From Narcine bancroftii (taxonomy: Eukaryota): a stretch of 64,000 bases of DNA. The notes beneath the pieces are model-generated. The model saw only the letters and a list, made by a program, of their open reading frames with translations, was not told the origin of the DNA and searched no databases. The stretch's first letter is position 1. The number at the start of each line of letters is the position of its first letter. Made by a program: the position numbers and the translations under genes. Location: positions 96,534,001-96,598,000 of the forward strand of contig NC_091480.1 of NCBI RefSeq assembly GCF_036971445.1, read 5' to 3'. Of the stretch, positions 1-64,000 are shown piece after piece.

Positions 1-30
1 AAGGCTTCTGTGATTTCTGTTTTCATTATG

Positions 31-150
31 TGTCTGCCTGTCCAGCATCGGACTTGTCAGCCACAAACGAGCCTGCAGCTGTCGTGGACATTACCCCTCC
101 ATAAATCTTCGTCCGCGAAGCCAAGCCAGAGAGAGAGAGAGAGAGAGAAA
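31..150 (+). mobile_element. RTE-clade LINE 3' end with (GA)n tail
   Basis: Near-identical to the copies at 2351, 14930, 33294 and 56070 (...ccataaatcttcgtccgcgaagccaagcca + purine tail). Confidence 0.85.
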
Positions 151-539
151 GATGTTCTAATATAATGTATTTGTTTTTAATTTCTTTTTAAAATATTTTT
201 ATTAATTTGATTGAGAAATATTACATGTATACATTGATCAGATATTAATTAATTATATAGCTTTTATATAATACAATACAGAATATGATCACATATCCAT
301 TATACATTGTCTTATATAATTCTCAAAAAAAGTGAAATATCCTTGAGAATTGCACCTCGTATTCTAATACTGAGATGTACATTATGATTATCTAAATAGA
401 CCAATCTCTTCTAGTTATAAAAAAAATGAGGTCAAAAGAAAACACACCCATTCTAATCCAACCCCTCCCACTAAACAAAGTCACCAGCAAATAAATTGTA
501 AAGAATCAAGTCTTGGCTCTCGAACATCAGATAGAAACC

Positions 540-900
540 CACTAGAGCTCCCCTGCCTAAGTAATCAAATTATGATCATGGTCCATGAATGGGCCCCATG
601 TCTTGTCAAATTCACCCTTGATCTCTTTAACATTAGATCTAATTTTCTCCAAACTCAAGCAAGACACTAGATCCCGTAACCATTGCATGTGAGTCAGTCC
701 TCTGCTGTCTTTCCATCTTATCCAAATTGCTCATTTGGCCAGTATTGAGGTAAAGGCTACTATTCTTTTGAGTTAAGTTCAAGGAAATCTGCTTTTCTTG
801 AGAATAACCAAACAAAGCAATAAAGGATATGGTTCTAATTTAATCCTAAGAATCTGTGATAGAGTTTTAAAGAATTGTTCCCAATATTCTTGTAGTTCTG
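540..900 (-). mobile_element. Degenerate L1/Tx1-like LINE ORF2 C-terminal fragment
   Basis: The minus strand reads ...WK...THMQWLRDLVSCLSLEKIR...FDKTWGPF, which resembles fish L1 ORF2 ends. Confidence 0.55.
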
Positions 901-923
901 GACGTATTTGTTTTTAAAACTAG

Positions 924-1127
924 GGAAATTTGAAATTTTCAATGGATGGGGATTCCACTCTCATTGAGAGCAGTAAGTTGGTATCAGTGATTGCAGAGCT
1001 GCTCTCGACAAAGACTGATGCAGTAGAAAAGGCCTTGTTGTATCGTACTGTTGCTACAGGACGTGATGTGATTGACAAGCAACACACAGATCAGGAAGCC
1101 AGCTACGGACGGGATGCATTCGCCAAG
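924..1127 (+). CDS. MYO1D: Myosin-Id coding exon (1st in window; 204 nt; [10 protein letters not shown]...SYGRDAFAK)
   Basis: tag|GGA acceptor at 921-923 and AAG|gtaatg donor at 1128. The peptide matches the MYO1D motor sequence as I recall it ([43 protein letters not shown]). Confidence 0.96.
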
Positions 1128-1419
1128 GTAATGTAAGCCTTTCTTACAATAAGGATTTGAAAATTGTTTGTAACACCTAATGATTGTCTCTTTGCTAGAA
1201 GTATGCAACATTTTATTTGTTCCTTCAACGATGTTGAATAGCTGTGTAGAAGATCCTCAGTGAGTACATGCCAACTATTTCCATCCCATTATCCATGAAA
1301 ACTTGTATTAATATAACATCTATGTGATAATATGCTTAAAGGGAATTAAAATAAAGTATAACTAAAACCATGAACTAAGCAGTTCTTTAATTTATATCCC
1401 TCATAATTTAATTTTAATT

Positions 1420-1930
1420 TTTTAAAATTTAGTCATACAGCACAGTAACAGGCTCTTCTGCCCACGAGTCCGTGCCGCCCAATTTACACCCATTTAACCT
1501 TCAACCGCCAGTATGTTTCAAATGGTGGGAAAATCCAGAACCCGGGGCCATGGTTCGAGGATAATAGGCAAACCATTTAGGACCGAGATGAGGAGGAATT
1601 TCTTGACCCAGAGGGTGGTGAATCTGTGGAATTCATTGCCACAGAGGGCAGTGGAGGCAGGTTCATTAAATCTATTTAAGAGGGAATTAGATCTATTTCT
1701 TCAGTGTAAGGGTATTAAAGGTTACGGAGAGAAGGCGGGGCCGGGGTACTGAACTTTAAGATCAGCCATGATCTCGTTGAATGGCGGAGCAGGCTCGAAG
1801 GGCCGAATGACCTACTCCTGCTCCTATCTTCTATGTTTCTATGAAACCAGAACTCCCGGAGAAAACCCACGCAGACATAACTCCTTATGGACAGCGTGCG
1901 ATTCGAACCCCAATCCCGATCACTGGTGCT
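1420..1930 (-). mobile_element. tRNA-derived V-SINE (HE1-like), interrupted by a CR1 insertion
   Basis: Aligns by eye to the uninterrupted copies at 13060, 24645 and 34487 on both sides of 1531-1843. Confidence 0.8.
1531..1843 (+). mobile_element. CR1-type LINE 3' end (5'-truncated)
   Basis: The ORF reads TRGH...FLTQRVVNLWNSLP...FKRELD, the CR1 ORF2 C-terminus. It is followed by the 3' UTR stem and a ttctatg repeat tail. Confidence 0.88.
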
Positions 1931-2350
1931 GCTATATTAGGTCATTCGTCAGGTTCCTCTGTTCCAGGGAAGATAAACTCAGCCTATCCAATTTCTCCTT
2001 ATAAAATAATGCTCTAATCCAGGTTACGTCCCAGAAAATCTTCTCTGCAACCTCTCCTAAGCCACCGCATCCTCCTTGCGGTACTCCAGGTGTGGCCAAA
2101 TCAACATTTTAAAAAGATGTGACGTGGACATTTCAGTTCTTATTTTCTATACCATTGTCAAAAAAGGCCAGCATCCCATAATGCCTTCTTCCTTAGCATC
2201 TTAGTCAATTGTGCTGGCACTTTCAAATCTCCTCGGTTCAAAATTTCCTCAGGCCCTACAATTTACTGCTCGTGTCCTACCCTTGCTTACTTTCTCATCA
2301 GGATTAAATTCAATTTACCATTATACCACTCATCTTTCCAGCTCATCTAT

Positions 2351-2526
2351 AAGGCAAAGGAGGAAAAACCCAACACCCAACCCCAACCAACCAATTTTCC
2401 CTTGCAACCGCTGCAATCGTGTCTGCCTGTCCCGCATCGGACTGGTCAGCCACAAACGAGCCTGCAGCTGACGTGGACTTTTTACCCCCTCCATAAATCT
2501 TCGTCCGCGAAGCCAAGCCAAAGAAA
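2351..2526 (+). mobile_element. RTE-clade LINE 3' end, inserted in an old minus-strand CR1 relic
   Basis: Encodes FPCNRCNRVCLSRIGLVSHKRAC*, the C-terminal Zn-finger-like motif of RTE ORFs. Confidence 0.88.
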
Positions 2527-3391
2527 TATGTTTGCCTTGAGCGGCTTCCTTTGCTATCTACAGGACAGCCAATTTCATATAATCTGCAAACTTATCCCAA
2601 CTTGTACTGTCCAAATCATTCATGTCCATCATGAATATCGGGGATCCCAGGTTAAATCCTGTGATTCACCACAAGTCATAGATTACCATCAGAAAATAAA
2701 CTCTCAACCACCTTCCTCTGCTTCTATTATCAAGCCACTTTTGCATCCAATTTGCCTGCTGACCCTTGATCCCATAGACTCTCTCCCAGTAAATCAGCCT
2801 CCCACATGGGCCCTTATTAAAGGCCTTGCTAAAGTCTATATAGAAAATATTTCTCTACTCCTTAACATTCTTACCTTCTCAAAACGTTCAATCAAATTTG
2901 ATGATTTCCTGCAAATAAAGCCATGCGAACTGTTCTGATTTTATCCCTGCCTTTTCAAGTGAAGATAAATTCCAATGACTTCCTTATCGCTGATTTAAGA
3001 TTCACTGGCCTGTAGTTATCTGACTTAACCCTGCTACCCTTTTAAATAAAGGAAAGCATTTGCTGTCCTTCTGTAATCTGGTACTTAAACCATGGCAAAT
3101 GTATCTCAGAAGTGATCTCTAATTAAAAAGAGGAATGGAAATAGAAAAGCCTCTTCCAGATGCAAATCGGGAGAATGAATTATGACCAGCTGCTGTAGTT
3201 TTTTTGGTGTATTGTGGTCTGATTGAGTATTATCTGATTTTTCCCTCAACATATTGAGGCTAAATTAATTTAAGTTCATAAGAAAGATAACCATTAACAA
3301 ATAATTCATTGATTATCTCACTTGTCGGCAGAATCACAAATAGCAATGAGGTAGCGTACAGGAGGGAAATAGAGCAGCTCTTTGAGGGGTA

Positions 3392-3680
3392 AACACAGGA
3401 TTCTGTTGACACCGTGGTTAAGTGAAAAAACCCACAAATGCTGGAGAAACTCAGCAGGTCAAACAGTGCCTTTATGTCGCAAAGGTAAAGATACATCACC
3501 AACGTTTCGGGCTTGAACCCTTCATCGAGGTGTGGGGGACAAAAGGGACCTCTCTCTCGTGTTTCCCCCCACATCTTGATGAAGGGCTCAAGCCCGAAAC
3601 GTTGGTGATGTATCTTTACCTTTGCGACATAAAGGCACTGTTTGACCTGCTGAGTTTCTGCAGCATTTGTGGGTTTTTTT
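3392..3680. mobile_element. Palindromic Penelope-like terminal element with hammerhead motifs on both strands
   Basis: Inverted arms at ~3426-3540 and ~3563-3680. 17-bp target duplication cagctctttgag(g/t)ggta at 3375-3391 and 3681-3697. The same terminal sequence adjoins a Penelope GIY-YIG remnant at 31320-31640. Confidence 0.8.
3570..3610 (+). ncRNA. Minimal hammerhead ribozyme motif (Penelope-type, U3 variant)
   Basis: UUGAUGA - stem II gggc/tcaa/gccc - GAAA - palindromic ACGU - GUU. This fits the minimal HHRs described in Penelope-like elements. Activity is not shown. Confidence 0.6.
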
Positions 3681-4449
3681 CAGCTCTTTGAGTGGTATCA
3701 CACCAACAACCTTGTGCTCAATCTTAGCAAAACAAAGGAGATGATTGTGGACTTCAGGAGGAAGTCAGGGGAACACAGCCCACTCCTCATCAAGGGCTCA
3801 GTAGTGGAGAGGATCAAGAACTTCAAATTCCTGGGTGTCAACATCTCCGAGGATCTGTCCTGGAGCCTCCATGTTGATGCAATCACAAAAAAGGCTCACC
3901 AGCGGCTCTACTTTGTGAGGTGTTTGAGGAGATTCGGTATTTCACCGAAGACTTTTGAAAACCTTTACAGAGCATTCTGGCTGATTGCATCACTGCCTGG
4001 TATGGAGGCGCCATCTCTTAGGACAAGAAAAACTCCAGGGGGTTGTTAACTCGGCCTGCGACATCAGAGGGCACCAGACTTCACTCCATCGAGGACATCT
4101 ACATGAGGCTGTGTCTTAAAAAAAGCAGCCTCTATCCTCAAAGACCCTCGCCACCCAGGCCACACCCTCTTCACTCTGCTGCCATTGGGAAAAAGGAACA
4201 GGAGCCTAAAGACGAGCCCTCAGCAGCAAAGGGACAGCTTCTTCCCAGCTACCATCAGATTCCTGACTAATCAATGAACCAAAGACGCTGCCTTACTTCT
4301 CATGCACTATTAGTTTTTTTACAGTATTTGTTGTAGGATGGTTATAATATGAATGTTTGCCCTTTGACGCTGCCACAAAACACAGAATTTCATGACTTGT
4401 TCATGACAATAAATTCTGATTCCGACTTGTTTTTGCATTTGTATTGCAG

Positions 4450-4595
4450 GCAATATATGATCGCCTTTTCTGTTGGATTGTCAACCGAATCAACGATATT
4501 ATTGAAGTTAAGAATTATGATGCCAGAATCCATGGCAAAAATACAGTAATTGGTGTCTTGGATATCTATGGCTTTGAGATCTTTGACAACAACAG
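4450..4595 (+). CDS. MYO1D: Myosin-Id coding exon (146 nt; AIYDRLFCW...[16 protein letters not shown], switch II)
   Basis: ttgcag|GCA acceptor and AG|gtgtgc donor. Contains the myosin switch-II motif DIYGFE; phase 0 to 2 fits the neighbouring exons. Confidence 0.97.
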
Positions 4596-5183
4596 GTGTG
4601 CATTTAAAAAGACAATTTACAAGAAGCGTGTACACTATGGTCCTTGGAAAAACTGTGGGGGGGAAATATTTTGCTTTGAAAATCATTATCTGTAAGGTTA
4701 TTAGAGGCGGGGGGGAGGAGGAAATATTCTGTATTATAAAACAGACGTAAGAGTCTCTTTTCCCAATTCTGAGATACTTAAACTCTGATACAGTGAAATC
4801 CTGCCTTTGGGTATTGTCACACCAGACTACAAAGTGTTCAGATACTAAGTGGGAAGGTATTCTTCTGGTGAGCCAGTCCATGTATATTCTTTCTTAGTTC
4901 TAGAGTGACTGTCATCCGATCTGTGATTAATGTGAAACGATAAAAAGAGTATTTCCACGACCGTGTGGCCCAGTGGCATCAATGAAAGTGGAACAAATTT
5001 TAAAATGACTGATCTTGTCATCAGTTGGCACTCCATGCCAGTACAGGATCAAGAGAAACCATAGATAGGACAGCTATAAATTATTAAATTATGTGTCCCT
5101 GGACACATTAGAATTTTACAATCAACACAGAGGGTGATCCAGTTTGCTCTGACCCACATGACCAATTCATAGCATTTAAACTA

Positions 5184-5986
5184 CAGTACAACTCCGATTA
5201 TCCAAAATCTGATTCTCCAAAATCCTCATTTATCTACAAATTTTTAAAATTTCGGATAAATGAGGATATCAGAAATCATAATTTTTCCAAATTTTTTTTA
5301 GAGCTGAACTGAAGTCACAGGTTAGAAAAAAAAAAATTCACTCGACATGAAATTAGAACGACGATTGTCCTCGTTTCAGGTAACTCCCTCTCCTCTCTCT
5401 TTCCATTTCTTCTTTATTCTTCCCCATTGACTTTCCTCTCAAACTGCGTGCCAGCTGTCAGAAGAATCCCTTGCCCCAGCGGAGCGGGACCTCGGACTCA
5501 ATAGTGCTCCCTTCCCTCCTATTCCCTTCCCTCCCTCCTATTCCCTTCCCTCCCTCCCTCCCTCCTCGGCACACCGGAGCTCCTAACGCCAAACTCTCCC
5601 CTTGGCCTATTACCGCACATGCACACCGGAGTCGGGACTCGGGCGTCAGGAGCTCCGGTGTCCAGGGAGATAAGTCTCTGTTGACTCGCTAGTGAGTGTT
5701 CCACTGGCCTGGGAAGCCTCCCTGGGGATCAGCGGTTGGGAGGTCTCGGTGATCAGCAATGGGTGGTGGCATTGCAACCATCATTTTTTTTTTGTTGTAA
5801 GAATTAAACATTATTTTAATGCTTAAAAAGCCTTCTCTCTTTATTTGTTGTTGTTTAAACATTGATACAATTGATTTGGTGTTGCTGCTGGGCTGTTTTT
5901 TAAATGACCAGTTCTTTTGGAGGAAAAAAAATGTTTAACTGACATAGGCGCAGTCCCGAGCATTTCGGATAATCCAAGTTGTACTG
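5184..5986. mobile_element. Non-autonomous Tc1/mariner (Tigger/pogo-like) DNA element
   Basis: TIRs CAGTACAACTCCGATTATCC and GGATAATCCAAGTTGTACTG, flanked by TA on both sides; no transposase ORF. Confidence 0.82.
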
Positions 5987-7469
5987 TATGTACTTGTTCA
6001 TTGAGTTGATAGAAAGATTTTATTTTCCCGAATGCCATACTATGGTGACAAGTGTTCGTACAGTATCACAACCATTAAGTAAAATGTTATGGTATGAGGT
6101 ATATCTGCAACTCACCAAATATTGATTTGAATGATGAATTCCGCTTCATAAGTCCTCAGACAAATATCATTAGCCAAAGAAATCCAGCCACGTTCAGCCA
6201 GGCATCTGTCAATGCACATTGTCAACAAGTCCCAAAGAAATGCTTTTGATACCTTGTTCCAAATAATTAGACATCATTACAGTTTTGGAGTTGACAAAAT
6301 ATACACTGGACTGCCTGGTTTTCTCAACCAGTGTGGTTTAATAACCTGTGATTAATGGTATCATTAATACAGTGAGGGAGCCAACAGTGAAGGAAATGAC
6401 ACGTGGACTCTGTAGTCATCAACTTGGTCCACTTGTTTGTTCTAGAATATTTTCATTCATAATATTAAGCAAAAATGTGTTTGTGTGTCAATAAGAGAGA
6501 AATTACTGGCTTAGCAAGAGAATTCCTTTCCATTTAATATTTGTAGACTGATGTGACAATTTCCAAAGGCAGGAATTCACTGTATCTCAGAATTGGGGTA
6601 AGACTCTTTTGACTGGCGTAGACAATTGTTGTTAGAAGTTCTCAATGATTTGACCTGGTATTTTGCATTCCTTCTGCAAGCCCTCAAACTGCCCAGATTT
6701 ATTTTGATGTTGGGCAGGGATATTAGGGGGAAATGCTTAAATCTTTACCCAAGGGTGGTCTATTGATTTATTGAATACATATTTTAATTATTTCATCCCT
6801 TTCCTGAATGTTTTGTTGAATAAGCACTCATGGTCTTGCACTACATTTGGTGGTGAATATTTAGAAGGGTCTTTAGCAAACCCTGCAGTAGATTTAACAG
6901 CTATGTCTTTGGAGTTGGCACTCTTCCCAAGGTACAGCAGCCAGTCATGGAAACCTTTACACTAATCAGTTCCTTTTTTTCTCCTGTACATGATAAATTT
7001 TGAAAGGTTGACAGTTATTGGAAAATATGAAGATGTTGCAAATTTAAAATATAACCAGGAAATATTAATTGGATCATGTAGCATCTGTTGAGAGAAAAAC
7101 AAGAATTAATGTTTTGCGCCGATTATCTTTTGCTTTCGTGGTGACAGGTTGAGCCATGTAATGGCTATCTTACAGATCTAATCCCTGATCTGCTGCATAC
7201 AAAGTGAGCCTGCTTATGAAGCCCATAGCATTAAACTCTATAAACTTCAGCCTTTTATATTGCCTCATGTTTTTGGCAGCCAGAGGATAGATTTGGGTGC
7301 AGCATATACTGATATGGATTAGGATTAATCTCAAAGGCAAAATCTAAACTTTTCTCTGTACTTTCTTTTCTAAGATAGTAAAAAGGTTGATTTGGGGGGG
7401 GGGGGGGGGGAAACACAAAGTAGGTCATTTCAGGCGCAACAAATGTTAACTGTATTTTTGCTTCTGCAG

Positions 7470-7584
7470 CTTAGAACAGTTTTGCATCAACTATTGCAAT
7501 GAAAAATTACAACAGCTCTTCATTCAGCTTGTCCTGAAACAGGAACAGGAAGAATACCAGCGTGAAGGGATCCCGTGGAGACAT
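7470..7584 (+). CDS. MYO1D: Myosin-Id coding exon (115 nt; (S)[15 protein letters not shown]...EGIPWRH, relay helix)
   Basis: ctgcag|C acceptor and CAT|gtgagg donor. Contains [14 protein letters not shown]. Absent from the ORF track; read by hand. Confidence 0.96.
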
Positions 7585-8394
7585 GTGAGGGCAGAACGAG
7601 TTTATATCTGTTCATGCTTGTCTGATTGCAATCAGCCCCCCGAAACATAATGCCTGTGTGAGCTACTTATGCTTGTCAATGTCTTCCAAAGAATATTGCA
7701 GTAATGCTCTTTAGAAGGACATTTTATCTTAATTTTTTAATGATCAAGTACTTTATACTGATGAATTGTGCATAACTTCCATAACCATATTGATTTACTT
7801 AATTGCTTCCATCTAAATTGAATTAATCGGAGTTTCAGAGTATTTAAGCCTTTTGATATTGTGGTCCTAGAGATAAATTTAATCCTCTCACAAAAAAAAG
7901 ATCCATGTTCCAGAATATCATCAGGAATAGACAATTAGAGCTTTGGCACTGAACGATACTCATGGTTTTGAGATTTTTGTGAATTTTCCCAACATAAGAA
8001 GATGCAAATAATTTAATGATATGCGGTCCTTTGATTCAAAATGGGTTTGTATCCTTATCTGCAATGACCTCATACAAAAGAGATGTAGCAGATAACACAA
8101 GGAGCAGATTCGCCTTCTCCACCCCCAGCAACCGGATCCTAATTTAGGGGGGATTATAATTCAGTGACTTTTAATGTAGTTTTGTTTATAACCATATAAC
8201 CATTTACAGAGCGGAAACAGGCCGTGTTGGCCTTTCAAGTCCACACCGGTTCACTGATTTTGTGCGCCCTCTTCAGCCATTGGTGATTTGAAGTGTAGTG
8301 TATCTTTGAGAATTTTAGCATCTATCCTTAGGTACTCTGTACTTTGGATGTGAAATCTCATATTAAAATATTCAAAAACATTGGCTGTGTGGGA

Positions 8395-9225
8395 GAAGCC
8401 AGTGAGTGGCCGTGGACAATTACTTCTCAGACTGCAGGCCTTGGACTAGTGGTGTGCTGCAGGGATCGGTGCTGGGACCAGCGTAGCTTGTCATCTCGAT
8501 CCACAATCTGGACAACAATGTGGTGATTGGATCAGCAAGTTTGCAGACAATACTCAGATCAGAAGCATGGTGGACAGCAAGGAAGGTTTTCAAAGCTTGC
8601 AGAGGGGTCTGGACCAGCTGGAATAAACAGCAGATGGAATTTAACATGAACAACTGTGAGCTGTTGCGTTTTGAAGGACAAACCATGAAAAGACGGTGAA
8701 CGGTCGGACACTGAGGAGTGCAGTAGAACAGAGGGAACTGGGAAACTGCTGTCACAGGTGGATAGAGTTGTAAAGAGAGTTTTTGTCATATTGGCCTTCA
8801 TATATCAAAGTACTGAGTTTCAAAGTGTGGAGTTTACGGTGAAGCCAAAATTGGAGTCTTGTGTGCAGTTGTGATCACCTAACGACAGGGAAGATATCAA
8901 TAAGATTGAAAGAGAAAATTCACTAGGATGTTGCTCGGACTTCAGGAAATCATTTCCAAGGAAAGGTTTAACAGGTTAGGACTTTATTCCCTGGAGGGTA
9001 GAAAAATGAGTGATATTTAAAATTATGAGGTGGATAGACGGTAAACGTAGGTCAGCGTTATCCACTCAGAGACAAACCAGCAGATTTGGGATAAGAGTGA
9101 AATGGGAAAAGTTGAGAGGGAAAATTGGAAGAAATTTGTTCAGAGAGTAGAGGGAATGTGGAATGAGCTGCTGGGTGATGGTGAATGAGGAGTCAATTTT
9201 AATATTGAAGAATATGGACTGGTTA
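8395..9225 (+). mobile_element. Degenerate CR1 LINE fragment (RT to 3' region)
   Basis: Remnants of SGV.QGSVLGP, SKFAD, MEFN..CE and LYSLE motifs, with frameshifts. Confidence 0.75.
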
Positions 9226-9377
9226 TCTTCTGCACAATTAACGGAACTCTCAACTTTTCTTAAAACTCATCCCAAGCTCTCTACATGCAGCGGTATATTT
9301 GATCATTTTGATTTCTGCCACTATTATTGTCTAATCTGATTGTACGAATATCACCGGTTCTTCTCGCTCCTCTGCAG

Positions 9378-9548
9378 ATTGACTACTTCAACAATCAGAT
9401 CATTGTGGATTTGGTGGAGCAACAACACAAGGGGATCATTTCAATTCTTGACGATGCCTGCGTTAATGTGGGAAAAGTCACAGATAAGATGTTCTTGGAA
9501 GCCCTGAACACCAAACTGCAAAAACATGCTCATTTTTCCAGCCGGAAG
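9378..9548 (+). CDS. MYO1D: Myosin-Id coding exon (171 nt; [14 protein letters not shown]...HAHFSSRK)
   Basis: ctgcag|ATT acceptor and AAG|gtaatt donor; 57 codons, including [10 protein letters not shown]. Confidence 0.96.
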
Positions 9549-10208
9549 GTAATTGTTACTTGTAAAATAGATGAGAGGGTCAATGACTGTGAATAGTTGA
9601 CGTGTGTTCATGAGTTTTGGTAAAATGCCACAAGCAGAAATGAAGCCTAAAATCTTAAAGGGCAAAGATTTTTTTAAATGACAAGGAACTGAAAGAGCAG
9701 AATCATTTTCCCCCAGCCTCATTGACATAGGTTACAGGCCTGGATGAAAGGGGTCATAATTTCAAACTTTGCAGACAGTAGATTTTTTTATTTAGTTATC
9801 AACAAGTAGAGTTGACACATTCATAACTCCTGTCGTCCTCTATCAACACAATGTTTAATGTGACCTTGAATTGCTTTGTCATTCAGCCTCCACAGAATTG
9901 GGTTAGAGAGTTCCAAAAGTCATGGCCCCCTGAGAGAAATCAGACAGCGTGGAAATTGAGCCTTCACCCAACCCATCTGTGCTGACCCAATTTGCACAAC
10001 TAGGCGAGGTTCAATTTCCTCGTGCTTGGCCCATGTCTAACTAACCTTTTCCTATCCATGTTCTTGTCCAAACTTTTTTTAAATGTCATAATTATATCCA
10101 CCTCTACCATTTTCTCTCACTGGTCATTAAATGTTCACACCATTATCTATGTGAAAATGTCCCTTTCCCCCTATATTCTCTAATTTTAGACTCTCCAACC
10201 CTGGGTAG

Positions 10209-10587
10209 TGTTAGGTCTGCTTTGTTCATGAATGAGTGAGACAAACACCAGACTGAGTCGAAATCAGGGTTCTTTGTTCTTTATTACCGGATTGTAACAC
10301 TTGCGACTAAACATGTTAGTCGGAGAATGCATTCTGCCGTTATCAGTAAAATGGTGATTTTTTTATACCCTTGGATACGTGCTTAGAACATCATCATATC
10401 ATTACTTGTCCAATGACTAAAACTGTTGCTATCCTTTCCCTGCTAGCTTCCTGCCTCTCAATCCATCAATGTCTCTCTTATCTTGTAAGTACAAGGAAGC
10501 ATTCACATCTTGTTACAGCCCTGTCCATCTCCCAAACACTCCCTGTAACTCCTTACACATTCCCATCTCATGATGTTTTACCTTACA
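10209..10587 (-). mobile_element. Solo LTR (family A), inserted into a CR1 relic
   Basis: TG...CA ends; 4-bp TSD GTAG/GTAA; minus-strand TATAAAA and AATAAA (tttatt at 10280-10285). Near-identical inverted copy at 19264-19697. Confidence 0.85.
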
Positions 10588-11389
10588 GTAAAAGACTGTT
10601 ACTGTTCACCATTTTTAGGCAACTAATGTTTTTATAAACCTCTAAGGCCACCCCTCAGCCTCCGACATTCCAGGGGAAATTAAACTTCCATCCAGCTTAT
10701 TCAACTTCGTAGAATATCCTTGTGAATTTTCTGCTTTTTTCGTTCTTCCTTCTAAAGTGGATTATCTCCCATATCAACAAATTATCGTCCCCACCTCCAA
10801 AATTTTGCTGATCTCCTTGCAGCTCTTTTCCTCTTTGGCACAATGCAAATTTATTCTCAGCAATGTCAGGTGTCATCGAGTCAAGCCAGCCTCAGAAATG
10901 TTCTGAATAAATATAATGGGTCATGATTTTTCCAAGAATAACTGTGCATCGAGCACCACACAGAGAATATTGGTAACCTTTTAGACAATGTAAATTGTTT
11001 CTCTAAAAGGCACAGTAATTACAGCACCAACAATGCAATGTTTTAAGAAGACTTGTTTCCCTCCATTTGGATTGATGTATATTAGTGAGTTCAACACATG
11101 ATGCCATATTTTATAATTGCTGACTCCTTCAAGAGTTTTGATGTGTTTTGCATGAAAAATGTGAAGCTAAGGCCACCAACTACGTTCACTACGTATGAAA
11201 TTATAACAAATGCAACTATCCATTAGGTCATACTCTGAATACATTCAACAAAGTATGCCACAGTCTTTCAAAGAGCATGAGCCAAAATGATTGATGCAGC
11301 TTCTCAAAAATTGAAATGGTTGCTTTACCAAAAGACGGCTGTACAAGCTCAGAGCATTTCAGCCATACATTAAGGTTAAGGGAGATGCA

Positions 11390-11530
11390 AGAAGCTGGAA
11401 TCCGGAATAAGTAACAATTTGTTGGAGGAACTTGGCAAGTTGAGTGGCATCAGTGGGAGCAAAAGAATTGTTGACTCAAGGGCTCTGATGAAGGGTTCTG
11501 ACCTGAAATGTCGACAGTTCTTAGATTGTT
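11390..11530. mobile_element. Older Penelope-like terminal remnant with canonical hammerhead core
   Basis: ctgatga agggt tctg acct gaaa t gtc gac at ~11485-11515, preceded by an inverted ggaggaact...gcatcagtgggag segment. Confidence 0.55.
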
Positions 11531-12341
11531 TTTTGTTTGAGTAAGATTAAGGACTTTTTTTTGGTCACTTTGCAGTTCTGAATAGGATACCGCCAAGTAA
11601 TTTTGCTTCTCAAAATTATCCAGTTTGTCAGATTCCCAATTAAAGTTCGTTAAGTTGGTTTTAGCAATAGCAAGGAAATGTGTCGTTATTACATGGAAAT
11701 CTGATGTTTCATTAACATTGGATAGATGGCACGCTGAAATTCAAAGCTGTATACCATTAGAAAAAAAAATAACGTATAATTTTAAGGGATAAATATTCTT
11801 TATTTTTGCAAATTTGGGGACTGTATACTAAATTAATGAAATTAAAATTATGATTTCTTTATTGATCAGTGAAGTTTTTCCCTAAAAATATAACAACTTT
11901 ATCATGTTTTTGAGGTCTTTGAGTGTCAACTGATGGAATCTGAATTAATTATTTGTAATCATTTTATAATGAAATATCTTATAGATTAGTTTTGGGACTA
12001 GATTAATTGGGGGGGAGGGGGGTTAATTGAGTTTATTGTAGTTTGCCTTTTTTTAGATTTTAGTATTTTATTTTTTATAAATAGACTTTTAGCATATATT
12101 TGCTGATATTTTATTATGTACTTATGCTATAACATTCTTAATTTTTGACGTATATGATGAATAAATATTCAGAAAATTTATCTAATTTTTCATGTGTAAA
12201 ACTTAAGTCCTATATACCTGTATCATGAGTTGTAAAATCTACAAGATGAAACGGGCGTTTTTAGGGCAAAAATATTTCTTTTTTTGGTCTCTTTTTTTTA
12301 TGTTCATAACATTTAACAAAAAATAGGCATATTAACCATTG

Positions 12342-12637
12342 AAGCTAAATCCTGGCTGATATCAAGTAATTCAAATTCATGCTGGAATTGAACCTAGGAT
12401 CCTCCTTTGCACAGATGCATGGTATTGAACCTCACTTGTGTTGTCAGATTAGAGTGTGATAGGATTTATGTGGCAAGCTTTGGCCAGTCGATTGGTTGTC
12501 ATTCCATTCCTTCCTGAAGTCGCAAGTTAATTCAGTAATTTAAAATAAAAAGAGAACCTGTTCTTATCCATTTGACCAAACATTATGGAGATTGTACACA
12601 AAAAAGAAATGGAGAAAAATTCCAAACCTAATTGACC
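12342..12637. repeat. Left arm of a ~295-bp inverted duplication (partner 14224-14522)
   Basis: Direct reverse-complement match with only scattered mismatches and small indels. Confidence 0.92.
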
Positions 12638-13059
12638 TTGTATTCTGCTCTTGTGAGATTCGCAGGTCTGTATGGACAGAAGCTGTCATGGTGAAATGCA
12701 AATCGTTTGCTTCATATCTACATAGGGATTAGTTGGCCTATTTATTTCTGGCCTAGATTTTTTTAAGTTTAAAAATAGACAGATAGCAGTTGCACAATGT
12801 GAGAGAGCTGAAGTGAAATGAACATCCTCTTTGTTATATGATTGCAGAAATGTGCCAATGTGTGAAAAAAGTGGCTGAGAGTTCAATATCTTTGAAGCAT
12901 TTTTAGGCAAGGAAGGATCTTGGTTATATTCTATTTCAGTTAAAGGTAATCACATAGTTCATGACTAAGGAAGAGGTGGCATCCCTGCACTTTTGCTGTT
13001 CTTCCTTGTTAATCTACCCTGTGTAACCAGAAAGAGCATGGATTTTAATTTTTAATTTT

Positions 13060-13280
13060 TTTTTAAATTTAGACATACAGTACGGTTACAGGCCCTTTCA
13101 GCCCATGAGCCCGTGCTGCCCCAATTACACCCAATTGACCTACAACCCCCCGTAATTTTTTTGAACGATGGGAGGAAGTCGGGGCCCAGGGAAAACTCAT
13201 GAAGACACGGGGAAAATGTACAAATTCCTTACAGACAATATGGGATCCGATCGCTGGCACTGTAACAGTGTTGTGCCAGC
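13060..13280 (-). mobile_element. V-SINE (HE1-like)
   Basis: V-domain (ttcctccca, gaatttgtacattttccccgtgtct on the minus strand) and a CR1-like tail gggcctgtaaccgtactgtatgtctaaa. Confidence 0.8.
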
Positions 13281-14223
13281 CTAACCTCTTTCTCCCATTC
13301 TGTTAGGCCATAAAAGGATGCTTTGTAAATATTTTCTTTGCAATAAGGCTGAAGGAAGAATGTCTCATCTGTTGAGTTCTACAATAACTGCTAAACTCGG
13401 TTGGAAAAAAAAAGGAAATGCGGTAAATCTGAAATAAAAATAGAAGATGCTGAAAACCCTCAGCAAGTCGAGCAGCATTTGAATTACAGGTTAGGGTTTG
13501 TCAAAACATTATTAAAACATTAACTTTTGGGAGCCAACATGCTTAAGGGAGAAATATTAAAAATCATTTTGCAACTCATCTGCTGAACCTTTCCAGGATG
13601 TGCAGTTTGCAACCTCCACAATCACAGTCAAGAGGAATGAATTAAGTTGAAGTGGTTTTAAGTTGCCTGCAAATTTGTATGATTGTAAAATTGCTAAAAT
13701 TTTTGACAATTTCTGCAAGATGTGTAATTTCCAGCTCTTTAAGAAAATAAATATGTGTACTGTAATTCCTTTACAGAAACTTTAAAATAAAAATGATTCA
13801 ACACTTTCTATTTTAAAATAAGTTTATGATATGCAATGACTTTTTGCATTATCAAAAATGGATTTATTCTTCCCAGTTTTGCTCTGAGAATTCTTCAGTG
13901 ATTTGCTACTTGCCCTGATTGATGATGTTGTGATTCCATGACACCAGGGATCCCCTTGAATTGATGGCTGTTATTAAACAACATCCGAGAAGAATCACAT
14001 ATCAGTGTGTCCTTCTGTTTTTCAAAATTAACAGCAAATGCTGTCAGTTCAATTATCGGAAAATCTAGGTCAAAATATATGTACAAAATGATTATTTTTC
14101 AGAAAGAGAAAAATCTTTAATCACAACTGTTTTCTACAATGTAATTTATTTTCAAATAATAATCTGATACGATTCCTGCAGATTTTATTACTGTTGTGTT
14201 GTTGACATCACAATACTGCAACT

Positions 14224-14522
14224 GGTCAGTTTGGTTTGGAATTTTTCCCCATTTCTTTTTTGTGTACAATCTCCATAATGTTTGGTCAAATGGATAAGAA
14301 CAGGTTCTCTTTTTTGTATTTTAAATTACTGAATTAACCTGCGACTTCAGGAAGGAGTGGAATGACAACCAATCGACTGGCCAAAGCTTGCCACATAAAT
14401 CCTATCACACTCTAATCTGACAACACAAGTGAGGTTCAATACCATGCATCTGTGCAAAGGAGGATTCTAGGTTCAATTCCTGCATGAATTTGAATTACTT
14501 GATATCAGCCAGGATTTAGCTT
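14224..14522. repeat. Right arm of the inverted duplication (partner 12342-12637)
   Basis: Reverse complement of 12342-12637. Confidence 0.92.
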
Positions 14523-14929
14523 TGGCAGATGAGGTGAGTGATGAACATCAGCAACCAGTTGCTGGTGGGTATCCAATTACTTCCATTGGAATCAGCTTGT
14601 GACCATCCAGCAAAATATTAGAATTGTGGTTGGTCACAAGCTGTCTGACAACTGAATAGCATGACTGATGCTAACTAGATTGACGTTTAAAAAATGAGCC
14701 AGGTCACTTCATTAAACTGAACTCCAACAGTTGAAACAAGAGCAAATTGCAAGAATATGTGCATTTTTGAACAAACAGTTACCAATTAGAGGGTTTTGCT
14801 ATAATGTAGATTAAAAATACTTGTATGACAAAATCACTACAGTGAAGACAGATTGAAATGCAGCAGGTGTAACATTTCAATTTAAAGAGAGGAGAAGCAA
14901 AATAGGGAATTATGAATTGTCACATCTGA

Positions 14930-15463
14930 TTCTTCTTTCTTTTTTCTTTGGCTTGGCTTCACGGACGAAGATTTATGGAGGGGTAATGTCCACGTCAGCT
15001 GCAGGTTCGTTTGTGGCTGACAAGTCCGATGCGGGACAGGCAGACACGGTTGCAGCGGTTGCAAGGGAAAATTGGTTGGTTGGAGTTGGGTGTTGGGTTT
15101 TTCCTCCTTTATCTTTTGACAGTGAGGTGGGCTCTGCGGTCTTCTTCAAAGGAGGTTGCTGCCAGTCGAACTGTGAGGCGCCAAGATGCACGGTTTGAGG
15201 CGAGATCAGCCCACTGGGCTAAAGAGCTTTCTTTAGGCAGTCCTTGTACCTCTTCTTTGGTGCACCTCTGTCTCGGTGGCCAGTGGAGAGCTCACCATAA
15301 AACACGATCTTGGGAAGGCGATGGTCCTCCATTCTGGAGACGTGACCTACCCAGCGCAGTTGGATCTTCAGCAGTGTGGATTCGATGCTGTCGGCCTCTG
15401 CCATCTCGAGTACTTCGATGTTAGGAATGAAGTCGCTCCAATGAATGTTGAGGATGGAGCGGA
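14930..15463 (-). mobile_element. RTE-clade LINE 3' fragment (longest copy in the window)
   Basis: QLRWVGHVSRMEDHRLPKIVFYGEL..G.R.RG.PKKRYKDCLK motif plus the C-terminal CxxC...SH; disrupted frame. Confidence 0.9.
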
Positions 15464-15689
15464 TTATATCAAATGGCTGGCATCCAGCATTATTTTTAAA
15501 ATAACATGATTGGACAGAGTTTGTGCCATTGTGAAGCGAAAAGTGCTATTGTATAACTGAGGTTGATCAGATAGAATTACCAGGTGTATATTTGGCTTTT
15601 GATAAGATACTATACAAGAACTTGTGCTTTAAAAAAAGAAGCCTATATGGACAATTGTTTTAAGAGTGAAATAAGTTGTTTTTAATTTG

Positions 15690-16480
15690 GCATTTGCTGA
15701 TGGGATGCCACAAAGATCTTAGCCTTCACAATTCATATTAATGATCTGATTGTGTACTTCCGTTGCATCCAAATTTGATACAGCGAGGCAGGCAAGTGAG
15801 CGATGCGGTGAATGCAAAGAGTCTGCATGAATTAAGTCGATTAAAAGGATTATACTGTAGGAAAATATTAAGTCAGGTACTTTGGTGAGAACAATACAAA
15901 ATATTTTTTAAGCAGGAATAATACTAAAAATCCATGCTATATATTGAGGAAGGCAAATGATATGTTGGCCTATTATAGCAAAGGGTTTGGAGTATAAAAG
16001 CAAGGAAGCCTTTTCAGATTATATGGAGTTTTAACAAGACTTTAGGAGTACTGTTTGAAGTATTGATTTTGCTGTTTAGTACAACTGGATTAAAATGTGG
16101 GACAAGGGCTATGTCCTTTGAGGAAAGATTGAGCACAGTTGACCATCTCTTTGAGAATAGGATGTGATACACATGTTGGCAAGGGATAAGCAGTAGAGTT
16201 GGAGAGTTTAGCACCAGAGACGTAATGTAATGACAGGGGCTCAGTCATTTGGGGTTGAGATGAGAAACTTCTGCCAAGAGAGTTATAGGTCTTTGTATTT
16301 CTCATGATGGTTTTACACAATCATGTTTATTGAATATCAAAAAAATCATTAAATTTTTGAGTAGGTGAGAGAATCAGAAGGTGTTTGAATGGGAAAGTCG
16401 ATAAGACAGGACAATCCACGATCTTATTGAATTCTGGAGGAAGCTTGAGATTCCCCATGGCAAAATCCTGTTTCACTTTT
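15690..16480 (+). mobile_element. Highly degenerate CR1 LINE fragment
   Basis: Remnants such as aaggcaaatgatatgttggcc-tattatagcaaagggtttggagtataaaagcaagg and a CR1-like 3' UTR. Confidence 0.6.
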
Positions 16481-17033
16481 CCTTTTATTTAACGTATTTG
16501 TTAGTTCACTGCTAAGGTAGAACTTGACAGTGTTACTTCCAGAAAGACACTGAAACAATTGTGCAATTTTAATTGTGATCCAATAAAATTTGACAGGTAT
16601 TTCACTTAGAAATATTGTTAGCATGCACCTAAATGACGTTAAGTTTTAATCAAGTGAAAATGAAAAAGTACCCTTCCAGTGTACCCAATCAATTCTGAAA
16701 ATGTGCGACTTTGAACTTAACAAAGTTAGACCTATTGATTTCCTATTTGAACAATTGATCACAAATGACCTGATAATATCTATGCATTTGCCATGCAATT
16801 TTTCCTTAAAATTAATTAATTTTAAAATAAATTGAACAATCTAATGATCGTGCAATCTTTTGTAACTCGTGACCTAGCCACAGAAATTGGAACGAGTACT
16901 GAAAATTGGAATGTGTAGTTGTGGCACATTGCAGCATTGCCTTAACCCCTTCAACATTGGTAAGATAGGTAACAAGCTTTCCAAAGAAAGTTTTTGATCT
17001 ACCTTATCTAACATGATCCTTTCTTATTTTCAG

Positions 17034-17104
17034 CTTTGTGCATCTGACAAGACCCTGGAGTTTGAGCGAGATTTTCGGATCAAGCATTATGCTGGACATG
17101 TTGT
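17034..17104 (+). CDS. MYO1D: Myosin-Id coding exon (71 nt; [23 protein letters not shown](V))
   Basis: tttcag|CTT acceptor and GT|gtaagt donor; myosin F.I.HYAG.V motif. Confidence 0.95.
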
Positions 17105-17634
17105 GTAAGTTTGATGCATCTTATAGCATCTTTCTGATAGCATCTTAGATATATGTGCAGTGTATCGTCATCTCCATGCAATATCTGTGACGAGCGAAGT
17201 AATTTTGCACTTGGAGTGGAAAAGAATTTAATTCTTTTCCTTCCAATTGACCTTGGACCTTGTAACTTTTGCCTCAGCATGAAAGCATAAATTCCCACAA
17301 TATTACTTGCTCTAAACCTGTTTCAATATCACTTTGTACCTTCTGATTGTAATAAAGCCATTAAAATTTGTCATGTTCATGCTCAAATACTTTCCTGATT
17401 TTTGTCTTTTCCATCACTGTTTATTTTACAATTCTACAACTTCCAGAACACACCGTTCCCCAGCTCGTCTCTTCCCTTTACAGCATCACTGGTGACCTGT
17501 ATTTTCTGTTCAGACTTGCTTCTTTGTAAAAAAAAAAAATAGCCCACTCCCTCCATCAGGCCATCTTTCTCTTCTAAGATGCTTATTTATAAACTGGTAC
17601 CAAAATTAAATTTTGTAGTTACATGTCAATATGT

Positions 17635-18626
17635 TGTGACAGATTATGTTGTGTTTGTATATAGATATGTTTTTGGGAGATAATTTGGGAGATAAATTCT
17701 TTAAATCAGATCTTATTTAAAATACTGGAGCTCTGCTCATGCTAGACAGGCCAGCGCCAAGAGCCTTTGCAAAAGCTTTGGAAAGTGCCAAGAGACTTCA
17801 CTAATGGATTGTGGTTTACAAAAAGAACTTGTCGGAGCCGCAGACTATCTGGAGTGGAACTTGCTGTTCCAAGAGGGTCATGTGATTTTGCAAGCAGAGA
17901 GAGTAAAACAGGTTTTCTCTCAGAGAGAGAGAGGGAATTCAGTTCTGCAGTTTTACAGTCAGGAGCTGAGACTGGAACACGACAAGTTGGCAAGCTTGTG
18001 GAAAACCCCATTTGGAAGATGGGTTGTGAGTGCTTAGTTCAGCGTGGTCAAAGCTCTTGTGGTTCATGCAAGAGGAGAGGACTGGCTGCCTAAGGTTTCA
18101 CTTGAAATAAGAGAAACAAAAAGGAACTCAGTGGTGACCTGAAAGAAAGAGGTTATCAAATGGAAAACCCTGAGGGGGCAAGTTTCTTCGGCAAGACACT
18201 GAAGTGGCTGATTAGAAGGGATCAGTTGTGGATGTTCTGGAACAACCAATCTCTCTCTGAAAACTGACAAGAACCTTCCTGAGCAGTAACCATTTACCTA
18301 TCAAGCACCAAAGCCTGGTGAACTTTATAAATGTTAAATTCTGTGCACAGTATAAGAATTGCCTGCCACCAGTAATCTTGGAAGAATGAGAAGTGAGATT
18401 GGACTGCGAACCAAAAAACTTTTCTGAACTTACACACACATTGCACACACGTGTGCTTAGAATTAGAAGGGGGTTAAGTTGGGTTAGTTAGGTCAATACT
18501 GATAAGTTAAAGTGTGATTCTGTTTTCACGTTTAAAGATATTTAAAAGCAACTTTTGTTTAAGTAATGATTTGTCTTGGTGAATATCATTTGCTGCTGGG
18601 TTTTGGTGTCCTCTGGGCTCATTACA
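17635..18626 (+). mobile_element. Probable long solo LTR (~1 kb)
   Basis: Starts TGTGAC and ends ...ctctgggctcATTACA; non-coding; 3' end resembles the element at 60166-61176. No clean TSD. Confidence 0.5.
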
Positions 18627-19263
18627 CTTGGAGATATTTGTGAAAAGGATATAAAATTGAAATTGGACAAATACCAAGAAAAATAGCAACTGCAAAGAAA
18701 TGTATAGTGATATTATGGAAAGATGAGAGAGAAGTGGTATTAAGTAGATGGTAGAATGAGATGCAAAATTGTAGACCTTTGGAAAAAAATTATGTATAGT
18801 TTAAGGAATCAAGTTGAAAATTTTTATAGTATTTGGAAACCATATATAGATTTTATGGATAATTTTCCATCCACCTCTTGATAACATTTTAAACATTTTC
18901 TGTATGTTAGATCGACATTTAGGGTTGATTATTATAGGGAATTTGCTACTGTGGAAATGTGTTCCTGCTCGTGTTGTAGAGCAGAGGAAGAGTGCTTGGT
19001 ACTTCTTGAAGTCTTCAAATAAAGAACCTTTTTCAGGCAAGTCCTCTAATAACTGTGATTGTGAGAAAGGTGTGGAAACATAACCCCACTGCATTAATGT
19101 ATCATTTATTTTGACTTAGTATGTTTATGAAGCTTCTGTGACCAACCTTTGAGATATTTTCTCTTGTCTATGGTTCCATATAACTACAATTTGCTGTTGC
19201 TGAGGGGAAAGAGCCTTAAAGTATTTATTCAGGACTGTGGGGCAGTTTTGATGACCTCAGTAG

Positions 19264-19697
19264 TGTAAGGTAAAACATCATGAGATGGGAATGTGTAGGG
19301 AGTTACCCTGTACAGGGCAGTAACAAGAAGGGGAGGTGTCCTTGTACTCCTGTTAGGTAAAACATCATGAGATGGGAATGTACAGGGCTGTAACAAGATG
19401 TGAATGCATCCTTGTACTTACAAGATAAGAGAGACATTGATGGATTGAGAGGCAGGAAGCTAGCAGGGAAAGGATAGCAACAGTTTTAGTCATTGGACAA
19501 GTAATGATATGATGATGTTCTAAGCATGTATCCAAGGGTATAAAAAAATCACCATTTTGCTGATAACGGCAGAATGCATTCTCCGACTAACATGTTTAGT
19601 CGCAAGTGTTACAATCCGGTAGTAAAGAACAAAGAACCCTGATTTCGACTCAGTCTGGTGTTTGTCTCACTCATTCATGAACAAAGCAGACCTAACA
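19264..19697 (+). mobile_element. Solo LTR (family A), sense to MYO1D, with an internal U3 duplication
   Basis: TG...CA ends; perfect 4-bp TSD GTAG; TATAAAA at 19539; AGTAAA at 19621; the first ~31 bp are repeated at 19351. Confidence 0.9.
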
Positions 19698-19754
19698 GTA
19701 GTCAATTCAACGTTATTTTTTGCATTTATGTGAATTTTTTTTCCCTCCATTAAG

Positions 19755-19829
19755 ATACTCCGTTGTTGGCTTCATTGACAAAAACAAAGACACTCTGTTC
19801 CAGGATTTCAAACGGCTAATGTACAATAG
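19755..19829 (+). CDS. MYO1D: Myosin-Id coding exon (75 nt; [24 protein letters not shown](S))
   Basis: taag|A acceptor and AG|gtaagg donor; GFIDKNKD motif; phase 2 to 2. Confidence 0.95.
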
Positions 19830-20465
19830 GTAAGGGAGTGGAAATAATTAAGTGAACTCAAATGAAAAAAAATGGTCTCTGCTCACAATGTTGCCAGTTG
19901 CTGAGAACTGAATGTGATTTATTATCCAATAGAAAGCAATCCAGAATTCACTGAATCGGAGATTTTCATAAAAGTAATAACTGTTCTTAAATCTAAAAAA
20001 TGAAGGCTCAAAACTGATTTTAACTAATAGTCACATAGGTGACATTACATAATTATCCTTCAGAAGATCGTGCTAGCATCCAAAAAAGGCAGTTTTGCAA
20101 GGCATTATGATCTTGAGAAAATGTGTCTTGTTAAGCAGCACTAATGACTGAGAGTTCACATCCCGCTCCAGACATACAAGGCACAAACCTCTGGAACTCA
20201 TGGCACCTGATGCATGATATACCTTGCTGCAGAATGACTGTTGTTCAACGAGTAGAACTACAGCCTCACTGCTCCAACAACCCGGAGTCAACCCTGACTC
20301 CTGTCTGTGGGTTTTGCACATTTTGCTTCTGACTGCGTGGGTTTCCTCCCAAGAGTCCAACCCTCTCGTCTCTTTTTGCTCCTTGTATATCTGTAAAAAC
20401 TTTCACATCCCCTTCTGTGCTGCTGGCTAGCTCCCCTTTGTAGTTCATCAAGGAAAAAAAAAATG

Positions 20466-21238
20466 TTGGCGCTGCCAGAGTTTCCGTTAACGGCAGCGCT
20501 GCCTCTGGTGTGGACCTGGGGAGAGCGAGGAGCGGAGACGCAGTGCTCCTCCGCAGGATTCTACCGCACAGTCCTACTACCGATGGCTTCGTACAGCCTG
20601 TTAAATGAGCCGATGGGGTCTTATTTTAGAATCCTGTGACCGTGAGATCTGGGTCCAAGATGACGGCACCTGATGGCAGCAGTCTTGAAGGATTGCAGTG
20701 GACAGGTGCAGGGCACCAAAAAACTGGGGAAACATCCCCTGTTTGAGAACCAGAGGAGAGAACCCTATGGAACAGTGACCACGGTGACAGATTAGTGAGG
20801 TGCTTGGCGGCTGAGTTTTTGGCAAATTAAAGTGACGATCCATCACAGGCTGTGGCTGCTGTTGACTTGGAGTCAAAGGGCTGCTGGAGACTGATGAGAC
20901 TGGCTGAAGGGGTACCAGGTATCGGAGCAGGATGCAAGAGAATGCTGAGGTCAGGAGGGGCTCCTGAGGGGATTCCTGATTGTGACGGAGGTTTGGATCT
21001 GGAGATTGGGCTGCTGATGGTCTGGACTGAAGTCTGTGTGGCTGCAGAGGCTGGGGGAGCACTGGAGGACGCATTCAGTGACTGAAGGGGCTCTCTTTTG
21101 CTTCTCTTTTCTCTGACTATAAGGGGCTGTGGGAAATTTCTGCTGATAGTGAATCTTTGCCTGCCTTACAGCAAACTAAACGCAATTTCACATAATATCA
21201 CATCTGTTTCATAACATGACAATAAAAGAATCTTGAAT
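20466..21238 (+). mobile_element. Non-coding retroposon (unclassified family B) with a Rex1/Babar-like 3' tail
   Basis: Shares blocks with 49510-50260 (e.g. gactggctgaaggggtaccaggtat); ends atgacaataaaagaatcttgaat. Confidence 0.65.
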
Positions 21239-22459
21239 TTCCTCTCATAATTTCATTTTTAGTGGCCTTTTGATAGCTTTAAAAAGCCTCCCAATCCTCT
21301 TGCTTCCCACTAATCTTTGCTATATTTTGCTTGTACTCTTTTTTTTCAGACATCCCTTGTCAGTCATGGTAGCCTCAGCCTCCCTTTTGAACACTTGATT
21401 GCTTGGGATGAACTTGTCCTGTGCCCTCTTTGTTAAACTCAGAAACTGCTCATCCATCATCCCCCCCAGTATCCACATCCAAATGGCTTTGGCCAGCTCC
21501 TCTCTCAAACATCTGATTTTAGTTTCTCCTCTCAAACTCCAGGGTGAATTATATCATATTATGTTCGCTGCCTCCTGGAAGTTCCTTTATCCTTATTCCT
21601 TTGTCTTTTGTTAAATCAGGGAGAAGAACATAATGCCCAATCCAGAATTGCATTTCCCCTAGTTGACTCAGCCATAAGCTGCTCTAAAGAAACTGTCCCT
21701 CAGGCATTCTATAAATTCCTTCTCTTGGAATCCAGCACCAACCAAATTTCCCCAATCCACTTGCATGTTGAAATCCCCCATGACTCTTATAGCTTTGCCC
21801 TTTTTGCATGGCTTTTCTCTCTCCAATTTGTATGCCAGCTCCTGGAGGCCTGTTTATAACCACCCCACCCCCTCCAGCAGGGTCTTTTTCAGTTTCTTAG
21901 CTCTGCCCACAGGGATTTTACGTCTTCCAATCCTCTATTTCTTTCCTGTCCCCCACCTCGCACCCTACTTCCTCCACCACCCGCCATCCGTCTTGTTCAC
22001 ATAACAGCCAAGCATACGGTTCTTAAATCAGTTGAATCAGATTTTTAATCCTCAAATCCAAGTGAGCCAGTTCCCCATGTGAGCCATTTTTGTTTCCAAC
22101 CATTTCTCAAAAAGCTGCTCCCATCTCACGAGCTGTTTTGGAGGAATTGAATTGATAAAAATAATGCTGGTATTTTCTCAGACAATTGTATTGTAAGAAT
22201 TATTGTGAGCATCATGTACTGTTTTTTTTAATCCATTGATATTGACTCTGCAAGAGGAATGGCCATAAACAGGTGAAAATGTCAGTGGCTTCAGAGGTGG
22301 CCGTATCATCGCAAACAAAGGGAAATGAAGTATCATGGAGTGAGTTTGGAAAGTCCTTCAACATGAATTGGGAGGATTGAGTAGAGTTCATCTGATTGGG
22401 AGAGTTGTGGATGTCTGAGCTGTGGATAAGATGGAAAGTTGCAATGGATTGCAAAGGAA

Positions 22460-22763
22460 ACTATCACCCAATGACCTCATAGGGAAGTTGTTAGAAGCTA
22501 TTGTTAAAAATGTTATACCAGGATACACAAAAAAAATCAAAGATATTGAGCAAAGTCAATTTATCAGAGTTCTTTGAAGAAGTAGCATGCTGTGAATATT
22601 GAGCAGCCAGTGGATTAGCTGTACTTAGATTTCCAAAGACATTTATTTTGGACAATAAAAGCTTCTGGTGTAAGACCTATCATTTATTAGCCATATTACT
22701 ATAAATGGAGAACAGTGATGAATAGGACTTTTTGTGGATGGCAAGTGCCTTGACATTTTACAG

Positions 22764-22795
<32 letters not shown>

Positions 22796-23610
22796 TTGTG
22801 GTAAGAGCTAAATTTGCAGATGATATAAAGGTCAGAATGTAAATTATGAAGAAAAACACAGAGGATACAAAGTGCTATTGATAGGTTTACTGGATGAGTA
22901 ATATATAATGTGGGGGGGGAAAATGATATTGTCAATTTTGACAGAAGGATTAAAACTTTACCCAAATTGTGAGAGATTGCAGAACGTGGAGATATATCAC
23001 CCACAGAAAGCTATTATTAGTTAAAGCAAGTAGTTAAGAAAACTAACAATGTTATTTCTGGTTATGTGGTCAGATGTGATTAAGGAGATTGTGCCTCGAT
23101 CACATAGGGGATCAGTAGGGCCACACATGGAGTACTATGCACAGTGTTGGTCTCCCTGTTTAAAGGAAGCTCCTAATGCACTGGAAATAGTTGAGGGAAG
23201 GATAACTAGACTAGTACCCAAAATGTTGGTTTCTCTTGAGGAAAGGTTGAAAGTGCAAGACCCTGAGGTGTCTTGATGGGATGAATAGGGAGGGAATATT
23301 TCCTTTTGGTAGAGTTTAGAGCTAAGGACATGTTTAAAAACAAAGGGTTGCCCATTTCAGGAAGAGTGGCAAAATAATGTTTTTTATTCTGAGAGGCCCA
23401 AGTGTTTTTTGAAATTCTTTTTCCTTAAAGGCAGTGGAAATAATCTTTGAATATTTTTAAGACAAAGGTTGATAAATACTTGATGAGCAAAGAAGTGGAA
23501 GGGTAATGTGGGTAAAAGGGAATTTAGAGTCGAGCTCCTCAAGCCTTGATCTGAATAAATGGCAGAGAAGGTTTGAGGAGCTGAGTGGCCTCTAATCCTA
23601 CTCCTAAATT
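22460..23610 (+). mobile_element. Degenerate CR1 LINE fragment
   Basis: YLDF.KTF, AKFADD.K and PHMEY..QCWSP remnants; 3' UTR ending in gagtggcctctaatcctactcctaa. Confidence 0.7.
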
Positions 23611-23978
23611 AACAATTCAGGCTTCCAAGTTGTACTCTCCAAGTGCTGTCATTTTCTCTGGCAAAAAATTGAGCAGTATTCCAATCATTTTGACACCGTG
23701 TCACAATAATTAAAGTAATTTTGGATGGGCAAAATGAGTACCTTTTCTGTACTTTGAACATAATATAAGTGAATTCATTCCAGAATGATTACAAACTTGA
23801 CCTAAGTTACTTTCACCCTCCCTTCAAATAAAATTTCTAATGGACTCTAGTATTTGATGTTTTGATCTGCTGCAGTGGCATATTTGGTACTGAACATGAT
23901 GCAGGATTTGAAGGGTGATTACGTATTTGCAGATTAGATTCTGGTGGTGTGTTTTGGCATGGTGGGGATTTTTTCATG

Positions 23979-24122
23979 CAGTGGTTCTCAATCTTTTTTT
24001 CCACTCACATACCACCTTAAGTAATCCCTTACCAACCACAATAACCCCAGTAGGTGGTCTGTGACTAGTAAGGGATTAATTAAGGTGGTATGTGTGGAAA
24101 AATGAAAGGTTGAGAACCACCG
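23979..24122. mobile_element. Palindromic hAT/Charlie-type MITE (monomer)
   Basis: TIRs CAGTGGTTCTCAA and TTGAGAACCACCG; internally self-complementary; degenerate 8-bp TSD ttttcatg/ttttagag. Confidence 0.8.
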
Positions 24123-24379
24123 TTTTAGAGGATGGTTAATAGCTTTGATCCCAGATCTTAAATTGAGTAGCACAGATGCATTGGACGTAAAATATCCACG
24201 TGTGGCTATTGAAGTAAGTAAACAATTTTTATTGTGTGCTGTAATAAATTGTTTTCAATAATCAAACCATCCAAGCTTGGCTTGAAAAAACACTTTTCTG
24301 CCCTCTCATTATACATGATTTTTGGATCACTGGTGTGTTTGTGAGATCTAATTAAATAATTTTCTATCCATGTAACCAG

Positions 24380-24512
24380 CTCTAATCCTGTGCTGAAGAA
24401 TATGTGGCCAGAGGGAAAACTCAGTATCACTGAAGTGACAAAACGTCCTTTAACTGCTGCCACTTTGTTTAAAAACTCCATGATTGCACTGGTAGAAAAC
24501 TTGGAATCAAAA
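24380..24512 (+). CDS. MYO1D: Myosin-Id coding exon (133 nt; [12 protein letters not shown]...[24 protein letters not shown])
   Basis: ccag|C acceptor and AAA|gtaagt donor; class I myosin loop-2 region KRPLTA. Confidence 0.96.
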
Positions 24513-24644
24513 GTAAGTAAAACATAAACATCAGGGTTTGACATTTTCACTTCATTTAATTTTCCTGCGGCATAAGAATGAAGGAAGCAATATTTATGAT
24601 GAAATTATCTTTACAATAGTGTTCAATTCTATTAGTTTTGGATT

Positions 24645-24895
24645 TTTTTTTTAAATTTAGACATGCTGCACAGTAACAGGCCCTTTCAGCCCACGATCCC
24701 ATTCCTCCCAATTACACCTAATTGACCTACAACCCTGGTACATTTCGAACAGTGGGAGGAAACCAGAGCCCTTGGAGGAAACCCACGCAGATGTGGGGGG
24801 AGAATGTACCAACTCCTTAAATAAAGTGTGGGATTCAAATCCCTGTCCCAAACGCTGGCGTGTAATAGCATTGCGCTAACAAATATGCGCACAGT
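24645..24895 (-). mobile_element. V-SINE (HE1-like)
   Basis: Colinear with the copies at 13060 and 34487; B-box-like ggattcaaatccc; V-domain present. Confidence 0.82.
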
Positions 24896-25184
24896 GCCTA
24901 ATAATGAATAAAATTTACTTAATTATACTTCAATTCACAGTAAAAGGTACTGGCATCAGCTGAAACACAAATCAGTATGAGTACCGCAATGTATATTAAA
25001 TGAAAATCAAGTCAAAGCATGTTGCTGTCTTACAGGAATATCCTCAAGCTGCAACAATGCCCCATATCCAAAGTTTCCAAAGGTATTGAGATTAAATAAA
25101 TAGGCAGAATGAAATATCTTCCAGCAAAGATAGATAGAGGAATGTTTCTCACCCTTGGATCCAAATGTCAAGATTACTTTAGAC

Positions 25185-26907
25185 CACACATGTCAAACTC
25201 TGGCCCTCGATATAATTATATTTTGCCCGCAAGATCATATCAAAAATGTATTAGAGGTGTCCCGCTGGCCGCCACGCCAGTATAGCGCATGCACAGTAAC
25301 CACTGTGTCCCAGGGTGAGAGAGAGAGAGAAAAATCCTGGTCCTTGAAAAGCAATGGTGGGTAGTTTTATAAACACGCTGTCGCGTCCCCCCGCCCACCC
25401 CCCCACCGCAGCGCAGCCTGGCCGGTGTCAGGGGAAGCCAAGGCCGCTTCCCAGCGCCCGGAACCCCAGTGGCACAGCGTTTCTTGGAGCTGCAGATGGA
25501 GTCGGGACGCCGGAGGGAAGATTGGGGCTCCCCGCCGGGCGATGGGGGCGCCGGCCGCCCTGCGCCTTCCCACCGGACCAGCGGCGGGTGCCCAGAGTAC
25601 ACGTGGAGAGCGAGGCTGGTCGGGCAGGTAGGGTGGAACCCCCCCCCCGCCAATCTCGGGAGTGGCGTGGGCTGGATCGGGATTAGCCACACTCACCTGC
25701 TCCTCCACCGCTGACCGGGATCCCAGCGCGGTCCTGAGCGCGGAGACTGCCCTGGAAAAGTCCTGGGACACCGGCACGGAAAGAAGAGCAGGGTCCATAG
25801 AACATTACAGATCAGAAACAGGCCCTTCGGCCCTCGTGAACACCCAACACTGGAGAAACTCAGCGGGTTAAACCGTATCCTTTATCCAGCAGAGAGGTAC
25901 CTGACAATGTTTGGCCCTTGATCCCCCTCATCAATGTATGAGCGAAAGTCTGTGGTTCTCGTAAAAACACCAGAAGGGAGAAACTCAGCAGGTCAAAGGG
26001 GGTCCGGGAGAAACTCGGCAGGTCAAAGGGGGTCCGGGAGAAACTCAGCAGGTCAAGGGGGGTCCGGGAGAAACTTGGCAGGTCAAAGGGGGTCCGGGAG
26101 AAACTCAGCAGGTCAAGGGGGGTCCGGGAGAAACTCAGCAGGTCAAGGGGGGTCCGGCAGAAACTCAGGGGGGGCCTGACTTCGCCAGGACCGTTGCCCA
26201 CTCCCCCTCCCTGCCGCAGGCCGACCCGCGACTCACGGTGACGGGGCCGCTGATCCGCAGAGATGCCGCCCTGCAGCGAGAGCCGATGCCCCCGCACTGT
26301 CGTTGTCCCACCCGATCGCCCGCAAACGCCGCCCTCCCGCACACAGGCCTGAGTAAGGATTATGAACTTTAATCTCAGGATAAAACGATCTTCTAATAGT
26401 TTCATGTCACAGTGATAAATATATTCCTGGTTAAAAATGGTCCTGCACCTGGATACAAGATCATTAGGCATAAAACTTGTAAAGTGTGTAAATCAAAGGA
26501 TATCTGTACCAATGGAAAAAGGGTATGGCAAATAACCCTGCTAGAGTTCATGCCCACAATCAGTCACCCATTTGATTGTTTCAGGAATCATGTTATTCTC
26601 CCACATTCTCAATAGCCCTCAGATTTTACTATTCGACAGCACACTAGCAACATTTGACAAATCCTCTATAGAGAAATATTATTTATTGAATATTTTATTT
26701 CTCATTTGTTAATGCTTCTGGAAAGAGTTTATCCAAAACTATTATTAAACATTTATTTTAATAAGAAAAAGTTTAACATTACATATGTTGAAAGAAGAGA
26801 AAACATGCAGATGTTGTTGAAAATTTTCGATAAATATTTAGTTCGGCCCTCGACTTAGTCCAAGTTTTTAATTTTGGCCCTCTGTGAATTTGAGTTTGAC
26901 ACCCCTG
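25185..26907. mobile_element. Non-autonomous hAT/Charlie element, 1723 bp
   Basis: Ends CACACATGTCAAACTC and GAGTTTGACACCCCTG; perfect 8-bp TSD CTTTAGAC at 25177-25184 and 26908-26915. Confidence 0.9.
25976..26168 (+). repeat. 30-bp minisatellite, ~6.4 copies (gggagaaactcagcaggtcaaagggggtcc)
   Basis: Head-to-tail units with exact 30-bp period and no spacers. Confidence 0.95.
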
Positions 26908-28796
26908 CTTTAGACCATTTGCCAACCCCAAGAGAGATGTGAAACTGTTTAAGATGAATGTGTAAAATATTGCACTAAAACAATGAGTTCATGTTTAAAT
27001 TGGTAATGATTTTTTTAATAATTGTGGTTTAAAAGTAAAATTTCATTGATACCTACTTCCCCATCTTTAAGAACCTTTCTCAAAGAAACCATGTTGTTTG
27101 TCAATGTATTCATTGTTATTGGATGTTTTCTGTAATTGGACCATTTTGTAAGTGAATTCATGTCTGAATGATGATAAAACCTAACCTGAGTTCCATCCCA
27201 AGTAGGAAGAAAATGCCAGAGAAAATTGTGTGATGGTTGCAGGAACAATTTGGTCAACATTTTTTTTACAAAATGAAAAGTTAAAAGCAGGAACTATGAT
27301 TAAAATCCCAAATTAAATTCCATTTCTTTGTAGGAAAGGAATCTCTACATTAAGTATTTTATTTTTTTCTTATGTTATTGGACGTGAAAGTTTTCAGTGT
27401 TGTTTTTAGGGAGCTGGAATCACGAATATCTATGTGGATGAAAGTAATTGGATGACGGGTGCAGAGTGTTGCCAATATGTTCTATCACACCATTTTTGTT
27501 GGATTGTGATTTATTAAGCCATTGATATAATGTATGTAGGTTTAGGATCCAGTGGGATTGATTGTTCCTCGGAGAAACTCGATGTGGTTTAGTAGTATGA
27601 ATGTAAATCTCATTCTGAAGCTCGATGCCAAACTTTTGCATCAATATTATCAAAAAAAGGCTTTGGGATGAAAACTGGAATTGCTTGAAATAAATATTTA
27701 AAAACTTGGGTAATATTATCATTTTAACTGCATTAAATACGACCTCTTAAAGGAAATGATAAAGGAGACCATCTAGAAAAAGACAATCTCACACTCAAAT
27801 AGAGGAGAAAAAGTGAGTTTCTATAAATCTGTAAATCATTCAGTAAATTTGTATGTGAAATTATCTGACAATCTTTAATGGAACTTGAGTGTAGATAGGG
27901 ACTTGCATATTAATCAGAAAAATTTCACTTTTATCAAGGTTTAATTTGTATCCAGAGAAAGAGCTGAATTGAGAAAACACATTGACCTTTTGGGATCTGA
28001 AATATAAACTAATAGGTCATCTGCAAGCAAAGAAACGCCATTTCTGACAATGACTTAAACCTCAAGGGCTATTGCCAAAGATTCTAAAGCTAGATCAAAT
28101 AGCAAGAGGCTATGGGGCCATTCCTGTCTACTTCCTCCAAACAGCCTAAATAAGGATTTTTTTATTATTAGTAACCTCCATAGTTAAGGGGTACAGTAAA
28201 TCAACGTAAACCATGATATAAAGCCCATACCAAAATTAAATCTCCTTAACATTTCTGTTCTAAGCAGATTCCCTTCAATCGTGAAGTTGTGACCTCTTGT
28301 TCTAGACTCTCCCACTATGGGAGAAACAATTTTTCTCCATCTACTCTGCTTCAGCCCATGTGCAGTTTGACAACTCTTTTGAGAGAAACAAAGTCCCAAA
28401 CTTCAGCACCACATAAATAATTCAGATGGCTTAAAATAATCACCATAGCTTCATTGTGTTTGGCTTGTCAGAGATTTGTATGGTCTCCCTGCCAGTGGGT
28501 CTGACATGGGAATATTAAAACTCCATTCTAATCATCTGATGAGCACAGCCTGAAAGAGGGAAGTTCTGTTATCTTTGTATAATGTCCTTCATGACCTGAT
28601 TGATAACATTGTTGTGGAAAGTGGTTTTTGATGAGCTTTTATTTGTCACATATTATGCTCCTAGGATTGCTTTTAGTTGGAAGGAGTGAAACAGAATCTT
28701 GGCTGGTTCCTTCTGATTTACTCGAAGGAACATTAACCGATGGTGATTGATTACACTCAGATTCAAGTTTTCATATCTGCAGTCTCAAAAACTCTC

Positions 28797-28854
28797 TGTT
28801 TGTTATCCATCTATAATGAGTTATCCTTTTGTTTGTTATCCATCTATAATGAGT
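28797..28854 (+). repeat. Short direct duplication (25 bp, period 33)
   Basis: tgtttgttatccatctataatgagt at 28797 and 28830. Confidence 0.85.
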
Positions 28855-30927
28855 GAACCCTTGAATGTCATTGAAATGTACCTGTTAATTTGTGGGAACA
28901 ATTTCTTCAGAGCATTGATGCAGAAAATATAAATTTTCTTAACATGGGACAAAAGGAAATCAACATTAATTTATTAAATTCCTAGTAAGGTCGCCATGGA
29001 AATTTCAGTTCAAATATTCAGTTATGAATTGATGCAATACACAAATGTGCTGTAGAAACTAAGGGCCCAAGCCCAAAAACGTTGGTGACCCTTTCTTTTC
29101 AGTGTATGTTTCGTGCCTTGCTGAGTTTCTGTAGCACAGTTATGTGCTGTACGTGACCCTTGGATCTTGTTTAACGGTAATGAATTGACATTGTAATGCA
29201 GAAGATTTGAATCAAAACCTGATTCACACTATGGTATTTTAACTGCTCTGTAAAGTGAACATAAACCAAATGTGAAATTGAAGTGTTAGTATTTTAAAAC
29301 TAGTTTCTATCATTTTTTTTTCCTTAAGATGGCTTGAATCCTGATTTGAATTGACTCTCTGGAGGTGATGCCTCTGGCCAAATTCTCAGTCAGTGGTTCT
29401 CTGGATGTAGAACATCGATCAAATATCAAATTTACAGCTTCAGAGCTTTTTTTTGCCAGCTGAGAGTGGAGATTTTGAAAGCATTTGTCTCTCAGATCAT
29501 TCTCGGTCTCTTTCCCTCGGAAGGTCAATCCTGATTTTGCCCATCCATGGGTTCTTTATTGTATCCAAATTAGATTATCGAGCAGCATGTCTGTGCAATG
29601 TGGGAGGAAATCCAGGAAAAAGGCATGCAGTCAAACGAAGGCCATGTGCAGATCAGAATAACGGGACAGCTGCGCCATTAGCAGTGCCATTGTGCCCTCT
29701 TTAAGGTTGCTCTACTCCCCTTCCTCACCAACCCACTCCATCATCCATCCAAACAGAATGCCCTGATTGGCAATGATGTTGTTCTCTGACACTCCCACAT
29801 GCAAATCATGTGAGAAATATGGGAGAGTGAAACTGGCCAAGTTCTCCTCGGGGGCAGGAGGGGAAAGAACAGTCATTGTTCCCAATGAACCATCTCTAAA
29901 ATAACCATGGAAAATGCTTATCAAATCAAGCAGTCTGCGGAAAGAAAAACTCTCTTCAGGATGAGTAGCCATGATCAGAAAAGAGAAAGAGCAAACAAAG
30001 CTGTGAAAAACTCCAATAGTCTGCTGCCCAACCATTCAGAAATCACGACGGTTTTGTGCCTGGTTCACCAATTAATATTTGCCATGTCCCTAACCCCATC
30101 TTGCCCAGCCATGGTTTTCACAGGCCAATTAACCTTATTTGGCCCTTGGGGAAATTTAATTTTTCTGGGGGAAAAATTGTAACGCAGATATAATTCTACC
30201 CCTTCTGAAGAGAGGAAATGCAACAATCCGTGCCTGTAGTGAAATGATTGAGATTAATGAAATACGTCGAGGTGCAGATGATGGGCCCTTGTATTTTGTT
30301 CCATATCTTTTTATTTTTGGGTTTCTTTTGATTGTTTTTACTTAAGACCCCTTAAGGGTTTGTGACTTTACCGATATTTGGTTACTTGTTTAATTTATAT
30401 AATATTTTCTTTGTTGTGGGAGGGAGGGGAGAGGGGCGGGAAAAAATAGATTCTGCATGTTATATACTATTGTTGAAAGAGATTGTGTTTGGATTTGAAT
30501 GTCTTTGAAAACCAAAAATAAAATAATTTTAAAAAAAAAAGAATTATCTGTAGCGGTTTCAGCAAAGTTTTCCAAGAGATATTGTAAAAAAGATTCTCCC
30601 TGAATTTTATAATAATGTCTGGATATGCAATTATCAACTTACAGACATGTGTTTCTGAAGACAGAATGTTGGGCTGGACAATGTGGACGTACCTATTTTA
30701 AGGGGAGAGGAGAATTATTTCTTTTGGAATAATTGTTCCTGTTTTAAACATGTTCACTGATACTTAATTACAAACCTAATTGTTGCAAGATATTGCTGTG
30801 ATGCTTCTAAATACAGGATTGCACATGAATGCATCTGTTATATTAAAAAAAAAGATGATCAACAGTTGAATTGAGTGAATCCCTGATTATGGATATTAAT
30901 TTATAAATTTCAATTTTTGTTCAACAG

Positions 30928-31094
30928 GAGCCTTACTATGTTCGATGTATTAAGCCCAATGATCAGAAATCTCCACTCCTGTTTGACGAGTATCGTTGCC
31001 AACACCAGGTGGAATATTTAGGTTTAATGGAAAATGTGCGTGTTCGAAGGGCAGGGTTTGCTTACAGACAGACTTATGAAAGATTCCTGCAGAG
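30928..31094 (+). CDS. MYO1D: Myosin-Id coding exon (167 nt; [12 protein letters not shown]...[24 protein letters not shown](R))
   Basis: aacag|GAG acceptor and AG|gtaaaa donor; RCIKPND and [10 protein letters not shown] motifs. Confidence 0.97.
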
Positions 31095-31319
31095 GTAAAA
31101 ATTTATGATCAAATCCAGGATGTAACTAGGAAAATGTATAACTAATTGTGTAATAGCCATAACATTGTTATATTTTATGTTCAACCATCAAAAAGTGAGA
31201 TATCCAAAATGATCCTTCATTCTTCTTCCTCCTTTATTATTCATATTGAGTAGTCTTGGAATCTTTAGTCTTGGAGTTCTAAGACTTGATCCTAATGGAT
31301 TAACAAAGTTATTTTTGGA

Positions 31320-31640
31320 ATAAAACAAAAGTCTGCAGAAGTCAAAACAATGCTGGAGAAACTCAGCAAGTCAAACAGCGTATATAGCAAAGATAAAGAT
31401 ACACAACCAACGTTTTGGGCCTGAGCCCTTCATCGAGGTATGAGAAAAATGTAGCCAGGCACCTGAATAAAATGATGAGGGGGCCGGGGAAGAGCACAGT
31501 CCCACAACCAGGAGGTAGGTAAGGAAGGGAGGGCACAAGGGAGAGGGGAGATGGCTCTAAAGGGAGAGGTCAATGTTAATACCTTGGAGAGTGCCCAGAT
31601 ATTAGAATTTGTTCATCTAATTTATGGGTGGCCTTAGTTT
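31320..31640 (-). mobile_element. Penelope-like element 3' fragment (terminal repeat, purine tract, GIY-YIG tail remnant)
   Basis: ctggagaaactcagc...caacgttttgggcctgagcccttcatcgagg terminal motif, continuing into sequence homologous to 35490-35700. Confidence 0.7.
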
Positions 31641-31840
31641 GGAAGTTATTTTTGGATCTTGATATTATTCAAATTGAAATCAATATCTTTTGGGCAGTTT
31701 TTACATTTGTTAGTGCCATCCATCTTGGTGGAGAGTCCGTTGGTTTTGGAATATATTCTCCTACGCTTCCAATTTACCTTGGTGATGCCCTATAAAAAGT
31801 TAATATGCTATCGGCTGGTGCACTTTAATATATTTTAGAT

Positions 31841-32216
31841 CACTGGTTCCCAACCTTTTCCTTCCAACTCACATACCACTTTAAGTATTCCCTATGCCAT
31901 AGGTGCTTTGTGATTAGTAAGGCATTGCTTAAGGTGGGATGTGGGTGGAAAGAAATAAATTTGAAAACCACTGTTTTAATCGTCCCTAATTGACTCGTTA
32001 TGTGCACGGTTTCTTAACTCCAAAGGAAATGGGCCAATGACAATTTTTCTCAAGCAAAATATTCCAGTAACAATTGGGTCTAGAGCAGAGGTTCTCCACC
32101 TTCCCTTCCCACTCACATCCCACCTTAAGCAATCCCTTGCTAATCACAGAGCACCAATGACATAGAGAATACTTAAAATGGGATGTGAGAGGGAAGAAAA
32201 AGGTTGGGAACCACTG
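31841..32216. mobile_element. Composite hAT MITE: two inverted monomers (31841-31973, 32086-32216) around a 112-bp spacer
   Basis: Each half resembles the 23979 monomer. Outer flanks are ttttagat and tt-ttttagat; inner flanks are ttttaatc and gtctagag. Confidence 0.8.
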
Positions 32217-32301
32217 TTTTTTAGATGCTCTGGAGTCAGGGCATCACCAGTCCTGATACAGACATCACTTCAGCAAATTTAAAAATTGCCCTATAGACTA
32301 A

Positions 32302-33272
32302 AGTGCCTTTCTCACACTTGCAAGTGATCCCAGGAATCAAATGCCAATCGGCCTTTAAGGTGGCAAGTCCGAAAACAAAATCAGCTCCACGGTGGCGTCA
32401 GACGATGCCATCTCACGCCAGGGGTTGACGGCCTCGACCCCTAGTACAATCCCCAGCATGAGTGCAGAAAGAAAAGATTAAAATGAAGGTATAAACTTTG
32501 TCGTGGGAAAGTTGCAGTGCGAGAGAGAGAGAGAGGAAATGAACTGCAATAAATAGCAATAGCAGACAATTTTTAAACAGCTTGGGAAAATTGGTCGCAC
32601 TGTAGCGCACAATTTATAAAGACCATGGGGGGAAAAAAGCAATGGTGGACCTGACTTTCCAGAATGCTGTGCGGCAGAGAAATCCTTCTATAAATCCTCC
32701 ATGCATGTAGCCGGGCATACAGCCTTTTCCCTGCCACATGGTATTCTGGGAGGGCAAGTCCACCATCGCTTCCCCCACCCCCCCCCCCATGGTATTTATA
32801 AATTATACACAATAGCTCTACCAACTTCCCCACACTATATAAATTGAGCACTCTAGTGCTACAAACTTTCCCACCCTGTTTAAAAATTGTCCGCTATTAC
32901 TATTTATTGCTCGCACTTTCCCATGGTCCCTTATAAAAGTTTATATCGGTTGGCACAACAACAATGTAGGCTAAAGAGCTCATACTGTGCTGTACATAAA
33001 GCTTAATTATGTTATAATTAGGCATGATTAATTTTGTTCAAATATAAGATCATAATACATTGATCAGGGTTTAAGGCAGATTCACCATCATTCGATGCGT
33101 CATGACATCACGAGTAGGAGGAGGAACACTCCTAACCCTGGGGGATGGCTCCTCGTGTGAAAGGGTTCACTGTCTCAGTTAGGAGTGGTCAAGTGTGAAA
33201 AGCAGGACCCCCCCATTCCTATCCTGAGACACTGAGCAGCCAATTTAGTGGGATGCAAGTGTGAAAGGGGCT
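32302..33272. mobile_element. Non-autonomous PIF/Harbinger-like element
   Basis: Imperfect TIRs agtgcctttctcacacttgca and tgcaagtgtgaaaggggct; internal inverted repeat ~32548-32592 / ~32863-32910. Confidence 0.62.
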
Positions 33273-33293
33273 TACACATTGCCAATTTGTGAA

Positions 33294-33396
33294 TCTTCTT
33301 CTTTGGCTTGGCTTCGCGGACGAAGATTTATGGAGGGGGTAAAAAGTCCACGTCAGCTGCAGGCTTGTTTGTGGCTGACAAGTCCGATGCGGGACA
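33294..33396 (-). mobile_element. RTE LINE 3' end (short)
   Basis: Reverse complement of the 2430-2526 segment. Confidence 0.88.
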
Positions 33397-34486
33397 TAAT
33401 TAAACATAATTATAACCACTGGATGGCGCTCAGCAGTAAAGTGTTTCTCTGGTTCTGAGGTGGTTCTGTTAAGAGTCCATGGAACACTCGCAGAGAAGTG
33501 ATGGTAGATCAATTCTGTCATGCTACTTCTGCTAAATTTGCCTTCCTTCCCTAAAATGGTTGTGGAAATTGGATTGTGTGTAGATAAACAAACGTTCACG
33601 CAGGACAGACACAAAATGCAAGTGGTCGAATCTGAAGTGAGTGTCACTAAAGGAATGACATTGAAAACAACATGAAGGAATTCACGGCCCAAGCTGCTCT
33701 GCACCTCCACATTGTAGAAATTTTAAAAAACCTAAAGGCTCGGACATTTCTAGGCATGAGGCATAAAGAGGAAAGAAGCCCAATTCACAATATCCTTCAA
33801 AAATCTGATTGATGCTGGAAATATGTGAAAACGTTAATCACTTGGGAGCTGAACTTCTCCACTCGTGCATTCAAGATTGAAGAGGAGTTGGATTTGCATC
33901 CCCAATAGTAATCTTGCCCATTATTTTCAGTCATACTATTGAGGTTTTTTTTATATTTTTTTTCCAAAGCATGCTCTTGTTCTTAACCACTTCACCCCCC
34001 CCCCCCCCACACACTTTAAGATGCTTCTAAAACACCACACTTTTGCCAGTCTCTTGGTCAGTCAGTCATTTATCTTGCTACTTCACTGTGTGTCACATTG
34101 TGCATCCTGATACTCCTGTTAACTGTTAAAAGTGCGATTTTAATGTATTGTAATTAGATCTTTGGAACTTGGAACAGTCCAGAACTAGGCCTTTTGATCC
34201 ATGATATCCAAATTAAACTAAAATTCTGCTTGCACGAGATACTTATCCTTATCATCCCTGCATATTCATCTGTCTATTTAGAACTCTCTTAAACGCGACT
34301 ATTGTATCTGCTTCCACCACGACACCTGACAGCAGTTCCAACACCTACTAGTCTGTGTAAAGAAACTTGCCCCACACGTTTTTTTCCAAATACCCCCCCC
34401 CCCCCCACCCAATGCCCTCACCCATGTGACATTTTTTTCCTTGAGAGACAAAAAATTGACTGTGTACTGAAAGTAGTACATTCAGC

Positions 34487-34737
34487 ATAGCGGTTAGTGC
34501 CACGTCCTTACAGCGCCAGCAATCATGACCAGACCTGGATTCGAATTCCATGCTGTCTGTAAGGAGTTTGTACGTTCTCCCTGTGTCTGCATGGGTTTTC
34601 TCCGGGGCCCTCCGGTTTCCTCCCACCTTTCAAAAACGTTCCGGGGTGTAGGTTAATGGGGTGTAAATTGAGCTGCACGACCCATAGGGCCAAATTGGCC
34701 TGTTACTGTGCTATATGTCTTTTTTTAAATTTAAATT
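34487..34737 (+). mobile_element. V-SINE (HE1-like)
   Basis: tRNA-like head (tagcggttag; ggattcgaattcc), V-domain gagtttgtacgttctccctgtgtctgcatgggttttctccgggg...ccggtttcctccca and a CR1-like tail. Confidence 0.85.
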
Positions 34738-34744
34738 CTTTATT

Positions 34745-35140
34745 TTTTAAATTGCCCTATATGTCCTGCCTCTTCCCATAGATCATACCCTCTAATCCAG
34801 GCAGCACCCGGTAAATCTCTCCTATATCCTTTCCAAAGCCTCCTCATCCTTCCTCCCGTGGGGTGACCAATATTGCGTATGATACTCCAAGTGCAGCCTT
34901 ATCAAAGTTTTACACCGCTGCAACATGACTTCCTTCCTCTTCTAGTCCTCATCCTGACAAATGTAGCATGGCATATGCCTGCTTTTATCATACTTGAGTC
35001 CACTTTCAAGGCTCTGTGGACCTGGACCCCCAAATCTCTCTGCACGTCCATACTTTTAAGTGTGCCAGCATTAACTGTATATTTTCTCATTGAATTTGAT
35101 CTCCTAAAGTGTAACATCTCACACTTGTCTGGATTAAGCT
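34745..35140 (-). mobile_element. CR1 LINE fragment
   Basis: The minus strand reads NPDKCEMLHF...QRDLGVQVHRALKV. Confidence 0.75.
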
Positions 35141-35249
35141 GGAACAGTAGAACAATCAGCCTCGATTCTCTTCCAACATTCAGTTTAATAATCGGTGCCC
35201 TCCATCCCTGCTTCATTTCCCAGTGTATCTCCGTATCCCACAATATCAG

Positions 35250-35750
35250 TCTTTCCCTCCCAAACGATCCTTCCAAGTGAAGCCATGTTTCTACTCTATC
35301 TGATGCTCCCATTATGGCCTTCTCTACGTTGAAGAGACTGGACGCAGACTGGGAGATCGCTCCACTGAGCCGCCTTCGCTCTGCCCACATCAATGACCGG
35401 AATCTCCCAGTGGCTAACCATTTTAATTCTGCACCCCACTCCCGTGCTGACATATCTGTTCATGGCCTCATACTGTCAAACAAAGAGCATCCGTAAATTG
35501 AAGGAACAACATCTAGTATTCTGTCTGGGCCCTCTCCAACCGGATGGCATTAACATAGACTTATCCAGTTTCTGCTAGCCCGCTCCCTATTCTCCCTCTC
35601 TTCCCCATCCCTCTTTTTCACTCCAGCTCTCCACCCCCTTCCCTCTCCATTCATAGAGCCATCCCCCCTCCCCCTGTTTGCCGGTGTGCCCTCCCTCCCT
35701 TATCACCTCCTGCCTTTGGAACTGTGCTCCTCCCCTGACCCTCCCACTAC
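35250..35750 (+). mobile_element. Penelope-like element, GIY-YIG endonuclease remnant and pyrimidine-rich 3' tract
   Basis: Frameshifted GLLYV.ETGRRLGDR...LPVANHFNS.PHS...RKLKEQHLVFCLGPLQPDGINID. Confidence 0.8.
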
Positions 35751-36564
35751 AGTGTTGTGTTTTGCCCCGGTCTTTCAAGGTTTGTTTGGATCGAATCCAA
35801 GATCCACAGCCCTTTGGGGAGCGAATTCACGGCACTCGCTACCAATAGTGGGGGAAAAAGATGCTTCCTGTTTTTTTTTAATCCCAAATCTCGTTTCGAT
35901 TGGATCACTTATTTTCACTCTCTTTACACATGTATTAGGTTCAATTATGAGTTGGACTGAGTAACATCAAAAAGACCTTGGCATATGGAAGTTAAATTTA
36001 CCTTTCAGAAATGAATAAGTTATCTATTTGAGATTTAAATGAGAGCATCTTAAACAATCTCCTTTTCACTCGAGGGAGGACAAAGCAGGCTATCTTGTTC
36101 AGTTGCTTTGAACTTGACTTTCATTGATATTGAGCCTTTTGTGGCAGAACATGGCTTAATTGATTGAGCATTTGGGATGGGAGAAAATAAATCATTGTTA
36201 TAGAGAAACCTAGCGATCAATCTGCATATCATTAGGATCCCACAAACTATAACATGATAATCACTGTATCTTGAGTCTCATTAGTCAAAGAGAGCTCCAT
36301 GATCTTGTACTTAGCGATTTGGGAACTTTTAAATTCACTTGAGATTTGATGTGTTAAAGATAGTGCAACACTGCATCAGCTCTACATTAGATGCATTTAT
36401 CCTCAAACTTGGCCAATTTTATTTAGTCGTAATTCCCCTGCTTTACATAGCTTTACACATCTCCTTCCAAATTGATCTTTTTTGTATGTTTCTTTAAATT
36501 CACATTATGTAGATAATTTTAATGAATGCAGCGTAGTTGATCCTGAGTCACTGCCAAAGAAATT

Positions 36565-36780
36565 GTGGTAAGTGGCAGCACAAAGGTATTACAAATCCAG
36601 CACCGTCTGTAAGGAGTTTGTATGTTCTCCCCGAGACTTCCATGGACTTTCTTGGGTGCATTGGTTTCTTCCCATCCTCTAAAACATAGGCGATTAGTTG
36701 GTTAATTGGTTAGCACGTGGTTTATCGTCTGAAAGGGCCTTCTTCTAATGCTGTATTGGTAAAATTGTTAAAATTAAATA
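36565..36780 (+). mobile_element. Diverged V-SINE
   Basis: gtctgtaaggagtttgtatgttctccccg...ggtttcttccca...gaaagggcc...gctgta. Confidence 0.7.
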
Positions 36781-38793
36781 GTGGTTTTAACCATAATGTT
36801 GCAGTTCTCAAGAATGGAACAAGTAGCTGTGTGTATTCTTAGTGACTTGTTGCGATCCGTTTCATTGCCTAGCAGAATAGAACTGGAATGATTCCACTGA
36901 ATTTTCCCCCATTTTCATTTCTGAACATCACATCCAAGTCATGAACCATTCTATCTTGAACATCTGTTATTATTGTTGACACAAAGTACTGCAGTACCCA
37001 ACTGAACTGCTAAGTGGGAGCATCTTTATAGTATGGTCTACATTGCTTCAAGATAATGTACACATGCTCTAAAATTCTTACTTGCTGATTAAGGTACTTA
37101 ATTTAAACAAAGCATTAGTATAAATTTTAAAAAGATATAAATTCAAAGAATAGATTATAAAGAATCAGTTACCATAGTAAATAAAAAAAGTGGAGTGACA
37201 ACTGTGCTTTTTTTTTGGTGTTGGGGTACTCCAAGGGGAGGATCAAGAGTCCAAAAGCCACTGCAACATGTCCTTGACCCTAGAGATGCTGGGTTTCAGG
37301 CTTCTGTGCCTTTACATTGCCATTTTCTCATCCATTGGGCAGCAAATTCTGTCCATGCTAATGTGTTCATTTTTCCAAAAATTAGGAATATAAATAAATT
37401 ATTGGCTGACAAATCGCTACCAGGCTCAATTTTAAATGCTTCTGAAGGTGCTCTCTTTTAGTGAGTTCAAATACAGTATCATCAATTAATTGGCGTGAAA
37501 CTTTGTTTTCTGAATGCAGCCTTTGAGAGCTTGGTTCTCATTTTAAGGCTATCTCCTTGTCCTTGATTAGCCCACCAGAAAATTGATTTAATGCAACCAT
37601 TTATCATGATTTGTCCCTTTAAACAATGTCAAATGTCATGGTGACATTAGTCTCCCTCTGTGTTCGTGCATTTACTAAACCATCAAGGGAGGTTCAAGTT
37701 ATTTTCTGAACAGTGCGGCAAAACTGATAATCTTGCATGCTTGCGACTTTGGGTGCTAGACTGTCAAATTCGTTGGATTATTGGATGTTACAGTACCTCA
37801 ACGCACCTTTAATTCAGTTTTATCTTAAGTTATTTATAATACTTGCAATGAGCAAGACTAGTTTAAATGGAGTGCAGGAACTGGGGCTTGTCGAATTGAA
37901 AAGGACAGGAACTGGTGCCCCTTCAAGTTGGATGGGAGCTTAGGAACGAGGCCCTGGTGAACAGAAATGGAGAGCAATACCCAGTGAACCACATGTCAAA
38001 ATATCATAATTTCTGAATAGTTCAGTGCTGTATTATCAGTTTTGGTCTACAGCAAAAATGCTAATACTGGACCAATCTGCTGGAAGAACTTGGTGGAGGA
38101 AGAAAATCAGCCTGCTTTGAAGACATGGCCCAGTGGAGTAGTAAACTGGAGACCCATTTATCTGTCCAGGTGAAAGGTTCCAGCCTGGAACGTTGACAAT
38201 TCTTTTACTCCCACTGATGCTGTCCGACCCACTGAGTTCTTACCGAAGATTGTTTTTTTACCTTTGAGCTTTGGTGCTAGCTAGCAGATTTTCTGGACTA
38301 TTCAATATTACTCCAATTAATATCCCAAATCTTTTATTTCACTTTTTTGTACATGTTAGATAGTGGTGAAACAAATTTTCCAATGAACCTGGTCAATTTT
38401 AATGCAGTAAGAGAGAACAACATTCTGAACCCTATTTCTTGCCACAAAGCTATTTCTGCAACACAAACATTATCCACCCAGATCCACACGTCCACCCAAC
38501 CACACTTCAGACTCCCAACTCTGGCCATGCACCCTGCTGACACTCTCGACGCCCAGCTCCCACTCCGGATTAACAAGTGAAACAATGGCGGATCATCAGG
38601 ATTTCTGATCGATTAGATACCAAATTGTCAGAATCAGAATTTATTATCGTGAGCATGTGTCACGAAATTTGTTGTTTTGCGGTATCAAAGTTTTGCGGTT
38701 ATTTAATTGGGAGCAGAAGCAATAGACGATTTGTAGGATATGACAGATCATTTAAATTTATAAAAAATGTTGTGATTGCATGCAGTTAGTAGT

Positions 38794-38993
38794 AGTAAAA
38801 CACAAAGGTCTGCAGTCACCATGGTTGAACTAAAAATAATGCTGGAGAAACTCAGCTGTGAGCTATTTATGTAGCAAAGATACAGATACACACCCAATGT
38901 TTCGGCTTGAGCCCTTCATCAAGGTACAGTACCTTGCTATATAAAGTACACACTGTTTGACCTGCTGAGTTTATCCAGCATTGTGTTTCTACT
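38794..38993. mobile_element. Partially palindromic Penelope-like terminal element
   Basis: gctggagaaactcagc ... gctgagtttatccagc inverted arms; minus-strand cttgatgaagggctcaagccgaaac. Confidence 0.72.
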
Positions 38994-41900
38994 CTGGTCA
39001 CGTGCATTATTTTTCTAGTTTTGTCAAATTCCTGTGCATGGAACTTCTAAATTTTAAGTGCATGACAGTTTTATGGGGCAATGAATATATAATTGTCTAT
39101 AAATATGCTTTGGTTTGCAATGAATACACATTAAAGATTAGGAGTACCACCATGTGAAACTATAAATTTACAAGGATATGTGGCAGAACTACACTGAATA
39201 TTTTTGTTTTGCATCTCCACTCCTTCTAAATGTGCTTCTGATTAATGGCGATGGGGAAACACTCGATTAGTAACGTCAGAAGTCAATTTTCTGATTTTTA
39301 ATCCTGAAAAAATCATCCATGAAGATTTAAAGTCCCTTATTCTTTTTCAATAGCAGTTTAAGCCCACCTGCTGAACCCATGAAAAGGTTGAGCAGATTTT
39401 GTTCATTCATTTTTGTTGCTCCATTTTTAAGAGTGTGCTTTTACCCACTCTCATTTGCACTTTCTTATTGGACTGTCTGAAGTCAACTAATTTGGCTAAA
39501 AACACAATCACTTGAAGGCTTTGCAGATGTTCAGAGGAAAACTGTAGATTCATTACATCACGTAGGTTCAGGAATCCTTTTGTACTTTTACAAGGGTTTC
39601 TGATGGTACAGTACCCAGGACATAAATAGTCTGGTCTAATTACAAACAGCCTCAAAATCAAGCAAATGTTGCAAATCATTTATAATAATTATTGAAGTCA
39701 ATCTTAATAACACATGCTAAAAATTGTTAGGCCGTTGGCTGTTTGAGGAATTTGGATGCGGACTGATTTAAAGCTTCGGATGATTTGGGGGAAATGCCTG
39801 ATGTCTGTCCACAGAAGTTTTAACGGTATTTGCAATTTCAACAACTGTAAAAGGCAGTAGACAATTGAAATAAAAAATGGCACAGATATTTCTAGCAGGT
39901 CAGGTGAGCCGATTTTCAGTTGCAGTAAAATTGAAATTGGCAACTGTTTTCTTTAAGTTGTTGGTGCTAATAGTTGATTAAAATCGCCTACACAGCTATT
40001 TACAGGGTTCATAATTTCTGGGGGATATTTGAAGAGGGGAAACTCTAGGCACTTGGAATCAGCTTCGCAGCCTGTGTGGTTTTATAATTTACCATGTGTC
40101 AGCATGGAAACTCCTGCGACATTAAGATTTGTTTTCTTTTTTTTTTGTCTAATAATCTAAAGATGGAAGGCACTCGATCGTCAATTTGAGCAACAAGGCT
40201 AAAATTTCAGTGTGTGAGAATTGGGCAAATGAGAAGATGCGGAGAAACTGCAAAGGGCAGGAGGAGCAAAAAGATTTTTTTGTTTGAGCGATAAGGAGAG
40301 GTTAGACAGATTTGGTTTGTTTTCTCCAAAGTATCAGAGGCTTTATAGAAGTTTCTAAAATTATGAGCGGTGTTGACAGGTAGTCGGTTGGAAATTTCTC
40401 TCAGGATATAAATGTGGCGTATAATAGAGCGTGCATATAAGGTGAATGCGAGGGGTGGGGGGGGGGGAGTTTAAAGGAGGTATGTGGAGTGGTAAATGCC
40501 TGGATTGGTGATGAAAGCTTTAAGAGGCTTCGAGGTAGACAAGCGAGTATACAGGAATGGAAGGATATTTATCACATGCAAGGAGCAGAGTTTTACTTTA
40601 ACTTGAGCATCATGTAATGGTGCATGACACATGGGCAGAAGAACCCGTTCCTTTGCTGCTCTATTCTCCGTTAATTGGGTGGAAGAAGGGGGCCGTGCTG
40701 TAATGCGGGGAGGGCTTGGTAATGGGATAGGCAACGGAAATTCTCTGAAAGGAGGTGCACGCTGGAAAAGTAAAATCAAAGTAATGAAACCTCTTTGAAT
40801 TTTTCTTTCACCCCAAATGATAAAATTACTTCAAATACCTATTCAGCAGCATCGTTTCACACTGCAGAATGGAATGAAATGTACCTAATTCTTTTGCATC
40901 ATGCAATTTTAGGGTCTGGCAGCATTCTTAATGTGTGATAAGTCTTCATTCTTGTTTGGTGTTTGCAATTTTGAAATTCAGCCCAATGGAATCTGACAAA
41001 ATGCATTGATACAGCCTGTTAGGATGGGAATGCTACACTATCAAAAAATAATGAGGCGGATGTTGCTCTGAGTCACCACTAAATAGGTTGCAGAGATTAT
41101 TCATTAACAATTTATTCCAGTGCAGCATGGAATAATTGTTTGTTTTGGCCTGCGTGGGTAATTCTCCAACTGAGAATTTAGACTCCAATGGGGGCCCTCT
41201 GATATTGTTGTGACTTGTAACTTTAAAAAAAATCCCACCAATTTCAGATAACTCAATTCTGAATTCATGATTCTTTTTTTTTCTGTCTGCGGCATTCTGA
41301 AGATATTTTCAGGAGTTGCAATTCTTCCTGCCCTTCAATATCTCGTCCAAGTTGGCCACGTGTGAGCCAAGGCTAGAAGCACAGTCACTTCCTTGGCAAT
41401 TTTTCCCTTCTTTCTTTTTGCTCAATGTGTCATCATTGCCCAACCAATGCTTCCTGGCCCTGAAGAGCTTTCACTCGATTTCAAACCTTGTTTTACTTGT
41501 TTTCATTGGCAAAAAAAAAAAAATCAAGGGTTTTGGAAATATTTTTGTTGCCACCCAAGCAGATGTAAGAAATCTGAGTTAATTGGACCTGGGACCTGGT
41601 GATCGAGATTGCTTGAACCATGCAATCGCCCAGTCTCTCCTTTACACATCATTATTTTTCTTACCTTATGAATAGTTTGACATGGAGCTCCCACGACAAG
41701 CACAGGGCTGTTAATAAGCCAGTTGGAGGGCTGTTTTATCCAAAGTTTTATCTATCTAGTCTGCTCATAAAGCGAGCTTAAATGATCACATTATCCTATG
41801 TTCTGAATATTAATGAATTAAATAATTAACACCTAAAACACTTTTATCACATCATTTATCTATGGTGCTTTTGGGGCTCAATATGCAATTTTATTGCTGA

Positions 41901-42469
41901 ATTCAATAGTGACTATACTCTTTAACAAAAAAGTATTTGATTGCTTGTGAGGCACATTTTAAAATTCCTTGTTTAAGGTTTATGTTGAGCTGAGATATTA
42001 AATTCTACATCATTTGTGAAATTGTTAATTCCAATACAATGTCTCCTGTATGATTCAATTAACCACCCGAGAGGTGTTCCCTGGGTTAGCTTTTTTTTTT
42101 AAGTTCATAATGGTTCTTCTCACTTGTCTAGCTTCTTGCATCTGATATCTGAGTCAGACCTCACTGGCGCAGTTCACCTCACCTCCCAGTGATCCACTTT
42201 CCTTAAACAAATCAAATATTTTCTACTGTAGTGTGTGGGTAATTGGTAGAATCTTTGGGGGGGGGGGGGGGGGAGGTGGGGGGATTGAGAATGTGGACAG
42301 AATAAAGAGAAAGATTAATGGACATTTAGTATAGATGGGTGGGTCAATAGTCGGCGCGGATACAATATGCCAAAGGATCTGTTTTCATGCTCTCTGGCTC
42401 AGAACAGGGTAAAGTTCAACTTATCCCTTGTTTTCTGCAGAAATAGGATTGCAAATGTCATACAAATAT

Positions 42470-43190
42470 TTAAATGCCAAAGAGCTTATTGTTGATTTTG
42501 GAAAGGGAAGTTTGAGGGACCATGCACCTGTCCGCATTGATGAGAGCAAGGTGGAGAGGGTTGGTTCCAAGGCGTTAGTTCCTTCAAGTTCCTAGGTGTC
42601 CATTGTACTGACAACAACCACACCAGCAGTGCGAGTATAAGACAGCTTTAATAAACTAATATGTACACTAAGAGGTCTTGCCTCTCTGCAAGACGAACCT
42701 GGAAGGCTAGACTGGAGCTCTGGACTGCTTTATAGACAAGGTCACTGGGATGACCCCTGGTGACCTAGTGATGTAATTACATCTCACCACATCCATATTT
42801 CAGAAGATCTTTCCTGGAGCCAGCACATCAAGACAACTGTGAAAAAAGTTGCACCAATATCTATACTTCCTGTGAAATCAGAGGAGATTTGACATGTCAT
42901 CAAATACTGTATCAAACTTCTACAGGTGTGCTGTGGAAAGTATGCAGGTGGGTTGTATCACAGTCTGGTTTGGCAATTCCAAGTGCCCAGGAATGCAGCA
43001 GGCTCAGAAGGTAGCAAACATAGCTAGGTCCATCATAAGCTCCGACATACCATCCATTGAAGACATCAATGTGAGATGCAGCCAACATTGTAAAGACTCT
43101 GTCACCCTGGACACAACCTCCTCTCACTTCTACCTTTGGGTAGAAGGTACAGAAGTCTGAAGACTAGCATTCATAGGTTTAAGAACACTT
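42470..43190 (+). mobile_element. Rex1/Babar-like LINE fragment, interrupted by a solo LTR
   Basis: KELIVDF, FKFLGV.I and NFYRCAVES...GCITVWFG remnants. Confidence 0.72.
42604..42791 (-). mobile_element. Short solo LTR (188 bp)
   Basis: TG...CA ends; perfect 5-bp TSD TCCAT; cleanly splits the host LINE; minus-strand TATAAA and ATTAAA. Confidence 0.85.
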
Positions 43191-43799
43191 TTTTTAAATT
43201 TTTTGTTATATGGGATGGATTAAAGGCTTATATAAGTATGTAATAGTGAACCCACTAAAAGTTACCCTAAAAATGGATCCACAAAATTTAACAATTACAC
43301 GTGCACTTTTTGATTATTGAAATACAAATTAGCAGTTTAAAAACTACATACAATATTACTACATACGTGTATTTCTTAATATTTATGCTTTTTGTAACAA
43401 AATGTGGATGTAAAAGTGAAAACGTGGATGTAATATTTTTTCATGTTTTGCGGCTCTCAAACATCTGAAGTTTATCAAATGTGGCTCTTGTGTTAAGCAA
43501 GTTCAGCCACCCCTGGTCTCAGCCACAATATTTGCCATTAGTGCCAGAAATGATTCAAGATTAGAAATGCAATCTGCTTTTGTCACTTCAGAAAACCAGT
43601 GACTAAGGAAATTGTGGCTTGGTTCTTTCAAAATGAGAGTTGGTACATCTTCATATTTTAGTTTTGTCAAGTCCAATGTGGTCAAATGAAGCCTTTACAT
43701 GCTGAATTGTTGTTATAGATTTATGAACTTCTGTGCATTAAAAACTAATTTCTGTTTCTACAAATTTGTAATGGAAACCCTTTCTCAACCCCTCTCCAG

Positions 43800-44007
43800 A
43801 TACAAGATGATTTCAGAGTTCACGTGGCCAAACCACGATATGCGGTCTGACCAAGAAGCTGTTAAGAAATTGGTAGAATGTGGCGAGTTTCAGCATGACG
43901 TGGCTTATGGGAAGACCAAACTCTTCATTCGAACACCAAAAACTCTATTCACTCTAGAGGAGCGGCGAACACGAATGATTGAACGGATCGTACTCTTCCT
44001 GCAGAAG
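43800..44007 (+). CDS. MYO1D: Myosin-Id coding exon (208 nt; [13 protein letters not shown]...[10 protein letters not shown]...IVLFLQK; converter and start of IQ1)
   Basis: ctccag|A acceptor and AAG|gtatga donor; G.TK.FIR converter motif. I could not find the next exon (expected to start VWRG) in the remaining 20 kb. Confidence 0.96.
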
Positions 44008-44514
44008 GTATGAGCTGAATTTATTCCTCGGTCATCAAATAAGAAAAAGTTTGTGTAATATTTCAATAGTCATTTTTTTGGGGGGTAAGATGGATCATGC
44101 CATTGTTTTTATTGAAAATTGTTTGACAAAACATCACCTCTGGAATAATTTTACCTGAATAATTATTGCAGCAGGACTATTTTACATAATTAATTCTCAA
44201 CTAGCCTTCACTGCCTTTTTTCACAGTCGAAAAGATAAGAATCAATACTGATCCATCCATTAATTATGAAAAACTAATGAAACCGTCAATTTTTGCAGTC
44301 CAGCTCAAGGTATTTTGCTTACAATCGAGTGTTACTCAGCTCCATGTTTATCAAATTAAATATAATTTAAGAAAGTAAAACTCGGATTTAGCTGCAGCGG
44401 ACACTTACAGATGTATGCATCAAATCAACAATAGAATGAGCAATTGTAAGGTTTCAAGTACATTTTTATTTCATGCATCATGGTCAGGATTATACAATCT
44501 TTTCTGTATGCAAA

Positions 44515-44515
<1 letters not shown>

Positions 44516-44577
<62 letters not shown>
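44516..44577. repeat. Compound (AT)n(GT)n microsatellite
   Basis: Seen directly. Confidence 0.95.
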
Positions 44578-45959
44578 GCAATACTAGATTGCCATGACAT
44601 TAGTTTTATTTTTAAGGTTTGATTATTGATTTGGTCAGTTACTATGCACGTAATATGGTGATTGCAATGTTATGAGTCCAAGTTTATTATCATCTGATTG
44701 TCACACCACCAGGTTCAGGAACAGCGGCTGCCCCTCTACTGTCAGGCTTCTCAACAACAAACTCATTTAAGGGCTCTTACTTGTGGACTTTATTGATTTT
44801 TTTTGCTCTCTCTGTATTGCAGTCAGTTTGTTTACATTCATTATCCGTTTACAGTTCGTTTGATTGTTTATGTGTTCACGCTGGGTCCAGTTTTTTTTTG
44901 CACTACCAATTAGTGGTAATTCTGCAGCAGCAGGATAAAGGAATCTCAGGAGTGTATGTGAATGTGACAATAAATCTGAAATCTGACATCTACAACTTTA
45001 CAAAAAGACTTTTCTTCAGACCACCATGCACAGCACATAATAATCATACATATACATAACGATATCATTTAAAGTAAATATGCAAATATTTTGGGATTAT
45101 TTGCTCGGTTACAGGATCCTGTTCATCAATCACACAGCCTGTGGGAAGAAGCTATTCTCCAGCCTGGCTGTCCTAATTCTGATGCTCCTGTACTTCCTTC
45201 CTGATGGTAGTGGGTTTAAGATACCGTGTGCTGGATGGAAAGGGGCTCCTATAATTTTTTTGAGCCCTATTTAAGCAGTGTATGTTGTTAATAGAGGATC
45301 TCCTTGGCCGTTTTGACAATCCTTTGCATTGACTTGTGGTCTGATGCTTTGCGGCTACCGTACCATACATTGATGCAGCCAGAGAAAACTCTTCCAATTA
45401 TGTTCCTGCAAAAGTTGTCAAGATGGGGGCCTGTAGCCTTTCCCTCCTCAAGCTCCTTTGGAAGTGTAGGTGCTATTCCATCTTCCTGACTAATGAGAAT
45501 GTTTTGTGAGTCCAGGATATATGCACACTAAGGAACTTTGTGCTCTCTCTCCTCTCTCCACAACAGAACCATTGAGGTAGTGGAGAAGGGTTACCTTGAT
45601 TTATTTGGTTATACTTCAGTGTCACAATTTTTTTTTTGTTTTTGCATAAGTAAAAGAAGGATCAACGATGGTAGTAATTGCTATCAGAGATCTCACACAG
45701 TGACATCATTTGACAATGATGACCATGTGTTTAATCTAAATCAAATTTCTTGTGAGGTATTAAAAATATTTCTGAAAATAACAGGTCAGACAGAATCCAT
45801 GAAGAGGGATAGACTAAGTTTATGTCCTGTAATCAGAATAGGAATAAATTTGATGAAGGTAAATAAGAAAGACTGCAGAGTTCCCTGATGATGTGACCTA
45901 TCGACATTATGAGCATATGAAATTAGGCTGACAAGTAATTTGCTTCATTTGGCAAGAAT

Positions 45960-46810
45960 CTTTACATCCTGAGAAGGTGGAGCGCGTGAAAGTTATAGAG
46001 GATGAAAAAAGCCTCGGAAGAGAGGTAGGTGTTTGTGGAGATGGCAATAGAAACCAAGATATCAGGAAAAAATGGCCCCTTTGGAATGATCAAAGGAAAG
46101 GGGAAGGTGGAGACCTGTGTAGTTGTGAAAATTGCAGAAATTCCATGAAAAGTGGAGGTTGATAGCATAGGTCTAAAGGAGGTGTGTGCACTGAATGAAG
46201 CAGATGACCTCCCAGCTTTGTTTAAAAAATGAGCATGGAAGAAAGAAGACATTTCAAAACTTTGGCCTGAAAGGTGTGATGGAGAAATTGGGGGAAATGG
46301 AATGGTATCCTTGCAGAAAGCAGGACTGTGAGTAAACAAGAAATTTGCAATTGCTGATCTAGTGCAGTGCAGTGGTGCTGGAGAAACTCAGCAGCTCGTA
46401 CATCATCCATGGAAAGCCAAGAGGCAGTCGATGTTTCCAGTCCTTTTCCTTCAGGTATGCTGAAAATGAGAAGATTGGTGGGGGGGGGGGGGGAGTGGGT
46501 TGGGAGAGGAGCACAGGTGATAGGTGGATATTGATGTGAGGGGCAAGAAGAGAGAAGGGCAGAGAACTGTTCTCAAATTGGAAAAAGTAAGGGAAGCAGA
46601 TGGGACGCTAAAGTCAAAAAGATGAGGGAAGGTGAGAAAACAGGGAAAGGGTTACTGGAAGTTGGACTTTGATGCAAACTGGTGGAGGCAGCCAAGATGG
46701 AACACAAGGTGTTATTTCCCCCAATTTACATGTGGCCTCAACCTGGCATTACATGAAACCATAGACAGGCACGCCAGTGTGGAATTTTAGTGGCTGGCCT
46801 CTGGGAGGTC
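45960..46810 (-). mobile_element. Degenerate Penelope-like fragments
   Basis: gtgctggagaaactcagcag terminal motif, purine tract, and sequence homologous to the 35400-35580 GIY-YIG tail. Confidence 0.6.
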
Positions 46811-48839
46811 CTTGCTGAAGCAGTGGAGACCTGAGTGGCCAGCCACTTCAGTTCCACATCCTGCTGCCACACTGACGTATCTGTTCATAGCCTCACTGCA
46901 ATTGTCCTCTCATTACTGCCTGCTCATTTTTGACCCAGAAAGTCTACTTTTTTTAAGATTGTATTTTTTTTATTTCTTTGTTCAATAAATTCGGAGGATT
47001 GATTCCTTTGTGGGTAGAAGAAATGTTTTATGACATGTCTGCAGACAGAGATGTTGAAATTAAAAGAAGTTCAATGACATCTTACTTCAGTGCATGTAAT
47101 CATGGATTTCCTTCCTCCTGTCAAGGTGTCCATTCCATTTGGACAAAAATGAAACAAGCACATCTATTAATATCCAAATGGCACACATTTCTTTCCCTGC
47201 TTGGGATTGAAAATCAATTCCTTGTGAAAGATATTGATTGACCTAGATTTTTGCCAACCAGTTCTCTGGGAGAAGAAAAAATGTCGAAATCCTGAAGTTG
47301 CCCGAGGTTTGTGAGTTTTATAATCATCCTCCCTTTGTCTGTGCAGAAGAACTTTCAATTATTCGAATCTTTTTGTGATCTCAAAATAGCAGCCACTCTG
47401 AATTATGACCTGCTTGTCCTTATGGAGCTTATTCGCAAATGTTCACACAGCTGGTTAACAACCTGAAATTGATAATGACCATGTAAATTAATTATTTCTG
47501 TTGTTGAGCGAGGTATATAATATTAAACCAAGCACCATAGAGGCCAACAATATGTGCCATAGCATCTTTTATTGATAAGCCTAGAAAGTAAATGAACAAG
47601 TGTTGTAAGGTTATTAAAGTGTTTGTCTCACCTGCTCAATGGGTTTTTTTTCTTGAAATTGCTTTGAAAAACACACAAAAAAACTGCAGTTTATTGAAAA
47701 ATGTAGTGTGAGGTCTTGGCCTTTGGTGCTTCCTGAGTTATGCGTGTGCACTTGATTGTGCCACCATGTATGAGAAACCAACAGGATATCATAGTGAGGT
47801 GAGCTGCAAATAGCCTCTGGGCATGAGTGCAACTAAAATAAACATTAATTACTATTTTAATCCTTCTGAAGTGTTCTGTGGACTGTTCCCATTCAAGGTA
47901 TATGGCAAAATATTTTATGAAGACTAAAACTGAGAGAATGTATCGCAACATTCAGAATTACAATGAATACTGCGGGAAATTAACTCTTAATTCTTATTCA
48001 CATCATGTATGCTGCCCCTGTCGAGCATAAGAATCTGTAGTTCAGATGACTATCTTGGCACTGCTCAAAGCCTCGGGCTTCTTTCCAATTAACCATTGAT
48101 TTTAGGCCATTTGCATTGCTGAGGGGATGACCTGTCAGTATGTGCTAAATTTTTTAAAGCCGTGCAATATTGATGAGTAGAATAATACATTTAAACTCTT
48201 CTATTGATGGGAGTGTATGCCATTGACTAAGAATGTCTGACCCCGCAGAAAGAATGTCAGTAATAATGACTTTTTCACATCTTGTTTTCTCTTCATTGGA
48301 TGTCATAACTGAAAATATTTGTCTATAGCTTTAATACCCTTGAATTTCTTTTCTTCACCAACAAGAAGTTAAAAGAACTTCCATGTTTCCTTTTGGTATT
48401 TACATTGTACCCACTGTTCATAATAGAACAATTTGCAATCATACGGTGACTTTCACAGACAGGTTGCATAATGAGAAATTATAGAAATGGACATCAGAAT
48501 TTGGGAATGGATTAAGATAAGCGATAAAAGAATGGTTTGCTTTTTTCTATTCAAGAGTGGAAAGTGTTTCATAGTGTAGTCAAAATGATTTTAGAATCCT
48601 TTCATTGTTATGTTAAACAGAGAAGTTGTCATCAGAGGTGTAAAGGTCTCCAAAAGAAGAGGTAAGACAGGAAAAAGTTGCTGAGGAAATTTTGGAAATG
48701 CTGACAAGAAGTCAAGATTATGGATTAGCATTATAGACGATACAAAATTTGGATTTTTTTTAGAGTTTATGGAATGCTGAAGTTGGAAACCTTGAAGAAT
48801 TTTATTGAGGTACATATGAAGATGACAAATAGTGCAAGG

Positions 48840-49380
48840 ACACCAACTTGAGACTGAAGGTGAACAAGAGAAAGGAGATGATTGTGGAGAATTCAGGAGG
48901 ATGAAAGTTGATCACTCTCCACTCCATAATCAATGTCTCCATCGAGGAGAGAGTGAAAAGCACAGGTTCTTGGCTGCACGTACAACAAGTGACCCAACCT
49001 AAACTCGCAACATCTCAGGAAAATGCATCAGTGCCAACACTTCCTAACGAGCTTGAGGAGGGCAAGGCTACTAGCCTCCATTGTGAGAACATTTTATAGT
49101 AACACAATGGAGTATTCTGTCTGGCTGCATCATTCATGGTAGCTGCAAAGCATTGGATCGGAAGTCAATACAGAAGATCAGTAAAATGTCTGAGAAGATC
49201 GCCGGGGTTTCCCTTTCCTCTGTTGACAGCATTCACTGAGAACATAGCTTAAATGGGGATCAAAGAATTATTGAGGACCCCTTGCATCTCTCAAACAGTA
49301 TTTTTGATTTACTGCCATCAGGAAGGATACACAGGAGCATCAAAATCAGGGCTTCCAGGCTGGTAGAAGGCTTCCACGAA
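48840..49380 (+). mobile_element. Degenerate Rex1/Babar-like LINE fragment
   Basis: aaggagatgattgtgga (KEMIV) and ctgtctggctgcatca (LSGCI) remnants. Confidence 0.6.
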
Positions 49381-49509
49381 CAGGGAAGAACCAAAACAAA
49401 TGATTTTATGTTTTGACACTTCACTCAAATTTTGGGCAGAAGATGGGAGTTGTGATCCTAGAAAATGGCTCACATTGTCATTTTCTATATAAAAGCAAAA
49501 ATTGTGATA

Positions 49510-50260
49510 GCTGGTGTGGACCCTCGGAGAGTTGGAAGGAAAGTCTCAGCATTCCCCGTGGGGTTCAACCTCCAGTCCAACTGCTGTTGGCTCTGGACAG
49601 GCATTAAATAGTTTTTTTAAGAGGCCAAAGGTGGTTTATTTTAAAATCCCACGAAAGGATCTGGCCCAAGCTGGCAGAGCCTATGACTGGCAGCGTCCTC
49701 GAAGGGTTGCAGATACTGAGGAAGTGGAGGACTGGCGCAGAGCACGAGAAAGCACGTGACCACCCCGCCCCTCCCTAAGTTTGAGAAGGAGAAGCAGAGA
49801 AGACGACTCAAGGGGATGGTGACCTTGGCAGTGAACCAGTAAAGGCCTCTGAGGATGAAGAACACATAGGCGGCAGACTATTGGAGACTTGAGGTGAGCA
49901 ACCCATGTAGGCTGCAGGCCACTGGGGACTGCAGTCAAGGGTCGCACCAGGCTTCAGACTGCTGTAGACTGGCTGAAGGGGTACCAGGTATTGGAACCAG
50001 GATATGGAGACTTCCTGTTTATGTCAGAGCTGTGCGTCGGGAGGTCAGGTTGCTGGTGGTTTCGACTAAAGGCAGGAGCATTGGAGGCGAATCCATGGAC
50101 ATGCAGTGACTCTGGGGGGACTGTCTTTTGCTTCTCTTTCCTCTCTCTGACTGCAAGGAGCACCAGGCAATTTTTGCTGATAGTGAATCTTTGCCTTACA
50201 GTAGAATAAAGGAAATTTCATGTAATATCATTTTCTGTTTTATCACATATCAATAAAATG
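49510..50260 (+). mobile_element. Non-coding retroposon (family B), second copy
   Basis: Colinear blocks shared with 20466-21238; ends caataaaa. Confidence 0.62.
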
Positions 50261-50666
50261 CATCATCTGTGCACACATCAAAAAATGTTTTTTTAAGGTA
50301 CTATTTTTCCACATAAATTCTGTAAGAACAAATTTTCTGCATCTCAAATTTTGGGGGAGTAATTTGTAGATTCTACAAGAGTGAAGTTCCATTACCTGGA
50401 CAGCTGAAATAGAGGTCATTTCTACTTTCAAGCAAGGTAAAGAAAATTAAAAAGCCACAGAGCTGCATTCTTAATTAGGTTATCTAATCGTCCACATTCA
50501 TTCCACAGCCACTGTGTTCACTGAGCTAAAAGTGAAGAAAAATGAATGTTCCAGTTAGTGTTATTTTCAAAGAAGCAATATGTGGGACGTAGAAAAAAGG
50601 CCCTTTGGCCATCACAGATCATGATCTTAACCTGAGGTTTTCAGTCTCTTGAAAGCTTCTACAAGC

Positions 50667-50955
50667 TGTGATCTCTAAAAGATTTTTTTTAAAAATGCAC
50701 AGCCTAATGGCGACCCAGCCCCGCTTGTATTGCCACGTGGCGAGGCAGCCATTAGGAGATGGCGTCGTCAGAGGTTTCTCTCTGACTCCAGCATTCCTTC
50801 CAGTGCGCACCCTGGGCAGCGCTTATGAAGTCACAATGCACCAGGTGACTGAGCACGTGCTTCCCTTATAGGAGCGCGTTGAATGTGAATAAAACAGTCG
50901 TTAAAGACCCTCAACTTGGTGGCTGTGATTTACTTCAGTTCCTCAGAGCGCCACA
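50667..50955 (+). mobile_element. Probable solo LTR (family C)
   Basis: TGTG...CACA ends; TATA-like cttatagg followed by AATAAA; U3 block shared with 52729-53023; TSD degenerate. Confidence 0.62.
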
Positions 50956-51275
50956 CCAGAACATTTAAGAACCAAAATTATTTATTCTTTTAGTGACAGA
51001 TAATAATCCTTGTGGCTCAGCAATTGACAAATTTACAGATTATTGAATCTCCATTTTTGTTCCTGAGCTTGAACAGAGTAGGCCAGAAAGAAAAATTCCA
51101 CATTAGTAAAGAATAAAAATTGGGTTGACATTGACAGTGAAGCATCCCACCTTGCACCACAGGTTATCATAAATAAATTGAACGTTAATTTGGTTCTCCA
51201 CCTATTGGGCAGAGGATGGGCTTAATTTCAAATATAAAAGGTCAAAGGTTGACTTCTGATTCATTCTATCTAAAT

Positions 51276-51521
51276 TGGCCCTTCTCAACCTTTTTGTGGC
51301 TATGTCCCCCACCCCCAGACTTTGCTCAAATGTTTATGGGCCTCCTTCCCTGTGAAGCAGGTAAGTTATGGTTTCTTCCGTACTTCTGTCCTACAAAACT
51401 GAAAAAAAATATTTGTGGCACGAGGTGAAAAGAAAATAAAGTTTTTAGTTAAATGTGCTGTGCCTTCCCACCCCCCCACACTCCCCCCCCCCCCCCAGCA
51501 GAGTCAGATTGAGAATAGCTG
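51276..51521. mobile_element. hAT-type MITE
   Basis: Ends tggcccttctcaacc and ttgagaatagctg; flanks atctaaat/ctctagac resemble the NTCTAGAN target. Confidence 0.55.
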
Positions 51522-52014
51522 CTCTAGACAATAGCATAACACTCACTTTCATTTTCAATGTGTAATCAATGTTGGGATACACCCTTGTAATGACTTGAGC
51601 TGAGCGGATTGTCATGTGGTGGCCAGAGAGAAGGAGAGAGTTTGATTTTCTGTGCTCCCTCCATTCTCCAGGTGGAATCCACTCACCGGACTTCCATTTC
51701 TTAAATGCCTAAATCACTTCAGAAGGATGTAGCTCTGCTGACTTCCCAACAGCATGATCTGATGAGTTGGAATATTGTTAGTGAATACAAACAAATCTGT
51801 TGACACAGATTTATAAGTTGTTAACTTCAAAAGACTGCCCTGAAAATTTTGCTAAGCGGAAAAAAAACAATTTGTGTCAATGCCTGATACAACGATAATG
51901 AGTTTATTGTAATAGGCATTGTACAATGTACATGTACTGAACTTTGTCCTGTAGCCAAATTTTTATAGAAACAAAATAAGAGAATATCTTAAATTAAAAA
52001 GAGATATAAACAGA

Positions 52015-52502
52015 GTGGAGAGAGTGCAGAGAAGGTTTACCAGAATGTTGCCTGGGTTTAAGCATCTGGAGTATGGGGAGAGATTGGACAGATTGGGTCT
52101 TTATTCTTTGGAGCGTAGAAAGTTGAGAGGGGATTTGATAGAAGTATTTAAGATTATGAAAGGGATAGACAGAGTGGATGTGGATAGACTATTTCCGTTA
52201 AGAGGAGGAAAGATTAAAACAAGAGGACATGAGTTAAGAATTAAGGGGCAGAGGTTTAGAGGTAACATGAGGGGGAACTTCTTTACTCAGAGAGTGGTAG
52301 CTGTGTGGAATGATCTTCCGGGAGAAATAGTGGCGGCGGAGTCAATTGTATTATTTAAGAAAAGGTTGGACAGGTATATGGATGAGAGGAAGATGGAGGG
52401 TTATGGGCATTGTGCAGGGAGGTGGGATTAGAAAGGGGTGTTTGGTTTGGTGCAGACTAGAAGGGCCTAATGGCCTGTTTCCGTGCTGTAATTGTTATGT
52501 TA
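52015..52502 (+). mobile_element. Young CR1 LINE 3' fragment
   Basis: Uninterrupted 138-codon ORF2 end (ERVQRRFTRM...LYSLERR.LRGDLIEVFKI...TRGH...FFTQRVV..WN.LP) plus tail ggcctgtttccgtgctgtaattgttatg. Confidence 0.92.
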
Positions 52503-52728
52503 AATGGATGGATGGTTGATAAATATCGTACTGCAAGATAAATAAAGTGGCATATTGTCCTTTTGGTGAGGTTAAAGAGCCAGATAGCTATTGGGGAAAA
52601 AACACCTCTCGGTGCTGATCTTCAGGACCTTCTGTACCTTGAACCTGATGCTAACAGTGAGAAGATGTTGCGACCAAAGTGATTTGGGTCCTTTTAATTT
52701 CTGAAGGTGCTAAACAAAAAGAAGGATC

Positions 52729-53023
52729 TGTAGCGGCGGCTACACTGCTCCTGCAGTAACACATGCAACCAGACGGTAGAGCTCAGTGAGCAGACTCGTT
52801 TATTGTAGGCTGCTGGGCTGCACTTATACTCCCAGCCCGGACCTGGCTGAGAACCGCGCTGGAAGGCGCTGACGTCATCCAGGCGTCACGTGGTCCCCCA
52901 GCGCGGGTTTCCGAGCCCCGAGCTGGAAGGAAAGGAAACCCCCGTCGGTGCCGTTTTAGCAGGCTGCCCTGCCACGTGGCTTACAAGCAGGGCCAGTTCG
53001 TCTGCCTAGTGGTGAGCCCCACA
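52729..53023 (-). mobile_element. Solo LTR (family C-related), GC-rich
   Basis: TG...CA ends; TSD GATC/GGTC; minus-strand gtataag and AATAAA; CpGs retained. Confidence 0.78.
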
Positions 53024-53164
53024 GGTCATCAAGGATCTTGTTAATTGAAAGAGTGAATTAATTTGTGTCTTCTTCATGATAATCTTCATTGAAGAAAATG
53101 TTTGTTTTGATGTTAATCTGTAAATATGAGTTAGAATTGCTATTCATTGAAAATGCATTCAAAT

Positions 53165-53361
53165 CAATCTAGTGTCCAATATGCAAGTTTTTTGAAAACA
53201 TCAAGGCAGCTGATTGAATTGATCTCCCATTTTTATTGTGTTTACTACACATAGGCTTGTAAATTGGCAAACAGATTAACAATCAGGATCTAGCATTAGA
53301 ATTTATTGGCATGAAGAAGTCACAAAATTTGTTGTTTTGTGGCAGCATTCAGATAAACCAT
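53165..53361 (+). repeat. ~197-bp direct duplication, copy 1 (partner 54533-54728)
   Basis: Direct match with few differences. Confidence 0.92.
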
Positions 53362-54025
53362 CCTACAAAAATAAATTAAAATAATGTACAAAAAGTCAAA
53401 GGAAGGCAGTGTCTTTGGTTCATTGATCATTCAGGAATTTGGTGGCAGCGGGGAAGAAGATGTCCTTGTGTTGCTGAGTGCTCGTTTTGAGGCTCCTGTT
53501 CTTCCTTCCCAGTGGTAGCAGAGTAAAGAGAGAATGGACTGGGTGGTGGAAGTCCTTGAGGTTAGAGGCTGCTTTCTTAAGACACTGCCTCTTGTAGATG
53601 TCCTCTGTGGAATGAAGTCTGATGCTCATGACGTTGCAGGCCGAGTTAACAACCCTCTGGATATTTTTCCAGGAGTATTGTCTTCTCCGTACCAGACAGT
53701 GATGCAACCAGCCAGAATACTCTCCACGGTTTACCTGTAAAGGTCTTCAGTGACATACCGAATCTCCTCAGACACCTCAAAAAGTATAGCAGCTGGCGGT
53801 CCTTCTTCATGATTGCATCAATGTGGAGGGTCCAGGGCAGATCCTCAGAAATGTTGACACCCAGGAATTTGAAGTTCTTGACCCTCTCCATTACTGAGTC
53901 CTTGATAAGGACTGGATTGTGTCCTCCTGCCATCCACAACCATCTCTGTGGCTTTGCTAATGTTGAGTGCAAGGTTCTTGGTGTGACACTACTCAATGAG
54001 CTGATCTATCTCCCTCCTGTACAAT
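53290..54025 (-). mobile_element. Rex1/Babar-like LINE 3' fragment
   Basis: ERVKNFKFLGVNISEDL.W..HIDAI.KK..Q.LYFLR.LRRFG; antisense homologue of 3700-4420. Confidence 0.82.
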
Positions 54026-54532
54026 CTCAAGAGAGGTGCTGCACAACACCCTGTTATTAGAGCTTTAAGAAAGGCACATTATTGCGAGAGCATTTCCCGT
54101 TACATCAATAAAATTGAGACAAAGGATGCTGTTGGTCAAAAATAATTTAAATCATGTCAATGAGGTTACCTTGAACTCTTCAGGAAAGACAGATTGTGAA
54201 CAACATTTTATTTTACAAATTGGTCTGGTTAGCCATTGTAGCACATTTAAGTAAAAGCCTCATTTTCTTTTCACTTCACATAATAGTTAGTAAGGGAGAA
54301 GTACAGAAGAAACCAAAACTTGACTGCTTCACAGGGAAGGGGTGCATAATCTTCGAGCAGAATCCTGGGGCAGCCATAGGCAATAAAAAGTTGAGAAATG
54401 GGTGGTCTAGGTTAATAAGTGATTTTTTTTTTCCCAATGACTAATATTTCAAAATGTGCACCACAAAAAGTTGAAATTTGAATGTAACTTGTTTGTATGA
54501 ATCGTGCTTGATTTTTTTATGCATTTAGTGTC

Positions 54533-54728
54533 CAATCTAGTGTCCAATATGCAAGTTTTTTGAAAACATCAAGGCAGCTGATTGAATTGATCTCCCATTT
54601 TTATTGTGTTTACTGCACATAACTTGTATATTGGCAAACAGATTAACAATCAGGATCTAGCATTAGAATTTATTGGCATGAAGAAGTCACAAAATTTGTT
54701 GTTTTGTGGCAGCATTCTTATAAACCAT
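54533..54728 (+). repeat. ~197-bp direct duplication, copy 2
   Basis: Matches 53165-53361, including the LINE tail/flank junction. Confidence 0.92.
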
Positions 54729-54829
54729 ATAAATCATATGAATCTTTGTTCATCTAGTTTTGCTTTAAAACAGAAAATATTGAAATGAGCAGTGGAATAC
54801 CTTTACTGTAGCATTGGACAAGACAATGA

Positions 54830-55850
54830 TCCAGTCCACAGGGAAAGGATTCTGGACTTAATGTAAAGACCACAGTCTGTCCAAGTCAGTAGCAGAATGT
54901 GGGGCACCTTCACGCTGAACACTGGTGCACCTCAGGGCTCTGTGCTCAGCCTGCTTCTGTTCATGCTACTGACCCACGACTTCATTGCCAGATCAAGTTT
55001 GCAGGCGACACAACAGTAGTTGGCCTCACCAGCAACAGTAATGAGTCTCACGACAGAGAAGAGGTGGAAAATCTCGCGTTATGATGCGAGATTAACAACC
55101 TGAGTCTCTGTGGACAAGATGAAGAAGATGATCGTGGACGTCAGGAGGAACAGGAGCGACCATCCTCCACTACACATCATAACTCTGTAGTGGAGAGCAC
55201 CAAGTTCCTTGTTGTCTACTTAACAAGTGACTTAATGTAGACGCACATGACTTCACGTGTCAGGAAGGCACAATAGCGACTACACTTCCTCACTTCCTGA
55301 GAAGACTGAAGTGGGCAAGGCTACTGGCTACATTCTACAGAAGCTCAATTGAGAGCATCCTGGCCGGCTGCATCACTGTGGTACAATTGCTGCAGAGAAA
55401 TATACCGGAGGACCATAAGAGTGGCAGAGAGAATCACTGGGTCTCCCCACCAACCTATCCAGTAGTCCCCCCGTCGATGTCCTCTACCGGGATCGTTGTC
55501 TGAAGAGGGCGTGCAAAATCATTGAGGACCCCACTTCCACCCTGCACACAGAATCTTTCACGTACTCCTGTCGGGGAAGAGATACAGGATTATCAGACCC
55601 AGGCTCAGTGAGAATGCTGTACAACCAAAGGAACTACTCATGCTAGCCATCTGAGACTCTTAATATCCACGAAACGATATTTATATTTTTATTTATTTGT
55701 GCATACGAATGCTTGTCCTGAATATGTATTCTTTGTCTGCATGTGTGTTATGTCTGGTTGTGTGTCTGCGTGTTTTGCACTGAGAACCAGAGAATGCAGT
55801 TTCAACGGTTTGTACTTGTGCAATCAGATGACAATAAACTTGACTTGTAA
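54830..55850 (+). mobile_element. Rex1/Babar-like LINE RT fragment and 3' UTR
   Basis: TGAPQG.VLS and IKFA.DTTVVGL motifs; tail atgacaataaacttgacttg. Confidence 0.78.
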
Positions 55851-56069
55851 GCAAGGCAATATTGGGTTGTACTCATTAATCAAACCAATGCCTCCCATTT
55901 TCTAATGAAAATCAGGATCAGGCTTTCAAATGTATTTTTTGTGCTTTCATTAAGCCTTTTTCCGTAAATTCTAGTATTGGTTTGAATAGTGTTTTCTGTG
56001 GTCATACTGTACACTTTTCAAAATCTGTACGTGACTATAACAAAAAAGATTCTGTTTTTAATTGCACCA

Positions 56070-56273
56070 TCTTCTTTTCTTCTTTGGCTTGGCTTCGCGG
56101 ACGAAGATTTATGGAGGGGGTAAAAAGTCCACGTCAGCTGCAGGCTCGTTTGTGGCTGACAAGTCCGATGCGGGACAGGCAGACACGATTGCAGCGGTTG
56201 CAGGGGAAAATTGGTGGGTTGGGGTTGGGTGTTGGGTTTTTCCTCCTTTGCCTTTTGTCCGTGAGGTGGGCTC
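56070..56273 (-). mobile_element. RTE LINE 3' end
   Basis: Near-identical reverse complement of 2351-2526. Confidence 0.9.
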
Positions 56274-56819
56274 CATGATCACAGATAAACTATACAAGTG
56301 ATTATTTCGCATTCAATATGTCGTCTAGTTTGCTCCCAATTAGCCAATGCACAGAGGGACGCGAGACACCAAGTAACCTTGACAAACATGTCTGAGGGGG
56401 AATTGGAGCAAATATCAAATGAGAGGTTCAGAATCGATGGGGTAATTTGTTATGATTGTATGTTCATCTGTAATCAATGAACTGAGCCAGTAGGGAGATG
56501 TAGACTTGGCTCTGAGGAAAGCCGTGTTTGCACAATATGAAATCAGAAGAGGGAGAATGTTTTTCATTGTACCGAGAGCTCCATCTACTCCTTTGAGATG
56601 TGTGTTGCTTAGAATATGAATTTTCTCTTTCATTTCTTTTGTAAATTCACTCTCATAAATAATATCAAATCCTTACAGTTAAACATCAGAATTATTCAGT
56701 TTAATAGATCAAACTGAATTTTTGTAATATACTATTTTCCATGAAGTGCTTTTAAATAAAATAAAGCATTTTATTGTTGTAACATCCACAAATTTGATGA
56801 TTCTTATAGAAACTGAATC

Positions 56820-58250
56820 TGTGCAGTCATCTCCGTGAAGAGTAACGGGCTGAGCACACAGCTCTGAGGTGTGCTGGTGTTCGGCCTGATGGGGCTTGAG
56901 GTTTTGCTGCCGACCCAGATAAACTATGGTCTTTCAGACAAGAAGTCCAGAATCCAGTTGCAGAGAAGAATGTTGAGGTCCCTTGAGGACAGCTTATCCA
57001 CCAGCCTCTGTGGGGTGATCATGCTGAATGCCCAGCTGAAGTCGATGAACAACAACCTGGCTTGTGAGGTATTGATCTCTCGATGGGTCAGGACAGAGTG
57101 GAGGGTCAAGACTATTGCATCATATCTGGATCGGTTTAGAAGATTGGCAAACTGGAATGGGTCCAATGGCCCTGGAAGGTGTAACAATGCATTCCATCAC
57201 CAACTTGTCAAAGACCTTCATGATTGTAGAAGTTAGTGCCACTGAGCAATTTAGTCCTGATACCATCACTTTCTCAGGCACCAGGATGTTGATGGCTGCC
57301 TTGAATCCTGTGGGGACAGTGAACTGTTGCATTGAGATGTACTCGGTGTCCATTGTGACATTTGTCAGCTTCAGCACCCGACCAGGTATGTTATCTGGAC
57401 CTGCTGCTTTGTGTGGGATCACTCTTGATTGGGCCTTCCTCACCTCAGCTGCTGAATGCCTATTCTTTATGGGAAAATGAAGCATTCTTTGCCATCACCT
57501 TTCTTTTCCTTATCAAACCGTGCATCGAAGGGAGGTACCATTATTGCTGGCCTGCATAATCAGTTCTTGTTTGAATACCCTGCTACATGCCCCTTGTGTT
57601 GCTAATGTCATGTAAGTATATGTGTGGATTTTCTGTGCGTACCCCCACTTTTCATTCCTGATTGCACAGGACAGTTCAGCCCTTCCTGATCTTCATGCCA
57701 TCTCTTTTCCCAACGTGAAAGCAGAATCACAAGCTCTGAATGATGCATGAATCTGGTCATGGTTTTTGATGTCCTGGCTGTGTAGCGTTTGATCACCCAG
57801 ACATCCTCAATACCCTTACTTATGTAACTAGTCAGTCCCCGTATATTCATCGATGTTGGTGGTCATTGTAGATGGCCAACTACTCGAATGTACTCCAGTC
57901 CATGGCTTTAGAGCAGTTCTTCAGTGCTTCTGTGGCTCCCTCTAGCCAGCTCCTGATCTCCCTGTGAACTGGTTTGACTTATTTTACCAGTGGTCTGTAA
58001 ACAGGGAGTAGCAGGATAGGGATTATGTGGTCTGAGAACCAAAGGTGGGAGCGGGGGACAGACTTGTACACTCTAGTGCATTTGTGTTGACCAGATCCTG
58101 ATTGCAAAATTGACATGTCGTTGGAACTTCGGCAAGACCGTTTTTAAGTTGACATGATTGAGGTCACCGGCAACAATCATACAACCATTACGGTGAGTTG
58201 CCTTGGCTTCACAGATTGCCCCATATGCTTCTTCAGTGCTTCCCCATCAT
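56820..58250 (-). mobile_element. Rex1/Babar-like LINE, N-terminal RT and endonuclease remnant
   Basis: LDPFQFA...ARLLFIDFSWAF..I.P..LV.KL...CNWILDFL..RP and KAAGPDNIPGRVLK. Confidence 0.8.
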
Positions 58251-58444
58251 GTGCAGGGGGAGGAACATTGACAGTGTGCCTTTTTAAAGTTATAAAAGGC
58301 ATTGGTGAGACAACATCTGGAGTATCATGTGCAGAATTGGTTTGCTTATCTAAGAAAGAACATACTTGCAGTTGAAAGGACATGGTATAGGTTTACTAAA
58401 CAAATTCTTTGGATATTGCGACTACCATAAGAAAATTAATTAAA

Positions 58445-58710
58445 ATGATTAAGTAAAAACACAAAGCTGGAGAAACTCAGCAGGTTAAATAGTGTGCTTT
58501 ATATAGCAAAGATAAAGATACGTAAACAACGCTTTTGACTTTGAGCCCTTCATCGAGGTCATGATTGATGAGGGGCTCAAGCCTGAAATGTTCGTTATCT
58601 ATCTTAATCTTTGCTATATAAAGTGCATTGTTTGACCTGCTGAGTTTCTCCAGATTTGTTTTTACTTCAACCACGGTGCTTGCAGACTTTGTGTTTTACT
58701 TTTTATCATT
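58445..58710. mobile_element. Palindromic Penelope-like terminal element, second full hairpin
   Basis: Inverted arms centred near 58560; ttgatgaggggctcaagcctgaaa on +, with the counterpart on -. Confidence 0.78.
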
Positions 58711-59574
58711 AAATTGAGTTAGGTTTCCTTTGAGTATATCCTGCCTGATATATTCAAATAGTCAAGAAATTCTAACATGTACTTCGAACAGATTATGACA
58801 GGCTGGATGTGAAGAATATATTCCCTGTGATAGGTTGCCTAGAATGAGGCGACATGCTCTCATCATACAAGCTGAGACATTTCAGACTGAAGCCACAGAG
58901 CACCGTCAAGGATCTGTGCTAAATGGCTCACATATTACAGCATAGATGAAGGCTACTCTGTCCATCAGATCCATGCCAGTTCCCAGCAGAGCAATCATGT
59001 CCATGTCATTCCTCCTGTCATCCTCCTTGCAATGCATTAGTTCTCTCATACCCATCAACTGCTCTTGGGTTCTTTTAGCTAGATTGCATCATAATTATTG
59101 TAGCAGTTAACCAGTGATAATGGTTCTGAGTTAGAGAGGAAATGGGAGCACCTGATCACAGGTAACAGTATAGATTCCACACAGCATTAAAAGTCGGGAT
59201 CAAATTCGGGTTTCTGGAGATAGAAGAACTTGTGAATGGCATTAAGAGATATGTGGAAAGAACCAACATATGGTATTGAGATGTGTGATCACCCACAATT
59301 GTTTTGAATGATAGAGTAAGCTCAAACGGCAAATTGGTCTTCTATTTTCCATGTTTCCACTGTCCTCATACTAGCCATTACTTTCACTGAAGCAGAGACT
59401 AGGCCTCAACATGGTAAAGCAGTTCAAAGCTATGCTATATAATACTGGCTTTTATGGTACTAAGTCACCACCTTGTATGGCCTTGTGTTGGAGACCAATA
59501 TGTACAGTCAGCAAGGTGCTGATTTTTGAGAGCAATTGTATCAACTTGTATGAGCATGTATCATATTACACGTT

Positions 59575-59944
59575 AGGCTTTTTCAGGTGCATTCTACGCT
59601 AAGAATGTGCCTGCGCGGCCATTTAAATTGCTGTTCAGGTGGCAGTGTTTAAAGCGCAGGGCTGGCCACCTGGAGGACACAGCTGCACAGGATGCGGCTC
59701 TGAGCCCACTCCGGCTCCTGCCCAGTGTCAGCTGTGATCAGCAGCCTGGACCCTTTAACATCCGCTTTCAGCCAGCTACATTCAGGTGGCTGGGGGAGCC
59801 GCTGAGCTGATTCTCCCTCTCGGAGGAGGGTTACGTAGCTCGCCTCAAGAGCGCCTCCTGCACATTCAGGTGGCCTCAAAACAGCCGCATATTGCCTAAA
59901 CCTGCAGCTTTACCTGCGGGGCAATTGGCCACCTGAAAGCGCCT
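59575..59944. mobile_element. PIF/Harbinger-like MITE
   Basis: TIRs aggctttttcaggtgc and gccacctgaaagcgcct; six internal caggtg/cacctg copies. Confidence 0.68.
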
Positions 59945-60165
59945 ATTGTCAACTTGTTGAGTAAATGCAAGGTGTCAGAAATGACCATACTGTGTCAGAT
60001 ACACATTAGAATAGACAAGTTAGAATGAAGGATGTAATTTTGAAAGTTCATTTGGCATATTTCTAGGAATGGTATATACTTTGAAGAATTTGGCTTCATA
60101 GATTCATACTCGATGAACAGACATTTACTTCCACTGATGGAATAATTTCATTGAGCTACTTTTAG

Positions 60166-60984
60166 TATTACATGTTCCCAGTTCATTTTCATTTAAGTGG
60201 GACTGTCTCTTTAAGAGAACAAATCAAGCTGCAAGCCCTGTAAGTTTTGGAGATTGACTGTGGGGATAGGCTGGGGCCAGTGTGCACTCAAATACATTAC
60301 TTCTGAAGAGGGAGGAGGTTGCCCTGGAAAACACAAGTGCAGAGACCATGTAACCAATTACTCAGTTTGATCGGGGGCCATTTTAAATGCATCTCTTTGA
60401 AGGGAAATGGTGCTGAAGTGGCCTTGTGTGGTAATGGACAATTTGTCCGAATTCTCTATCAGGAGAATGAGATCACCCCACCGTGGTCAAAGGAACAATC
60501 ACTTTGGAAGGGGGATCTGTGTACCACATCGTGAGCAAAGGAGAAGGTCACTTTGAATGGTTGACTCACAAAAGGATTCTGGAAGCAGAAAAATACTGCA
60601 TTTGGATTGTGACCATTAAGACAGTCATTTCAGCTGATCCACCAAGGAATTCTGGAAGCAGAGGAAGACTGCGTTTGGATCATGACCATTGTGAGGACCA
60701 ATTTTGGCTGACCTACGAAAGGGTTCTGGAAGCTTTGTGAAAATCACTCACTTCATGTCCCCTACACAAAGAAAAGGGGAGTTTGATTGCCATTCGTCTG
60801 AAAAGGACATTTCTTTGGAGGCATCTAGACAAGGATTTTGTGAGTTTACCACAGCCAGTCACCCCGGTCTCTCCCACCTACTCCATGATTATCAATTTAA
60901 GAGTCATGGTGTCAACACTGGATTTTGAACTGATCTTCCAGAATTGGGACTGAACTGTAATTGGGATATTTTGAGTGCATGTGT

Positions 60985-61055
<71 letters not shown>

Positions 61056-61176
61056 GGGTTTGTTTAGAAAGATTATATAAAGTGTTATATATTTGGTGAT
61101 TAATAAATTAAAATATTATTTTAAATATAACACACTCTTGGCTAATTTTTTATTGCTGCTGTGTGAGTATGTAACA
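60166..61176 (+). mobile_element. Possible old long solo LTR containing a (CA)n tract
   Basis: Ends ...ttgctgctg...TGTAACA with an upstream AATAAA; start TATTAC (possibly a decayed TGTTAC); no TSD. Confidence 0.4.
60987..61051. repeat. (CA)n microsatellite, ~32 units
   Basis: Seen directly. Confidence 0.97.
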
Positions 61177-61522
61177 TCGGGTGAGGTGGGGATGAGGCTT
61201 TTGTCTTTCTGTTCATGTTAACGCTGTCCTTTCTTCTTCATTGTTCTCTTCCATGTCTTCAATCAACAGCTGCTGGTACGACCTGTTAATCATTTCATCA
61301 GTGATGCGATCAAAGGCCCAGATTATTGATTATATTAGTTCAAGAGGGCAATTGAAGTACAATTAAGGTTTGGTAATAATTGCTTTGCCAGTAGCCCTCG
61401 ACACTCATAATTGAATAAATTAAAGATTATCAGAAATGTTTTCCATCTCACCACTGTGCATTTTAAATATTCATAAGGAACCCATTGTTTTTATCATTTG
61501 GCATTTGGAGATGTAACATTTA

Positions 61523-61673
61523 TCCACACCTTGATGAAGGGCTCATGCCGGAAACGTTGGTTATTCTATCTTTCTTTATCTTTGCTCCATAAAGTTCACT
61601 GTTTGACCTGCTGAGTTTCTCCAACATTGTGTTTTTTAATTCAACCGTGGGGAGTGCAGACTTTTTGTTTTAT
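61523..61673 (+). mobile_element. Penelope-like terminal repeat (single arm) with hammerhead motif
   Basis: acc ttgatga agggctcatgccg gaaac gtt ggt; then ctgtttgacctgctgagtttctcc. Confidence 0.75.
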
Positions 61674-63212
61674 TTCGAGATGTGATGTAGTTTCATGAAG
61701 TTCTAATGCATTATTGCAGAAATTTAAACCTTTTTATTTAATCTTTATTTTTGCCATTCTAATAGTGACCATCCATTTCACTGCAGCAATGGAAGTCATA
61801 CACTGATGTGATGTTTCCATGCAAGGCGGGTATTGTTCTGTCAGATTTAGATTTTTTTTCTTCACTGATTGATATTTTCATACAACGCCAGAATGAATTC
61901 CGTTATTTCCCAGAAGGCTGGAATATCTGTTCTCATCCACATTTCTTTCTTGGACTTGGTTCTGAAGAGCTGACAAACCAGCCAAAGATAAGGGAAGAGC
62001 ACAGGGGAGGAGAGAATCATTAATTAGGGTTTTTTTTTTGGATTGTCTTGGATCATCGTACTGCTGCCGCATAAACAGAATTTATTTCTAAATGCTTAAT
62101 TTTCTCAATTTAATTTTCACTTCCCCTTCCTGCCTGATATATTCAAATAATCTGCAATTTTTTTTAAAATTCCTCACTGATGTATGCAATAAATTGTTTC
62201 CTTGTGTTACTCACAGTTATGGGGACTGAAGGGAACAAAAGGTAGAAATGAGCTAAGGAACATATTTACACGTTAAGAAAAGGTTTTGTTGTTAAAGACT
62301 GGATATGTCAGAATGAAGATTAAATTCAAAAAAATGCCAAGAGGTATTGAAAACTCACGAGTGACTGACGAAGCAGCCGAAGTGTAATGCAATGACTCTT
62401 TTACTTTTCCATTAAGGTGACGAGACCACTGAATGCCTATTCTAACATTAAAAACTCCAGGCTATAGAAAAATCTGCTTTCTGAAAGGAATGACACTTTA
62501 AAACCTCTCACACTCTTTATGTAGCAGAAATTCCCCCCAGGTTTCATTCTGGCAATGTTACATGATGTTTCCATGGTTACAATTAATTATTTGCCCCTTA
62601 ACTGTGAAACGCAGCTGATGCCTTCTAACTTCTCATTATACTCCCTCCTCCTATCTGAGATTTTTGATAATTTAGTTGGGATTTTTCAAATTAGTTACCG
62701 TGTAAATTTTAATAACATGCCTGCTGTCCAAAATGCACACAACCTGAGGGATATTGAACAAGATCAATAATAAATTAATTTTCCATGGAAATTAGTTCAT
62801 TGCAAACCAAAGGAACTCCTCCACAACACGTTTAATTAGCCATCAAAATATGCTTCATTCTTTTTCATATTTTCATTCGTAATGGCTCCAGTTCTTGATG
62901 GAGCAAGGATCTTGGACATAAGCACCCTCCAATACAAAAGATTTAAAAGAAGAATTGTATCTCTCCAGGTTGACAGTATCTACACCTTCGACTCTCTATG
63001 GGGAGTCCACTAACATCCCCCATGAATAATGACTTTGTAAGTCATGGACAAAGAGAATCTATCCTGCCTGCACTTGGGGTTGTACTCTTACATCTTTGTG
63101 TGGGTGATTGAGTTTCTCTATGAATTTGGCTGGAGATTTTTTTCTCAAGCAAGGAGAGTGTTCTTCAGGTAATGAACGATGGCCCATATTTCCAAACAAG
63201 TGAAGCTATATA

Positions 63213-63305
63213 AGAAGGGCTCAGGCCCGAAATGTTGGTTGTTCCTATTCTGTATATCTTTACCTCCTATGGACGCTTCAAGGCGTGCTGAGTTCCTCCA
63301 GCAGT
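63213..63305 (+). mobile_element. Penelope-like terminal remnant
   Basis: gaagggctcaggcccgaaatgttggt...gctgagttcctccagc. Confidence 0.6.
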
Positions 63306-64000
63306 TTTAATTAGAAACTATATTATGGTCCTCTACTGTGTGACTGCATTGTAATACAGATACTTATAAGACAAAAACACATTTATACCTCTGACAAAGT
63401 AATAGTGCTTTCTGTAATTGTGAAGCAGAGATAGATGCTCCTTTAATAATTACGGGCTTTTATTCCAGTATCAAATATAAAGCGTTGAATTCGATTTGTT
63501 GTACTCCATCTCATCTCATTGGAGAAAATCGCTTTATCTCTTGTGGAGTTGTAACGATCAGTACTCTTTGGCCGTGGCCTGACAGCACTGGAAGATTTTG
63601 TCAGATCGTGCGAATGAAACAGAAAAGCTGAAGTTCTCATTCTTGGCTGGGTTCATTAAGCTCGTATGAGTGACAATGTGGCTAGTACAGTTGACATCAA
63701 CACTGTTGTCCCTCAGGGAAGGGAAAATAGGCTGATGGCAGTGATCACTGACTGGTCTATGCAAGGACAGAGATGGAATGAGTTCTAATGGCTCACAGAT
63801 AAACACCATGTCAGTGCTGTGATCTGGATTCATTCAATGTGCAGCTACTTGGGAAGGTTACTTTGACATGTTATGAAACAACATTTTGCTTTTTTGAAAG
63901 AGCTAGAAAAGAATTAAGAAATTCTAATTTTTGAAGTTTCAAGCAAATAATTTTATTTCAATGAGATTTGCAATTACAGGTAGACTCCGCTTTACGAATA

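What the first reader, a model, noticed from the sequence alone, without database searches (positions are those of the whole stretch)
3392..3680. Palindromic mini-element with hammerhead ribozyme motifs in both polarities
Seen: a 289-bp insertion with its own 17-bp TSD, splitting a LINE. It is an almost perfect hairpin with ~115-bp arms. Each strand carries a hammerhead-like core next to the loop: + strand ttgatga-gggc/tcaa/gccc-gaaac-gtt, and - strand tcgatga-gggt/tcaa/gccc-gaaac-gtt. Established: Penelope-like elements carry minimal hammerheads that act as dimers, and often insert with an inverted terminal copy. Inference: this protein-free, ambisense-ribozyme hairpin is either a recurrent Penelope insertion product or a retrozyme-like non-autonomous unit that moves on its own. 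In MYO1D pre-mRNA it would form long dsRNA. This is the best candidate for an undescribed system in the window.
Basis: partly seen in the sequence, partly recalled or inferred. Interest (0 to 1): 0.7.

Follow-up and report, generated by a model that had tools for sequence, protein, structure and literature searches.

The report
Mirror-image Penelope stub in myosin intron
This hairpin is two back-to-back end pieces of a common Penelope-type jumping gene, a pattern already described for that class; no other copy in the genome shares its centre, so it was likely built on the spot at insertion and is not a hairpin that moves by itself.

Summary
The hairpin is real: 114-nt arms, 96% complementary, a flanking duplication, splitting a LINE inside a class I myosin intron. 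Arm plus tail is the 3' end (pseudo-LTR plus tail) of a ~3.3-kb Penelope-like element with RT and GIY-YIG motifs in the same genome; the second arm is an inverted, tail-less copy. The mobile-unit idea fails. The centre occurs once in the genome. Of 90 tail-bearing copies, 35 are hairpins, no two have identical breakpoints, and only 4 keep both hammerhead motifs. Both motifs here are predicted to be locked in the stem (56-60 kcal/mol), and the minus-strand one has a core mutation. Inverted copy plus one-sided tail, and opposite-strand hammerhead pairs, are published features of these elements. This scan noted the same kind of insertion before (70 notes, at least 11 genomes). The added value is mechanistic: outer ends are fixed at two sites, the arms often look copied from different RNAs, and 5' ends pile up at the hammerhead's start, not at its cleavage site. 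Ordinary; low interest.

The parts
3356..3386 (+). Left stub of the interrupted LINE
   Evidence: Aligns 28 of 31 nt to sister copy at 53941-54120 (minus), directly before the part that matches 3681 onward
3375..3391 (+). Left copy of target-site duplication; 3375-3386 unambiguous, 3388-3391 also fits the element's tail end
3388..3424 (-). One-sided tail (family length 36-40 nt); in a full-length copy it runs straight into the ORF-bearing body
3425..3538 (-). Tailed arm: 5'-truncated pseudo-LTR of the Penelope-like parent
   Evidence: 94-96% identical to 20 of 20 fetched family ends, many of which run upstream into EN-coding sequence
3497..3532 (-). Minimal type I hammerhead-like motif, core U3 plus private U4C and a stem II C>U; predicted cleavage point after 3501; predicted inactive
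3539..3565 (.). Unique centre: 7 nt of antisense parent sequence joined through GG to ~20 nt of sense parent sequence; about 17 nt of the tailed arm appear to be missing
3566..3680 (+). Inverted, tail-less pseudo-LTR copy ending at the T-run
3572..3607 (+). Minimal type I hammerhead-like motif with the family-wide U3.G8 core; predicted cleavage point after 3603; predicted to be locked in the hairpin
3681..3697 (+). Right copy of target-site duplication
3681..4420 (+). Rest of the interrupted LINE (3' fragment)
   Evidence: 78% identity over 751 nt to 54004-53295
4450..4596 (+). Next exon of the host class I myosin gene, about 770 nt downstream; the previous exon ends near 1127

Best explanation
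This is a single, 5'-truncated insertion of an endonuclease-bearing Penelope-like retrotransposon, made of a tailed end piece and an inverted tail-less end piece, likely built at the moment of insertion and likely inert since. Shown: identity of both arms and tail with the parent's 3' end; two fixed outer ends about 38-40 nt apart; variable inner ends; target-site duplications. Inferred mechanism: the parent's enzyme nicks both strands about 12-17 nt apart; one nick primes cDNA from the tail end, the other from the T-run at the pseudo-LTR end (the two start sites shown in vitro for the anole element); both cDNAs stop early and are joined head to head, often through a few shared bases. In a good share of cases the two cDNAs were probably copied from different RNA molecules. 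The two hammerhead motifs are passengers: they lie on opposite strands, so they cannot form the dimer in one RNA, and each is predicted to be paired with its own complement.
For: Parent: copies continue upstream into RT and GIY-YIG-like frames; 91 homologues carry PF00078, many also PF01541; one copy reads inverted pLTR, pLTR plus tail, ORF, pLTR. Two ends: 17 of 30 long RT-bearing copies end at the tail and 7 at the arm end; 9 and 15 of 30 core-picked copies. Hairpins: 35 of 90 tail-picked loci; inverted arm ends within 2 nt of the arm end in 26 of 35; no identical breakpoint pairs; microhomology in 19, blunt 1, extra bases 15; TSD of 12-20 nt in 20 of 35. The tail-less arm reaches further upstream than the tailed arm in 18 of 35, which copying the tailed cDNA cannot give. 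Arms differ at the T/C polymorphism +41 in 7 of 21 tail-picked hairpins against 8.8% background (p = 0.0015). Arms grade up to over 1 kb into EN and RT. Window centre unique. Literature: PMC11167929 (two RT start sites bound the tail, both strands cut and extended, predicted dimer), PMC8557442 and PMC3846280 (inverted 5'-truncated copy, one-sided tail, TSD), PMC4209133 (opposite-strand min-HHR pairs 100-700 bp apart).
Against: No biochemistry on this family. In the 16 BLAST-picked hairpins only 2 are discordant at +41, and pooled 9 of 37 is below the random-pairing expectation (p = 0.003), so single-donor events or later arm homogenisation also occur; +41 is not linked to any other site (best p = 0.08), so it is not shown to be a lineage marker. 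The window's own arms share two uncommon variants, which fits one template or fold-back equally. A junction like the window's recurs in one other hairpin and in two non-hairpin copies with only a short inverted piece, which suggests snap-back can happen. Deletions at palindrome centres after insertion could add to the spread of breakpoints.
Confidence: 0.8

Rival explanations
1. Same ordinary Penelope product, but the second arm arose by snap-back: the tailed cDNA folded onto itself at its 3' end and copied itself to the T-run (self-priming, akin to the proposal in PMC3846280).
For: The window's junction can be written as a GG/CC fold-back; its arms share two uncommon variants; two non-hairpin copies carry only a short inverted piece with this junction.
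Against: In 18 of 35 hairpins the tail-less arm holds sequence absent from the tailed arm; the stop at the T-run is sharp (26 of 35 within 2 nt) and matches a site where simple copies also end; arms disagree at +41 in 7 of 21.
Confidence: 0.13
2. The hairpin is a non-autonomous, retrozyme-like unit that is transcribed, cut by its hammerheads and re-inserted whole; centres diversified later by deletion.
For: Outer ends are shared by all hairpins and many have TSDs; two breakpoint pairs recur within 2 nt; one other hairpin has a junction like the window's.
Against: Centre found once with up to 2 mismatches; 5 of 5 exact-core hairpins have different centres; only 4 of 35 hairpins keep both motifs with stem I; no head-to-tail tandem here; forcing either hammerhead costs 55.9-59.5 kcal/mol; 0 of 43 simple copies begin at the predicted cleavage site; the related junction gives 4 matches against 5 in the control.
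Confidence: 0.04
3. A simple tailed insertion was converted into a palindrome later, by repair or replication template switching unrelated to the retroelement's enzyme.
For: Arms share rare variants about 7 times more often than shuffled arm pairs (17 of 2240 columns), so some post-insertion copying between arms may occur.
Against: The TSD encloses both arms here and in 20 of 35 hairpins, and the inverted arm stops at a fixed element site.
Confidence: 0.03

Closest known systems
Complex insertions of EN+ Penelope-like elements (Arkhipova et al. 2013, PMC3846280; Craig et al. 2021, PMC8557442 Fig. 2 legend; passages read)
   Same: Inverted 5'-truncated copy next to the pLTR, 30-40-bp tail at one end only, TSD around the whole unit, microhomology at 5' joins
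   Different: Here both halves are cut down to about 115-150 nt, so no ORF remains; TSDs are longer (12-20 nt against 8-10 in the rotifer examples)
[quoted passage not shown]
   Same: 4-bp stem I, extra base between 9 and 10.1, G10.1-C11.1 pair, no helix III, palindromic 15.2-16.2; pairs on opposite strands 100-700 bp apart already reported
   Different: Family core is U3.G8 (44 of 44 U3; 46 of 52 G8), neither C3-G8 nor the U3-A8 covariant described there; stem II is 4 bp
Poseidon element of Anolis carolinensis, PAc (Frangieh et al. 2024, PMC11167929; parts 1-2 of 4 read)
   Same: Two end points bounding a tail; tail continues into the element body; no sign of ends at the hammerhead cleavage site
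   Different: This family has the Cys-rich RT-EN linker of the Neptune/Nematis type; the paper's model, in the parts read, does not treat inverted products
Non-LTR retrozymes (Cervera and de la Pena 2020, PMC7229834, passages; bioRxiv 10.64898/2026.07.22.740005, part 1 of 5)
   Same: Short, non-coding, type I hammerhead, linked to PLE pLTRs
   Different: Retrozymes are head-to-tail tandems with same-strand ribozymes that release circular RNA; this is head-to-head, single, with a unique centre

Membership tests
EN+ Penelope-like element (parent) | One ORF with RT followed by C-terminal GIY-YIG endonuclease | tested here: met
   Decayed frames with RT and xIY-YIG motifs in that order; homologues carry PF00078 and PF01541. 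Direct Pfam scans of six decayed frames found nothing
EN+ Penelope-like element (parent) | Pseudo-LTRs, direct and/or inverted | tested here: met
   L082: inverted pLTR, pLTR plus tail, ORF, pLTR
EN+ Penelope-like element (parent) | Optional 30-40-bp tail at one end | tested here: met
   36-40 nt in 86 of 90 tail-picked loci; copies end at tail or arm end
EN+ Penelope-like element (parent) | Placement in the PLE RT clade by phylogeny | not tested
   No tree with named reference elements was built
Neptune/Nematis type | CX2-5CxxC motif upstream of GIY-YIG | tested here: met
   Motif present and aligned with three homologues; definition from PMC8557442. Neptune versus Nematis not resolved
Minimal type I hammerhead | Stems I and II, G12-A13-A14, A15.1-U16.1, H17, extra base after A9 | tested here: met
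Minimal type I hammerhead | C3-G8 (or U3-A8) core pair and U4 | tested here: not met
   U3.G8 family-wide; minus-strand copy also U4C
Minimal type I hammerhead | Self-cleavage as dimer or with protein help | not testable with these tools
   Needs in vitro assay
Non-LTR retrozyme | Head-to-tail tandem units with same-strand hammerheads | tested here: not met
   Two copies, head to head, opposite strands
Non-LTR retrozyme | Moves as a unit of defined sequence | tested here: not met
   Unique centre; no repeated breakpoint pair in 35 hairpins
Non-LTR retrozyme | Circular or linear unit-length RNA | not testable with these tools
   Only assembled contigs were available

The most novel reading that the evidence does not exclude
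The hairpin series is a genomic record of how Penelope-like elements make inverted ends: a dimeric enzyme primes from both nicks on two separate RNAs, one at each of the two start sites, and many cDNAs run off an RNA 5' end lying at the start of the hammerhead, so the ribozyme (here with a U3.G8 core) need not cut at all. The bolder reading, a self-mobile two-ribozyme hairpin, is nearly excluded (about 0.04).
Probability: 0.4. Interest if true: 0.45.

Novelty: new member of a known kind. Interest (0 to 1): 0.15.

Why it matters
As a locus it matters little: one decayed stub among more than a thousand family copies, in an intron about 770 nt from the next exon. As a series, such hairpins bear on an open step of Penelope-like transposition (how inverted ends and the one-sided tail arise, and whether the hammerhead must cut), and they give cheap, testable predictions for the in vitro system. 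They also add ~115-bp dsRNA stems to host pre-mRNAs, with untested effects.

Tried and rejected
Rfam: no hammerhead family at E<=10 in window 1-10000 or three sister loci; minimal motifs are not expected to score, so this is no evidence either way. Pfam on six decayed parent frames and PDB on one: no hits; the protein atlas could not take the query. Idea that 5' ends mark hammerhead cleavage: 0 of 43 simple copies begin at -31..-25; the 3 hairpin arms that begin at -28 join through 2-4 shared bases, two of them by stem I self-complementarity; rejected. A second 5' hot spot at +20..+27: not significant. A shared-junction subfamily: 4 matches against 5 in the control, 1 hairpin, 2 simple copies, 1 unrelated; rejected. 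Sequencing runs: no RNA holder listed on record, contigs only; they show the family and fold-back joints in related organisms but nothing on expression, RNA ends or an empty site. Paper searches for Penelope + twin priming + inverted, Penelope + shark + hammerhead ribozyme and C3U data gave no paper on this family, on twin priming of PLEs, or a rate for C3U; the library lacks most subscription papers, and supplements (e.g. the motif alignments of PMC4209133, which may hold U3 variants) were not read.

Full report
Observation. The arms are 3425-3538 and 3566-3679, 114 nt, 96% complementary, folding at -228.3 kcal/mol, z = -31. A 17-nt direct repeat with one mismatch flanks 3392-3680. A sister LINE copy in the window is continuous across the site, so the insertion splits a LINE about 31 nt from its truncated left end. 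Myosin motor-domain exons lie on both sides on the + strand; the best solved relatives are class I myosins, and MYO1D is a recalled name. The first 33-37 nt of the insertion are outside the hairpin.

Parent. A genome search with the 289 nt scored 40 of 4166 candidates and returned 18 other hairpin loci and many single-arm copies. Twenty single-arm copies were fetched; they share arm and tail at 94-96% and continue upstream for 160-1270 nt, many into an endonuclease-like frame. Longer copies span about 3.3 kb with RT motifs, a Cys-rich linker and an xIY-YIG motif. One frame finds 91 homologues; most carry PF00078 and some also PF01541; the best named hit is from a shark, so a cartilaginous fish host is inferred. 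L082 reads inverted pLTR, pLTR plus tail, ORF, pLTR, and its tail runs into the element body. The element's sense is thus the window's minus strand: inverted tail-less pLTR, centre, pLTR, tail. A 23-nt core motif has 1314 exact matches and a 26-nt tail motif 194 (controls 0). Tailed arms differ from the family majority by a median 6.4%.

Mobile unit or separate events. The window's centre matches only itself with up to 2 mismatches. Five exact-core hairpins have five different centres. I examined 90 of the 194 tail matches: the first 30 and 60 of the next 70 listed, skipping 5 already held (2 hairpins, 3 simple) and the last 5. One search flagged 37 hairpins; a stricter rule dropped L180 and L207, leaving 35. 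No two share both breakpoints; two pairs agree within 2 nt. Only 4 of 35 have both arms reaching stem I, so the two-ribozyme layout is not what is kept. Arms range from a few dozen nt to over 1 kb. The one junction resembling the window's gave 4 matches against 5 in the control: one hairpin, two simple copies with a short inverted piece, one unrelated. Later deletion at palindrome centres may add variety, and the window's own centre seems to have lost about 17 nt, but it does not explain the simple copies, the long arms or arms that disagree.

Mechanism. Outer ends are fixed at two sites. Of 30 long copies 17 end at the tail (one call doubtful), 7 at the arm end, 4 elsewhere, 2 not found; of 30 core-picked copies 9, 15 and 6. 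The inverted arm ends within 2 nt of the arm end in 26 of 35 hairpins. Frangieh et al. showed for the anole element two RT start sites bounding the tail, cutting and extension on both strands, and a predicted dimer. The simplest inference is one cDNA from each nick, one from each start site, joined at their truncated ends; 19 of 35 joins have microhomology and 20 of 35 have a 12-20-nt TSD. In 18 of 35 the tail-less arm reaches further upstream, in 14 the tailed arm, 3 equal; snap-back on the tailed cDNA cannot give the first class. At the T/C site +41 the arms disagree in 7 of 21 tail-picked hairpins (background 8.8%, p = 0.0015; random pairing predicts 48%), but in only 2 of 16 BLAST-picked ones, and the site is unlinked to others. 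Rare variants shared by both arms are 7-fold above shuffled pairs and concentrated in a few loci, the window among them; for this one locus snap-back or arm homogenisation remains possible. Target bases just before the duplication match the tail end at 68 of 170 positions against 20 of 102 further off, a modest and partly biased hint of priming by short homology; it explains the ambiguous last bases of the window's TSD.

5' ends. Among simple copies, 18 of 43 ends between -100 and +69 fall at -4..+7 of the core start (3.0 expected; window chosen after seeing the data); 6 of the 18 have an adjoining TSD and their flanks are unrelated. None begins at the predicted cleavage site. This may mark an RNA 5' end or an RT stall; in Drosophila virilis the intron ends at the 5' side of helix I. 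Untested.

Hammerheads. The layout fits the minimal type I motif of Cervera and de la Pena. The family core has U3 in 44 of 44 and G8 in 46 of 52 copies, neither C3-G8 nor U3-A8. The consensus core is C3 and C3G or G8C abolish cutting in the anole motif; I found no rate for C3U, so reduced activity is inferred. The minus-strand copy adds U4C. The motifs are on opposite strands and cannot dimerise in one RNA; forcing either fold costs 59.5 (+) or 55.9 (-) kcal/mol. In the pre-mRNA the complement is transcribed first.

Known. Inverted 5'-truncated copies, a one-sided 30-40-bp tail and an enclosing TSD are described (PMC3846280, PMC8557442, PMC2377424; passages), as are opposite-strand min-HHR pairs 100-700 bp apart. 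Retrozymes are same-strand tandems; two of their defining features fail here. This scan holds 70 notes on the same kind of insertion in at least 11 genomes and related notes in this genome; they are unchecked AI notes and were not counted as support.

Verdict. Real, ordinary, a new member of a known kind. Interest 0.15.

Noticed in passing
window 58446-58700: A second, older hairpin of a related subfamily, with a different centre and a diverged tail on the right.
   Followed up: partly
window 38800-39020, 31338-31452, 61516-61675: Further decayed pLTR copies: a lopsided hairpin (38800-39020) and two single arms.
   Followed up: partly
window 25977-26170: A 30-nt minisatellite of about 6-7 units built from a piece of the pLTR arm, next to a decayed arm at 25850-25940.
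   Followed up: no
L086:3041-6526 (G000 C11): A long head-to-head insertion whose two arms both reach into the RT, with over 1.1 kb self-complementary: the same architecture at large scale.
   Followed up: partly
L082:3287-8240 (as oriented): Near full-length parent whose 5' pLTR is split by a LINE piece with an open 425-aa RT frame.
   Followed up: partly
L126-L215: 5' truncation points pile up at -4..+7 of the hammerhead core start (18 of 43 simple copies).
   Followed up: partly
L149, L214, L184: A few hairpins have arms sharing 2-6 rare variants, suggesting gene conversion between arms after insertion or a single unusual donor.
   Followed up: partly
window 23981-24120, 31841-32216, 32546-32910, 12342-14522, 5222-5267: Other inverted repeats unrelated to this family by BLAST; the 299-nt pair at 12342/14522 is 97% identical.
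   Followed up: no
window 2351-2526, 14937-15134, 33296-33396, 56072-56273, 30-155: A young LINE 3'-end family (91-99% identical copies); the same end also interrupts the pLTR in L082.
   Followed up: no
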